Below, one piece after another: positions 1 through 32,000 of a stretch of 32,000 bases of DNA. The notes under the pieces are model-generated. The model was not told the origin of the DNA, ran no database searches, and saw only the letters and a program-made list of their open reading frames with translations. Each line of letters opens with the position of its first letter. The first letter of the stretch is position 1. Position numbers and translations under genes: made by a program. Source of the DNA: Methanopyrus kandleri AV19 (GTDB lineage: Archaea; JAADCQ01; Methanopyri; Methanopyrales; Methanopyraceae); assembly GCF_000007185.1 (NCBI RefSeq), contig NC_003551.1, positions 1,530,001 to 1,562,000 on the forward strand. Reading direction: 5' to 3'.

Positions 1-110
1 TCCATCACCCGGCCGCACCACGCCACCGGGTGGAAACGGTTCGGCGGATCCCCCAGGACCAGGTCCAGAGCCACCGCCAGATACGCGGCGAGAAGGGGAT
101 CCAACGGCAT
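1..110 (-). CDS. cbiB: Adenosylcobinamide-phosphate synthase CbiB/CobD, first 36 codons only (gene runs off the window start)
   Basis: Minus-strand ATG at 110-108 shares one base with the dph2 stop (TGATG). The translation MPLDPLLAAYLAVALDLVLGDPPNRFHPVAWCGRVM has the hydrophobic N-terminus and the GDPP..HPV..G pattern of CbiB. The fragment is too short to appear in the ORF track. Confidence 0.55.
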   Translation of the reverse strand, partial: MPLDPLLAAYLAVALDLVLGDPPNRFHPVAWCGRVM

Positions 111-1141
111 CACCGCCGTAGGGCGTTGAGGACGTCCTCGGGGGTCGGAATCTCATCGAGGCGGTACTCCTTCCACCCGGCACGCACCGCGGCTAGTTCG
201 GCGGGGTTCAGTAACACCCATCGCTTGAACCTGGCGGCCTCGTCGACGGGCACTCTAGGACATCCACAGAACACGCATTGGCGTCTGCGGAGCGACCTCA
301 GCGCATCTTCCGTCAAATACCTCAACCGCCACGTCGGGCGGTCCAAGACCCGTACTACGTCGGGTCTCCTCTGACCCAACGCTGTGCTCTCTACGATCTC
401 GAACCCTTCTTCTCGGTTGAATTCACGGATTTTAGACAGTCTAACGGCCAGGATTCTCCTGATGACATCTTCCACGTCCTCGGAGTCCAAGACTCCCTTC
501 GTAGGGTCGATTTGCACCACGGGCCGATTCGTCCTGATCGCAACACCGGCGGGATGGAAGCTCCCGGAACATACCACTATAGTGGGGAGAGACGTATCGA
601 GAGCGGAGAAATTGCATCCGAGCACCAACCCGGGCGTGGCCACCCGGCGACCGTCTCCCGGGCGGATTACGGGCTCGATACCGGATTCCCGGAGGATCTC
701 TGACACGAGCTCGAGATCGGCCACATACTGCGCCGTCGCGCAGACGTTCACACGGTCGATCCCTAAATTGTGGAGTACTTCGACGGCTTCCTCGGCCATC
801 CACGGTTCCACGCGTTTGCGGCCGTGTGTCGGTAGGAAATGCACGGTAGCCCCGAGCTCCCGTATCTGACGCTCGACTTCGGGTATGGGATAATGGCCGA
901 TGTGAACGATGTGGTCCGTCCGGACCACGGTACCGGGGGTAATGTCGCAGGCTCCGAACACGCGACCGGCGTCGAGTTCCACCTCGCAGCCACGGGCTTC
1001 CAGCACGTCGGCGACCTCGCGGGCGATCCGCTTCAGTCCATCCGGGGCCTGAACCAAGACACGTCCTTCAACGTTGAGGGACTCGACTACCCTCGGCACT
1101 TCGTCCTCGTCATAGGATTCGGCGGAGGTGCATCTCGTCAT
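110..1141 (-). CDS. dph2: 2-(3-amino-3-carboxypropyl)histidine synthase Dph2 (diphthamide biosynthesis)
   Basis: Part of ORF 110..1375. Family motifs present: RVLVQAPDGL, FGACD, LGCNFS, CSGSFHP, CGCPRVPVDE. Start moved to ATG 1141 (M79), which gives 343 aa and the N-terminal spacing seen in archaeal Dph2. The 78 upstream codons are antisense to the cobE-like gene. Confidence 0.85.
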   Translation of the reverse strand: MTRCTSAESYDEDEVPRVVESLNVEGRVLVQAPDGLKRIAREVADVLEARGCEVELDAGRVFGACDITPGTVVRTDHIVHIGHYPIPEVERQIRELGATVHFLPTHGRKRVEPWMAEEAVEVLHNLGIDRVNVCATAQYVADLELVSEILRESGIEPVIRPGDGRRVATPGLVLGCNFSALDTSLPTIVVCSGSFHPAGVAIRTNRPVVQIDPTKGVLDSEDVEDVIRRILAVRLSKIREFNREEGFEIVESTALGQRRPDVVRVLDRPTWRLRYLTEDALRSLRRRQCVFCGCPRVPVDEAARFKRWVLLNPAELAAVRAGWKEYRLDEIPTPEDVLNALRR

Positions 1142-1168
1142 CGGGAGCACCACCGGGGGGTAGGATCG

Positions 1169-1531
1169 TTGTACGCTTTGGGTGTCGGGATGAGGCGGAG
1201 AGTGCGACGGCAGGACCTGGTAACCGCGGTACGATGGGGTCTGGAGGAAGCCGGCGAACTCGGTGAGATCATCACGATAACCCGAAAGCGGGACCAGCCT
1301 TCCGGAAAGGCGCTGGTTGAAATAGGTCGCCGGTTCGGGATCCCCGTACGGTTCGTCGAGAAGCTCGCCGACCACACACCGAGCGACTCTCGAGCGAGGG
1401 ACCTACTAGGAGCCCCGGGCTCCGTGTGTGAGGGTGTCCTTATAACTCACGGGTACGAGATCGTCCGGCCGAAACGGACTTTCGGGAACACCGTGACCGC
1501 AGCTTTGGGGTGGAAAAGATCCCGAAAGTAG
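1169..1531 (+). CDS. cobE: CobE / CbiG C-terminal-domain protein (cobalamin biosynthesis)
   Basis: This is the 3' part of ORF 839..1531. The sequence LGVGMRRRVRRQDLVTAVRWGLEEAG..ITRKRDQPSGKALVEIGRRFGIPVRFV..GSVCEGVLI..TVTAALG follows the CobE domain pattern. Start proposed at TTG 1169, preceded by a G6 run; ATG 1190 is the alternative. Confidence 0.6.
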   Translation: MYALGVGMRRRVRRQDLVTAVRWGLEEAGELGEIITITRKRDQPSGKALVEIGRRFGIPVRFVEKLADHTPSDSRARDLLGAPGSVCEGVLITHGYEIVRPKRTFGNTVTAALGWKRSRK

Positions 1532-2046
1532 TCTGCATAGTCGGAGGGCGTGGAGACGGGTTCACACGAGTGGCCCGGGTACTTTCGGAAGCCATCAAAC
1601 GCTCGGGACGCACCGTGGGCGTTCTGATGCTTCCACAGTCCACAGGTGGGTCCGGACGGAAGTGGGTCGGTGGATATCGATGGGATTGCGACGTGGTAGT
1701 GGCGACCGTGGATAGGGTTTCGGAGTGTGATTACGCCCTGATACTCAGCAGGTTCGGGGCGTGTACGAACGCCCGGAAGGCGGTGTACGATCTGTCTCAT
1801 CAATCCTTCGTAGGGTTCGAACCGCCTGAAGGATGGGTTGGAATAGATTGCTTCAGAGTCGCCCGAGATAAAAGGGTTCCTGCAGTTCATGCTCTAATCC
1901 TATTAGGGGCCATGTGTCGCATCGCGCGCCTCTGCGAGTTAGAAGACGTGAAAAAGGCGCTGCTTTCGGAGGAGGGACGGCTCGGCGCGGTATCCTACCG
2001 GGCCGTACGAGCCGGTTGGGAGGAGGCAGGGCGATGGGGGTGCTGA
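1510..2046 (+). CDS. 2-oxoacid:ferredoxin oxidoreductase gamma-subunit-like protein (divergent, stand-alone)
   Basis: 178-aa ORF with a GTG start overlapping the cobE end. The N-terminal VVCIVGGRGDGFTRVARVLSEAIKRSG resembles the POR-gamma GRGGQG nucleotide-like loop. The C-terminal VGIDCFRVARDKRVPAVHALILLGAM..AVRAGWEEA resembles the gamma-domain tail. The opposite-strand ORF 1447..1890 has no motifs. Confidence 0.5.
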   Translation: MEKIPKVVCIVGGRGDGFTRVARVLSEAIKRSGRTVGVLMLPQSTGGSGRKWVGGYRWDCDVVVATVDRVSECDYALILSRFGACTNARKAVYDLSHQSFVGFEPPEGWVGIDCFRVARDKRVPAVHALILLGAMCRIARLCELEDVKKALLSEEGRLGAVSYRAVRAGWEEAGRWGC

Positions 2047-2270
2047 CGTTGGTTAACGCCCGAATCCATGTGGACCGTACGACCAGCTTCGACGCGGAAA
2101 ACGGTACCAAGAGCTACGTGATTAAGGTGACCGTAGAGTTGGAGACCGACGACTACGACGAGGCGAAGCAGCTCACCAAGCGCCTGGAGGAGTTCATCGA
2201 CGAGTTGAAAAGCGTCGTTAAAAGTGAGCTCTTGGAAAAAGACCTGGGAAAACGAGAACTGATACTGTAG
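2034..2270 (+). CDS. Hypothetical small protein (78 aa)
   Basis: Internal ATG 2034 of ORF 1914..2270 overlaps the preceding stop. The sequence MGVLTLVNARIHVDRTTSFDAENGTKSYVIKVTVELETDDYDEAKQLTKRLEEFIDELK.. is non-repetitive with helix-like character. No family was recognised. Confidence 0.4.
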   Translation: MGVLTLVNARIHVDRTTSFDAENGTKSYVIKVTVELETDDYDEAKQLTKRLEEFIDELKSVVKSELLEKDLGKRELIL

Positions 2271-2389
2271 CCGGGGGGGATGAGGAAGAGGCGGAGGAAC
2301 ATACGGAAGCGCAGGAAGAAGAGGAATACGAGGAGTCGTACCACGAAGAATCGTACGAGTACGGAGGGTACGAGTACGAGGAGCGTGAG

Positions 2390-2653
2390 GTGGAAGGAAT
2401 CGGCGGGGCCGCGAGTACCGAAGAGGGCGTGATACTCACCGAGCGCGGGGAGGAGTTCTTCGGCAGAACCCATGAGAGCGCGGAAGAAGCCGAAGCCATT
2501 CCTCAGGAGGCTACCTGGGTGGAGGAACCCGGAGAGTGGGAGGAGTGGAGACCCAGGAGGTTCCCGAGAGTTCCGCTACCTAGGGCGTACCTCATCGTAG
2601 CCGCCGTGGCTATCGGTCTGTTAGTGGCGGCGCTACTGTATTACGCGAGGTGA
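2390..2653 (+). CDS. Hypothetical acidic protein with C-terminal transmembrane tail
   Basis: GTG 2390 is preceded by GAGGAG at a 6-nt spacing. The body is acidic and is followed by LIVAAVAIGLLVAALLYYAR. The same frame stays open and strongly acidic upstream to 2228 but contains no ATG, GTG or TTG. Confidence 0.45.
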   Translation: MEGIGGAASTEEGVILTERGEEFFGRTHESAEEAEAIPQEATWVEEPGEWEEWRPRRFPRVPLPRAYLIVAAVAIGLLVAALLYYAR

Positions 2654-3588
2654 TCACGGACTTCCTCGGCGATAACGCGGGCGAGCTCCGGCGGCACCGA
2701 CTCCCCTACCTGGTCGTACTGCGTCTCGTACCCGCCCTCGAACACGTGGTCGTCGGGGTAACTCATCAGCCGGGCTTGCTCCCTAACGGTAAGCAGTCGG
2801 TCCTCGAACGGGTGTATGAACCTGGACCCACCCATCACCGTAGGGGCTGGCTTGAATGGGTGCAACCTGAGCCAGTTCTTGAAGCTCCCTCTAGCCCCCC
2901 TTATGACGCTCAGGGCCTCCCCCCACCTAAGGCGACGGATCCTGCGGAGCTTCCTCTTGGACAACGGGCGCAGTTCGTGATTGGGCACCTCCGAATCCGG
3001 ACTGGGGAGATCTCCGATAGCGTCCCACACGGTTTTCGGCCGTTCCACGGTGGGTTCAGGATCTATCCTCACGTTGGAGATGAAGACGCGGCGCCGGTAC
3101 GAAGGGACCCCATAATGTACCGCCTGAAGTACGTTGAAGTGGATCTCATCATACCCGGCACGTGCGAACTCTTTCCTCAGTGCTTTTTCCAAGGGCCCCT
3201 CCATAATCGCGGGGACGTTCTCCATGACGAAAACCTCGGGCTGAAGGTCACCGATAATCCTCACGAAGTGGAGCACCAACCTGCCGACGGGGTCGTCGTA
3301 GAGTCGATCCAGCGGGTTAGGTTTCCGCTCCGCGTTGGCGGCCGTGAACGGCTCGCAGGGTGGCCCGCCGATGATCACGTCCGGCTCGCCTAACTCGTCC
3401 ACGATTTCCTCCGAGTCGACCCGCTGGATGTCGCGTTCGATCACCTCGGCCTCTGGGAAATTCTCCCGGTAGGTCGCGGCCGGCGCGGGGTTGTTTTCAA
3501 CACCCCCGAGGATCTTGAACCCAGCTTCCTTGAAACCCCTGGAGAAACCGCCGGCTCCGCAGAAGAGATCCACAACTTTCGGCTTCAA
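2641..3588 (-). CDS. C5 cytosine methyltransferase (Dcm family), orphan
   Basis: Motif I DLFCGAGGFS, motif IV GGPPCEPFT, motif VI FVMENVPAI, motif VIII QAVHYGVPSYRRRVFI, motifs IX/X RLLTVREQARLMSYPDDHVF..QVGESVPPELA. Confidence 0.85.
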   Translation of the reverse strand: MKPKVVDLFCGAGGFSRGFKEAGFKILGGVENNPAPAATYRENFPEAEVIERDIQRVDSEEIVDELGEPDVIIGGPPCEPFTAANAERKPNPLDRLYDDPVGRLVLHFVRIIGDLQPEVFVMENVPAIMEGPLEKALRKEFARAGYDEIHFNVLQAVHYGVPSYRRRVFISNVRIDPEPTVERPKTVWDAIGDLPSPDSEVPNHELRPLSKRKLRRIRRLRWGEALSVIRGARGSFKNWLRLHPFKPAPTVMGGSRFIHPFEDRLLTVREQARLMSYPDDHVFEGGYETQYDQVGESVPPELARVIAEEVRDHLA

Positions 3589-3634
3589 CGGGGCACCCCC
3601 AGTCGAGTTTCACTCAACACCCGCCGGCGGACGC

Positions 3635-3694
3635 CCCATAAATAAACGGCAGTGGTCGGACTGCTCCGACCGTGCGAATCGCATAGTTATATCA
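3635..3694. promoter_or_regulatory. Divergent promoter region (methyltransferase / modA) with two AT-rich TATA candidates and two palindromes
   Basis: AT-rich boxes CATAAATAAAC (3637-3647) and ATAGTTATATCA (3683-3694) sit in otherwise GC-rich DNA. There is a perfect inverted repeat GGTCGGA-ctgc-TCCGACC (3654-3671) and an 11-nt palindrome TGCGAATCGCA (3673-3683). The G-rich RBS GGGGGAAG lies before GTG 3710. Confidence 0.4.
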
Positions 3695-3709
3695 ATCGGG
3701 GGAAGCGGC

Positions 3710-4465
3710 GTGCGGAAGGTACCGATCGCAATAGGAATACTGGCGGTCGTAGTGATCGCGGCAGCCGCCGGCTACTACTACACGTCCTCGAACCAGCTCA
3801 CGGTGTTCGCTGCTGCGAGCCTGAAGAAGCCCCTAACTAAGCTCGCGAAGCAGTACGAAAAGGAGAAAGGCGTCAAGGTAGCCCTCAACTTCGGTCCGTC
3901 CGGAGGACTGACGGCACAGATACTACAAGGACAGAAGTGTGACCTGTTCTTCTCCGCGGATTGGAAGTACGTGGTCAAGCTCCAGAAGGCCGGTAAAACA
4001 GCGAAGACCAAGAAGTTCCTGAAGGACTACCTCGTTCTGGTGGTATCCAAGACGGGCGAGAAGAAGGGCATCAAGAGCGTCAAGGACATCACGAAGCCAG
4101 GCGTCACGGTCGCCGTGGCCGACCCGAAGGCACCGGTCGGTGAGTACACCCAGCGCGCGCTGGAGAAGCTCGGGATCTGGGACAAGATCGTGAAGAACGG
4201 TAACCTGAAGGCCAGGCCGGGTACCGTCAACCAGGTCGCTACGATGGTGAAGAATGACCAGATCGACGCCGGTTTCGTCTACCGGAGCGTGGCAGTCGGC
4301 TTCGGTCTGCCGATCGTGCAGATGTTCCCGCACTCCCTGACGGGGCCGATCATCTGGGGAGCCGCCGTCATCAAGGGAGGTAACGAACAGCTCGCGGAGG
4401 ACTTCCTGAACTACTGTCTCGAGCACATCGACGAGTTCAAGAAGTACGGGTGGAGTCCGGCATGA
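3710..4465 (+). CDS. modA: Molybdate/tungstate ABC transporter substrate-binding protein (ModA type)
   Basis: Inner GTG 3710 of ORF 3491..4465; the upstream part overlaps the methyltransferase gene. N-terminal anchor MRKVPIAIGILAVVVIAAAAG, then LTVFAAASLKKPL..ALNFGPSGGLTAQILQGQKCDLFFSAD, which is typical ModA. Confidence 0.8.
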   Translation: MRKVPIAIGILAVVVIAAAAGYYYTSSNQLTVFAAASLKKPLTKLAKQYEKEKGVKVALNFGPSGGLTAQILQGQKCDLFFSADWKYVVKLQKAGKTAKTKKFLKDYLVLVVSKTGEKKGIKSVKDITKPGVTVAVADPKAPVGEYTQRALEKLGIWDKIVKNGNLKARPGTVNQVATMVKNDQIDAGFVYRSVAVGFGLPIVQMFPHSLTGPIIWGAAVIKGGNEQLAEDFLNYCLEHIDEFKKYGWSPA

Positions 4466-5247
4466 TCGGGAGGTACGAGATCCTGAGCACCCTGTTCCCT
4501 CCTCTATTCTTCATATTCATAGTGTTCCCGCTGGTAGCGCTGGTCCTGAACCTAACGCCCCAGGGAATCGCGGAGGCCTTCAGTGACCCCTACTTCTGGT
4601 CTGCCACGTTCAACACGATACTCTGCGCCGTCGCAGCCGCCGCCGCGGGTGTGATAATCGCGATAGGGTTCGGTTACTATCATCTGTTCAAGCGAGACTC
4701 GGTGATCTACAGGGTGGCGGACTTCCTCAACGACCTGCCCATCGCCCTGCCGCACACCGTGGCCGGACTCGCGCTACTGCTGGCGTTCGGTCGCAACTAC
4801 TTCGGATGGCTGGGGGAGAACGGGCTCGCGTTCACCCTGATCGCCGTAGTCCTCGCCATGCTCTTCGTGTCGTACCCGCTAGCGGCCAGGGCCGTACAGG
4901 CGGGTGTCGAGGAGCTAGGACGTGAGCTCGTGGACGTCGCCCGTACGCTCGGTGACGAACCGCCCAAAGCCTACGTACGGGTGGTCGTGCCGGCCCTGCA
5001 GGAGGCACTGCTTGGCGGCTTCCTCCTGGGGTTCTCCCGATCCCTGAGCGAGTTCGCCGCGGTGATCATGTTCGGAGGTAACCTTCCCGGTAGGACCCAG
5101 GTACTCGCATCATACGTGTTCACCCGGGCGGAGTCCGGAGATCTAGAGGTCGCCGTCGCCGCCAGCGTGTTCTGCATGGTCCTGTCGCTGACCATGGTCG
5201 CGTTAGTGCGCTCGGTGACCGGGGGACTTCGCCGTGCTGAGGGTTGA
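4462..5247 (+). CDS. modB: Molybdate/tungstate ABC transporter permease
   Basis: ATG 4462 overlaps the modA stop (ATGA). Multiple TM helices. Permease signature LSEFAAVIMFGGNLPGRTQVL and LPIALPHTVAGLALL. The ORF track start GTG 4450 is the alternative. Confidence 0.85.
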   Translation: MIGRYEILSTLFPPLFFIFIVFPLVALVLNLTPQGIAEAFSDPYFWSATFNTILCAVAAAAAGVIIAIGFGYYHLFKRDSVIYRVADFLNDLPIALPHTVAGLALLLAFGRNYFGWLGENGLAFTLIAVVLAMLFVSYPLAARAVQAGVEELGRELVDVARTLGDEPPKAYVRVVVPALQEALLGGFLLGFSRSLSEFAAVIMFGGNLPGRTQVLASYVFTRAESGDLEVAVAASVFCMVLSLTMVALVRSVTGGLRRAEG

Positions 5248-5920
5248 GGGAGTCAAGTTCTCCTACGGAGACCGGGAAGTCCTACGCGGCGTCGACCTGG
5301 AAGTGGAGCCCGGTGAAGTACGGGTGCTCTTCGGTCCCAACGGGAGCGGTAAGTCCACGCTCCTCAAGATCGTCGCCGGTATCCTGAGGCCCGACGAGGG
5401 TCGCGTGATCATCGGAGAGGAGGACGTCACTGACCTCCCACCCGAGGAGCGCCACGTGGGGTACGTCCCACAACAGCCCGCGCTGTTCCCCCACATGACC
5501 GTCGAGGATAACATCACGTACTCCCTCCAGAACGGTCGCGGCGATCCCGACCGACTGGATGAGCTTGTGGAGCTCCTCGGACTAAAAGAACACCTCGATC
5601 GGAAGCCCGACGAGCTCAGCGGCGGGTACCAGAGCCGAGTATCGCTCGCCCGAGCCTTATTCTCCGACCCGAAAGTGATGCTCCTGGACGAGCCCCTCAG
5701 CGACGTCGACCTGGCCGTGAAGGCGGGTCTCGTTCCGAGGTTCCGCGAGGTACTGAAGGAGACGGGCATACCCGCCTTATACGTCACGCACGACCCATGG
5801 GAAGCCGAGCGTATCGGTGACTCCTTCACCGTTTTAATCGGTGGGAAGGCGGTGGACGTGAACTCCGTAGATGAGGCACTGGAGGAGCTGAAACGGGGTG
5901 TGGAAAGTGTCAAAGCGTAA
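5234..5920 (+). CDS. modC: ABC transporter ATP-binding protein (ModC-like, lacks a C-terminal Mop/TOBE domain)
   Basis: Walker A GPNGSGKST, signature LSGGYQSRVSLARAL, Walker B MLLDEPLSDVD, H-loop VTHD. Overlaps the modB end. Only 228 aa. Confidence 0.8.
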   Translation: MLRVEGVKFSYGDREVLRGVDLEVEPGEVRVLFGPNGSGKSTLLKIVAGILRPDEGRVIIGEEDVTDLPPEERHVGYVPQQPALFPHMTVEDNITYSLQNGRGDPDRLDELVELLGLKEHLDRKPDELSGGYQSRVSLARALFSDPKVMLLDEPLSDVDLAVKAGLVPRFREVLKETGIPALYVTHDPWEAERIGDSFTVLIGGKAVDVNSVDEALEELKRGVESVKA

Positions 5921-7154
5921 GTACAGGGGCTTCGTGTATACGGACGACTTGGCCAAGCCCGAAGAGTTCATCCGGTTCCTACGCCGCTTCCTCTCGCCTC
6001 CGGAGCCCGAGACCGTGGAAGTAGGGCCCGAACTCTCGGGACGTGTACTCGCGGAAGACGTCCGTGCGGAGCGCCCCTCTCCACCCTTCACCCGCTCCGC
6101 TATGGACGGATACGCCGTGAGATCCGAGGACGCCGAGCCCGGGGCCAGGTTGAAGGTCGTAGGCGAGTCGAGGATAGGAGAAGGTACCGACGTCAAAGTC
6201 GGTCCGGGAGAGGCCGTGTACGTCGACACCGGGGCTCCCGTTCCGGAGGGTGCGGACGCCGTCATCCCCGTGGAGTTCGTGGAACGCGACGGTGACGAGA
6301 TAATCGTGGAAGAAGGCGTCGACCCGGGGGATAACCTGGACCCGGCCGGCTGCTACGTCGAAGAGGGAGAAGTTCTCTACCGATCCGGACACCTCGTCGA
6401 GCCCGTGGACGTGGGCGTGATGCTCGAACACGGCGTGGAGGAGGTGGATGTCCACAGGCCCCTGCGGGTCTCGATCGTGGTAACTGGGAACGAGCTCGTC
6501 CACCGTCCATCGGAGCTGGAAAGTGAAACACAGGTGGTAGACTGCATCGGTCCCGTGCTCACCGCGGAGCTGGAGAACATGGGCTGCGTCGAGGTAGTGG
6601 GAACGAGCTTAGTCAAGGATGATCCGGGAGAGATCCGTGAGACCGTGGAGGATTACGCCGATCGCTCCGATGTGGTTCTGATCACGGGCGGATCCTCGGT
6701 GGGGGAGAGGGACCACGTCAAGGACATCCTGGACGACACGTTCGACGCCTTCATCCACGGGATCAGGGCCCGACCCGGACGTCCGTTCGGTATCGCCGCG
6801 CGGGAGGGAACAGTCGCCTTCACCCTGCCCGGGTGGCCCACGTCGTGTTATTCTACCTTCCGGGTTTGGGTGGTACCTTCGCTACTCGTGCTGGCCGGAG
6901 CGGACCCGTTGGTGGTCGGATTCGAGACCGAAGCCACCGGGATAAAGTCCAAGCGCGAGGTCGGCGTGATAGCACGCGTTCGTTTGACCTCCGACGGCGC
7001 CGAAGGATTGTCTCGGGACCGTTCCAGTCACTTCGCGCTGTTTCGGGAGACCGACGGCTTCGCCCTAGTTCCTCCTGGAGGCTCGGAGCGTGCTCTGATT
7101 CTCCCGCTGCGCGGGTTCCTCAACTTGTTCGATGAGGTAGAACGCAAGTTCTGA
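5898..7154 (+). CDS. moeA: Molybdopterin molybdenum/tungsten transferase MoeA
   Basis: Motifs FTRSAMDGYAVRSED, GAPVPEGADAVIPVE, VLITGGSSVGERDHVKDIL and PGRPFGIA. Overlaps the modC end. Confidence 0.9.
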   Translation: MWKVSKRKYRGFVYTDDLAKPEEFIRFLRRFLSPPEPETVEVGPELSGRVLAEDVRAERPSPPFTRSAMDGYAVRSEDAEPGARLKVVGESRIGEGTDVKVGPGEAVYVDTGAPVPEGADAVIPVEFVERDGDEIIVEEGVDPGDNLDPAGCYVEEGEVLYRSGHLVEPVDVGVMLEHGVEEVDVHRPLRVSIVVTGNELVHRPSELESETQVVDCIGPVLTAELENMGCVEVVGTSLVKDDPGEIRETVEDYADRSDVVLITGGSSVGERDHVKDILDDTFDAFIHGIRARPGRPFGIAAREGTVAFTLPGWPTSCYSTFRVWVVPSLLVLAGADPLVVGFETEATGIKSKREVGVIARVRLTSDGAEGLSRDRSSHFALFRETDGFALVPPGGSERALILPLRGFLNLFDEVERKF

Positions 7155-7194
7155 AGGTGTCCACCGGCCGTCCACCCGTCCCCGCCGACCCCAC

Positions 7195-7218
7195 TTATTT
7201 AACTCCGAGGTGTCGGAG
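7195..7218 (+). promoter_or_regulatory. Candidate fwd operon promoter: TATA-like box followed by a perfect inverted repeat
   Basis: TTATTTAA (7195-7202) is the only AT-rich box in the 93-nt gap before fwdG. It is directly followed by CTCCGA-ggtg-TCGGAG (7203-7218). Confidence 0.4.
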
Positions 7219-7247
7219 CGGGTGCGAAGACCGGTGGGGGTCGCGGG

Positions 7248-7487
7248 TTGGTAAAGATAGTCATTCACGAGGAACGTTGTCACGGATGCGGTAACTGCGT
7301 GATCGCTTGCCCGGTCAACGCTTGTAATTCCCCTAACGTATGGGGCGGAAAGGGTCCCGAAGACGGTGAAGATGTAGTGATCAAGGTCGTGAACGGGACG
7401 GTCTCGGTGATTAACGAGGACCTGTGCGAAGCGTGCATGACCTGCGAACTCGCCTGCCCCGTGGACGCTATCGAGATCAAAACGTAG
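7248..7487 (+). CDS. fwdG: Formylmethanofuran dehydrogenase subunit G (2x[4Fe-4S] ferredoxin, 79 aa)
   Basis: Two cluster motifs, CHGCGNCVIACP and CEACMTCELACP. The size and the position directly upstream of fwdD-fwdB match FwdG. Confidence 0.75.
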   Translation: MVKIVIHEERCHGCGNCVIACPVNACNSPNVWGGKGPEDGEDVVIKVVNGTVSVINEDLCEACMTCELACPVDAIEIKT

Positions 7488-7501
7488 GGGAGCCACGAAA
7501 G

Positions 7502-7897
7502 ATGGCCGAATTCACCCTGCTCACGGGTCGAACGATCTGGCAGGGTGAAGCTATCGAAACCGACAAGGCGGGCGAGATCTACCCCAACGCCACCGCCATC
7601 TGTTACTTCAATCCTAAGGACATGAGTGAGCTCGGCATCAGCGAGGGTGACCCCGTTAAGGTCAAGTCCAAATACGGCGAAGTAATCGTACGGGCTAAAG
7701 CCGCGGACACCGACGTGCCACCTCGCGGTATAGTTTTCATTCCGATGGGCCCCTGGGCCAATAAAGTCGTGGATCCGAACACCAAGAGTACGGGAATGCC
7801 CGGCTTCAAGGGGATAAAGGTCGAGATAGAACCTACTGACGAAGAGCCGATCGAAGACATGTCTGAATTCATGCGCTCCGAGTATCTCTCCGAATAA
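7502..7897 (+). CDS. fwdD: Formylmethanofuran dehydrogenase subunit D (molybdopterin dinucleotide-binding domain)
   Basis: ATG 7502 inside ORF 7424..7897, with GGGGAG upstream. The sequence MAEFTLLTGRTIWQGEA..GDPVKVKSKYGEVIVRAKAADTDVPPRGIVFIPMGPWAN is typical FwdD. Confidence 0.85.
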   Translation: MAEFTLLTGRTIWQGEAIETDKAGEIYPNATAICYFNPKDMSELGISEGDPVKVKSKYGEVIVRAKAADTDVPPRGIVFIPMGPWANKVVDPNTKSTGMPGFKGIKVEIEPTDEEPIEDMSEFMRSEYLSE

Positions 7898-7980
7898 CCT
7901 CATGGTAGCTTGGTGGTTCACGTTTACCCATCATTTTCATCGAATATCGACATCGCTAACAACGGGAAGGGGGTGAAAAA

Positions 7981-9282
7981 GTGGCGAGGAAAGTGATCAA
8001 GGATGTGGTCTGTCCGTTCTGTGGTACGCTGTGTGATGATCTAGAGGTGGTCGTGGAGGACGGTGAGATCGTGGAGGTACGGCATGCTTGTAGGATCGGT
8101 GCTGCGAAGTTCTTGACGGCGCAGGAGGATCATCGTCACACCGAGCCGATGATCAAAGAGAACGGAGAATGGAAGAAAATCGACTACGAAGACGCCGCAG
8201 AAGAGACCGCGAAGATGCTGGTAGAAGCTAAACTACCCGTACTCTACGGTTGGTCGGCGACGCTCGTAGAGGCGCAAGAGAAGGGTGTTGAACTGGCCGA
8301 GCTCGTCGGTGGAATCATCGACAACACGGCTTCGGTGTGACACGGACCTTCGGTACTGGGACTGCAGGACGTCGGTGTACCCAGCTGCACGCTAGGTGAG
8401 GTGAAGAACAGGGCGGACACGGTGATCTACTGGGGCAGTAACCCGATGCACGCTCACCCGCGGCACATGAGCCGTTACACCGCCTTCACCCGCGGCTTCT
8501 TCCGACCGAAGGGTCGTGAGGATCGTACTATCATCGTCGTGGACCCGCGGAAGACCGCGACGGCGCGTCTAGCCGACGTGTACATCCGCGTCCGCCCTAA
8601 CGAGGACTATGAGCTGATCAGCGCGCTCCGGGCGGCTGTTCACGGGATCGAGATCGAGCGCGAGGAGGTCGCCGGAGTGCCGACGGAGCAGATCTACGAG
8701 GTCGCTGACCTGATCAAGGAGGCCAGCTTCGGCACACTGTTCTGGGCGATGGGTCTAACGATGTCCCGGGGTCGTCATCGGAACATCGACAACGCGATCT
8801 GTCTGATCAAGGACCTGAACGAGTACACGAAGTGGACGCTGATCATGATGCGAGGCCACTACAACGTGACCGGGTTCAACGAGGTACTGGCGTGGACGAC
8901 CGGATACCCGTACGCCGTGGACTTCAGCCGTGGGTACCCGCGGTACAACCCGGGTGAGACGAGCACCGTGGACCTACTAACCCGCGGCGAGGTCGACGCC
9001 ATGATGGTCATTGCCAGTGATCCGGGTGCGCACTTCCCGCGGAAGGCTGTGGAGCACATGGCTAGGATCCCGCTCGTGTGCGTGGACCCGCACTGGACGC
9101 CGACCGCCGAACTCGCTGACCTGTACGTGCCCGTAACCATCGCCGGCATCGAATGGGAAGGCACCGCCTACCGAATGGACTCAGTACCCATCAGGATGCG
9201 CAAGGTCGTCGAACCACCCGAAAGCATGCTCAACGACGTAGAATTCCTCGAAATGGTCATAGAAAAGGTCGAGGAGATGTAA
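7981..9282 (+). CDS. fwdB: Tungsten formylmethanofuran dehydrogenase subunit B, selenocysteine-containing (UGA at 8338-8340 decoded as Sec)
   Basis: ORFs 7981..8340 and 8401..9282 are in the same frame. They are separated only by TGA plus 20 sense codons. N-terminal Fe-S motif CPFCGTLCDD..C. The TGA lies in DNTASV-U-HGPSVLG, at the metal-ligand Cys/Sec position of this family. A SECIS-like structure follows the stop. This corresponds to the Sec isoform described as fwuB in Methanopyrus. Confidence 0.85.
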
Positions 9283-9364
9283 GCCCGGGCCGCCCCACGG
9301 GGCGAACCCCGTCCCCGGGGAGCCCCGTGGGGTGAAGCGGGGGCAAGTCCCCCGCGGCCCGGGC
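9283..9364 (+). promoter_or_regulatory. Archaeal SECIS element (3' of fwdB)
   Basis: An 11-bp closing stem GCCCGGGCCGC (9283-9293) / GCGGCCCGGGC (9354-9364). An inner 10-bp helix 9294-9303 / 9322-9331. An internal loop with GAA (9304-9306) opposite A9321. An apical helix CCCCG-uccc-CGGGG (9307-9320). A second hairpin GGGGG-caagu-CCCCC (9339-9353). Confidence 0.75.
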
Positions 9365-9399
9365 CTTTCACTCCGTAACTCCCTCCGGGGTGCGTCCAT

Positions 9400-9711
9400 A
9401 TGGAACTCCGATGCCCGTACTGCGGCTCGCGCTCCTGTGTGAACGAATCCGCCCTGTCGTTGTTCCTCCGGGCGTCCGAACGCGCCGCGAGGTACGTGGT
9501 CAAGGGGCGAGATGACGTGGACGAAGATCCGAACTTCCGTCCCTCGTTCGGTGAAGTCGGGATCTGTAAGGAGACTTCCAAGCGCATATGGGTGTGTCCA
9601 TACTGTCACTCCCTCATCCCGGAGCTCGAACCCGATGGGATGACCGCCCGATGTCCCGAATGCGGGCGGGAAGCTAACGTGGCACCCTCCCGCCGTAAGA
9701 TCGTGTGTTGA
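9400..9711 (+). CDS. Hypothetical zinc-ribbon protein (103 aa) embedded in the fwd operon
   Basis: ATG start with GGGGTG upstream. GC3-rich codons like the neighbouring genes. Cys pairs CPYC (5-8), CPYC (66-69) and CPEC (84-87), plus C13 and C55. Its end overlaps the fwdA start region. Confidence 0.55.
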   Translation: MELRCPYCGSRSCVNESALSLFLRASERAARYVVKGRDDVDEDPNFRPSFGEVGICKETSKRIWVCPYCHSLIPELEPDGMTARCPECGREANVAPSRRKIVC

Positions 9712-11495
9712 AAGGAGCACAGCTCCGGGTGTCGGATGGGGGGGTTCGTTTGGCCAAAGAACTTCTGATCAAGAACGCCTGCGTGTACGACCCCCTCAAC
9801 GGGATCGAAGGCGAGGTTATGGACATCGGGGTGAAGGACGGTAAGATCGTCGACCCTTCCGAAGTCGACGAGTCCAAGGCGAAGGTTATCGACGCGGAAG
9901 GTCGCCTGACAATGGCCGGAGGTGTCGACATCCACGCGCACGTGGCCGGTCCGAAGGTCAACGTGGGTCGTATATTCAGACCCGAGGACAGCCGCCGCCT
10001 CCAGGTGGCGATCAAGAAGCTCGGAACGCGTTCGGGTACTGGATTTTCGGTCCCGTCGACCACGATCACGGGGTACCTGTACGCCCAGATGGGATACACC
10101 ACCGTGATGGAAGCCGCCACCCCGCCGCTGCTGACCAGACACACCCACGAGGAGATCAGGGACACTCCGATCCTGGACGAAGGCGCGTACACGCTGATGG
10201 CCAACAACTGGATCCTGTACGAGTACATCAAGGAAGGCGAACTCGAAAAGGCGGCCGCGTACGCCGCCTGGTTGCTCCGAGCGACCAAGGGTTTTGTGAT
10301 AAAGATGGTGAACCCCGGCGGTACCGAGGCCTGGGGATGGGGTGAGAACGTCCACAGTCTGGACGATCCCGTACCCTACTTCGAGATCACCCCGGCCGAG
10401 ATCTACCAGAACTACGTCAAGATCAACGAGATGCTGGGTCTACCACACTCGATTCACATCCACCCGAACCTCCTCGGTGAGCCCGGTAACTACGAGATCA
10501 CGACGGACAGCTGGGACGTGATCAAGAAGACGGGTGTGGAGCCGAACCCCGAGATAGGTGAACGTGAGCAGGTCGTGCACAACACGCACGTACAGTTCCA
10601 CTCGTACGGCGGTGACTCTTGGCCGACGTTCGAGTCGAAGGCCGAGGAGGTCGCGAAATACCTGAACAAGAACGACCACGTGACGGTCGACCTGGGTGCG
10701 GTCACCCTGGACGAGACCACGACCATGACCGCCGACGGTCCGCTCGAGTGGGAGCTGCAGGAGCTGACGGGCTTCAAGTGGGCGAACTACGACGTCGAGC
10801 TTGAGACGGGATCGGGCGTGGTACCGTTCATCTACAGTCCGAAGAACCCCGTGCACTCGGTTCAGTGGGCTATCGGTCTGGAGATCGCGCTTCTAACCGA
10901 GAATCCATGGCAGGTCGTGATCTCGACGGACCACCCGAACGCGGGCCCGTTCATCCGGTACCCGAGGATCATCGCGTGGCTGATGAGCGAACCGTACCGT
11001 GAGGAGTGGATCGAAAACGTACACCCGTGGGTGGGCCAGCGCGCGGCGATCGCGACCATCGACCGCGAATACACATGGACCGACATCACGATCACGACTC
11101 GGGCCGCCCCGGCGAAGATGTTGGGTCTCTCGGACCGTATCGGACACCTGGGTGAGGGCGCTTACGCGCACATCGCCATCTACGACATCAAACCCGACGA
11201 GGTGGATCCCTCGCGGGACTACGAGGAAGTGGAGAAGGCCATGGAGCAGGCGTGGCTCGTAGTGAAGGACGGAGAGATCGTAGTTCAGGAAGGTGTAGTG
11301 GTGAACGAACCCGTCGGGCGTACTTACTGGGTCGACGTTAAGGTTCCGGAGGATCTGCTCGAGGAAGTCAAGAAGGACCTTGAGACGAAGTTCCGGCGCT
11401 ACTACTCCGTGAACCTGGGCAACTACCAGGTCCAGGACGTGTACATCCCGAAGGAGGAGCGAATCGTAATCGACGCCCGCGATCGCCTCTCGTAA
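9705..11495 (+). CDS. fwdA: Formylmethanofuran dehydrogenase subunit A (amidohydrolase fold)
   Basis: Sequences LLIKNACVYDPLNGIEGEVMDIGVKDGKIV and GGVDIHAHVAGPKVN, with a typical FwdA length. The coordinates give the maximal ORF. By comparison with homologue N-termini, the true start is more likely GTG 9729 or TTG 9750. Confidence 0.88.
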   Translation: MLKGAQLRVSDGGVRLAKELLIKNACVYDPLNGIEGEVMDIGVKDGKIVDPSEVDESKAKVIDAEGRLTMAGGVDIHAHVAGPKVNVGRIFRPEDSRRLQVAIKKLGTRSGTGFSVPSTTITGYLYAQMGYTTVMEAATPPLLTRHTHEEIRDTPILDEGAYTLMANNWILYEYIKEGELEKAAAYAAWLLRATKGFVIKMVNPGGTEAWGWGENVHSLDDPVPYFEITPAEIYQNYVKINEMLGLPHSIHIHPNLLGEPGNYEITTDSWDVIKKTGVEPNPEIGEREQVVHNTHVQFHSYGGDSWPTFESKAEEVAKYLNKNDHVTVDLGAVTLDETTTMTADGPLEWELQELTGFKWANYDVELETGSGVVPFIYSPKNPVHSVQWAIGLEIALLTENPWQVVISTDHPNAGPFIRYPRIIAWLMSEPYREEWIENVHPWVGQRAAIATIDREYTWTDITITTRAAPAKMLGLSDRIGHLGEGAYAHIAIYDIKPDEVDPSRDYEEVEKAMEQAWLVVKDGEIVVQEGVVVNEPVGRTYWVDVKVPEDLLEEVKKDLETKFRRYYSVNLGNYQVQDVYIPKEERIVIDARDRLS

Positions 11496-11522
11496 ACGTT
11501 CTTTCCTCGGGGGGTACCTCGG

Positions 11523-12326
11523 TTGAAAGAGGTCGTGTTGACGCCGAAAGGAGAACCGGACGTACCGCTCGAGGCCGAAGTTATATGCCCGGACGAGTTC
11601 GCGGGTAAGTCCGAGGGCGAGATCGAGGCGCTGAAAATCTACGAAGGTAACTCGACCGTCGAGCTCGGCGAGTACTTCGACGTGGAAGGGGATGCGGGCG
11701 ACTCGCCCGGGGACACCAGGATCGTGATCGAAGGGGACGTACCCTGGGTCAAGCTAATCGGGTACAGGATGAGCGCCGGTGAGATTCTGGTTAAGGGAGA
11801 TGTCGGCCGACATGCGGGCGCCGAGATGAAAGGAGGCAAGCTGATCGTGGAGGGGGACGCCGACGACTGGCTCGGTCGGGAGATGAAGGGTGGAGAGATC
11901 ACGGTGCACGGAAACGCCGGGAACTACGTGGGTTCCACGTATCGAGGTGAGTGGCGCGGGATGAGCGGTGGCCGTATCCTGGTGAAAGGGGACGCCGGCG
12001 ACGAGATCGGAGAGTGGATGTCCGACGGGAAGATCATAGTGGAGGGAGACGCGGGCATCATGATAGGAATTCACATGCAGGGAGGCACCATCATCGTGAG
12101 AGGAGACGTCGGAGTGCGTCCCGGCGCCCAGATGGAGGGAGGAACCGTCGTCGTCTGCGGCCGCGCCGAGGACATTCTGCCCAGCTTCCGATACGAGGGA
12201 CTCAAGGAGGACCCCGTGGAAGAAGCGACCGGGACCTTCCACCTGTTCACGGGCGACTACGCCAACGGGCCCAAGGTCGAGGGCGAACTGTACTTGAGCA
12301 CGGCGCTCAACGAGGTGCCGAGGTAA
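11523..12326 (+). CDS. fwdC: Formylmethanofuran dehydrogenase subunit C
   Basis: N-terminus MKEVVLTPKGEPDVPLEAEVICPDEFAGKS. Repeated beta-helix GDxG repeats (GDVGRHAGAEMKGGKLIVEGDADDWLGREMKGGEITVHGNAGNYVG..) of the GXGXG / glutamate synthase C-terminal-like fold. Confidence 0.88.
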   Translation: MKEVVLTPKGEPDVPLEAEVICPDEFAGKSEGEIEALKIYEGNSTVELGEYFDVEGDAGDSPGDTRIVIEGDVPWVKLIGYRMSAGEILVKGDVGRHAGAEMKGGKLIVEGDADDWLGREMKGGEITVHGNAGNYVGSTYRGEWRGMSGGRILVKGDAGDEIGEWMSDGKIIVEGDAGIMIGIHMQGGTIIVRGDVGVRPGAQMEGGTVVVCGRAEDILPSFRYEGLKEDPVEEATGTFHLFTGDYANGPKVEGELYLSTALNEVPR

Positions 12327-12351
12327 GCTCCTGCTCCCTCCAAACGACCGG

Positions 12352-12374
12352 TTCGTTATCTTTCCCTTAACGAA
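12352..12374 (+). repeat. Interrupted palindrome TTCGTTA-N9-TAACGAA, copy 1 of 3 in the window
   Basis: TCGTTA 12353-12358, 9-nt spacer TCTTTCCCT, TAACGA 12368-12373. It lies 26 nt after the fwdC stop and 21 nt before GTG 12396, and is followed by GGGGACCG. Confidence 0.6.
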
Positions 12375-12395
12375 TCCCTCTCGGGGACCGCCGAC

Positions 12396-12695
12396 GTGAA
12401 GACACTCCGGATGTCCCCCGAAGAGCTACTGGAGTACTTTCGGAAAGAGGTCGAGGAGGGAGATCGATTAGAGCTTAACTACGCGTTCGTACACATACCC
12501 GGCGAGGTCGTTAAAATCACGAGGTACCGCCTCCATCTGTACGTCGAGTCTGAGGTAGCCCCCGGGATTCGACGCTACGATCTGGAGGAGATATGCTCGA
12601 TGATGCTGGAAGTAATCCACGAGCCCAAGGAAGGGAAACCGGTTAAGATCGTCGTCGAGGGGGCCGACGAGAGTCCGGGCATAGGTATCCTCTAA
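12396..12695 (+). CDS. Hypothetical protein (99 aa) downstream of fwdC
   Basis: GC3-rich ORF with acidic composition (MKTLRMSPEELLEYFRKEVEEGDRLELNYAFVHIPGEVVK..). GTG 12396 or ATG 12411 are possible starts. No family was recognised. Confidence 0.45.
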   Translation: MKTLRMSPEELLEYFRKEVEEGDRLELNYAFVHIPGEVVKITRYRLHLYVESEVAPGIRRYDLEEICSMMLEVIHEPKEGKPVKIVVEGADESPGIGIL

Positions 12696-12780
12696 TTATG
12701 TTGACTACTTCTCAACACCTGAGGTATCAAAGTCAAAATTAAAAGACATCAACTCCGGCTCGGTTGAGGGCTATCCCCGG

Positions 12781-14628
12781 TTGACGAGGACGGCTTACGT
12801 GCTGCTAGCCCTGCTGGCGGCGCTGGTCGGACAGGCATCGGCGGCATCGGTAGGTTCGCAGCTGACCCTCGACACGGCGATGCAGTGGGACCAACAGCAG
12901 AACAAGTACGTGGATTCCGACGTGGCCGCCAGGGACGGTTACTACTACCAGGTCAAAGGGCCGGCCGTGGCGGTGGACAGCACGGGTACGGTACTGGTAG
13001 CCTGGGAGGAATGGTCCGAGAACGGCAACGTAGTCGGTAAGATAGGACTGAGAACACCATCTGGTAACGCAGTCTACGTGACCCCGGAGCAGGATTGCGT
13101 CTACTTCGCCCCGGCCCTGACGAGCTACGATCAGGGTAAGTTCCTCCTGGCCGTGACGGAAGTGCCGCAGAGCAACTTGGTCGCGCAGGATTACGGCAAG
13201 CTGCTAGTGTACAAGGTCGACGTCTCCAACGGCCAGATTACGGTGGGTTCCTCACCGGTACAGGTAGCCGATAACGCCGCCTACCCGCACGTGGTGTACC
13301 TGGGGTCGGACAACGACAACAGGTACGTGGCGATCGTGTACGAGCGGTGGAACGGAGAGACTGGCGACGTCGAACTGCAGGTGCTCAAGATCGACACGAA
13401 CGGGAACATCATCCCGGTCTTGAGTCAGCCGCTTGTTATCGCGGAAGGGGTGTGTAAGGACTACGTTAAGGGCGACGTTCACTACTTCGGGCACGCCAGA
13501 CCCGTGGCGTCGCTGTACCAAGAGGGTGACTCCAAGTACTTGATAGTGGTGCTGACGAACTACTCGCAAGCTACTCCCAACGTGAGCGAGTGGGGTTTCT
13601 ACGGCGAGTGGAAGGGGTGCAAGGTGGAGGCGTACGTGGTGGATCTCCCCGATTTCTCAACGATCGGTGGGTTAAGCTCGGAGAACGTGCACAAGGTACA
13701 AGGATCACTGTCGGCTTCCGAGGACACCAACGAGTGCCCGTGGGTATGCGACAACGTGGTAGTGTATCGGGTCGGATCGCTCTGGGGAGGGATGTCGGGG
13801 GACACCACGATCCCGGACATCAACGCCGCACTGATAGTGAAGTCGAGAGACTCCTGGACGTTCTCGTCGGACACCACGATCTACCGCCGTATCTACACGC
13901 AGACGGGTCCCGCCGTAGCCAGGGTCTACACGAACAATGACGATAAGACGCCGTACTACTTGGCGGTGTTCGCGGATAACAGCGGGGGTTTCGGTAAGGA
14001 GCGGTTAACGGGCGTCCTGTTCCGCGTCAAGGACGGGAAGATCCAGGTGATCGCGCAGTACGACCTCACGGGGTTCGGTAGTGGGTACTATTACTACTGT
14101 CCGACCGTAGCCACGGTCAAGAGCAAGTACGGAGATGCCGAGCTGGTTGTGGCCTGCTACAAGGGTGACAGCGGGAGCGGCGGCCATAACATCGGCGACG
14201 CCGTCATGCTGACGGTAAGCATCGGTGATCCCGTCGATGAGTTCATGTCGTCGGCCGCCGAGCTGCTCAACAGCCTGACTGGTACCGTGGACGTCGTGAA
14301 CAACGCGATCTTCAACAGCTACTCGGGGCTCAAGAAGAAGGTTTCCGACCTGGAGAAGAAGTCGAACGAGCTAACGCAGACCACTCAGGAGCTGCAGAAC
14401 AAGGTCTCCACACTCGAACAGGGTCAGGAGGAGCTGAAGCAGGAAGTAAGCAAGATCTCACAGGAGGTGAGTGGCCTGAAGGGCAGCATAGACGAGTGCA
14501 AGAACACCGTAGAAAACCTCGAAGAGCGCGTGAAGAAGCTCGAGCGTAGGAAGATCGCGGTATCACCGATGGCGGTACTGGCCGCCGCGTTGACGCTGGC
14601 GGCGTACAGGAGGTACGGCCGGCAATAG
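12781..14628 (+). CDS. Cell-surface protein: signal peptide, six-fold repeat domain, coiled-coil stalk, C-terminal membrane anchor
   Basis: TTG start with GAGGG upstream and AAAATTAAAAG (12735-12745) as a TATA candidate. Signal peptide MTRTAYVLLALLAALVGQASA. A motif of the form P-x-V/L-A..(6-10)..Y-h-h-V-h recurs six times (GPAVAVDSTGTVLVAW, FAPALTSYDQGKFLLAV, YPHVVYLGSDNDNRYVAIV, ARPVASLYQEGDSKYLIVV, GPAVARVYTNNDDKTPYYLAV, CPTVATVKSKYGDAELVVA). A heptad-rich Q/E/K segment spans about 14290-14560. TM tail IAVSPMAVLAAALTLAAY-RRYGRQ. Confidence 0.7.
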   Translation: MTRTAYVLLALLAALVGQASAASVGSQLTLDTAMQWDQQQNKYVDSDVAARDGYYYQVKGPAVAVDSTGTVLVAWEEWSENGNVVGKIGLRTPSGNAVYVTPEQDCVYFAPALTSYDQGKFLLAVTEVPQSNLVAQDYGKLLVYKVDVSNGQITVGSSPVQVADNAAYPHVVYLGSDNDNRYVAIVYERWNGETGDVELQVLKIDTNGNIIPVLSQPLVIAEGVCKDYVKGDVHYFGHARPVASLYQEGDSKYLIVVLTNYSQATPNVSEWGFYGEWKGCKVEAYVVDLPDFSTIGGLSSENVHKVQGSLSASEDTNECPWVCDNVVVYRVGSLWGGMSGDTTIPDINAALIVKSRDSWTFSSDTTIYRRIYTQTGPAVARVYTNNDDKTPYYLAVFADNSGGFGKERLTGVLFRVKDGKIQVIAQYDLTGFGSGYYYYCPTVATVKSKYGDAELVVACYKGDSGSGGHNIGDAVMLTVSIGDPVDEFMSSAAELLNSLTGTVDVVNNAIFNSYSGLKKKVSDLEKKSNELTQTTQELQNKVSTLEQGQEELKQEVSKISQEVSGLKGSIDECKNTVENLEERVKKLERRKIAVSPMAVLAAALTLAAYRRYGRQ

Positions 14629-16113
14629 GACGGGTACGCCCCTCTTGGACTTCTCTTGTCTTTTGTTCCCCTCTGTTTCTGTTCCTCCGGACACGGTCTC
14701 ACGCTCGGTCTTGGATACTGATTCGTTCCCGTTCGGTTTCGTTATTTTTCCGTAAAACAGCTCCGGGTTCAGGTAGGCCTCGAGCGCCCGCATCGCGTAG
14801 GCCGTGGCCCATATCGACGCCGGTTCGTAGTGGGCCCCTTCGGTCGTGGACGTCACATCCCGAGCCGGCCACGGCCAGGCTCCGTACCACTCCGGGTGTT
14901 CGGTCCCACGGTACCGCTGGGATACGAGCCACTCGACGGTGGCGTGGAGGTTGTACTCCGGGTCCGTCACGAGATCCGAGAGCTTGCGCTTACCGCCTGG
15001 CGTCTCGATCTCCACGTCCGTCGCGACATCGAACCACAGCGCCTTCAGCAGCACGAGGCTCAGGACGTTCCCCGTGACGGTCGTCTCCGGCGATCCCTGC
15101 GCTTCTAGATAAGCCGACGAGTACGCCCAGGCGGGGCCCCGACCGTGACTTCCTTCCACCCACGTTACTCCGGCTTCCTCACCGTTGAAGAGCCACTCGA
15201 TGCCCCTGCGGATGGCGTTCAGGATCCGATCGCGGTCCACGTGGAGCCCGAGCCGGTCCGCCTTCAAGTAGACGTCTATCAGAGTCGACAGGATGTATGC
15301 CTGAGTGTCCGCCGAGTACTCTTGGCACATCAGCCCGGAGTACCAAGATCCGTCCGGGTTCTGACGCTCCAGCAGCCAGGAGACTCCCCGCTCGATGGCG
15401 CTTTTGATCCGATCCACCGCACTGTCGTCGAGGTTCAGCAGGTCACGGCGTTCCAACGCCATCAACAACGCCGCGACCGCCGCACGGGTGTGCCACGGAG
15501 CTCCTTCCCGGGCTTCCTCCCTCTTCCTACTCCAGCCACCGTCCTCCAGCTGTTGGTCCAGGAGCCAGGTCAGTCCCCTGCGTACGGCGCTCACGAGCTC
15601 CCCGTATTCCCCACCCGACTCGTGTCGCCGCTCGATCTCGTGGATCAGCAGCATGATCGCAACCGCGGTGTCGCTGGTTAAACTGCCCGAGTGGGTTATG
15701 CCCCTGTACGTCCACGCCTGTCCCCAGCCGCCGTCCTCGTTCTGGTTGTCGAGTACCCACCTGACGGCCTCCTCGGAAGCCTTAGACCACTCCGACGTCG
15801 GCGTCATCGCCGGCACACCGGCGGGCACCCTATCGGCTAGTAATCCAGCGCGCTCCGCGCTTTCCAGCGTGGGATACACCAGCGAGATCGCCTTCAGCTC
15901 GTATCCGAACGTCAGCTGAGGGTTCCACAAGTGAGCCGAAGCCAAGTAGGGACCGCCGCGATCCGTGGTGATGAACCACCATACGGTGCCCGCTTTCACG
16001 GCGTCCGCGCACTCCGTCTGGAGCTCCTTATACGGCTCCGTATTCTTCCAGTCCAGCGCCGTCGTCGGTGCGGCGGTTATCAGAACGGCTATCGTGGCGA
16101 CTAGGACGCGCAC
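14563..16113 (-). CDS. Secreted prenyltransferase / terpene-cyclase-like (alpha-alpha toroid repeat) protein
   Basis: Inner GTG 16113 of ORF 14563..16239, with GGGGGAG upstream, gives the signal-like N-terminus MRVLVATIAVLITAAPTTA. Repeats NQNEDGGWGQAW, QQLEDGGWSRK and RQNPDGSWYSG are spaced as in prenyltransferase/squalene-cyclase repeats. The C-terminus is a low-complexity charged tail. Confidence 0.7.
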   Translation of the reverse strand: MRVLVATIAVLITAAPTTALDWKNTEPYKELQTECADAVKAGTVWWFITTDRGGPYLASAHLWNPQLTFGYELKAISLVYPTLESAERAGLLADRVPAGVPAMTPTSEWSKASEEAVRWVLDNQNEDGGWGQAWTYRGITHSGSLTSDTAVAIMLLIHEIERRHESGGEYGELVSAVRRGLTWLLDQQLEDGGWSRKREEAREGAPWHTRAAVAALLMALERRDLLNLDDSAVDRIKSAIERGVSWLLERQNPDGSWYSGLMCQEYSADTQAYILSTLIDVYLKADRLGLHVDRDRILNAIRRGIEWLFNGEEAGVTWVEGSHGRGPAWAYSSAYLEAQGSPETTVTGNVLSLVLLKALWFDVATDVEIETPGGKRKLSDLVTDPEYNLHATVEWLVSQRYRGTEHPEWYGAWPWPARDVTSTTEGAHYEPASIWATAYAMRALEAYLNPELFYGKITKPNGNESVSKTERETVSGGTETEGNKRQEKSKRGVPVLLPAVPPVRRQRQRGGQYRHR

Positions 16114-16214
16114 GCGCTCGCTCCCCCAAACCTTTAATCTCGATGAACCGGACCGTAACGAACCTACAACGTACGGTAGATGAAGAAAATAAAAGTTGAG
16201 TCCGTATCGGCGCG
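16114..16214. promoter_or_regulatory. Shared 101-bp divergent promoter region between the toroid-repeat gene and the CobN-like gene
   Basis: Two AT-rich boxes: TTTAATCT (about 16133-16140; reads AGATTAAA on the minus strand) and GAAAATAAAAG (about 16184-16194). Each lies 20-30 bp from its respective start codon. Confidence 0.35.
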
Positions 16215-19200
16215 ATGGGGGCCGACACCTCCGTGGCACCGGTCTTGATCCTCGTCATGGTGTTCCTAGCGGTCTCGGTCCCCGCGCACTCGCTGGACAT
16301 TGTGATATTCGGGAACGCCGCGAAGGGATCACCCGAGGAGATCCGTGCTGTGGAGGAGCGTGTGAAGGAAGACCTGGGTGTGGACGTTCGAATTCACGTG
16401 CACAACGTGCTCGTCAGCTGGTCCGATCAGAGCGCTCCGGTGGACTTCGACTCGCTGGCCCACGACATCGAACGCTCCGAGATCGTCGCCCTAGACAACA
16501 TGGGACCCATGCCGACACCGTTTGCGATGGAGTTATCGGAGCGCGTCTTGGGTAAACCCGCCTCCTCGATGCAGGAGTTCCTCAGAGAGCTCGCGGAGAG
16601 GAAGCGGATAGTGGCCTACGTGACAGGCGACCAGCACGATTTCGTGATCTTAGGGTCCGGCTGCCGGCGTATAGTCGACGGTACCGCCGCGGTCGTTAAC
16701 TTGGGCTTCCTGTTCCGGTTTTCCTCGGATCTGACACCGGTCATAGAGTTCCTGGTGTGGCTCGCGGATCCGTCGGTACCGGCGGAGAGACTACACCTCT
16801 CCGACGTACGGATATCGTCCGCTGCCGTCTACGTGCCGGGCCGAGGTTGGGAGTTCCCCGAAGTATCTGGAGAAGCTCTCGAGATGTCGTACCACCGGTG
16901 GCTTCACGCGCTAGAGGGTCGGGATCGCACCACCGAACCACTCTGGACGAAGGTCCGCCTGAGCTCGATACCATCGTGGGTGAAAGCCATCCGGGAAGCA
17001 TCCTCGCAGTTCTTCCGGTCCCTGTGGCTCCCGAACCGACGCGTCGTGGTGGTGCTGGACTACATCGACGCACTATACAAGGGTGAGAGGGATCTCGTGG
17101 AGAAGCTCACCGATACCGTGTATCGGGAGGTCTCCCGGGAGTTCCAGGACGTGACGGCGATAGCCGTTCTGTGCGACGGGAACATGGTCTCGCCGATCGA
17201 GGCGCTGCTCGGGTTGAAAGACGCCGGATACGACATCGCGGCCGTGGTCTCCCTGTGGGCCTTCACGCTCGATTACCCCAAACCCGGTACTTGGGCACTC
17301 GAAGGAATCGACGCCCCGATCATCAAGGCAGTTTACCCGTTCTGGGCCAATTGGATGGACGAACCACAGCGCTACTTGAACATGAACGAGGGGGACCCGG
17401 AGTCCGGTCGCGTGGGCGCGCTCTTCGAGTGGGGTTACCAGGTGATCGGCGGGCCCGAACCCGAGGGTGCCTTCTGGTTCAAGATGATCGCGCTCAAGGA
17501 GCGCGACCAAATGATGGTGTTCCCGCTGGAGGACATGATCGAGGACGTGGCCCGGATGGTGGCGGGGTTCCTGAGGCTGCGGTACTTGCCCGAGTCGGAG
17601 AAACGGGTAGCGTTCGTGCTGTACTGTTACCCGCCGGGACGCGGTGAGATCGGCGCCTCTTACCTGGACGTGTTCCGGTCCCTGGTGAGGATATTCGAGG
17701 CGTTGGCGGAACGGGGCTACGATCTTGGCCCCGCGACCTCCCTGTACCGGAAGTTGGCGGAGCTCCGACGGGAAGACCCGAAAGCCGCTGAAGAGATGGA
17801 GAAACGTCTCGCGCACGCTTTGATGGCGGCGTCCGATCTCGTACTGAAGAACGTGGGTCCGTGGGCTAAGGGTGAGCTAGCCGGGATGGTGCGGCTGTAC
17901 CGAGGCGGGCGGGCCGAGGTGAGCGTCGACTGGAACGGGAAGTCGATGAAGGTGATCGTGGACCACGGTGTGCTCCGGTGGATCGACGTGGACGGCTCGT
18001 CGTACGTGCTCGGGACCGTGAGCGAGGATCAACTAGTCCCGGTGGAGGCGCTGGAACGCTGGTACCGGGAGGATGTGGTGCGGAGGTTCGAGTATTACCT
18101 CTCGCTGCTGACCGGTGACGATCCGGAGACCGAGCGGGCTCGGAAGTCCCTGATGGAGTGGATGCGGGCGATCGAGGAGAAGTTCGGACCGCCCACGGAC
18201 AACCGCGGGATCATGAGGTACGGCCTGTATTATGTCATCCCGGCCCTGCGACTGGGCAACGTGGTCGTGATGCTTCAGCCGGTACGTGGTTGGTCCGGAA
18301 GCCCCGAGCTGGTCTACCACTCCCCGGACCTACCCCCGCAATGGCAGTACGTCGCCGCGTACGAATGGTTGCGCAGGGTCTTCCGGGCGGACGCCGTGGT
18401 CCACGTGGGTACGCACGGAACCCTCGAGTGGCTGCCGGGTCATCAGGTCGGTCTTCTGGGCGTGGACTGGCCGCACGTGCTGCTGCCCGACGTGCCCCAT
18501 GTGTACCTTTACATCGTCAGCAACCCGGGCGAAGCGATGGTCGCCAAGTACCGCTCCGGTCCGATCCTCCTCACGCACTTGTCGCCGCCGTGGGGCTACT
18601 TCAAGGACCTGGGTAAGTACGGGGAGCTGGAGCGTGAGCTCACGAGGTACTTCCAGATGAAGAGCTTCGGAGGAGACCCTCACGTGCTGGAGGAGCTGAG
18701 GCGGCGGATCGTCGAGACGGCGGAGCGTCTGGGACTGCTGAAGGACGTCGTCAACATGATATTCGCGGAGCGGAAGGAACCGCCGCCCGAGAACCCGAAG
18801 GAGTGGGCGATGGATCATATCGAGGAGTTCATAGACAAGCTCCACGATTTCCTACTGGACCTCGCGTTGAGGAACGTCGCGTACGGCCTGCACGTATACG
18901 GTGAGGACGTAGACGAGGACGTGGCCGTAGAGCAGGCCGCGGCGCTCGCGTCCTCCCGTGTCGCCCCGGTGTTCGCGTACTACGCCGGGCTGATCGACTC
19001 ACCGGACCAGGAGGCGCTGAACCGGCTGCAGTCCGATAGACCCGACATATTCGCGTGGTTCAAGCGCGAACTCCGGGAGTGTCTGAGGGATATCCTGCGG
19101 ACCGTTCTAAAGTACCCCGATTTAACCTCTCAGCTGGAACGTTACGTGGAACTGAAAGATCGGGAAGAATACTACGGCGAACCACCCGACGGCGTCGAAG

Positions 19201-21530
19201 GTCCGGGAAGGGAGGCGAAACGCCTGTTCTGGCAGGTATCCGATAGGCTCACGATCTTGGCGCAGGAGGCCATCCTGAGGTATTTCCACGGCCGGCGGAA
19301 TGACCCTGACCACGAGCACCTCCTCGCCGAGGCCGTGGCCGACCTGTACAGGATCTACGTACACTACCGCGACTCGGGCCGGACCGAGCTGGAGGAACTG
19401 CTCGCCGCCCTCGACGGCAGGTTCGTCCCGCCGGGACTACTGGGCGAGCCGATGTGGAACACGAAGGTCCTACCCACCGGACGGGACGGCTACCCGATAG
19501 ACCCCTCCCAAATGCCCACGCCGGAGGCGTGGGACGTCGCACGCAAGCTAGTCGATCAGATGCTCGCGGACTACTACCTAAGACACGGTAGGTGGCCGGA
19601 GGCCGTGGGCGTGGTCCTATGGGGTATTCACGAACTCTGCACCGGCGGTCTAGGCATCGCGGAGGTCCTGTACCTGCTGGGCGTGAGACCCGTGTGGAAC
19701 CCGGACACCGGGCAGGTCACCGGGGTCGAGCTGATCCCGCTGGACGAGCTGAAGGTGAAGGTCGGTAACCGGTGGATCAACCGACCGAGGATCGACGTGG
19801 TGGTGTGGGCCGCCCTGCACATGGAGGACCCGCTGAAGCTACTGACTGAGGCTTACTATCTGGTCTCCCATGTGGACGAACCCACCGACGTGAACTACCG
19901 TCGGAAGCATTATCTGGAGCTGAAGCCGCGGTTAGTGAAGGAACTTGAGAAGAGCGGGATGTCACCCGAAGATGCCGAGAAAGAGGCCGACGTGATCGCG
20001 TCCTCGGGGTTCTTCGCGCAACCACCCGGGGTCTACGCGGGTACCGGGGCTTGCGACATCGTGGAGCACGCCTGGACCGACGTCTCGGGCACGGTCGGGC
20101 TCTTCGAGGACCCCGAGACGGCGCTGAAGAACTTCGAGCAGAGATTTTGGGAGAAGTTCAGGATCACCTGTGAGAGCCGGATGGCGTACGTCTACACGGC
20201 CGAGGCCCGGATCCTGACGATCCGAGAGGGGAACAAGGTCAGGGTCGTCGTGCTGAGGACGAGCACGGACCGCGTCTACCACGCGATCCCGTCGGTCGAG
20301 GCGTTCCGGTACCTGATGTCCAAGGTCGACGTCGTGGTTCACAGCGTCGTGAACACGTGGGGATTGATCGACACGGACGACTTCTACGACTGGGTCGGTG
20401 GGATGGCACTGTATGCGACGCACGCCGCGGGCCACGCGCCGGAAGTGTACATCGGGAACGCCGTCGATCCGACCGCCGCAAGGACGTTGACGGGTTACCA
20501 GCAGCTGGTGGGTGAGGTCTACACGAAGCTACTCAGCGAGTCCTGGTGGAAGGCCATGCTGGAGCACGGTGACTACGGCTGGTCCCGGATCGTCAGGAGG
20601 ATCGAGTTCCTGGCCGGGTGGGGGATCACGGTCCCGTCACTGCGTCCCTACCTGAACTCCGTGTACACCGAGGTGTTCAAGGCTGTGGTACAGTGGATCA
20701 GCCAGGCGCCTCCCCGCACCGAGTACGGGTGGGCGGCCGTGGTGAGCACGATCGCGTGGTTCGTGGAGCTCGCTCGGACGGGTGTGTGGAAGCCGGACTC
20801 GAAGACGCTGGCACAGGCCGCGAAGGTCCTACTGGAGACGATGGCCAAACACGGGCCCGCGACGTGTCACCACACCAGTCCCAACCCGGCGTTAGTGGTG
20901 TACGCCGCTCGGGTCCTCCTGGAGGCCGGTTACTCCTACTCCGAGGTCAAGCGGCTCCTGTCCAAGGTGATGAAGTGGTACGCCAAGCTGGACAACCCGG
21001 AGATCGTCCGGGAGATCGAGAGGTTAACGAACCTGGTGATGACCAGGGCGGCGAGTGAGAGGTCGGCCAGGGCCGCCACGGCGTCCCGTTCGGCGGCGAC
21101 CTCGTCATCGGCGTACACCGGCGTTACTGTCTCCCGGACGGTTTCGTCGTTCACCGGACCGGGACTGCCCGGAGGGAGGGGAAGTGCTCAGGTCGTAGTG
21201 GGGTTGTTGGGATCGGTGTTACGGGGTGTTGCACGCGGAACGGTGCTCCCGGAGATCGGATACTGGACGGGTCCCTCGAGATACACCGGTCACGCGAAGG
21301 CAGGTTCGAGGGTCGGGAAGACCGAGCGCAGTACCGAACGCGAGTCGAAGGCGACGCAGACGTTCACCAGGACCTCCCCGCCCTCCTCGGCCCCTAAGAT
21401 GATCTGGGAATGGGTCGCCGCCCTGCTCCTGACACTACTGTTCCTCCTGGTGTGGAGGATCCGACCGACGGGTCCCAGACCGCGGGCTACGTGGGTTACG
21501 CCAGCAACCGTTCCGCCAGTCGCCGCGTGA
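16215..21530 (+). CDS. CobN/ChlH-family chelatase-like protein, 1771 aa, with N-terminal hydrophobic leader and C-terminal membrane anchor
   Basis: CobN core motifs: ADAVVHVGTHGTLEWLPGHQVGL, LYIVSNPGEAMVAKYRSGPILLTHLSPP, LPTGRDGYPIDP, VVLWGIHELCTGG and the C-terminal WWKAMLEHGDYGW. N-terminus MGADTSVAPVLILVMVFLAVSVPAHS. An S/T/A-rich linker (..AATASRSAATSSSAYTGVTVSRTVSS..) precedes the TM segment WEWVAALLLTLLFLLVW. Confidence 0.85.
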   Translation: MGADTSVAPVLILVMVFLAVSVPAHSLDIVIFGNAAKGSPEEIRAVEERVKEDLGVDVRIHVHNVLVSWSDQSAPVDFDSLAHDIERSEIVALDNMGPMPTPFAMELSERVLGKPASSMQEFLRELAERKRIVAYVTGDQHDFVILGSGCRRIVDGTAAVVNLGFLFRFSSDLTPVIEFLVWLADPSVPAERLHLSDVRISSAAVYVPGRGWEFPEVSGEALEMSYHRWLHALEGRDRTTEPLWTKVRLSSIPSWVKAIREASSQFFRSLWLPNRRVVVVLDYIDALYKGERDLVEKLTDTVYREVSREFQDVTAIAVLCDGNMVSPIEALLGLKDAGYDIAAVVSLWAFTLDYPKPGTWALEGIDAPIIKAVYPFWANWMDEPQRYLNMNEGDPESGRVGALFEWGYQVIGGPEPEGAFWFKMIALKERDQMMVFPLEDMIEDVARMVAGFLRLRYLPESEKRVAFVLYCYPPGRGEIGASYLDVFRSLVRIFEALAERGYDLGPATSLYRKLAELRREDPKAAEEMEKRLAHALMAASDLVLKNVGPWAKGELAGMVRLYRGGRAEVSVDWNGKSMKVIVDHGVLRWIDVDGSSYVLGTVSEDQLVPVEALERWYREDVVRRFEYYLSLLTGDDPETERARKSLMEWMRAIEEKFGPPTDNRGIMRYGLYYVIPALRLGNVVVMLQPVRGWSGSPELVYHSPDLPPQWQYVAAYEWLRRVFRADAVVHVGTHGTLEWLPGHQVGLLGVDWPHVLLPDVPHVYLYIVSNPGEAMVAKYRSGPILLTHLSPPWGYFKDLGKYGELERELTRYFQMKSFGGDPHVLEELRRRIVETAERLGLLKDVVNMIFAERKEPPPENPKEWAMDHIEEFIDKLHDFLLDLALRNVAYGLHVYGEDVDEDVAVEQAAALASSRVAPVFAYYAGLIDSPDQEALNRLQSDRPDIFAWFKRELRECLRDILRTVLKYPDLTSQLERYVELKDREEYYGEPPDGVEGPGREAKRLFWQVSDRLTILAQEAILRYFHGRRNDPDHEHLLAEAVADLYRIYVHYRDSGRTELEELLAALDGRFVPPGLLGEPMWNTKVLPTGRDGYPIDPSQMPTPEAWDVARKLVDQMLADYYLRHGRWPEAVGVVLWGIHELCTGGLGIAEVLYLLGVRPVWNPDTGQVTGVELIPLDELKVKVGNRWINRPRIDVVVWAALHMEDPLKLLTEAYYLVSHVDEPTDVNYRRKHYLELKPRLVKELEKSGMSPEDAEKEADVIASSGFFAQPPGVYAGTGACDIVEHAWTDVSGTVGLFEDPETALKNFEQRFWEKFRITCESRMAYVYTAEARILTIREGNKVRVVVLRTSTDRVYHAIPSVEAFRYLMSKVDVVVHSVVNTWGLIDTDDFYDWVGGMALYATHAAGHAPEVYIGNAVDPTAARTLTGYQQLVGEVYTKLLSESWWKAMLEHGDYGWSRIVRRIEFLAGWGITVPSLRPYLNSVYTEVFKAVVQWISQAPPRTEYGWAAVVSTIAWFVELARTGVWKPDSKTLAQAAKVLLETMAKHGPATCHHTSPNPALVVYAARVLLEAGYSYSEVKRLLSKVMKWYAKLDNPEIVREIERLTNLVMTRAASERSARAATASRSAATSSSAYTGVTVSRTVSSFTGPGLPGGRGSAQVVVGLLGSVLRGVARGTVLPEIGYWTGPSRYTGHAKAGSRVGKTERSTERESKATQTFTRTSPPSSAPKMIWEWVAALLLTLLFLLVWRIRPTGPRPRATWVTPATVPPVAA

Positions 21531-22785
21531 CCTCGCGGACCTCGGACTCCGGTACCACGACGCTCACCGCTACGACCCCATGTGCGCTACCTAGCAGGTC
21601 GAACCCCTCGCAGGCTGCCAAGAACGTGGACACGTCCCGGGCCGACATCCCTTCGCCCACCACCGTGACCAAGCCCACGTCCTTGTCGACCTCCCAGTCG
21701 TAGTCCAGGCCGTTCAGGGCTTCCTCCGCGCTCCTCAGGGCGGTCTCCTCTACCAGGAGGTTGATGTAAGGCTCCGAGACCGTCGTGAACACCGCGAGGA
21801 GGTTCACGCCGGCGTTCCCCAGCGCGGAGGTCACCCTACCCACCACTCCGGGCTCGTCCACCATTTTGGCACCGCTCACCCTAATCAGCGCGACGTCGTC
21901 CCGGGACGCCACTACCTTAGGGCCGGGCTCCGTACTGTCGGATATCACGGTCCCTATTTCCCCGGTGAACGAGTTCCCGATCAGGACTGTCACTCCGAGG
22001 TTCTTAGCGGCCTCCACGGCCTTAGGGTGGATCACCCCCGCCCCCGATGCACCGGCCATCATAGCTTCCTCGTACGACAGCCGCTCGACGACCTCCGCGT
22101 CCGCCAGTTCCGGGTCGGTGGTCATGATGCCGTCGACGTCCGTCCATATTACTGACCGCGAACCCAACACCCCGGCCAGGACGGTGGCCGTGTAGTCGGA
22201 GCCCCCTCGTCCCAGCGTGGTCACGTGGCCGCGGTCTGACCTCCCGATGAACCCCGTGACGACCGGAACGCGACCCGAGCGGAGGTCTCGTAGGAGTCTC
22301 GAGCGCGTTCCGTCCCATCCGACGATGTCGGCGTTTCCGGGGTCGTCGGTGGTGACCAGTCCCACGTCCCAGGCGTCGTACGCCATCGCCTTGATACCCC
22401 GCTCCTTCAGGTACGCCGCCACGATGCGGGCGGACGCGCGCTCTCCGAGGGACAGAACCAAGTCGCGGAGGCGCTCTTCGGGTCTGCCAAGTTGCTCGAG
22501 AACCGTGGCGACACCGTGGAGGAGTGTCTCCATGTCTTTCAGGAACGATTCTACCTCCTCGTGCCGCTGTTCCAGATGTTCCGTGATGAACTCCCTGTGA
22601 CGCTCTAGTATGGGGGTCGGGTCGGCGGAACCTTCGGCGGCGCGTCGAACGAAGTCCTCCAGTGCATCTGTGACGCCGGCTAGGGCCGAGACCACGATCA
22701 CGTGGCCGGAAGCCGCGGAAGCTTCGAGGGTCCGAAGTCCCTCCTCAGAGGCTACCGACGTGCCTCCGAACTTGTGAACCTCCAA
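21496..22785 (-). CDS. lysC: Aspartate kinase
   Basis: Motifs KFGGTSV and VVVSALAGVTDAL, with C-terminal ACT-like repeats. Start set to TTG 22785 (GAGGGG 8 nt upstream), giving MEVHKFGGTSV. The 50 upstream codons of ORF 21496..22935 run through the tRNA-Ser gene. Confidence 0.88.
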   Translation of the reverse strand: MEVHKFGGTSVASEEGLRTLEASAASGHVIVVSALAGVTDALEDFVRRAAEGSADPTPILERHREFITEHLEQRHEEVESFLKDMETLLHGVATVLEQLGRPEERLRDLVLSLGERASARIVAAYLKERGIKAMAYDAWDVGLVTTDDPGNADIVGWDGTRSRLLRDLRSGRVPVVTGFIGRSDRGHVTTLGRGGSDYTATVLAGVLGSRSVIWTDVDGIMTTDPELADAEVVERLSYEEAMMAGASGAGVIHPKAVEAAKNLGVTVLIGNSFTGEIGTVISDSTEPGPKVVASRDDVALIRVSGAKMVDEPGVVGRVTSALGNAGVNLLAVFTTVSEPYINLLVEETALRSAEEALNGLDYDWEVDKDVGLVTVVGEGMSARDVSTFLAACEGFDLLGSAHGVVAVSVVVPESEVREVTRRLAERLLA

Positions 22786-22798
22786 GCTCGGTCCCCTC

Positions 22799-22820
22799 TT
22801 CGTTATGGGATTCGTAACGA
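22799..22820 (-). repeat. Interrupted palindrome TCGTTA-N9-TAACGAA, copy 2 of 3
   Basis: The minus strand reads CCA-aacccagaa-TCGTTA-cgaatccca-TAACGAA-ga-GGGGACCG-agc-TTG(lysC). It starts exactly 9 nt after the tRNA-Ser CCA end. Confidence 0.6.
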
Positions 22821-22829
22821 TTCTGGGTT

Positions 22830-22920
22830 TGGCGCCGGGGCCGGGATTTGAACCCGGGCGGCCCATACGGGCCACGGGATCTCCAATCCCGCGCCTTGGA
22901 CCGGGCTCGGCCGCCCCGGC
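22830..22920 (-). tRNA. tRNA-Ser (anticodon GGA), class II, CCA encoded
   Basis: Folded by hand. Acceptor GCCGGGG/CCCCGGC. C8. 3-bp D stem GCC/GGC. Anticodon stem CGGGA/TCCCG with loop TTGGAGA. 17-nt variable arm (GGCCC-gtat-GGGCC). T arm CCGGG-TTCAAAT-CCCGG. Discriminator G73, then CCA. Confidence 0.92.
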
Positions 22921-22946
22921 GCATCCAGACGGCACAAAACCGTTGC

Positions 22947-22958
22947 CTGAATAAAGTT
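22947..22958 (-). promoter_or_regulatory. TATA-like box for tRNA-Ser
   Basis: The minus strand reads AACTTTATTCAG about 30 nt upstream of the mature tRNA 5' end. It abuts the stop codon of the upstream ATPase gene. Confidence 0.4.
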
Positions 22959-24859
22959 TACGGGATGGTCTGGGCCCGAACCTTAAGCCCCTTGTGGAGG
23001 GCCTCCTCCAACCGTTGTCCGACCGACGTGTCCTTGTTCACCCTGACTTCACCGCTGGAACCCACCGTGGCCGTGAACACGTACTCGTCTCCCACGAACA
23101 CCTTCACAGGACGTCCTGAGAACTTGTCCCCCAGCTGCAGCCTGATGTATTCGCCGTCGTCGACGACGCGCATGGGGAACCGCTCTCCGGACTCCACCTC
23201 GATTACTTCGCCCTCCCCTTCGGGAACCGGAGAACCAGCCGGCTGCGGTCGTTCACCTCGCCGCTCCTCCAGCGGCTTAACGGTTATCTTCAGCCCCGTG
23301 CGGTGCTCGATCTGTTCGACGTTCCTACCCTTCTTGCCTATCACCATAGGAACCATATGCTCGGGGACGTAGACCGTGGCCTGTGACCCCTTCACCTCGA
23401 CGTCCACCGGGGCGCGGCCGCCTATGAAGCGGCGAACTTCTCGTTCCACGACTTCGGCCGCGAGTCGTTCCGATGCCGTCTCCTGCTCCTCCTCTCCCTT
23501 GACGGGAACGACGAAGACCTCCTCTCCGTAGGTGTAGATCTCGTACTCGAGCTCTCCGGTCTCGAAGTCCCGGATCTCCACGACAGGACGCGCTAGGTCC
23601 TCTTCCGTCATCCCGGTGGGGACCTTCACGGTCAGCGACACGTCGTACACCTTCTTGATCTCACCGTCCTCGATGAAGATGACCGTGTCCACGACCTGCG
23701 GAATAACACCCAACTCCACCCTGCCGATGAGCCGCTGGATCGCGTCGATGGGACGGGTAGCGTGGACTACTCCGATCATCCCGACGCCGGCGAGCCTCAT
23801 GTCCGCGAAGACCTCGAAGTCCTTCGTCTTCCGGACCTCGTCGTAGATGGTGTAGTCCGGACGCACCAGGAGGAGTATGTCCGCAGTCTTCTCCATGTCG
23901 CCGTCCAGGGGCGCGTACTGGGTGATCTCGTCACCGACCTGCAGGTCACGCGGGCTTTCCATGGTCTTGACGATCTTGCCCTGTTCGGCGTAAAACTCGG
24001 CAAGCGCCGCGCAGAACGTCGACTTACCGGACCCCGGTGGACCGGCCACCAAGATACCTTCAGCACGCTCCCTCAGGCGCTCCTTCAGCTTCTCGGACAG
24101 GTCGTAGTCGTCGAGGCTCACCTTGACGACCGGCCGGACCGCGGTGATCTCCCATCCTTCCGAGAACGGGGGTCGGGCTATCGAGATCCGGAGGTTACGT
24201 AGCTGTACCACGGTCGCCCCACCTCGATCGATCTCCACGAAGCTCTTCTCGTCCGTGTACGCCTTCTCGATCACCTCTCTAGCCCATTTTTCCAGCTCCT
24301 CACGAGTACACGGCTCCGGACGGAGCTCTATCAGCTTCCACTCTCCGGGTCGTCCCACCTTCGCCTTCGGGGGCACGTTCTCCTTCAGGTGGAGTGACAT
24401 CGCGTTCTCGGGCATCATCCGCTCGATCTCGGTCTCACCCACACGGGTGATGGGCTCGAAGTACACCACCTCGAGCCCTTCGGCTTTGGCTACCTCAGCT
24501 TGGACCTTGTCGCTGGTGATGAGCGTCGCGTTGTACTCCCTCGCCACCTCACGGATCATGGCGTCGATCTCACCGCTCCGTGCGAGCCTGATCTCCTCGA
24601 GACCCGGCCGTTCGCCCGCGAACTCGATCTCGATTATCCCTTCCTCTGCGAGTCGCTGGAGCTCCTGCAGTTCCTGAAGTCCGGCGAATCCCGTCTCCCT
24701 ACCGCGGTTGGCCTGGTACTCCAGTTCCGAGAGAACAGCACGTGGAATAACCACGATCTTGCCCTCGAGGTAACCTTCCTCGGCGAGACGGGAGATCCTG
24801 CCGTCGATCACTACGCTGGTGTCCGGCACGACGTACTCCGTCTCGATCTCTACATCCAT
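22958..24859 (-). CDS. PIN-domain / PilT-family ATPase / KH-domain protein (COG1855-type)
   Basis: N-terminal PIN-like YVVPDTSVVIDGRI..LITSD. Walker A GPPGSGKSTF. C-terminal KH motif MVIGKKGRNVEQIE. Start set at ATG 24859 (GGGGAAGGTG upstream); GTG 24892 is the maximal ORF. Confidence 0.8.
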   Translation of the reverse strand: MDVEIETEYVVPDTSVVIDGRISRLAEEGYLEGKIVVIPRAVLSELEYQANRGRETGFAGLQELQELQRLAEEGIIEIEFAGERPGLEEIRLARSGEIDAMIREVAREYNATLITSDKVQAEVAKAEGLEVVYFEPITRVGETEIERMMPENAMSLHLKENVPPKAKVGRPGEWKLIELRPEPCTREELEKWAREVIEKAYTDEKSFVEIDRGGATVVQLRNLRISIARPPFSEGWEITAVRPVVKVSLDDYDLSEKLKERLRERAEGILVAGPPGSGKSTFCAALAEFYAEQGKIVKTMESPRDLQVGDEITQYAPLDGDMEKTADILLLVRPDYTIYDEVRKTKDFEVFADMRLAGVGMIGVVHATRPIDAIQRLIGRVELGVIPQVVDTVIFIEDGEIKKVYDVSLTVKVPTGMTEEDLARPVVEIRDFETGELEYEIYTYGEEVFVVPVKGEEEQETASERLAAEVVEREVRRFIGGRAPVDVEVKGSQATVYVPEHMVPMVIGKKGRNVEQIEHRTGLKITVKPLEERRGERPQPAGSPVPEGEGEVIEVESGERFPMRVVDDGEYIRLQLGDKFSGRPVKVFVGDEYVFTATVGSSGEVRVNKDTSVGQRLEEALHKGLKVRAQTIP

Positions 24860-24925
24860 GGATCCCACACCTTCCCCACGTGTCGCGTTCACCGACTTCG
24901 TCCTCTCGTGGCCTGTATCAGTATA

Positions 24926-25351
24926 TTAACGGTACACCTCGTCCGGGTTGAAAACTCGATCCATCACGACCTCGAACGATCCGTCCCGAGTAACGCGTCG
25001 GTAGAAACAGGACCTGTAACCGGTGTGGCAGGCCCCACCTTCCTGCTCTACCACGTACAGGACGGCGTCTTTGTCACAGTCCACGCGGACCTCGACGACC
25101 CGTTGCACGTGACCCGACTCCTCCCCTTTCTTCCATACCTCGCGCCGACTCGTGCTCCAGTAGTGGGCGTAACCCGTCGTGAGCGTCCGGTATACCGCCT
25201 CCTCGTTCGCGAACGCCGTCATCAACACATCACCGTTCTCGGCGTCCTGGGCGATCGCGATCACCAACGGCTCCCCGCCGATCTCGAACCGGTAGTTGAG
25301 GGAGGACGTGACCTTCCGCGCGGTCTCGGGATCCAGTGGTACGTGACTCAT
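24926..25351 (-). CDS. hisI: Phosphoribosyl-AMP cyclohydrolase
   Basis: Sequence [78 protein letters not shown]. Confidence 0.9.
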
Positions 25352-26613
25352 ACTTCAGCCGCCCTCTCGAGTTGATCCAGCGGGACTTCCTCCTGAACCC
25401 CGGTTTTCAGGTTCTTCACCGACACGTATCCCTCCTTCAGCTCCCGCTCCCCTACGATCACGGCGTAGTCGTACTCGAGCGAGTCCGCCAGTGAGAGCGC
25501 CTTGCGTATGTGCTTTCCTGAAACCTCTACGTTCACCACCCACCCGAGCTTGCGCAGCTTCGCGGCTATCTCCCAGATCTTACCCGACCTCACGAGCGGT
25601 ATCAGCAAGGCACGGGTTTCCTCCACGCCGTCCGGGATCCGGTCGTACAGCTCGGCCGCGAGGAGGAGCCTGTCGAAACCTATGGCCATGCCGACGGCCG
25701 GGACGTCGGGTCCTCCGAGCTCCTTCACCAGGTCGTCGTAGCGGCCGCCACCGGCGCACTGGGATCCTCCACCGAGCTCCGGCACGTGTATTTCGAACAC
25801 CATCCCGGTGTAGTAATCCAACCCTCTCGCGACGGAGAAATCGAGTTCGTGGTCGACCCCCGCTTCCCGGAGCGCGTCCGAGATTTCCATGAGGTTCTCC
25901 AGGGCCCGCTCGGCGCGTTCTTTCCCACTCACGGCCTCCTCCACCTCGGACTCCGAGCGCGCCGTCACCACCGCTAGGGCCTTCTCGGCCGGCTCGGCCG
26001 GTAGCAACGTCTTCACTTCATCCAGTTCGCCCTTGTCGACGAGGTGTGCTACCTTGTTCTGTACATCTTCACCTATTCCGTACTCTTCGAGCAATCCCCG
26101 GAGTATTCCCAGATGTCCCACCCGGACTTCGAAGGCACCGGAAGGCAAGATGCCGTCGAAGATCCGGTAGGTCAGCTCGATCACCTCGACGTCCGCCTCC
26201 GGGCGGTCCGAGCCGAACACCTCCACGCCGGCCTGCCAGAACTCACGCCAACGTCCCCGCTGCGGCTGCTCGTACCGGAAGCAGTTCACGATGTACGCCA
26301 GCTTGAGAGGGTGAGGTCGCGTCTTCAGCTCCGCGTTGTAAAACCGGACGACAGGCGCCGTCATCTCCGGCCTGAGCGCAAGCTTCCTCCCCTTCTTGTC
26401 CTTGAACACGTACATTTCTTCCAGTATCTCCTCACCGGACTTCTCCTCGAACAGCTTCGCATGCTCGAAGGTGGGAGTGAGGACCTCCTCGTACCCGTAA
26501 GAGCGGAACACGTCCAACAGGTACCGCTCCAGCCATCTGCGTGCCCTCATCTCCTCCGGGGTGAAGTCGCGGGTGCCCTTGGGTCGCTCCACCTTCATCA
26601 GCGTAACCCCCAT
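25348..26613 (-). CDS. hisS: Histidine--tRNA ligase
   Basis: Class II motifs: [48 protein letters not shown]. The C-terminal anticodon-binding domain is present. A second possible start is ATG 26598. Confidence 0.92.
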
Positions 26614-27965
26614 CAGCCGGTCCGTCCCATGAGTGCTATGAAGAATCCACAGGTCTCATGTCGGTGCGGGAACAGTCGGCACGCCTCGGGCATGTCGAAC
26701 CCCTGGTCACCGACCTTGACTTCCAGCAGCTCGAACTCGGGGTGCTCATCCAAGAACCTTCGGACTACCTCCTCATCCTCCTCGGGGAACATCGAGCACG
26801 TGGAGTACAGCAGACGACCTCCCGGTTTGACCATTTCGGCACCCGCTTTCAGGAGCTCGTACTGGAACTTGGGCAGTCGTTCCAGTTCATCCGGGGTGAT
26901 CCTCCACCGGCGCTCGGGATTCTTCGGAATCGTACCGTCGGCGGAGCACGGTGGATCGACTAACACGGCGTCGGCAAACTCACGACCCAGCTTCTCGGGC
27001 GCTTCGCGTCCGTCCATCAGGTGTGTTTCAATGCAGTCGAGGACGCCCATACGTTCCGCGATCTCCCGGAGACGTTCCATCCGAACCTCGTCCACGTCGA
27101 TCGCCACAATCTTGCCCTCTCCTCCCATCAGCTGCGCCATGTGGGTGGTCTTACCGCCCGGAGCCGCACAAAGGTCGACGACCACCTCCCCGGGTTTCGG
27201 GTTGAGAACTGCGGATGCGAGCGCCGCGGCCTCGTCCTGGATCACGAAGAGGCCCTCTTCCCACTCCGGCATCTCTCCGATGGGAAGTCCCTCGGGAATC
27301 TTCAGTATTTCGTCCAAGAAGCGTCCCGGCTCGACCGTGACCCGGTACTTCCTCTGTAACCGCTCCGCCAGCTCTTCAGGGTCCACCTTGAGGGTGTTCA
27401 CGCGGATGGTCAGCGGCGGCCTTCGGTTGTTGGCTTCCAGTAAGGCGACCACCTCGTCAGGGTCGCCGAACATCTCCATCCATCGCTCGATCAGCCACCG
27501 CGGATGGTAGTACTCCCACTTCAACCTGTCGAGTTCGTCCTCCGGCTCGGGAGGTTCGTAGTCCTTCAAATCCAGTGTGAACGCCTTCACGATCGCCGCC
27601 GCCCCGGGATTGGCTAGCCTCCGGACCAGCCCGTGTAGCACGTCGGCTACCTCGTCGGGGTCGCCGTCTTCGAACACGACCTCGTTCACGGCGATCCGTG
27701 CCGCGTTCCTGACCCACGTGTCGAGCTCGGTCACGTCATCCGTGATCTCCAGGACGTCCTCTATTACCTCGTCCAAGAGTCCGCGTTTCTGTAGCACACT
27801 GTACAGCAGCCCGGCGGACACGGACCTGGCTTCTCGAGAGGGGTTCATCTCCTTCATCACCAGACGTCTGGCGTACTGCGTGGGTTTGATCCTCTCCGCT
27901 TTCACCAGCGTACGGAGCACTATCTCCACGGCTTCCTCGTAGGTCTTAGCGTCCCGAGACGTCAC
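26613..27965 (-). CDS. NOL1/NOP2/Sun-family RNA cytosine-C5 methyltransferase with NusB-like N-terminal domain
   Basis: SAM motif [18 protein letters not shown]. Catalytic motifs [14 protein letters not shown] and [20 protein letters not shown] start. Confidence 0.88.
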
Positions 27966-28869
27966 CGCGCATCCGCCCCATCACCGACGTCCCTTGATGT
28001 ACTTCGAACGTATCGTCCCGAGTTCGAACGTACTCCTTCAGCGTGCGAACGAGTTCTCCGAAGTCATCCCGAGGAAGCGGTTTGGGAGGTGCCATCAAGC
28101 ACCCCTTGTACTTTCCATCGTGGGTTAAACGGATGCGAGTGCAGGCCTCACACATGACCCCGTCCATGGGTTTGACGACTTCGACGGCCATACCGTTGTT
28201 AAGCCGGTATACCTCGCGGCTGTGGAACGTGCGAACCCGCTCCAGCTCCGGTTCGTACTCACCGAGCGCTCTCAGGCCGTCCTCGGCATGTGCGGGCCTA
28301 AATCCAGGTATCGAACCCATCGGCTCGATCAGCTGCAGCTTCAGACCCTCTAAGTCGGCCAGCTCCTCCACGAGCGTCGGCAGCGTCTTCACGGTCTCCG
28401 AGGTCAGCACAACGTTCACCTTGACGGGGGTCAATCCCTCCGACACCGCCGCCTCTATCCCTCTGATGACATCGTCGGGAGAGAAACGAGACCGGGTGAG
28501 CTTACGGTACAACTTTCGATCCACCGTGTCGAGGCTCACGTTCACGCGGTCCAGTCCGGCCTCGGCCAGGTCACCTGCGTAATCCGCGAGCAGTACACCG
28601 TTCGTGACGAGGGAAACCTCCTCGAAGCCCTCGGCGTTTTCGATTATCTCGATCAAATCCCTCCGGAGTAACGGTTCACCTCCGGTAATCTTGACCTTCC
28701 TAACGCCGATCTCAGCACAGGCTCGGAGCAGTCGGCCCCACTCGGCGGCGCTCAGCTCGGATCTCCCGGGTCGCTCCCCTTCCCTGTGGCAGTACACGCA
28801 GGCCATGTTGCATCGCATCGTTACGGATATCCTAACGCTTCGGACCTCGCGACCTAGCGCGTCGCGCAA
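27946..28869 (-). CDS. moaA: GTP 3',8-cyclase MoaA (radical SAM, molybdopterin biosynthesis)
   Basis: The sequence VRISVTMRCNMACVYCH contains the CxxxCxxC motif. Also GGEPLLRRD and the C-terminal Cys motif CEACTRIRLTHDGKYKGC. Start set to TTG 28869 (GGTGGGG upstream), giving 307 aa. The rest of ORF 27946..29337 overlaps the upstream gene. Confidence 0.88.
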   Translation of the reverse strand: MRDALGREVRSVRISVTMRCNMACVYCHREGERPGRSELSAAEWGRLLRACAEIGVRKVKITGGEPLLRRDLIEIIENAEGFEEVSLVTNGVLLADYAGDLAEAGLDRVNVSLDTVDRKLYRKLTRSRFSPDDVIRGIEAAVSEGLTPVKVNVVLTSETVKTLPTLVEELADLEGLKLQLIEPMGSIPGFRPAHAEDGLRALGEYEPELERVRTFHSREVYRLNNGMAVEVVKPMDGVMCEACTRIRLTHDGKYKGCLMAPPKPLPRDDFGELVRTLKEYVRTRDDTFEVHQGTSVMGRMRGDVSGR

Positions 28870-28895
28870 GCGAGGGACCCCACCGAAAAATGTGA

Positions 28896-30152
28896 TTAAG
28901 CGGGTAGGAGGGCGTAGATGTTGCAGAATATGATCCCACCGATCTTCGGCTTCCCCTTGAAGCCTATTTCGATGAGTATCGGGTACGGCTTCGTGTTGTA
29001 GACCACTACCCCCTCCGTGGGGTGGAAGCCGTACTCCATCGGATGCACGCCCATGTCGATTCCCTTCGGCTTCGGGAGTCCCGCGTCCAGACAGGCGTCC
29101 CTGAGCGCCCGGGCCGGTGGGCAGCATCCGTGCGCGGCCTTCTCGTACCCCGGGACCTCGAACACGTCGAAGTACTGGCGCTTCCCGTGCGTCCAGGTAT
29201 GTGGCGGTACGATCACCCCGTTCCATCCCCGGCACATCCGCGCGGCGTTGACCACCCTGAGGTTGTCTAGGTGGCCGATACCCTCCATCGTGGTCTCGGC
29301 GTGTCCGATCAACTTCTTCCGGTACTTGCCGATCCACACGACCACAGCGGAATAGTCGGCCATCTCTACCATCCGTCGGTACGCCGCCTCACCGAACACC
29401 TTCTTGACCTCGTTCTCGTCCATCGGCCGGCGGCCGTCCGTGAACTTCAGCTCGTAAACCAGCGTCGCGCGCTCCCCGACGTCGGCTTTCTTGAGGTATT
29501 TCAGTTTCTCCCAACCGTACTTCTTGGCCGCCTCCTCGAACGTCATGCGTTTGCCCTCGACCTCGATCTCGTCACTCCCGACCTTCACGGCCACGACCTT
29601 CGGGACCTTCCGTCCCCAGACCACCAGACCCGGCTTCTTCACGTACAGGTGGCTGCCTCTTATCAGGACGACGCCCGGTCCCTGGTAATTCGCCACGATC
29701 CATCCGTATTCCACCTTGTAATCCCCGCGCACCCACCGTTCCGCCGGCGATGGAACTATGCCCAGGAACACCGCCGGTAGACCCGCGACAGCACCGTACT
29801 CCTCGATCGCCTTGCCGGCGATGAACGGGTGCGCCCACACGCTATACCATGGCAGGGAGTACGCGGACATTATCTTGTGTCCTCCCCAGACCGTGTCGCC
29901 GTTCTTCACCGGATAGCTGGGCTCTGACGGAGAGAAGGCCAAGTACAGGTGACCGATCGCCTGACCCGCCGCGATCACTAGCGCCAGTGCGACCAATCCT
30001 CCCTTGACCGGCCCCAGCTCGCGTATACGCTGTGGGAGCTCCCGAACCAGTCGCTGGACCCTCTCGGTCAGTTTCTCCTCTTTCTTCCTCTCCTTCTTTT
30101 TCTCCTCCTTTTCCTTCTCCTTGCCTTCCTTCTCTCTGGATTCACTCCTCAC
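28896..30152 (-). CDS. Membrane-anchored hypothetical protein with K/E-rich N-terminal tail; C-terminal region distantly VanW-like (tentative)
   Basis: GTG start. N-terminal tail MRSESREKEGKEKEKEEKKKERKKEEK, then one TM helix (GGLVALALVIAAGQAIGHLYLAF), then a domain of about 340 aa. The segment PGYEKAAHGCCPPARALRDACLDAGLP..YGFHPTEGVVVYNTKPYPILIEIG loosely resembles the VanW core. Confidence 0.6.
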   Translation of the reverse strand: MRSESREKEGKEKEKEEKKKERKKEEKLTERVQRLVRELPQRIRELGPVKGGLVALALVIAAGQAIGHLYLAFSPSEPSYPVKNGDTVWGGHKIMSAYSLPWYSVWAHPFIAGKAIEEYGAVAGLPAVFLGIVPSPAERWVRGDYKVEYGWIVANYQGPGVVLIRGSHLYVKKPGLVVWGRKVPKVVAVKVGSDEIEVEGKRMTFEEAAKKYGWEKLKYLKKADVGERATLVYELKFTDGRRPMDENEVKKVFGEAAYRRMVEMADYSAVVVWIGKYRKKLIGHAETTMEGIGHLDNLRVVNAARMCRGWNGVIVPPHTWTHGKRQYFDVFEVPGYEKAAHGCCPPARALRDACLDAGLPKPKGIDMGVHPMEYGFHPTEGVVVYNTKPYPILIEIGFKGKPKIGGIIFCNIYALLPA

Positions 30153-30241
30153 CGTATCGTCCTTCCGCTCCTCATCCGAACGTTCTTCCTCGCTCTTACC
30201 CTTCAGTTAAACACCCCCGAGCGGCCTGATTGAGGCGATAG

Positions 30242-30253
30242 TTATTTATATTA
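30242..30253. promoter_or_regulatory. AT-rich box TTATTTATATTA: TATA candidate for tRNA-Tyr and, read on the other strand, for the divergent membrane-protein operon
   Basis: This is the only AT-rich segment in the 133-bp divergent gap. It lies about 35 nt upstream of the tRNA-Tyr 5' end. Confidence 0.45.
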
Positions 30254-30285
30254 TCGGCCGGTGTCCCGGTGCGAGGGGTGCGGGA

Positions 30286-30363
30286 CCGGCCGCAGCTCAG
30301 TCTGGCTAGAGCGCGGGACTGTAGATCCCGTGGTCCCGGGTTCAAATCCCGGCGGCCGGACCA
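30286..30363 (+). tRNA. tRNA-Tyr (anticodon GTA), CCA encoded
   Basis: Folded by hand. Acceptor CCGGCCG/CGGCCGG with the C1-G72 pair. C8. D arm GCTC-agtctggcta-GAGC. Anticodon stem CGGGA/TCCCG with loop CTGTAGA. Variable loop TGGTC. T arm CCGGG-TTCAAAT-CCCGG. Discriminator A73, then CCA. Confidence 0.92.
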
Positions 30364-30372
30364 AGCTGAAAA

Positions 30373-30394
30373 TCGTTACAAAATCCATAACGAA
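30373..30394 (+). repeat. Interrupted palindrome TCGTTA-N9-TAACGAA, copy 3 of 3
   Basis: Reads CCA-agctgaaaa-TCGTTA-caaaatcca-TAACGAA. It starts exactly 9 nt after the tRNA-Tyr CCA end. Across the 24-nt core AATCGTTAC..CATAACGAA it matches the tRNA-Ser copy at 21 of 24 positions. Confidence 0.6.
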
Positions 30395-30496
30395 TCCGGG
30401 CCGCCCGGCGTCGTACCTCCGATACTACCCACCTCGGTACCGTTCCAAAGTCCATGACGATACGCGGCGGGAGCGAGCTCGCCCACTTTCGCTGAG

Positions 30497-30501
30497 TTTT
30501 T
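30497..30501 (+). terminator. Oligo-T tract (T5), possible archaeal terminator of the tRNA-Tyr transcript
   Basis: GCTGAGTTTTTAGGG. T5 runs are rare in this GC-rich window. It lies 134 nt after the tRNA and 40 nt before the next ATG. Confidence 0.3.
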
Positions 30502-30541
30502 AGGGAGGTGTTTGAGACGACTCGTAGCGGGGGGTAAGCCC

Positions 30542-31234
30542 ATGAGGATAACGTGGCTGGGTCATGCGGCGTTCGAAGTGGAAATCGACGGAGTCAACGT
30601 GCTCATCGACCCGTTCTTAAGTGGGAATCCGAAGGCGGCCAAGTCACCGGACGAGGTGGATCCGGACCTTGTCCTCGTGACTCACGGTCACGGCGATCAC
30701 CTGGGTGACGCCGTCGAGATCTGCAAGCGCACTGGAGCTACGCTGGTCGGGATCTACGAGATCGCCGTGTACGCCCAGGGACAGGGCGTCGAGAACGTGG
30801 AGGAGATGAACATCGGCGGCACCATCGAGGTGGAGGGACTGGAGATCACCCAGGTGCCGGCGTGGCACTCCTCGGAGATCGTCGAAGACGGGGAGATAGT
30901 CGCCGGCGGCACCCCGGTGGGTTACGTGGTATCAGGTGAGGAAGGGTCGGTTTACCACGCGGGCGACACCGGCCTGTCCATGGACATGAAGCTCATCGGT
31001 GAGCTCTACGAGCCGGAGGTGGCACTGTTACCGATAGGCAGCAGGTTCACCATGGGACCCAAGGAGGCCGCTAAGGCCGTGGAGCTGATCGAGCCGGAGG
31101 TGGCGATACCGATGCACTACGGGACCTTCCCGCCGATCGAGCAGGATCCCGAGGAATTCAAACGGGAGGTGGAGGAACTCGGACTGGACGTGGAAGTCGT
31201 GATCCTGGAGCCGGGAGAGTCGTACGAAAGGTAG
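30542..31234 (+). CDS. Metallo-beta-lactamase-fold metal-dependent hydrolase (UPF0173 type)
   Basis: ATG 30542 (G6 run 7 nt upstream) gives MRITWLGHAAFEV..LIDPFLSGNP..LVTHGHGDHLGD..HAGDTG, typical of UPF0173. TTG 30512 is the maximal ORF. Confidence 0.85.
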   Translation: MRITWLGHAAFEVEIDGVNVLIDPFLSGNPKAAKSPDEVDPDLVLVTHGHGDHLGDAVEICKRTGATLVGIYEIAVYAQGQGVENVEEMNIGGTIEVEGLEITQVPAWHSSEIVEDGEIVAGGTPVGYVVSGEEGSVYHAGDTGLSMDMKLIGELYEPEVALLPIGSRFTMGPKEAAKAVELIEPEVAIPMHYGTFPPIEQDPEEFKREVEELGLDVEVVILEPGESYER

Positions 31235-31291
31235 GGATGACGAGCACCTTTCCAACCGAGTGGTGAGGACCGCCGTCGGGCCCGACCTCCC

Positions 31292-32000
31292 TCACTCTAC
31301 TTTCACGACTTCACGGTTGATCAGCTCGACGAACCGCGCCGCTACGAACCCCGTCACACACGCTGCGATCACCACGCCCAGGAACCCAGTACCGAGGTAC
31401 GGCAAGAGTAACGAGGACACCAGGCCCGCCAAAACGAGGAGAGTCAGAGAAACGGCCACGGGTACCGTGACTCTCCTCGGGTGATCGAGCGCGTCGTCGG
31501 CCAGTCCCAGGAGGCCGACACGCCACGGCAGCAGGCATCCGGCGGCCCCTGAAACCGCGATGGCTGGAGGAAGGAGTTTCACGACACGCTTGGGATACGC
31601 GAGCGCTTCTATTCCGAGCAGAACCACCGAAGCCGCTCCGCAGAGCGCACACAACGTCGTTACTCTACGGATCACCTCGGGCTCCGGTCGAACGTCGTCT
31701 ATGGTGGTCACACGTAGGGCCCCTCTTAGTGCCCAGTTGAGCTTGTGGCGGACCTTCGGGTCCTCGACGTCCTCCACGATCCTGTCGATGAGGTTCCGCT
31801 CCATGTCCTTCGCCACACTCTCGTCCCCTCGAATCAGTATCCACAACCTGTTGATACGACGGAAGATCCCTACGGAGCGCCTGTAACCGTACGCTCGGAT
31901 CTCTTTCACCTCAGCGTCCTCCGGTACGGCCGCGCTCAGCTCTTCCTCCAACCTGCCGAGCTCGGGCCCGTGCTCCGACAGTTCGGTCTTGATCGCTCGC
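31292..32000 (-). CDS. Hypothetical membrane protein, 5' end outside the window
   Basis: ORF 31292..31951 stays open in the same frame to the window edge (..RAIKTELSEHGPELGRLEEELSAAV..). A soluble charged N-terminal part is followed by about 4 hydrophobic helices (LCALCGAASVVLLGI, VSGAAGCLLPW, VAVSLTLLVLAGLVSSLLL, GVVIAACVTGFVAA). Confidence 0.55.
   Translation of the reverse strand, partial: RAIKTELSEHGPELGRLEEELSAAVPEDAEVKEIRAYGYRRSVGIFRRINRLWILIRGDESVAKDMERNLIDRIVEDVEDPKVRHKLNWALRGALRVTTIDDVRPEPEVIRRVTTLCALCGAASVVLLGIEALAYPKRVVKLLPPAIAVSGAAGCLLPWRVGLLGLADDALDHPRRVTVPVAVSLTLLVLAGLVSSLLLPYLGTGFLGVVIAACVTGFVAARFVELINREVVKVE

Follow-up and report, generated by a model that had tools for sequence, protein, structure and literature searches.

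The closest described relatives of the protein considered here are the large subunits of tetrapyrrole chelatases and the haem de-chelatase HmuS. CobN of the aerobic CobNST cobaltochelatase (PDB 7c6o, 9uk9) is a cytoplasmic protein of about 1230-1260 aa that needs CobS/CobT and ATP, and ChlH/BchH of magnesium chelatase (PDB 4zhj) is soluble and needs ChlI/ChlD and ATP. HmuS/BtuS, the haem de-chelatase of Bacteroidota, belongs to the same superfamily (PDB 9d26; PMC12583661, PMC6460266, PMC13227078), and HmuS is exported, membrane-anchored at both ends, ATP-independent and reductant-dependent (PMC12583661, PMC13227078), which supports an earlier note on this DNA that had cited it as a precedent. 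That note also regarded the CobN paralogues of methanogens as orphans, and the 2025 structural paper on HmuS states explicitly that the function of these paralogues and of archaeal HmuS homologues is unclear (PMC12583661). Its label "undescribed" is too strong, because exported CobN-family proteins (HmuS, BtuS) are already established and published work has drawn attention to archaeal homologues. Our literature searches (Methanopyrus with CobN or ExbB, Methanobrevibacter with CobN) returned no description of exported archaeal CobN-like proteins. Methanogens synthesize cobamides by the anaerobic CbiX route (CbiX is listed for Methanothermobacter) and F430 with CfbA.

We analyzed a 32,000-nt stretch of the Methanopyrus kandleri AV19 chromosome (the window), in which the earlier note had proposed three consecutive genes with export or anchor signals, B and C diverging from a 101-bp spacer. 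The three open reading frames, their leaders, the C-terminal anchors of A and C, and the spacer are all present as follows.

12781..14628, + strand: gene A, 615 aa, predicted exported stalked beta-propeller (hydropathy, orthologue alignment, AF2, Foldseek)
14563..16113, - strand: gene B, 516 aa, predicted secreted alpha/alpha-toroid protein (Pfam, AF2, Foldseek, motifs)
16114..16214, no strand: divergent B-C spacer, 101 bp (119 bp with the public C start at 16233)
about 16134-16139, minus-strand reading: TTTAAT, before B
about 16183-16192: A/T-rich TATA-like element AAAATAAAAG, before C
16215..21530, + strand: gene C, 1771 aa, predicted exported and C-terminally anchored member of the CobN/ChlH/HmuS superfamily
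16215-16292, + strand: C signal peptide, aa 1-26
17007-20807, + strand: C Pfam CobN homology, about aa 265-1531
18402..18440, + strand: superfamily motif HVGTHGTLEWLPG, with H734 aligned to HmuS His-538
18531..18533, + strand: E773 in SNPGEAMVAK, aligned to Synechocystis ChlH E660
20370..20402, + strand: domain-V motif DTDDFYDWVGG, CobN-like and acidic (alignments to 9d26 and 7c6o)
20835..21134, + strand: clade-specific C-terminal extension of C, aa 1541-1640 (alignments)
20865-20885, + strand: invariant C1551-H-H-T...N1557 within the C-terminal extension
21135..21395, + strand: basic S/T/G/R-rich linker of C, aa 1641-1727 (27.6% S/T/N/Q, pI 11.5)
21399..21530, + strand: C transmembrane anchor MIWEWVAALLLTLLFLLVW (aa 1729-1747), Arg-rich tail (RIRPTGPRPR...) and stop codon (hydropathy)

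The public start of C, at 16233, gives 1765 aa, and a public record 100% identical to C bears the name "cobaltochelatase subunit CobN". The public call of B is the 516 aa from 16113, with the open reading frame extending to 16239. The B-C spacer contains no significant inverted repeat, a search for a metal-regulator site found none in it, and its C-proximal half alone is conserved in Methanopyrus sp. KOL6.

Topology was judged from hydropathy and conservation. The hydrophobic segments of C are confined to aa 6-24 and 1729-1747 and those of A to aa 7-25 and 591-609, and B has an N-terminal one alone. Signal peptides with A-x-A-type sites persist though the orthologues share only 41-67% identity, and A orthologues retain such cleavage sites in alignment. 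The C anchor is followed by four arginines; C orthologues keep this arrangement as an IW.WV..LLLT helix, with basic residues after it in all of them. Amino-acid composition, tried as an independent export test, gave a clear signal for A, an intermediate one for B and no information on C, whose body is closer to cytosolic neighbours than that of A. These sequence features show A, B and C as Sec-exported envelope proteins by prediction, the body of C being placed outside the cytoplasmic membrane and tethered by the C-terminal helix via the linker.

C belongs to the superfamily of class I chelatase large subunits by its match to Pfam CobN-Mg_chel (PF02514; 1e-181, 606.8 bits vs cut-off 24.5). Its best-matching solved structure is CobN (275.9 bits), with HmuS at 225.7 bits, and it has the HxGxHG, E773 and D-x-D-D-aromatic...GG motifs of CobN. 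Could C simply be the cytoplasmic cobaltochelatase of cobamide biosynthesis, its terminal hydrophobic segments irrelevant? The public name, the strong PF02514 match, the CobN-like acidic motif and a body composition that is not clearly extracellular would agree with this. However, C scores far under every NCBIfam equivalog cut-off for CobN (366 vs 822 for TIGR02257; 415 vs 1619 for NF004645) and for BchH (399.9 vs 829 for TIGR02025), unlike canonical CobN. Neither CobS/CobT nor ChlI/ChlD nor cob genes are found near C in the 32-kb window, leader, anchor and basic tail persist throughout the clade, and methanogens use the CbiX route. Cytoplasmic relatives, by contrast, sit with ChlI/D, CbiZ and BtuCDF-type genes. 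An ordinary CobN is thus a most improbable identity for C.

We examined the active site by residue-level alignment to 9d26, 7c6o and 4zhj. H734, in the HVGTHG of C (the strictly conserved superfamily motif being HxG(T/A/K)HG), aligns with HmuS H538 and the equivalent CobN histidine, and the motif histidine is kept in at least 90% of 70 relatives, in exported and non-exported groups alike. In HmuS, His-538 is essential for haem turnover (PMC12583661). E773 aligns with ChlH E660, the position at which 4zhj and 6yt0 differ by E-to-D. C has the fold and the catalytic Glu in common with ChlH, which has another domain-V motif. Superfamily-wide conservation is also seen for D1388, D1389, G1395 and G1396. 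By alignment, C therefore keeps central-cavity residues matching essential positions of HmuS (H734) and ChlH (E773), together with a CobN-type acidic patch.

C differs from HmuS in other positions. His-1209 and Glu-1212 of HmuS are both replaced by Asp, the aligned segment of C being LIDTDDFYDWVGG vs LSLDHxxEFMGG, and the Met-rich insertion is missing from C (at most 7 Met per 120-aa window, 37 Met in the whole body). The N-terminal ~240 aa of C align to no solved chain; when counterparts of the HmuS haem ligands Met-79 and His-254 were sought, HmuS aligned only over aa 375-483 of the N-terminal fragment (E 0.13). With the two HmuS-defining residues (the second axial His, a Glu) and the Met-rich insertion missing, the bis-His mechanism of HmuS cannot be assumed for C. 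As to the conserved tetrapyrrole- and metal-binding residues that the earlier note had raised, H734, E773 and the acidic patch are thus kept, while the HmuS motif fails.

A further difference from HmuS is the C-terminal extension with its Cys-His-His-Thr motif (CHHT). It has no solved homologue among PDB sequences, and by sequence it is absent from the solved CobN, ChlH and HmuS structures and from cytoplasmic relatives. A search of 1.84 billion representatives gave six true matches, all Methanopyri-type; three weaker matches were repeat or low-complexity noise.

To place C among its relatives, we compared 34 loci of an exported clade with 44 loci of cytoplasmic (non-exported) relatives. The clade is defined here by a signal leader, a C-terminal anchor, a D[TCS]DD[FY][YT]DW.GG motif and a C-H-H-T-bearing C-terminal extension, all of which C shows. 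CHHT is found at 34/34 exported-clade loci and 0/44 others, the C-terminal anchor in 30/34 proteins vs 2/44, and the N-terminal hydrophobic leader in 22/28 vs 2/39. By these sequence features C falls in a clade of exported CobN-like proteins, confined in this sample to Methanopyri and Methanobacteriales. The cytoplasmic paralogues (Methanomassiliicoccales, Methanomicrobiales, Methanosarcinales, Firmicutes), many of them archaeal and without an assigned function, belong to the same superfamily; unlike C, they are about 1250 aa, lack leader, anchor and CHHT extension, and have Cys at the position of C D751. Their neighbours encode ChlI/D-type AAA+/VWA, FecCD/ABC/binding-protein and CbiZ proteins. 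ChlI/ChlD-type ATPase genes adjoin 27/44 of them vs 0/34 exported-clade loci (Fisher P = 1e-9). The earlier note's statement that no AAA+ partner is encoded here is borne out, as all frames of the 32-kb window contain no ChlI/ChlD-type, ExbB, DUF2149 or DUF2162 homologue.

At five Methanobacteriales loci (L010-L013, L081), and also at L027, the CobN-like gene is directly followed on the same strand by DUF2162, MotA/ExbB and DUF2149 genes, and in Polaromonas (L080) the ExbB, DUF2149 and CobN-like genes overlap by 4 bp. MotA/ExbB is the family annotated for hmuU of Bacteroidota and DUF2149 that for hmuV, so that archaeal clade-mates of C resemble HmuS in their neighbourhood. Since archaea have no outer membrane, the Methanobacteriales proton-channel pair may serve the CobN-like protein, or import of its product, and not a TonB receptor. 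The locus of M. kandleri itself differs from the HmuS system: the hmu gene context, with hmuY and hmuR upstream of hmuS and hmuT, hmuU and hmuV downstream of it, is absent from the 32-kb window, there is no outer membrane, and neither A nor B is related to Hmu proteins.

Expression of a relative bears on when the protein is used. In M. marburgensis the exported-clade orthologue of C is cobN2 (164 kDa), assigned by synteny and detected in proteomes. Fe limitation lowers it about 4-8-fold and Ni limitation lowers it too, opposite to hmuS, whose expression rises strongly when iron or haem is limiting. The protein that rises about 300-fold under Ni limitation is cobN1 (143 kDa, matching the cytoplasmic group in size), and we rejected a Ni-limitation link for the exported clade, whose member cobN2 falls. 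These proteomes argue against starvation-induced metal scavenging. In a strict HmuS analogy, C would be induced by starvation to strip environmental metallotetrapyrroles of their Ni, Co or Fe, and the HmuS precedent, the hmuU/hmuV-family cassette beside relatives, the candidate Cys-His-His metal site and the rise of cobN1, a different paralogue, could be read in its favor. It is very doubtful given the fall of cobN2 under both limitations and the cytoplasmic-group size of cobN1, the spacer without a metal-regulator site, the tungsten/molybdenum and Fwd context of the transporter genes adjoining C, and the loss of the HmuS-specific second histidine. The uptake idea of the earlier note is weakened by the same proteomes in its metal-scavenging versions.

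A and B have the following parts.

12781-12846, + strand: A signal peptide, aa 1-22
12949-14223, + strand: A six-bladed propeller, aa 57-481 (AF2 and Foldseek)
14239-14544, + strand: A single long helix or coiled-coil stalk, aa 487-588 (AF2)
14551-14619, + strand: A C-terminal transmembrane anchor, aa 591-613, followed by RRYGRQ
16054-16113, - strand: B signal peptide, aa 1-20
14749-16053, - strand: B toroid, aa 21-455 (AF2), with three QW-like repeats and no DxDD
14587..14640, - strand: B C-terminal Pro/Arg tag GVPVLLPAVPPVRRQRQR, conserved in the alignment of orthologues

The AF2 model of A (mean pLDDT 76) predicts that aa 57-481 form an all-beta domain, with a single helix over aa 487-588 and another, terminal one over aa 597-613. 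Foldseek matched it to six-bladed sialidase-type propellers (top match 5hx0_B, E 5.9e-8), while a Pfam search gave coiled-coil noise only and no sequence family was found outside Methanopyri. With its propeller head, coiled-coil stalk and membrane anchor, A resembles stalked six-bladed propellers of the sialidase/neuraminidase fold, including paramyxovirus attachment heads, but at just 7-13% identity and a TM of about 0.5. The anchor of A is C-terminal, unlike that of the compared stalked propellers or of the SlaB-type S-layer anchor, the model of which matches A weakly and over the coiled coil only.

The AF2 model of B (pLDDT 82.6) predicts an alpha/alpha toroid at aa 21-455, consistent with a match to Pfam SQHop_cyclase_C (1.4e-16). 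Foldseek returned class II terpene cyclases (B resembling their beta/gamma domains), complement TED, GH76 and GH15, all with alpha/alpha toroids and QW-like repeats, at a TM of only 0.4-0.5. We rejected a class II terpene cyclase or squalene-hopene cyclase, as neither B nor its orthologues have DxDD and TIGR01787 scores 62.5 vs 322.7, and also a thioester protein, as there is no CGEQ motif and the toroid matches are generic. Unlike these toroids, B has a signal peptide and ends in a disordered, charged Pro/Arg tail with no normal anchor. P494, P498, P501, R504 and R505 of the tag are invariant among orthologues, and in a scan of 361 ORFs the tag was restricted to the ends of B orthologues and one Metallophos protein. 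None of the NCBIfam sorting-domain models (archaeosortase-type PGF-, PEF-, VPXXXP- and CGP-CTERM) matched the tail of any of the three proteins; the tail of a toroid at locus L005 gave a sub-threshold CGP-CTERM match (E 0.03, 14.6 bits vs cut-off 21). Close relatives of B are confined to Methanopyri. The architectures proposed in the earlier note are supported, with A, its stalked repeat protein, modelled as an anchored propeller on a stalk, B modelled as a toroid, and C a CobN-like protein with leader, linker and anchor.

This layout raises the question of whether A, B and C play a structural role in the envelope, in a surface layer or as a membrane-pseudomurein spacer, with the CobN fold a large scaffold free of tetrapyrrole chemistry. 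The head, stalk and anchor of A are arranged as in archaeal surface-layer anchors, as the weak SlaB match over the coiled coil recalls. In addition, the exported clade is seen in this sample in two pseudomurein-walled orders only, its Methanobacteriales members sit amid adhesin-like surface proteins, and cobN2 of M. marburgensis is made constitutively, uninduced by metal limitation. Yet the catalytic His, Glu and acidic patch are invariant across clades less than 30% identical, for which a pure scaffold has no need, the extra invariant Cys-His-His resembles a metal site, and several relatives are operon-coupled to the proton-channel pair and a predicted transporter. We consider a purely structural role unlikely.

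Whether A and B work with C depends on their synteny. The three families cluster in three distinct gene orders, in the Methanopyri lineage only, and neither A nor B adjoins the relatives of C in Methanobacteriales; the arrangement proposed in the earlier note is therefore conserved within Methanopyri but not beyond. It is conceivable, if rather doubtful, that C acts alone or with unlinked membrane partners, with A and B as a separate surface pair, and that the module is inherited synteny in an island of surface-protein genes. Besides the restriction of A and B to Methanopyri-type loci, flanking DUF2097 and aspartate-kinase genes are also conserved at several of these loci, so that the entire block, flanks included, is syntenic. 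In one organism (merged map of L091 and L005) about 9 kb separate C from the orthologous A'-B' pair (47-48% identity to A and B), the gene adjoining C being a more divergent paralogue of the toroid (27% identity), and in Methanobacteriales relatives of C are surrounded by unrelated giant beta-helix/Ig surface proteins. On the other side, two or more rearrangements of gene order have still left the three families within at most 16 kb, and in the Methanopyrus and L005 lineages alike a toroid gene directly adjoins C in divergent orientation despite their differing flanks.

Taken together, export, kept catalytic residues and the lack of an ATPase partner, as in HmuS, suggest that C probably handles metal-tetrapyrroles outside the cell. 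The best explanation of the whole, which we hold tentatively and at somewhat less than even confidence, is that C is an extracytoplasmic, ATP-independent, HmuS-like enzyme that binds, metallates or demetallates tetrapyrroles, with A and B as its Methanopyri partners. By analogy, C would still bind a tetrapyrrole and move a divalent metal in or out, needing no AAA+ motor of the ChlI/ChlD or CobS/CobT kind, like the ATP-independent HmuS. Corrinoid, F430-type, sirohydrochlorin or haem are candidate substrates, and the reaction could run in either direction. The Cys-His-His-Thr extension, just before the membrane linker, is a candidate metal hand-off site. A, a propeller on a ~15 nm stalk, and B, a toroid without a cyclase motif, may both be subunits for ligand capture or envelope positioning.

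A bolder reading, improbable as it stands, is that the exported CobN-like proteins of pseudomurein-walled methanogens are distinct extracytoplasmic machines for tetrapyrrole metal exchange, in which a MotA/ExbB-DUF2149 proton-channel pair, powering or serving them, replaces the AAA+ motor, metal is relayed via Cys-His-His, and in Methanopyri a complex with A and B captures ligand at the wall. If this were true, the long-orphan "CobN" paralogues of methanogens would gain a function, and hmuU and hmuV of Bacteroidota would serve HmuS and not a TonB-dependent receptor.

No pathway calls for the several "CobN" paralogues found in methanogens, cobamide being served by CbiX and F430 by CfbA. One whole clade of these paralogues is predicted to be exported and anchored with its catalytic residues kept, is never paired with AAA+ motor genes and, in several genomes, is operon-linked to the proton-channel families of hmuU and hmuV. 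Genes of this clade are probably mis-annotated as cobaltochelatase, and a vague annotation problem becomes a testable hypothesis on tetrapyrrole and metal handling outside the archaeal cell. Unexplored envelope biology in this hyperthermophile is indicated by the Methanopyrus-specific partners A and B, as well as by two C-terminal tags not recognised before.

The earlier note had placed three open reading frames in the window, and all three are present there:

12781–14628 (+): gene A, 615 aa, a stalked protein with a C-terminal anchor
14563–16113 (−): gene B, 516 aa, a predicted secreted toroid
16215–21530 (+): gene C, 1771 aa, a member of the CobN/ChlH/HmuS superfamily

A, B and C all carry predicted export signals. 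Database entries exist for the genes, with names that are generic or misleading; C is 100% identical to the NCBI entry "cobaltochelatase subunit CobN [Methanopyrus kandleri]", which is annotated as starting six codons downstream of the start of the 1771-aa ORF. Upstream of A lie ABC transporter, MoeA, formylmethanofuran dehydrogenase (FwdA, FwdC-type) and DUF2097 genes, and downstream of C, on the opposite strand, genes for aspartate kinase, a PIN-KH ATPase, HisI and HisRS. None of the window neighbours inspected near A-B-C is tetrapyrrole-related, and every frame of the 32-kb window lacks homologues of ChlI/ChlD, ExbB, DUF2149 and DUF2162. The convergent A and B share 66 bp at their 3′ ends (14563–14628), and C and the longest aspartate kinase ORF, also convergent, share 35 bp (21496–21530).

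C matches the Pfam CobN-Mg_chel model (1e-181, ~aa 265–1531), scores no more than half of every NCBIfam CobN and BchH cut-off, and is about equally distant from the solved structures of CobN (276 bits), ChlH (240 bits) and HmuS, the Bacteroidota haem de-chelatase (PDB 9d26; 226 bits). Hydropathy analysis revealed two hydrophobic segments and no others, at aa 6–24 and aa 1729–1747. The second is preceded by a linker (aa 1641–1727) with 27.6% S/T/N/Q and a pI of 11.5, and is followed by the basic sequence RIRPTGPRPR, which by the positive-inside rule places the tail in the cytoplasm and the body outside. The body of C is thus predicted to be extracytoplasmic and anchored. Orthologues of C have textbook-like leaders (e.g. 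MRPTLAAVLVAFLMLAGGARA/L).

In residue-level alignments, the residues of C that match catalytic HmuS H538 and ChlH E660 are conserved. H734 occupies the position of HmuS His-538, whose replacement by alanine abolishes haem turnover (PMC12583661), and E773 that of ChlH E660, the site of the E-to-D difference between entries 4zhj and 6yt0. At the HmuS-defining motif LSLDHxxEFMGG, C reads LIDTDDFYDWVGG; HmuS His-1209 and Glu-1212 are replaced by Asp and Asp, and acidic residues at these positions are shared with CobN (DSDDYFQYHGG). No Met-rich insertion was found in C. An extension of ~100 residues past the canonical C-terminus contains an invariant C1551-H-H-T...N1557 (the CHHT extension), which has no solved homologue.

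A profile of C run against one genome per species yielded 79 loci, and the CobN-like loci split cleanly into an exported clade (34 loci) and other relatives (44 loci).

Features of the exported clade and of the other relatives
Feature: exported clade; other relatives
Taxa: Methanopyri and Methanobacteriales (Methanobrevibacter, Methanosphaera, Methanobacterium, Methanothermobacter, Methanoflexus); Methanomassiliicoccales, Methanomicrobiales, Methanosarcinales, Firmicutes, others
Length: 1450–1975 aa; ~1250 aa
C-terminal anchor: 30/34; 2/44
N-terminal leader: 22/28 (complete 5′ end); 2/39
CHHT extension: 34/34; 0/44
ChlI/ChlD-type AAA+/VWA neighbour: 0/34; 27/44 (Fisher P = 1e-9)
Other recurrent neighbours: giant beta-helix/NosD/Ig surface proteins (15 loci), DUF1002 (6 loci), CobN-like paralogues; FecCD/ABC/binding-protein genes, CbiZ

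A gene for an AAA+ partner of C is absent both from the window and across the 34 loci of the clade. In a rough neighbour-joining tree, the Methanopyri proteins form their own deep branch beside the Methanobacteriales exported clade. In a 70-protein alignment, residue 751, near the HxGTHG motif, cleanly tells the two groups apart: at least 93% of the exported clade have Asp there (D751 in M. kandleri C), and 90% of the cytoplasmic group have Cys. An exported CobN-like gene of Methanobrevibacter type also occurs on a contig labelled "uncultured Acholeplasmatales bacterium" (CAJOOI010000130, locus L028); 29/30 of its final residues match those at L024 and L025, and the contig is probably mis-binned.

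ExbB and DUF2149 genes accompany clade-mates of C. At five exported-clade loci (L010–L013, L081), DUF2162, MotA/ExbB and DUF2149 genes lie directly 3′ of the CobN-like gene on the same strand. The same set follows an exported CobN-like gene on a Methanosarcinales contig (L027), and in Polaromonas (L080) ExbB and DUF2149 precede the CobN-like gene with 4-bp overlaps. The cassette-linked CobN-like genes, whose proteins are spread across the exported forms in the rough neighbour-joining tree, are:

L010, 263–7449
L011, 8462–15111
L012, 8882–15121
L013, 6910–16752
L081, 13719–20071
L027
L080, 7975–13078

The Bacteroidota hmu operon comprises hmuY, hmuR, hmuS (CobN-like), hmuT (a hypothetical membrane protein), hmuU (MotA/TolQ/ExbB) and hmuV (DUF2149) (PMC10434189, PMC11681262). 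With the archaeal and Polaromonas loci, the linkage of an exported CobN-like gene to ExbB and DUF2149 therefore spans both domains. To our knowledge, archaea have neither an outer membrane nor TonB receptors, and so we infer that the archaeal ExbB/DUF2149 proton-channel pair may serve the CobN-like protein itself or the import of its product.

Exported enzymes of the CobN family were already known. HmuS and BtuS have the CobN fold, are exported and membrane-anchored, and are active without ATP (PMC12583661, PMC13227078); HmuS takes iron out of haem using a reductant, and many archaeal "CobN" sequences form a separate cluster with no cob-gene association and a function called unclear (PMC12583661). 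In M. marburgensis, Ni limitation raises the paralogue cobN1 (143 kDa) ~300-fold (PMC12350162). The exported-clade orthologue there is cobN2 (164 kDa), assigned from its neighbouring genes (pcrA2 helicase, AAA_16 and CRISPR-associated), which match those at L006 and L026. The cobN2 protein is present in the proteome, falls from 4–6e7 to 0.3–0.9e7 under Fe limitation, drops with Ni limitation and is steady with H2/CO2 limitation (PMC12350162). The falls under Fe and Ni limitation speak against a scavenger induced by starvation, in M. marburgensis at any rate.

Hydropathy likewise gave two hydrophobic segments and no others in A, at aa 7–25 (...GQASA/AS) and at aa 591–609, followed by RRYGRQ. 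An AF2 model built from nine orthologues (mean pLDDT 76, >90 across most of the head) has an all-beta domain at aa 57–481 and a single continuous helix at aa 487–588, then a terminal helix. The Foldseek matches were six-bladed propellers as in sialidases, neuraminidases and paramyxovirus attachment proteins (best 5hx0_B, E 5.9e-8), at a target TM of only ~0.5 and 7–13% identity; Pfam and NCBIfam gave nothing but coiled-coil noise. Together, hydropathy, AF2 and Foldseek bear out the label "stalked repeat protein" that A had received in the earlier note, as a propeller on a ~100-residue stalk with a C-terminal anchor. The stalk would be roughly 15 nm long when fully helical. Homologues of A are detectable in Methanopyrus-like genomes only.

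The public gene call for B has a GTG start at 16113 and the leader MRVLVATIAVLITAAPTTA/LDW. B matches Pfam SQHop_cyclase_C (1.4e-16), has three QW-like repeats and is modelled by AF2 (pLDDT 82.6) as an alpha/alpha toroid (aa 21–455) with a disordered tail. A cyclase role is improbable: a motif scan found no DxDD in B, every NCBIfam cyclase equivalog cut-off is unmet, and the Foldseek matches are generic toroids (drimenyl-diphosphate synthase, complement TED, GH76, GH15) at TM 0.4–0.5. B is a toroid, and probably serves as a binding module. Longer paralogues with added C-terminal domains and the same tail types (P0048, 724 aa, Methanopyrus sp.; L091 5560–9582, ≤1340 aa) indicate an expansion of the toroid family in Methanopyri. 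A structural role for the A-B-C module, one of two main rivals to our preferred reading, seems to us improbable.

All B orthologues end in a tag, G-[VL]-P-x(2,3)-P-x-[VI]-P-x(0,2)-P-x-R-R-[QRK]-R. Its hydrophobic part is short (~11 residues) and Pro-rich, and so not a normal helix, and it matches no known sorting-domain model. Among 361 ORFs of Methanopyri-type loci it occurs only at the C-terminal ends of B orthologues and of one unrelated Metallophos protein; it is further found on a 323-aa protein of L091. This Pro/Arg tag may serve in sorting or attachment, as a signal not described before. Regions that hold it are:

window 14587–14640 (−)
L003, 602–2203
L004, 2319–3911
L005, 4209–5999
L086, 4395–6050
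L091, 9685–10656

Another C-terminal signal is built from [KR]-[IV]-P-V and a hydrophobic helix, with RRR as the last residues:

window 14551–14625, the tail of A
L091, 3186–5702 and 5560–9582
L005, 7049–8689

The tails of A′ and B′, the orthologues of A and B in the L091/L005 lineage, are nearly identical within one genome (KIPVLPVLALAVLAVPALRRR). The three-part layout resembles that of archaeosortase substrates, and among sorting-domain models only CGP-CTERM was hit, below threshold (E 0.03).

Three arrangements of the A, B and C families were observed:

Methanopyrus (M. kandleri, KOL6, L002, L087, L088): DUF2097, A (+), B (−), C (+), aspartate kinase
"Methanopyri archaeon" type (L003, L004, L007, L092): DUF2097, B (−), A (+), C (+)
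GC-rich lineage (L091 and L005, merged at 99.8% identity over a 7-kb overlap): A′ (−), B′ (+), ~9 kb of other genes, toroid paralogue (−), C (+)

Identity is 67% for L002, L087 and L088, and for C 46–50% in the second group and 41% in the third. A′ shares 47% identity with A, and B′ 48% with B; the toroid paralogue is 27% identical to B, and the ~9-kb stretch before it holds two genes with the Pro/Arg tag. Gene order has changed at least twice, and even so the three families are never more than 16 kb apart; in two lineages C is transcribed divergently from a toroid gene. No Methanobacteriales relative of C has A or B as a neighbour, and the flanking genes are likewise conserved in the first two arrangements. 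We therefore regard the case for a physical A-B-C complex as suggestive and not as strong. The other main rival reading, that A and B are just neighbours of C, is to be weighed against this retained proximity, and we consider it unlikely.

The flanks hold further features:

2641–3588 (−): C-5 cytosine DNA methylase gene
4450–7154 (+): ABC permease, ATPase and MoeA set directly 5′ of the fwd genes, a tungsten/molybdenum cofactor context unrelated to the A-B-C finding
7981–9282 (+): FwdB-type gene, split into two ORFs by gene callers

The last is a single frame broken by a TGA (8338–8340, motif NTASV*HGPS) at the position of a metal-ligand Cys in related enzymes; the TGA most likely encodes selenocysteine in the known M. 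kandleri selenium-dependent formylmethanofuran dehydrogenase. M. marburgensis cobN1 adjoins a gene for an "FwdC-related protein" (PMC12350162, supplementary tables), and M. kandleri A-B-C lies just 3′ of fwdC and DUF2097.

Our preferred reading, advanced as possible if still short of probable, is that C would bind a tetrapyrrole in the conserved cavity and, with no need of ATP, insert or remove a divalent metal. Beside the membrane linker, the Cys-His-His extension could act as a metal relay, and A and B would position or feed the enzyme inside the pseudomurein or surface-layer envelope. What this analysis adds is the recognition that the exported archaeal forms make up a distinct clade, which has a motif set of its own, is systematically separate from AAA+ partners and is linked in both domains to hmuU/hmuV-family genes, together with the propeller and toroid partners specific to Methanopyri.

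What the first reader, a model, noticed from the sequence alone, without database searches (positions are those of the whole stretch)
16215..21530. CobN-family protein with leader peptide, S/T-rich linker and C-terminal TM anchor
The CobN core is intact (VHVGTHGTLEWLPG, SNPGEA, LPTGRD, the C-terminal HGDYGW region). It is flanked by MGADTSVAPVLILVMVFLAVSVPAHS at the N-terminus. At the C-terminus there is a linker of about 130 aa rich in S, T, A, R and G, ending in WEWVAALLLTLLFLLVW. At 1771 aa it is several hundred residues longer than typical CobN proteins. The N-terminal n-region lacks positive charge, so whether it is a cleaved signal or an uncleaved TM segment is uncertain. Either way the protein is membrane-tethered, which is unexpected for this family.
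Basis: partly seen in the sequence, partly recalled or inferred. Interest (0 to 1): 0.65.

Follow-up and report, generated by a model that had tools for sequence, protein, structure and literature searches.

The report
Surface-anchored CobN-like protein in Methanopyrus
This heat-loving methanogen makes a giant relative of the metal-inserting enzymes CobN and ChlH that is exported and tethered to the outside of the cell membrane, like the bacterial heme iron-stripping enzyme HmuS; the layout is real but common among uncharacterised relatives, and its substrate is unknown.

Summary
ORF 16215..21530 (+) encodes a 1771-aa protein with a strong CobN/Mg-chelatase match. It has exactly two strongly hydrophobic segments, at aa 6-24 and aa 1729-1747.

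Orthologues at 41-82% identity all keep the same plan: a leader, a low-complexity stalk, a C-terminal helix and a basic tail. A structure model shows about 100 disordered residues separating the C-terminal helix from the fold. The protein is therefore most likely an exported, type-I anchored ectoenzyme.

The layout is not unexpected for the superfamily. Bacteroides HmuS and BtuS1/2 are published as membrane-anchored, periplasm-facing CobN homologues. Of the 150 nearest cluster representatives, 47 have both anchors and 17 more have the C-terminal one.

All anchored forms, including HmuS and this protein, fall on one side of a single tree split. They share a C-terminal module that cytoplasmic CobN and ChlH lack.

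This protein is neither a true CobN nor a strict HmuS. Three catalytic residues are kept, and the fourth is Asp, as in CobN. No AAA+ partner and no hmuTUV-like gene lies in the window. Instead, a secreted alpha/alpha-toroid protein and a stalked surface protein are conserved neighbours.

The function, probably ATP-independent metal removal or capture outside the cell, is inferred and not shown.

The parts
16215..21530 (+). Whole gene: exported, membrane-anchored CobN/ChlH/HmuS-superfamily protein, 1771 aa. The alternative start GTG 16233 gives 1765 aa.
   Evidence: ORF list. Pfam CobN-Mg_chel E = 1.1e-181. 100%-identical database protein P0001 on a 1,694,969-bp contig, with 82%-identical proteins named from Methanopyrus.
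16215..16292 (+). N-terminal leader, aa 1-26 (MGADTSVAPVLILVMVFLAVSVPAHS). Probably a Sec signal peptide cleaved after AHS. An uncleaved anchor is not excluded.
   Evidence: Highest hydropathy window of the protein, 2.44. A hydrophobic leader ending in small residues is kept in P0002-P0008 although the sequence differs. No Cys (so no lipobox) and no twin-Arg motif, read directly from the sequence.
16293..17144 (+). Divergent N-terminal region, about aa 27-310. It occupies the position of the chelatase head domain but is not recognisable by sequence.
   Evidence: aa 1-410 match no solved-structure sequence. Profile-profile comparison recovers only the neck, about aa 310-437, against anchored relatives (96% probability) and weakly against cytoplasmic CobN.
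18162..20807 (+). Chelatase body, aa 650-1531 (best Pfam stretch, profile positions 347-1089 of 1090).
   Evidence: Model of aa 1040-1771 has pLDDT above 90 through aa ~1623, and Foldseek hits CobN 9fpc (E = 1.7e-22), HmuS 9d26 (1.4e-21) and ChlH.
18402..18431 (+). Active-site motif 1, HVGTHGTLEW. H734 corresponds to ChlH H621 and HmuS H538; E738 corresponds to ChlH E625.
   Evidence: Alignment. Residue roles from PMC13297055 and PMC12583661.
18519..18536 (+). SNPGEA. E773 corresponds to the catalytically essential ChlH E660.
   Evidence: Alignment. Role from PMC13297055.
20367..20402 (+). Active-site motif 2, IDTDDFYDWVGG. D1389 sits where ChlH has H1174 and HmuS has H1209. Asp at this position is the CobN state.
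   Evidence: Alignment with HmuS-type P0030 (LSLDHVYEFMGG), BchH-type and CobN-type sequences.
20841..21083 (+). C-terminal extra helical module, aa 1543-1623, with GPATCHHTSPN. This is a degenerate form of the G..CCHHTC.N motif of anchored relatives. Cytoplasmic CobN and ChlH lack the module; HmuS has it.
   Evidence: Alignment. The motif is linked to the C-terminal anchor: 51 with both, 13 anchor only, 4 motif only, 82 neither. The profile of this region matches HmuS 9d26 through the module at E = 3.7e-48, while CobN and ChlH alignments stop before it. Modelled as confident helices.
21084..21389 (+). Disordered S/T/A/G/R-rich stalk, aa 1624-1725.
   Evidence: pLDDT 24-31 with no secondary structure. 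Composition. Length and sequence are not conserved among orthologues.
21399..21455 (+). C-terminal transmembrane anchor, aa 1729-1747 (MIWEWVAALLLTLLFLLVW).
   Evidence: Hydropathy 2.15. Isolated helix in the model. The IW.WV..LLLT core is kept in P0002-P0008.
21456..21530 (+). Short basic cytoplasmic tail (RIRPTGPRPRATWVTPATVPPVAA) and stop codon. The last 35 nt overlap the convergent aspartokinase ORF as listed, whose stop codon (21496-21498) lies inside the tail.
   Evidence: Basic tails are general in anchored relatives.
16114..16214 (.). Divergent intergenic region between the toroid gene and the CobN-like gene. It holds A/T-rich TATA-like elements: AAACCTTTAAT near the toroid start, conserved in L001, and AAAATAAAAG at 16187-16196.
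   Evidence: Sequence. That these are promoter elements is inference only.
14563..16113 (-). Conserved divergent neighbour: a secreted (alpha/alpha)6-toroid protein, 516 aa from GTG 16113. It has a leader, a barrel at aa 20-459, a disordered tail and a conserved C-terminal Pro/Arg motif.
   Evidence: Pfam SQHop_cyclase_C. Adjacent to the CobN-like gene in L001 and L002, and one gene away in L003. Model pLDDT 81.7. Close homologues occur only in Methanopyrus-like genomes.
12781..14628 (+). Conserved neighbour: a stalked surface protein, 615 aa, with a signal peptide, a globular part, a coiled coil, a C-terminal helix and an RRYGRQ tail.
   Evidence: Homologues sit beside the toroid and CobN-like genes in L001 and L003.

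Best explanation
The gene encodes an extracytoplasmic, membrane-tethered member of the class I chelatase large-subunit superfamily (CobN/ChlH/HmuS).

Topology. A Sec-type leader takes the roughly 1600-residue catalytic part across the membrane. A disordered stalk of about 100 residues and one C-terminal helix with a basic cytoplasmic tail hold it at the cell surface, beneath or within the wall layers.

Family. It belongs to the same exported, anchored branch as the Bacteroides heme dechelatase HmuS, but it is a separate, Methanopyrus-lineage variant.

Mechanism. There is no ATP outside the cell and no AAA+ motor subunit nearby. It therefore most likely works without ATP, in the thermodynamically downhill direction. 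It would bind a metallated tetrapyrrole (or the metal itself) in the conserved central cavity formed by H734, E738, E773 and D1389. It would then release or hand over the metal for uptake, serving trace-metal (Ni, Co or Fe) or tetrapyrrole scavenging. It possibly acts together with the co-conserved secreted toroid protein and the stalked surface protein.

Shown here: family membership, the two terminal hydrophobic segments and their conservation, the disordered stalk, retention of the catalytic residues, clade membership, and the conserved neighbours.

Inferred: signal cleavage, outside orientation, ATP independence, direction of the reaction, and substrate.
For: Topology:
- Only two hydrophobic segments, both terminal; 0 of 5000 shuffles reproduce this.
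- Both are conserved in orthologues at 41-82% identity, while the stalk is not.
- Basic residues follow the C-terminal helix.
- In the model the fold ends at aa ~1623, aa 1624-1725 are disordered, and the helix at aa 1726-1747 is isolated.
- Relatives in the same branch carry typical extracellular domains (CarboxypepD_reg, CARDB, DUF3344, SdrD_B) on the same polypeptide.

Clade:
- In a neighbour-joining tree of the body region (128 sequences), one split holds all 58 C-anchored sequences.
- The Mk group and the HmuS-type sequences fall on that side in 40 of 40 bootstraps.
- The C-terminal module is shared with HmuS only.

Catalytic competence:
- H734, E738 and E773 match ChlH H621, E625 and E660.

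ATP independence and the scavenging role:
- No ChlI, ChlD, CobS or CobT in the 32-kb window, and none among the 25 most frequent of 127 Pfam families found in the neighbours of 13 archaeal loci.
- HmuS removes iron from heme without ATP and is membrane-bound (PMC12583661).
- In Methanobacteriales, anchored paralogues are followed by DUF2162, MotA/ExbB and DUF2149 genes, in the order of hmuS-T-U-V.
- Other anchored paralogues lie beside NikR, FeoAB, nicotianamine synthase, CbiM or CbiZ genes.
- A Methanothermobacter 'CobN1' rises about 300-fold under nickel limitation (PMC12350162).
Against: - No experiment or dedicated predictor (SignalP, DeepTMHMM) was available. Leader cleavage and outside orientation rest on sequence rules and comparison.
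- The leader lacks a positively charged n-region in the Methanopyrus sequences.
- The protein lacks the HmuS family signatures (LSLDHxxEFMGG with His-1209 and Glu-1212; the Met-rich insertion), so a dechelatase mechanism cannot simply be transferred.
- No hmuTUV-like, NikR, CbiM or Feo gene lies in the window or in the three related loci.
- Methanopyrus grows autotrophically. By general knowledge it has no cytochromes, so an external tetrapyrrole substrate is not obvious.
- The nickel-induced CobN1 could not be shown to be of the anchored type. The anchored Methanothermobacter CobN2 (P0326) is not nickel-induced.
- The Mk sequence has no N-X-S/T sequon, so glycosylation gives no support.
Confidence: 0.45

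Rival explanations
1. It is an extracellular metal-capture protein. The anchored ectodomain binds free Ni(II) or Co(II) (or another trace metal) in its cavity or at the Cys/His module and passes it to an uptake system, with no tetrapyrrole chemistry.
For: - Authors of PMC12350162 list CobN1 among 'possible metal-chelating proteins' made only under nickel limitation; it rises about 300-fold.
- The anchored branch carries a conserved G..CCHHTC.N motif.
- NikR, CbiM, Feo and nicotianamine synthase genes lie next to some anchored paralogues.
Against: - In the Mk group the Cys/His motif is reduced to TCHHTS, with a single Cys.
- The residues conserved best are those of the tetrapyrrole active site.
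- The type of CobN1 is unknown, and the anchored CobN2 is not nickel-induced.
- No metal transporter or regulator lies next to the Mk gene.
Confidence: 0.25
2. It is a cell-envelope structural or scaffold protein, a pseudo-enzyme. It has kept the chelatase fold but serves in the surface layer together with the stalked coiled-coil protein and the toroid protein.
For: - Conserved three-gene cluster of surface-type proteins in Methanopyrus-like genomes.
- Head region diverged beyond recognition.
- Long branch and scores far below curated cut-offs.
Against: - The catalytic His and Glu residues and the cavity motifs are strictly kept across orthologues down to 41% identity.
- The body is modelled with pLDDT above 90 as a normal chelatase body.
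Confidence: 0.12
3. It is an ordinary cytoplasmic cobaltochelatase CobN. The hydrophobic ends are artefacts of a wrong start codon and a read-through, or they are buried helices.
For: - Public annotation of close homologues is 'cobaltochelatase subunit CobN'.
- Motif 2 has the CobN-type Asp.
- An in-frame GTG (V30) lies just after the leader.
Against: - All eight orthologous ORFs extend through a hydrophobic leader, and all keep the C-terminal helix.
- The helix is separated from the fold by about 100 disordered residues.
- The best CobN equivalog scores 415 bits against a cut-off of 1619.
- No CobS or CobT in the window.
- Methanogens use the anaerobic, early-cobalt route, stated for Methanothermobacter in PMC3087415. 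The window has a CbiG-like gene.
Confidence: 0.03

Closest known systems
HmuS heme dechelatase of Bacteroides thetaiotaomicron / Porphyromonas gingivalis (PDB 9D26; PMC12583661), and the CobN-like BtuS1/BtuS2 of B. fragilis (PMC6460266)
   Same: - Same superfamily and overall plan: N-terminal hydrophobic segment, chelatase head/neck/body, extra C-terminal helical module, C-terminal membrane helix.
- Predicted to face away from the cytoplasm, with no AAA+ partner.
- Same side of the only anchored/unanchored split in the tree, 40 of 40 bootstraps.
- The profile of the C-terminal region matches HmuS best (E = 3.7e-48) and through the extra module.
- The superfamily His of H.G(T/A)HG is kept.
   Different: - Motif 2 is IDTDDFYDWVGG, not LSLDHxxEFMGG. 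The second axial His and its Glu partner are absent.
- No Met-rich insertion.
- The head domain cannot be aligned, so the Met-79/His-254 heme site cannot be scored.
- No hmuY/R/T/U/V-type genes nearby.
- The host is an archaeon without an outer membrane, and a long disordered stalk precedes the anchor.
- Pairwise sequence score to HmuS (226 bits) is lower than to CobN (276 bits).
Anchored 'CobN' paralogues of other methanogens, e.g. Methanothermobacter marburgensis CobN2 (P0326) and Methanobacterium, Methanobrevibacter and Methanosphaera proteins (P0009, P0011, P0036, P0313, P0344)
   Same: - Signal peptide, chelatase body with GTHGTLEW and D.DD motifs, C-terminal module, low-complexity stalk, helix and basic tail.
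- They are the best-scoring relatives outside the Mk group.
   Different: - Only 29-40% identity over parts of the protein.
- They have the full CCHHTC motif, often N-terminal CarboxypepD_reg, CARDB or Ig-like domains and many N-X-S/T sequons.
- They are frequently followed by DUF2162, MotA/ExbB and DUF2149 genes.
- The Mk group has none of these. It has the toroid and stalked-protein neighbours instead.
CobN, large subunit of the aerobic-pathway cobaltochelatase CobNST (PDB 7C6O, 9UK9, 9FPC)
   Same: - Best pairwise sequence and structure matches (276 bits; Foldseek E = 1.7e-22).
- Asp at the motif 2 position.
   Different: - CobN is cytoplasmic, about 1250 aa, without leader, C-terminal module, stalk or anchor.
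- It works with the CobS/CobT AAA+ motor.
- The Mk protein is far below the CobN equivalog cut-offs.
ChlH/BchH, large subunit of magnesium chelatase (PDB 4ZHJ, 6YSG)
   Same: Same fold. H621, E625 and E660 equivalents are conserved.
   Different: - The H1174 equivalent is Asp.
- No DUF3479 N-terminal domain.
- ChlH is cytoplasmic or plastidial and needs ChlI/ChlD and ATP.
- TIGR02025 scores 400 bits against a cut-off of 829.

Membership tests
CobN/ChlH/HmuS superfamily (Pfam PF02514, class I chelatase large subunit) | Significant match to the CobN-Mg_chel profile above the gathering score | tested here: met
   606.8 bits against a cut-off of 24.5, E = 1.1e-181.
CobN/ChlH/HmuS superfamily (Pfam PF02514, class I chelatase large subunit) | Superfamily-wide H.G(T/A)HG motif with the cavity His, and the catalytic Glu of the N(N/D)P.E motif | tested here: met
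   HVGTHG (H734), E738, and SNPGEA (E773), aligned with CobN, BchH and HmuS-type sequences.
CobN/ChlH/HmuS superfamily (Pfam PF02514, class I chelatase large subunit) | Chelatase body fold (domains V-VI) | tested here: met
   Model of aa 1040-1771. The top 20 Foldseek hits are all CobN, HmuS or ChlH, E = 1e-18 to 1e-22.
Cobaltochelatase CobN (aerobic B12 pathway) | Score above the curated equivalog cut-offs (TIGR02257, NF004645 and others) | tested here: not met
   366 bits against 822; 415 bits against 1619. All nine models are below cut-off.
Cobaltochelatase CobN (aerobic B12 pathway) | Works with the CobS/CobT AAA+ subunits, in the cytoplasm | tested here: not met
   No AAA+ chelatase subunit gene in the 32-kb window. 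Predicted exported topology. The rest of the genome was not searched.
Magnesium chelatase ChlH/BchH | Score above the TIGR02025 cut-off; His at the H1174 position | tested here: not met
   400 bits against 829. Asp (D1389) at that position.
HmuS heme dechelatase family (as defined in PMC12583661) | Anchoring by N- and C-terminal hydrophobic helices, catalytic part outside the cytoplasm | tested here: met
   Two terminal hydrophobic segments, conserved, with a basic tail. Orientation is inferred, not measured.
HmuS heme dechelatase family (as defined in PMC12583661) | Extra C-terminal helical module after domain VI | tested here: met
   Profile A1 aligns to HmuS residues 1190-1400, including the C....C.N segment. 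CobN and ChlH alignments end about 40-50 profile positions earlier.
HmuS heme dechelatase family (as defined in PMC12583661) | LSLDHxxEFMGG motif with His-1209 and Glu-1212 | tested here: not met
   The Mk protein has LIDTDDFYDWVGG. The HmuS-type control P0030 has LSLDHVYEFMGG in the same columns.
HmuS heme dechelatase family (as defined in PMC12583661) | Methionine-rich insertion of about 120 residues in domain IV | tested here: not met
   At most 7 Met in any 100-aa window; 2.3% Met overall. The HmuS-type sequences available here (P0030, P0215, P0285, P0299) reach only 5-10 Met per 100-aa window, so the scan had no positive control.
HmuS heme dechelatase family (as defined in PMC12583661) | Head/neck heme site Met-79 / His-254 | tested here: inconclusive
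   The N-terminal ~300 residues cannot be aligned to HmuS, CobN or ChlH by sequence or profile.
HmuS heme dechelatase family (as defined in PMC12583661) | hmu operon context (hmuT, MotA/ExbB-type hmuU, DUF2149-type hmuV) | tested here: not met
   phmmer with archaeal DUF2162, ExbB and DUF2149 queries finds nothing in the window or in L001-L003. It finds them in five Methanobacteriales-type and six bacterial loci.
HmuS heme dechelatase family (as defined in PMC12583661) | ATP-independent removal of iron from heme | not testable with these tools
   Needs biochemistry.

The most novel reading that the evidence does not exclude
Archaeal surface-anchored class I chelatase homologues and bacterial HmuS form one ancient exported branch whose general job is to strip or capture trace metals outside the cell.

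In methanogens the metals would be nickel or cobalt, taken from F430-like or corrinoid compounds or from solution. In most methanogens the system would be coupled to a MotA/ExbB-DUF2149-DUF2162 membrane module.

The Methanopyrus lineage would have replaced that module with a secreted (alpha/alpha)6-toroid ligand-binding partner and a stalked surface scaffold. That would give a previously unrecognised extracellular tetrapyrrole/metal-salvage machine in a heme-free hyperthermophile.
Probability: 0.2. Interest if true: 0.75.

Novelty: new variant of a known kind. Interest (0 to 1): 0.5.

Why it matters
The authors of the HmuS structure paper state that the role of the many archaeal HmuS/CobN/ChlH homologues is unclear (PMC12583661). 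This work narrows that question in four ways.

- A large share of those 'CobN' annotations, including this Methanopyrus gene and Methanothermobacter CobN2, are exported, anchored proteins. They belong to the HmuS side of the family tree and carry the HmuS-only C-terminal module.
- They are therefore unlikely to be B12 or F430 biosynthetic chelatases. They become candidates for extracellular metal or tetrapyrrole scavenging in organisms with very high nickel and cobalt demand.
- The 'cobaltochelatase subunit CobN' label on these genes is probably a systematic misannotation.
- The Methanopyrus variant, with a CobN-like active-site Asp, no heme-using host metabolism and its own partner genes, is a good test case for what chemistry the anchored branch performs beyond heme dechelation.

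Tried and rejected
1. N-glycosylation sequons as evidence for surface exposure. The Mk protein has none, and the enrichment in mesophilic relatives is mild. Not used.
2. The idea that the toroid neighbour is a transcobalamin-like corrinoid binder. Foldseek gives only generic (alpha/alpha)6 barrels (class II terpene cyclases, complement TED domains, AGE-type epimerases, GH76) with TM-scores of 0.5 or less. No specific function could be assigned.
3. A regulatory operator in the divergent intergenic region. The only inverted repeat (ACCGTA-N14-TACGGT, 16152-16177) is at chance level for a 150-nt region and is absent from L001 and L002.
4. Scoring the HmuS head-domain heme ligands. The N-terminal ~300 aa align with nothing.
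5. Linking the nickel-induced Methanothermobacter CobN1 (UniProt D9PVN3) to the anchored type. Its sequence could not be retrieved. Only CobN2 (P0326, 164 kDa) could be identified, and it is anchored but not nickel-induced.
6. The genome-wide scan with the C-terminal profile was dominated by the general D.DD motif. It returned many cytoplasmic bacterial CobN loci, and only the first ~20 loci were informative.
7. Literature searches for a published description of membrane-tethered archaeal CobN paralogues, or of this Methanopyrus protein, found none. The library is incomplete, so this is not proof of absence.
8. The C-terminal fragment alone against solved structures gave no hit. Only the profile did.


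Full report
**1. What is there**

The window has about 61% G+C. A 100%-identical copy of the protein lies on a 1,694,969-bp contig, and its closest relatives, at 81-82% identity, are named from Methanopyrus.

ORF 16215..21530 (+) encodes 1771 aa. Pfam CobN-Mg_chel matches at E = 1.1e-181, with the best stretch at aa 650-1531 covering profile positions 347-1089 of 1090.

A 19-residue hydropathy scan finds exactly two strong segments. They are aa 6-24 (score 2.44) and aa 1729-1747 (score 2.15); the next best window scores 1.58. None of 5000 shuffles of the sequence had strongly hydrophobic windows at both ends. Canonical CobN and BchH sequences have no such segment.

**2. Are the ends real and conserved**

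Seven full-length homologues at 82-41% identity (P0002-P0008) all show the same plan. They come from Methanopyrus and from unnamed assemblies.
- A short N-terminal hydrophobic leader ends in small residues: AHS, GHS, VSA, VSS, ATA, ARA.
- A low-complexity S/T/A/G/R (or N/T) stretch follows the fold. Its length and sequence are not conserved.
- A conserved IW.WV..LLLT helix comes next.
- An Arg-rich tail closes the protein.

The database copy of the window protein starts at GTG 16233. That is six codons after the ATG, and it still includes the entire leader. All orthologous ORFs run through a hydrophobic leader, so a start downstream of it is unlikely.

An AlphaFold2 model of aa 1040-1771 has mean pLDDT 76.9. 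The fold is confident (pLDDT above 90) up to about aa 1623. Residues 1624-1725 have pLDDT 24-31 and no secondary structure. Residues 1726-1747 form an isolated helix, and the tail is disordered. The C-terminal helix is therefore not a buried core helix.

Together with the basic tail, this fits a type-I topology: leader, ectodomain, stalk, anchor and a short cytoplasmic tail. Whether the leader is cleaved could not be tested with a dedicated predictor. Its 12-17-residue hydrophobic core and small -3/-1 residues favour cleavage. The missing positive charge in the Methanopyrus sequences is a mild argument against. More distant orthologues begin MRP.

**3. Is this unusual for the family**

No. Bacteroides HmuS, a CobN/ChlH homologue, is described as a membrane-bound, ATP-independent heme dechelatase. 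It is predicted to be anchored by N- and C-terminal helices (PMC12583661). B. fragilis BtuS1/2 were predicted to be exported and membrane-attached (PMC6460266).

An exhaustive search of 1.84 billion cluster representatives with aa 640-1640 gave 3219 hits.
- Of the best 150, 47 have both a leader and a C-terminal anchor, 17 have the C-terminal anchor only, 8 have the leader only, and 78 have neither.
- Anchored representatives have a median length of 1573 aa (range 1243-3293). Unanchored ones have a median of 1251 aa. The 1771 aa of this protein is normal for its group.
- The anchor goes with an extra C-terminal module carrying G..CCHHTC.N: 51 have both, 13 the anchor only, 4 the motif only, and 82 neither.
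- The Methanopyrus group has a degenerate form of the motif, GPATCHHTSPN.

A profile of this C-terminal region matches HmuS (9D26) best, at E = 3.7e-48. The match runs through the module, whereas alignments to CobN and ChlH stop before it.

A neighbour-joining tree of the body region used 128 sequences and 705 columns. It has one split with all 58 C-anchored sequences on one side. The other side holds 61 sequences, 60 of them without either anchor. The Methanopyrus group and the HmuS-type sequences were on the anchored side in 40 of 40 bootstraps.

Several anchored relatives carry typical extracellular domains on the same chain: CarboxypepD_reg, CARDB, DUF3344 and SdrD_B. One of them, Methanothermobacter marburgensis CobN2 (P0326, 164.1 kDa), has been detected by proteomics.

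**4. What kind of family member is it**

It is about equally distant from solved CobN (276 and 266 bits), ChlH (240 bits) and HmuS (226 bits). It lies far below every curated CobN and BchH cut-off.

Three of the four residues described as essential in ChlH are conserved. H621, E625 and E660 (PMC13297055) correspond to H734, E738 and E773. The fourth, ChlH H1174 or HmuS H1209, is Asp (D1389), as in CobN.

Two HmuS family signatures are absent: LSLDHxxEFMGG and the Met-rich insertion. The first ~300 residues align with nothing, so the HmuS head-domain heme site cannot be scored.

It is therefore a member of the exported branch that contains HmuS. It is not an HmuS in the strict sense, and it is not a biosynthetic CobN.

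**5. Surroundings**

The window has no ChlI, ChlD, CobS or CobT gene.

Immediately upstream and divergent lies a secreted (alpha/alpha)6-toroid protein (14563..16113, -). Its model has pLDDT 81.7, and its structural matches are only generic. Before it lies a stalked coiled-coil surface protein (12781..14628, +).

Both accompany the CobN-like gene in two related loci, L001 and L003. The toroid protein also sits next to the 41%-identical homologue in L002. Close homologues of the toroid protein occur only in Methanopyrus-like genomes.

In Methanobacterium, Methanobrevibacter and related genomes the picture differs.
- The anchored paralogue is followed by DUF2162, MotA/ExbB and DUF2149 genes.
- That is the order of hmuS-T-U-V in P. 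gingivalis, where hmuU is MotA/ExbB-type and hmuV is DUF2149-type (PMC11681262).
- None of these genes is in the window or in the three related loci.

Other anchored paralogues lie beside NikR, CbiM, FeoAB, nicotianamine synthase, an ECF S-component or CbiZ genes.

A Methanothermobacter 'CobN1' rises about 300-fold under nickel limitation (PMC12350162). I could not establish whether CobN1 is of the anchored type.

**6. Mechanism**

Shown: an intact chelatase cavity on a polypeptide built for export and tethering, no motor subunit nearby, and kinship with an ATP-independent dechelatase.

Inferred: the protein acts outside the cytoplasm without ATP. It would remove or capture a metal from a tetrapyrrole or from solution, in the service of trace-metal or cofactor scavenging. 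The toroid and stalked proteins are possible partners.

I put the topology at about 0.85 and the specific functional reading at about 0.35-0.45. Pure metal capture (0.25) and a structural pseudo-enzyme role (0.12) remain open. A cytoplasmic CobN with artefactual ends is very unlikely (0.03).

**7. Verdict**

The membrane-tethering interpretation is supported. The claim that this is unexpected for the family is not.

The protein is a lineage-specific variant of a known but poorly explored kind. Its main value is to show that many archaeal 'CobN' genes belong to the exported HmuS-like branch, and to offer a heme-free organism in which to ask what that branch does.

Noticed in passing
window 12781-14628 (+): A 615-aa protein with a Sec-type leader (MTRTAYVLLALLAALVGQASA), a ~460-aa part with no family match, a ~100-aa coiled coil (weak SlaB/SMC-like hits), and a C-terminal helix with an RRYGRQ tail. 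It looks like a stalked surface protein. It is conserved beside the toroid and CobN-like genes in L001 and L003.
   Followed up: partly
window 14563-14700 (-), C-terminus of the toroid protein: All Methanopyrus-like homologues of the toroid protein end in a conserved Pro/Arg motif, G[VL]P[VA][LI]P.[VI]P[PV].RR[QK], after a disordered E/K/S/T linker. It is too short and too Pro-rich for a normal membrane helix. It may be a lineage-specific sorting or anchoring signal. Its last 22 codons overlap, antisense, the 3' end of the neighbouring gene.
   Followed up: no
L007, L008, L010, L032, L041, L088 (downstream of the anchored CobN-like gene): Methanobacteriales-type genomes have a conserved four-gene row: anchored CobN-like, DUF2162, MotA/ExbB, DUF2149. 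This mirrors hmuS-T-U-V of Bacteroidota, although PMC12583661 says Archaea lack complete hmu operons. Bacterial loci L006, L015, L018, L025, L027 and L038 have ExbB and DUF2149 upstream of the CobN-like gene.
   Followed up: partly
L087 (Methanobacterium assembly GCA_002494785.1), around 1463-20495: An anchored CobN-like gene sits in a metal/corrinoid neighbourhood: nicotianamine synthase, FeoA-FeoA-FeoB, NikR, an MFS transporter, an ECF S-component, an MtrA-like protein, CbiZ, a double ABC ATPase, and a second CobN paralogue.
   Followed up: no
window 21456-21527 (+): The cytoplasmic tail of the Methanopyrus-type proteins keeps an RP.R...TW motif (GPRPRATW; GHRPPRNEATW in P0006). This hints at a conserved cytoplasmic contact.
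   Followed up: no
window 3491-12326 (+): Upstream of the surface-protein cluster lie a tungstate/molybdate-type ABC transporter (binding protein, permease, ATPase), MoeA, and formylmethanofuran-dehydrogenase-like subunits (molybdopterin, amidohydrolase and GXGXG types). The Fwd-like genes keep the same order in L001. M. marburgensis cobN1 also lies next to an 'FwdC-related' gene, and P0036 lies next to an FmdE-domain protein. This may be coincidence.
   Followed up: no
window 16215 vs 16233: There are two candidate starts, ATG 16215 and GTG 16233. An A/T-rich AAAATAAAAG at 16187-16196 is placed about right for a TATA box of a leaderless or nearly leaderless transcript. The choice changes only the first six residues.
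   Followed up: partly
window 2641-3588 (-): A C-5 cytosine DNA methyltransferase gene (Pfam DNA_methylase, E = 5e-51) lies between a CbiG-like gene and the ABC transporter.
   Followed up: no
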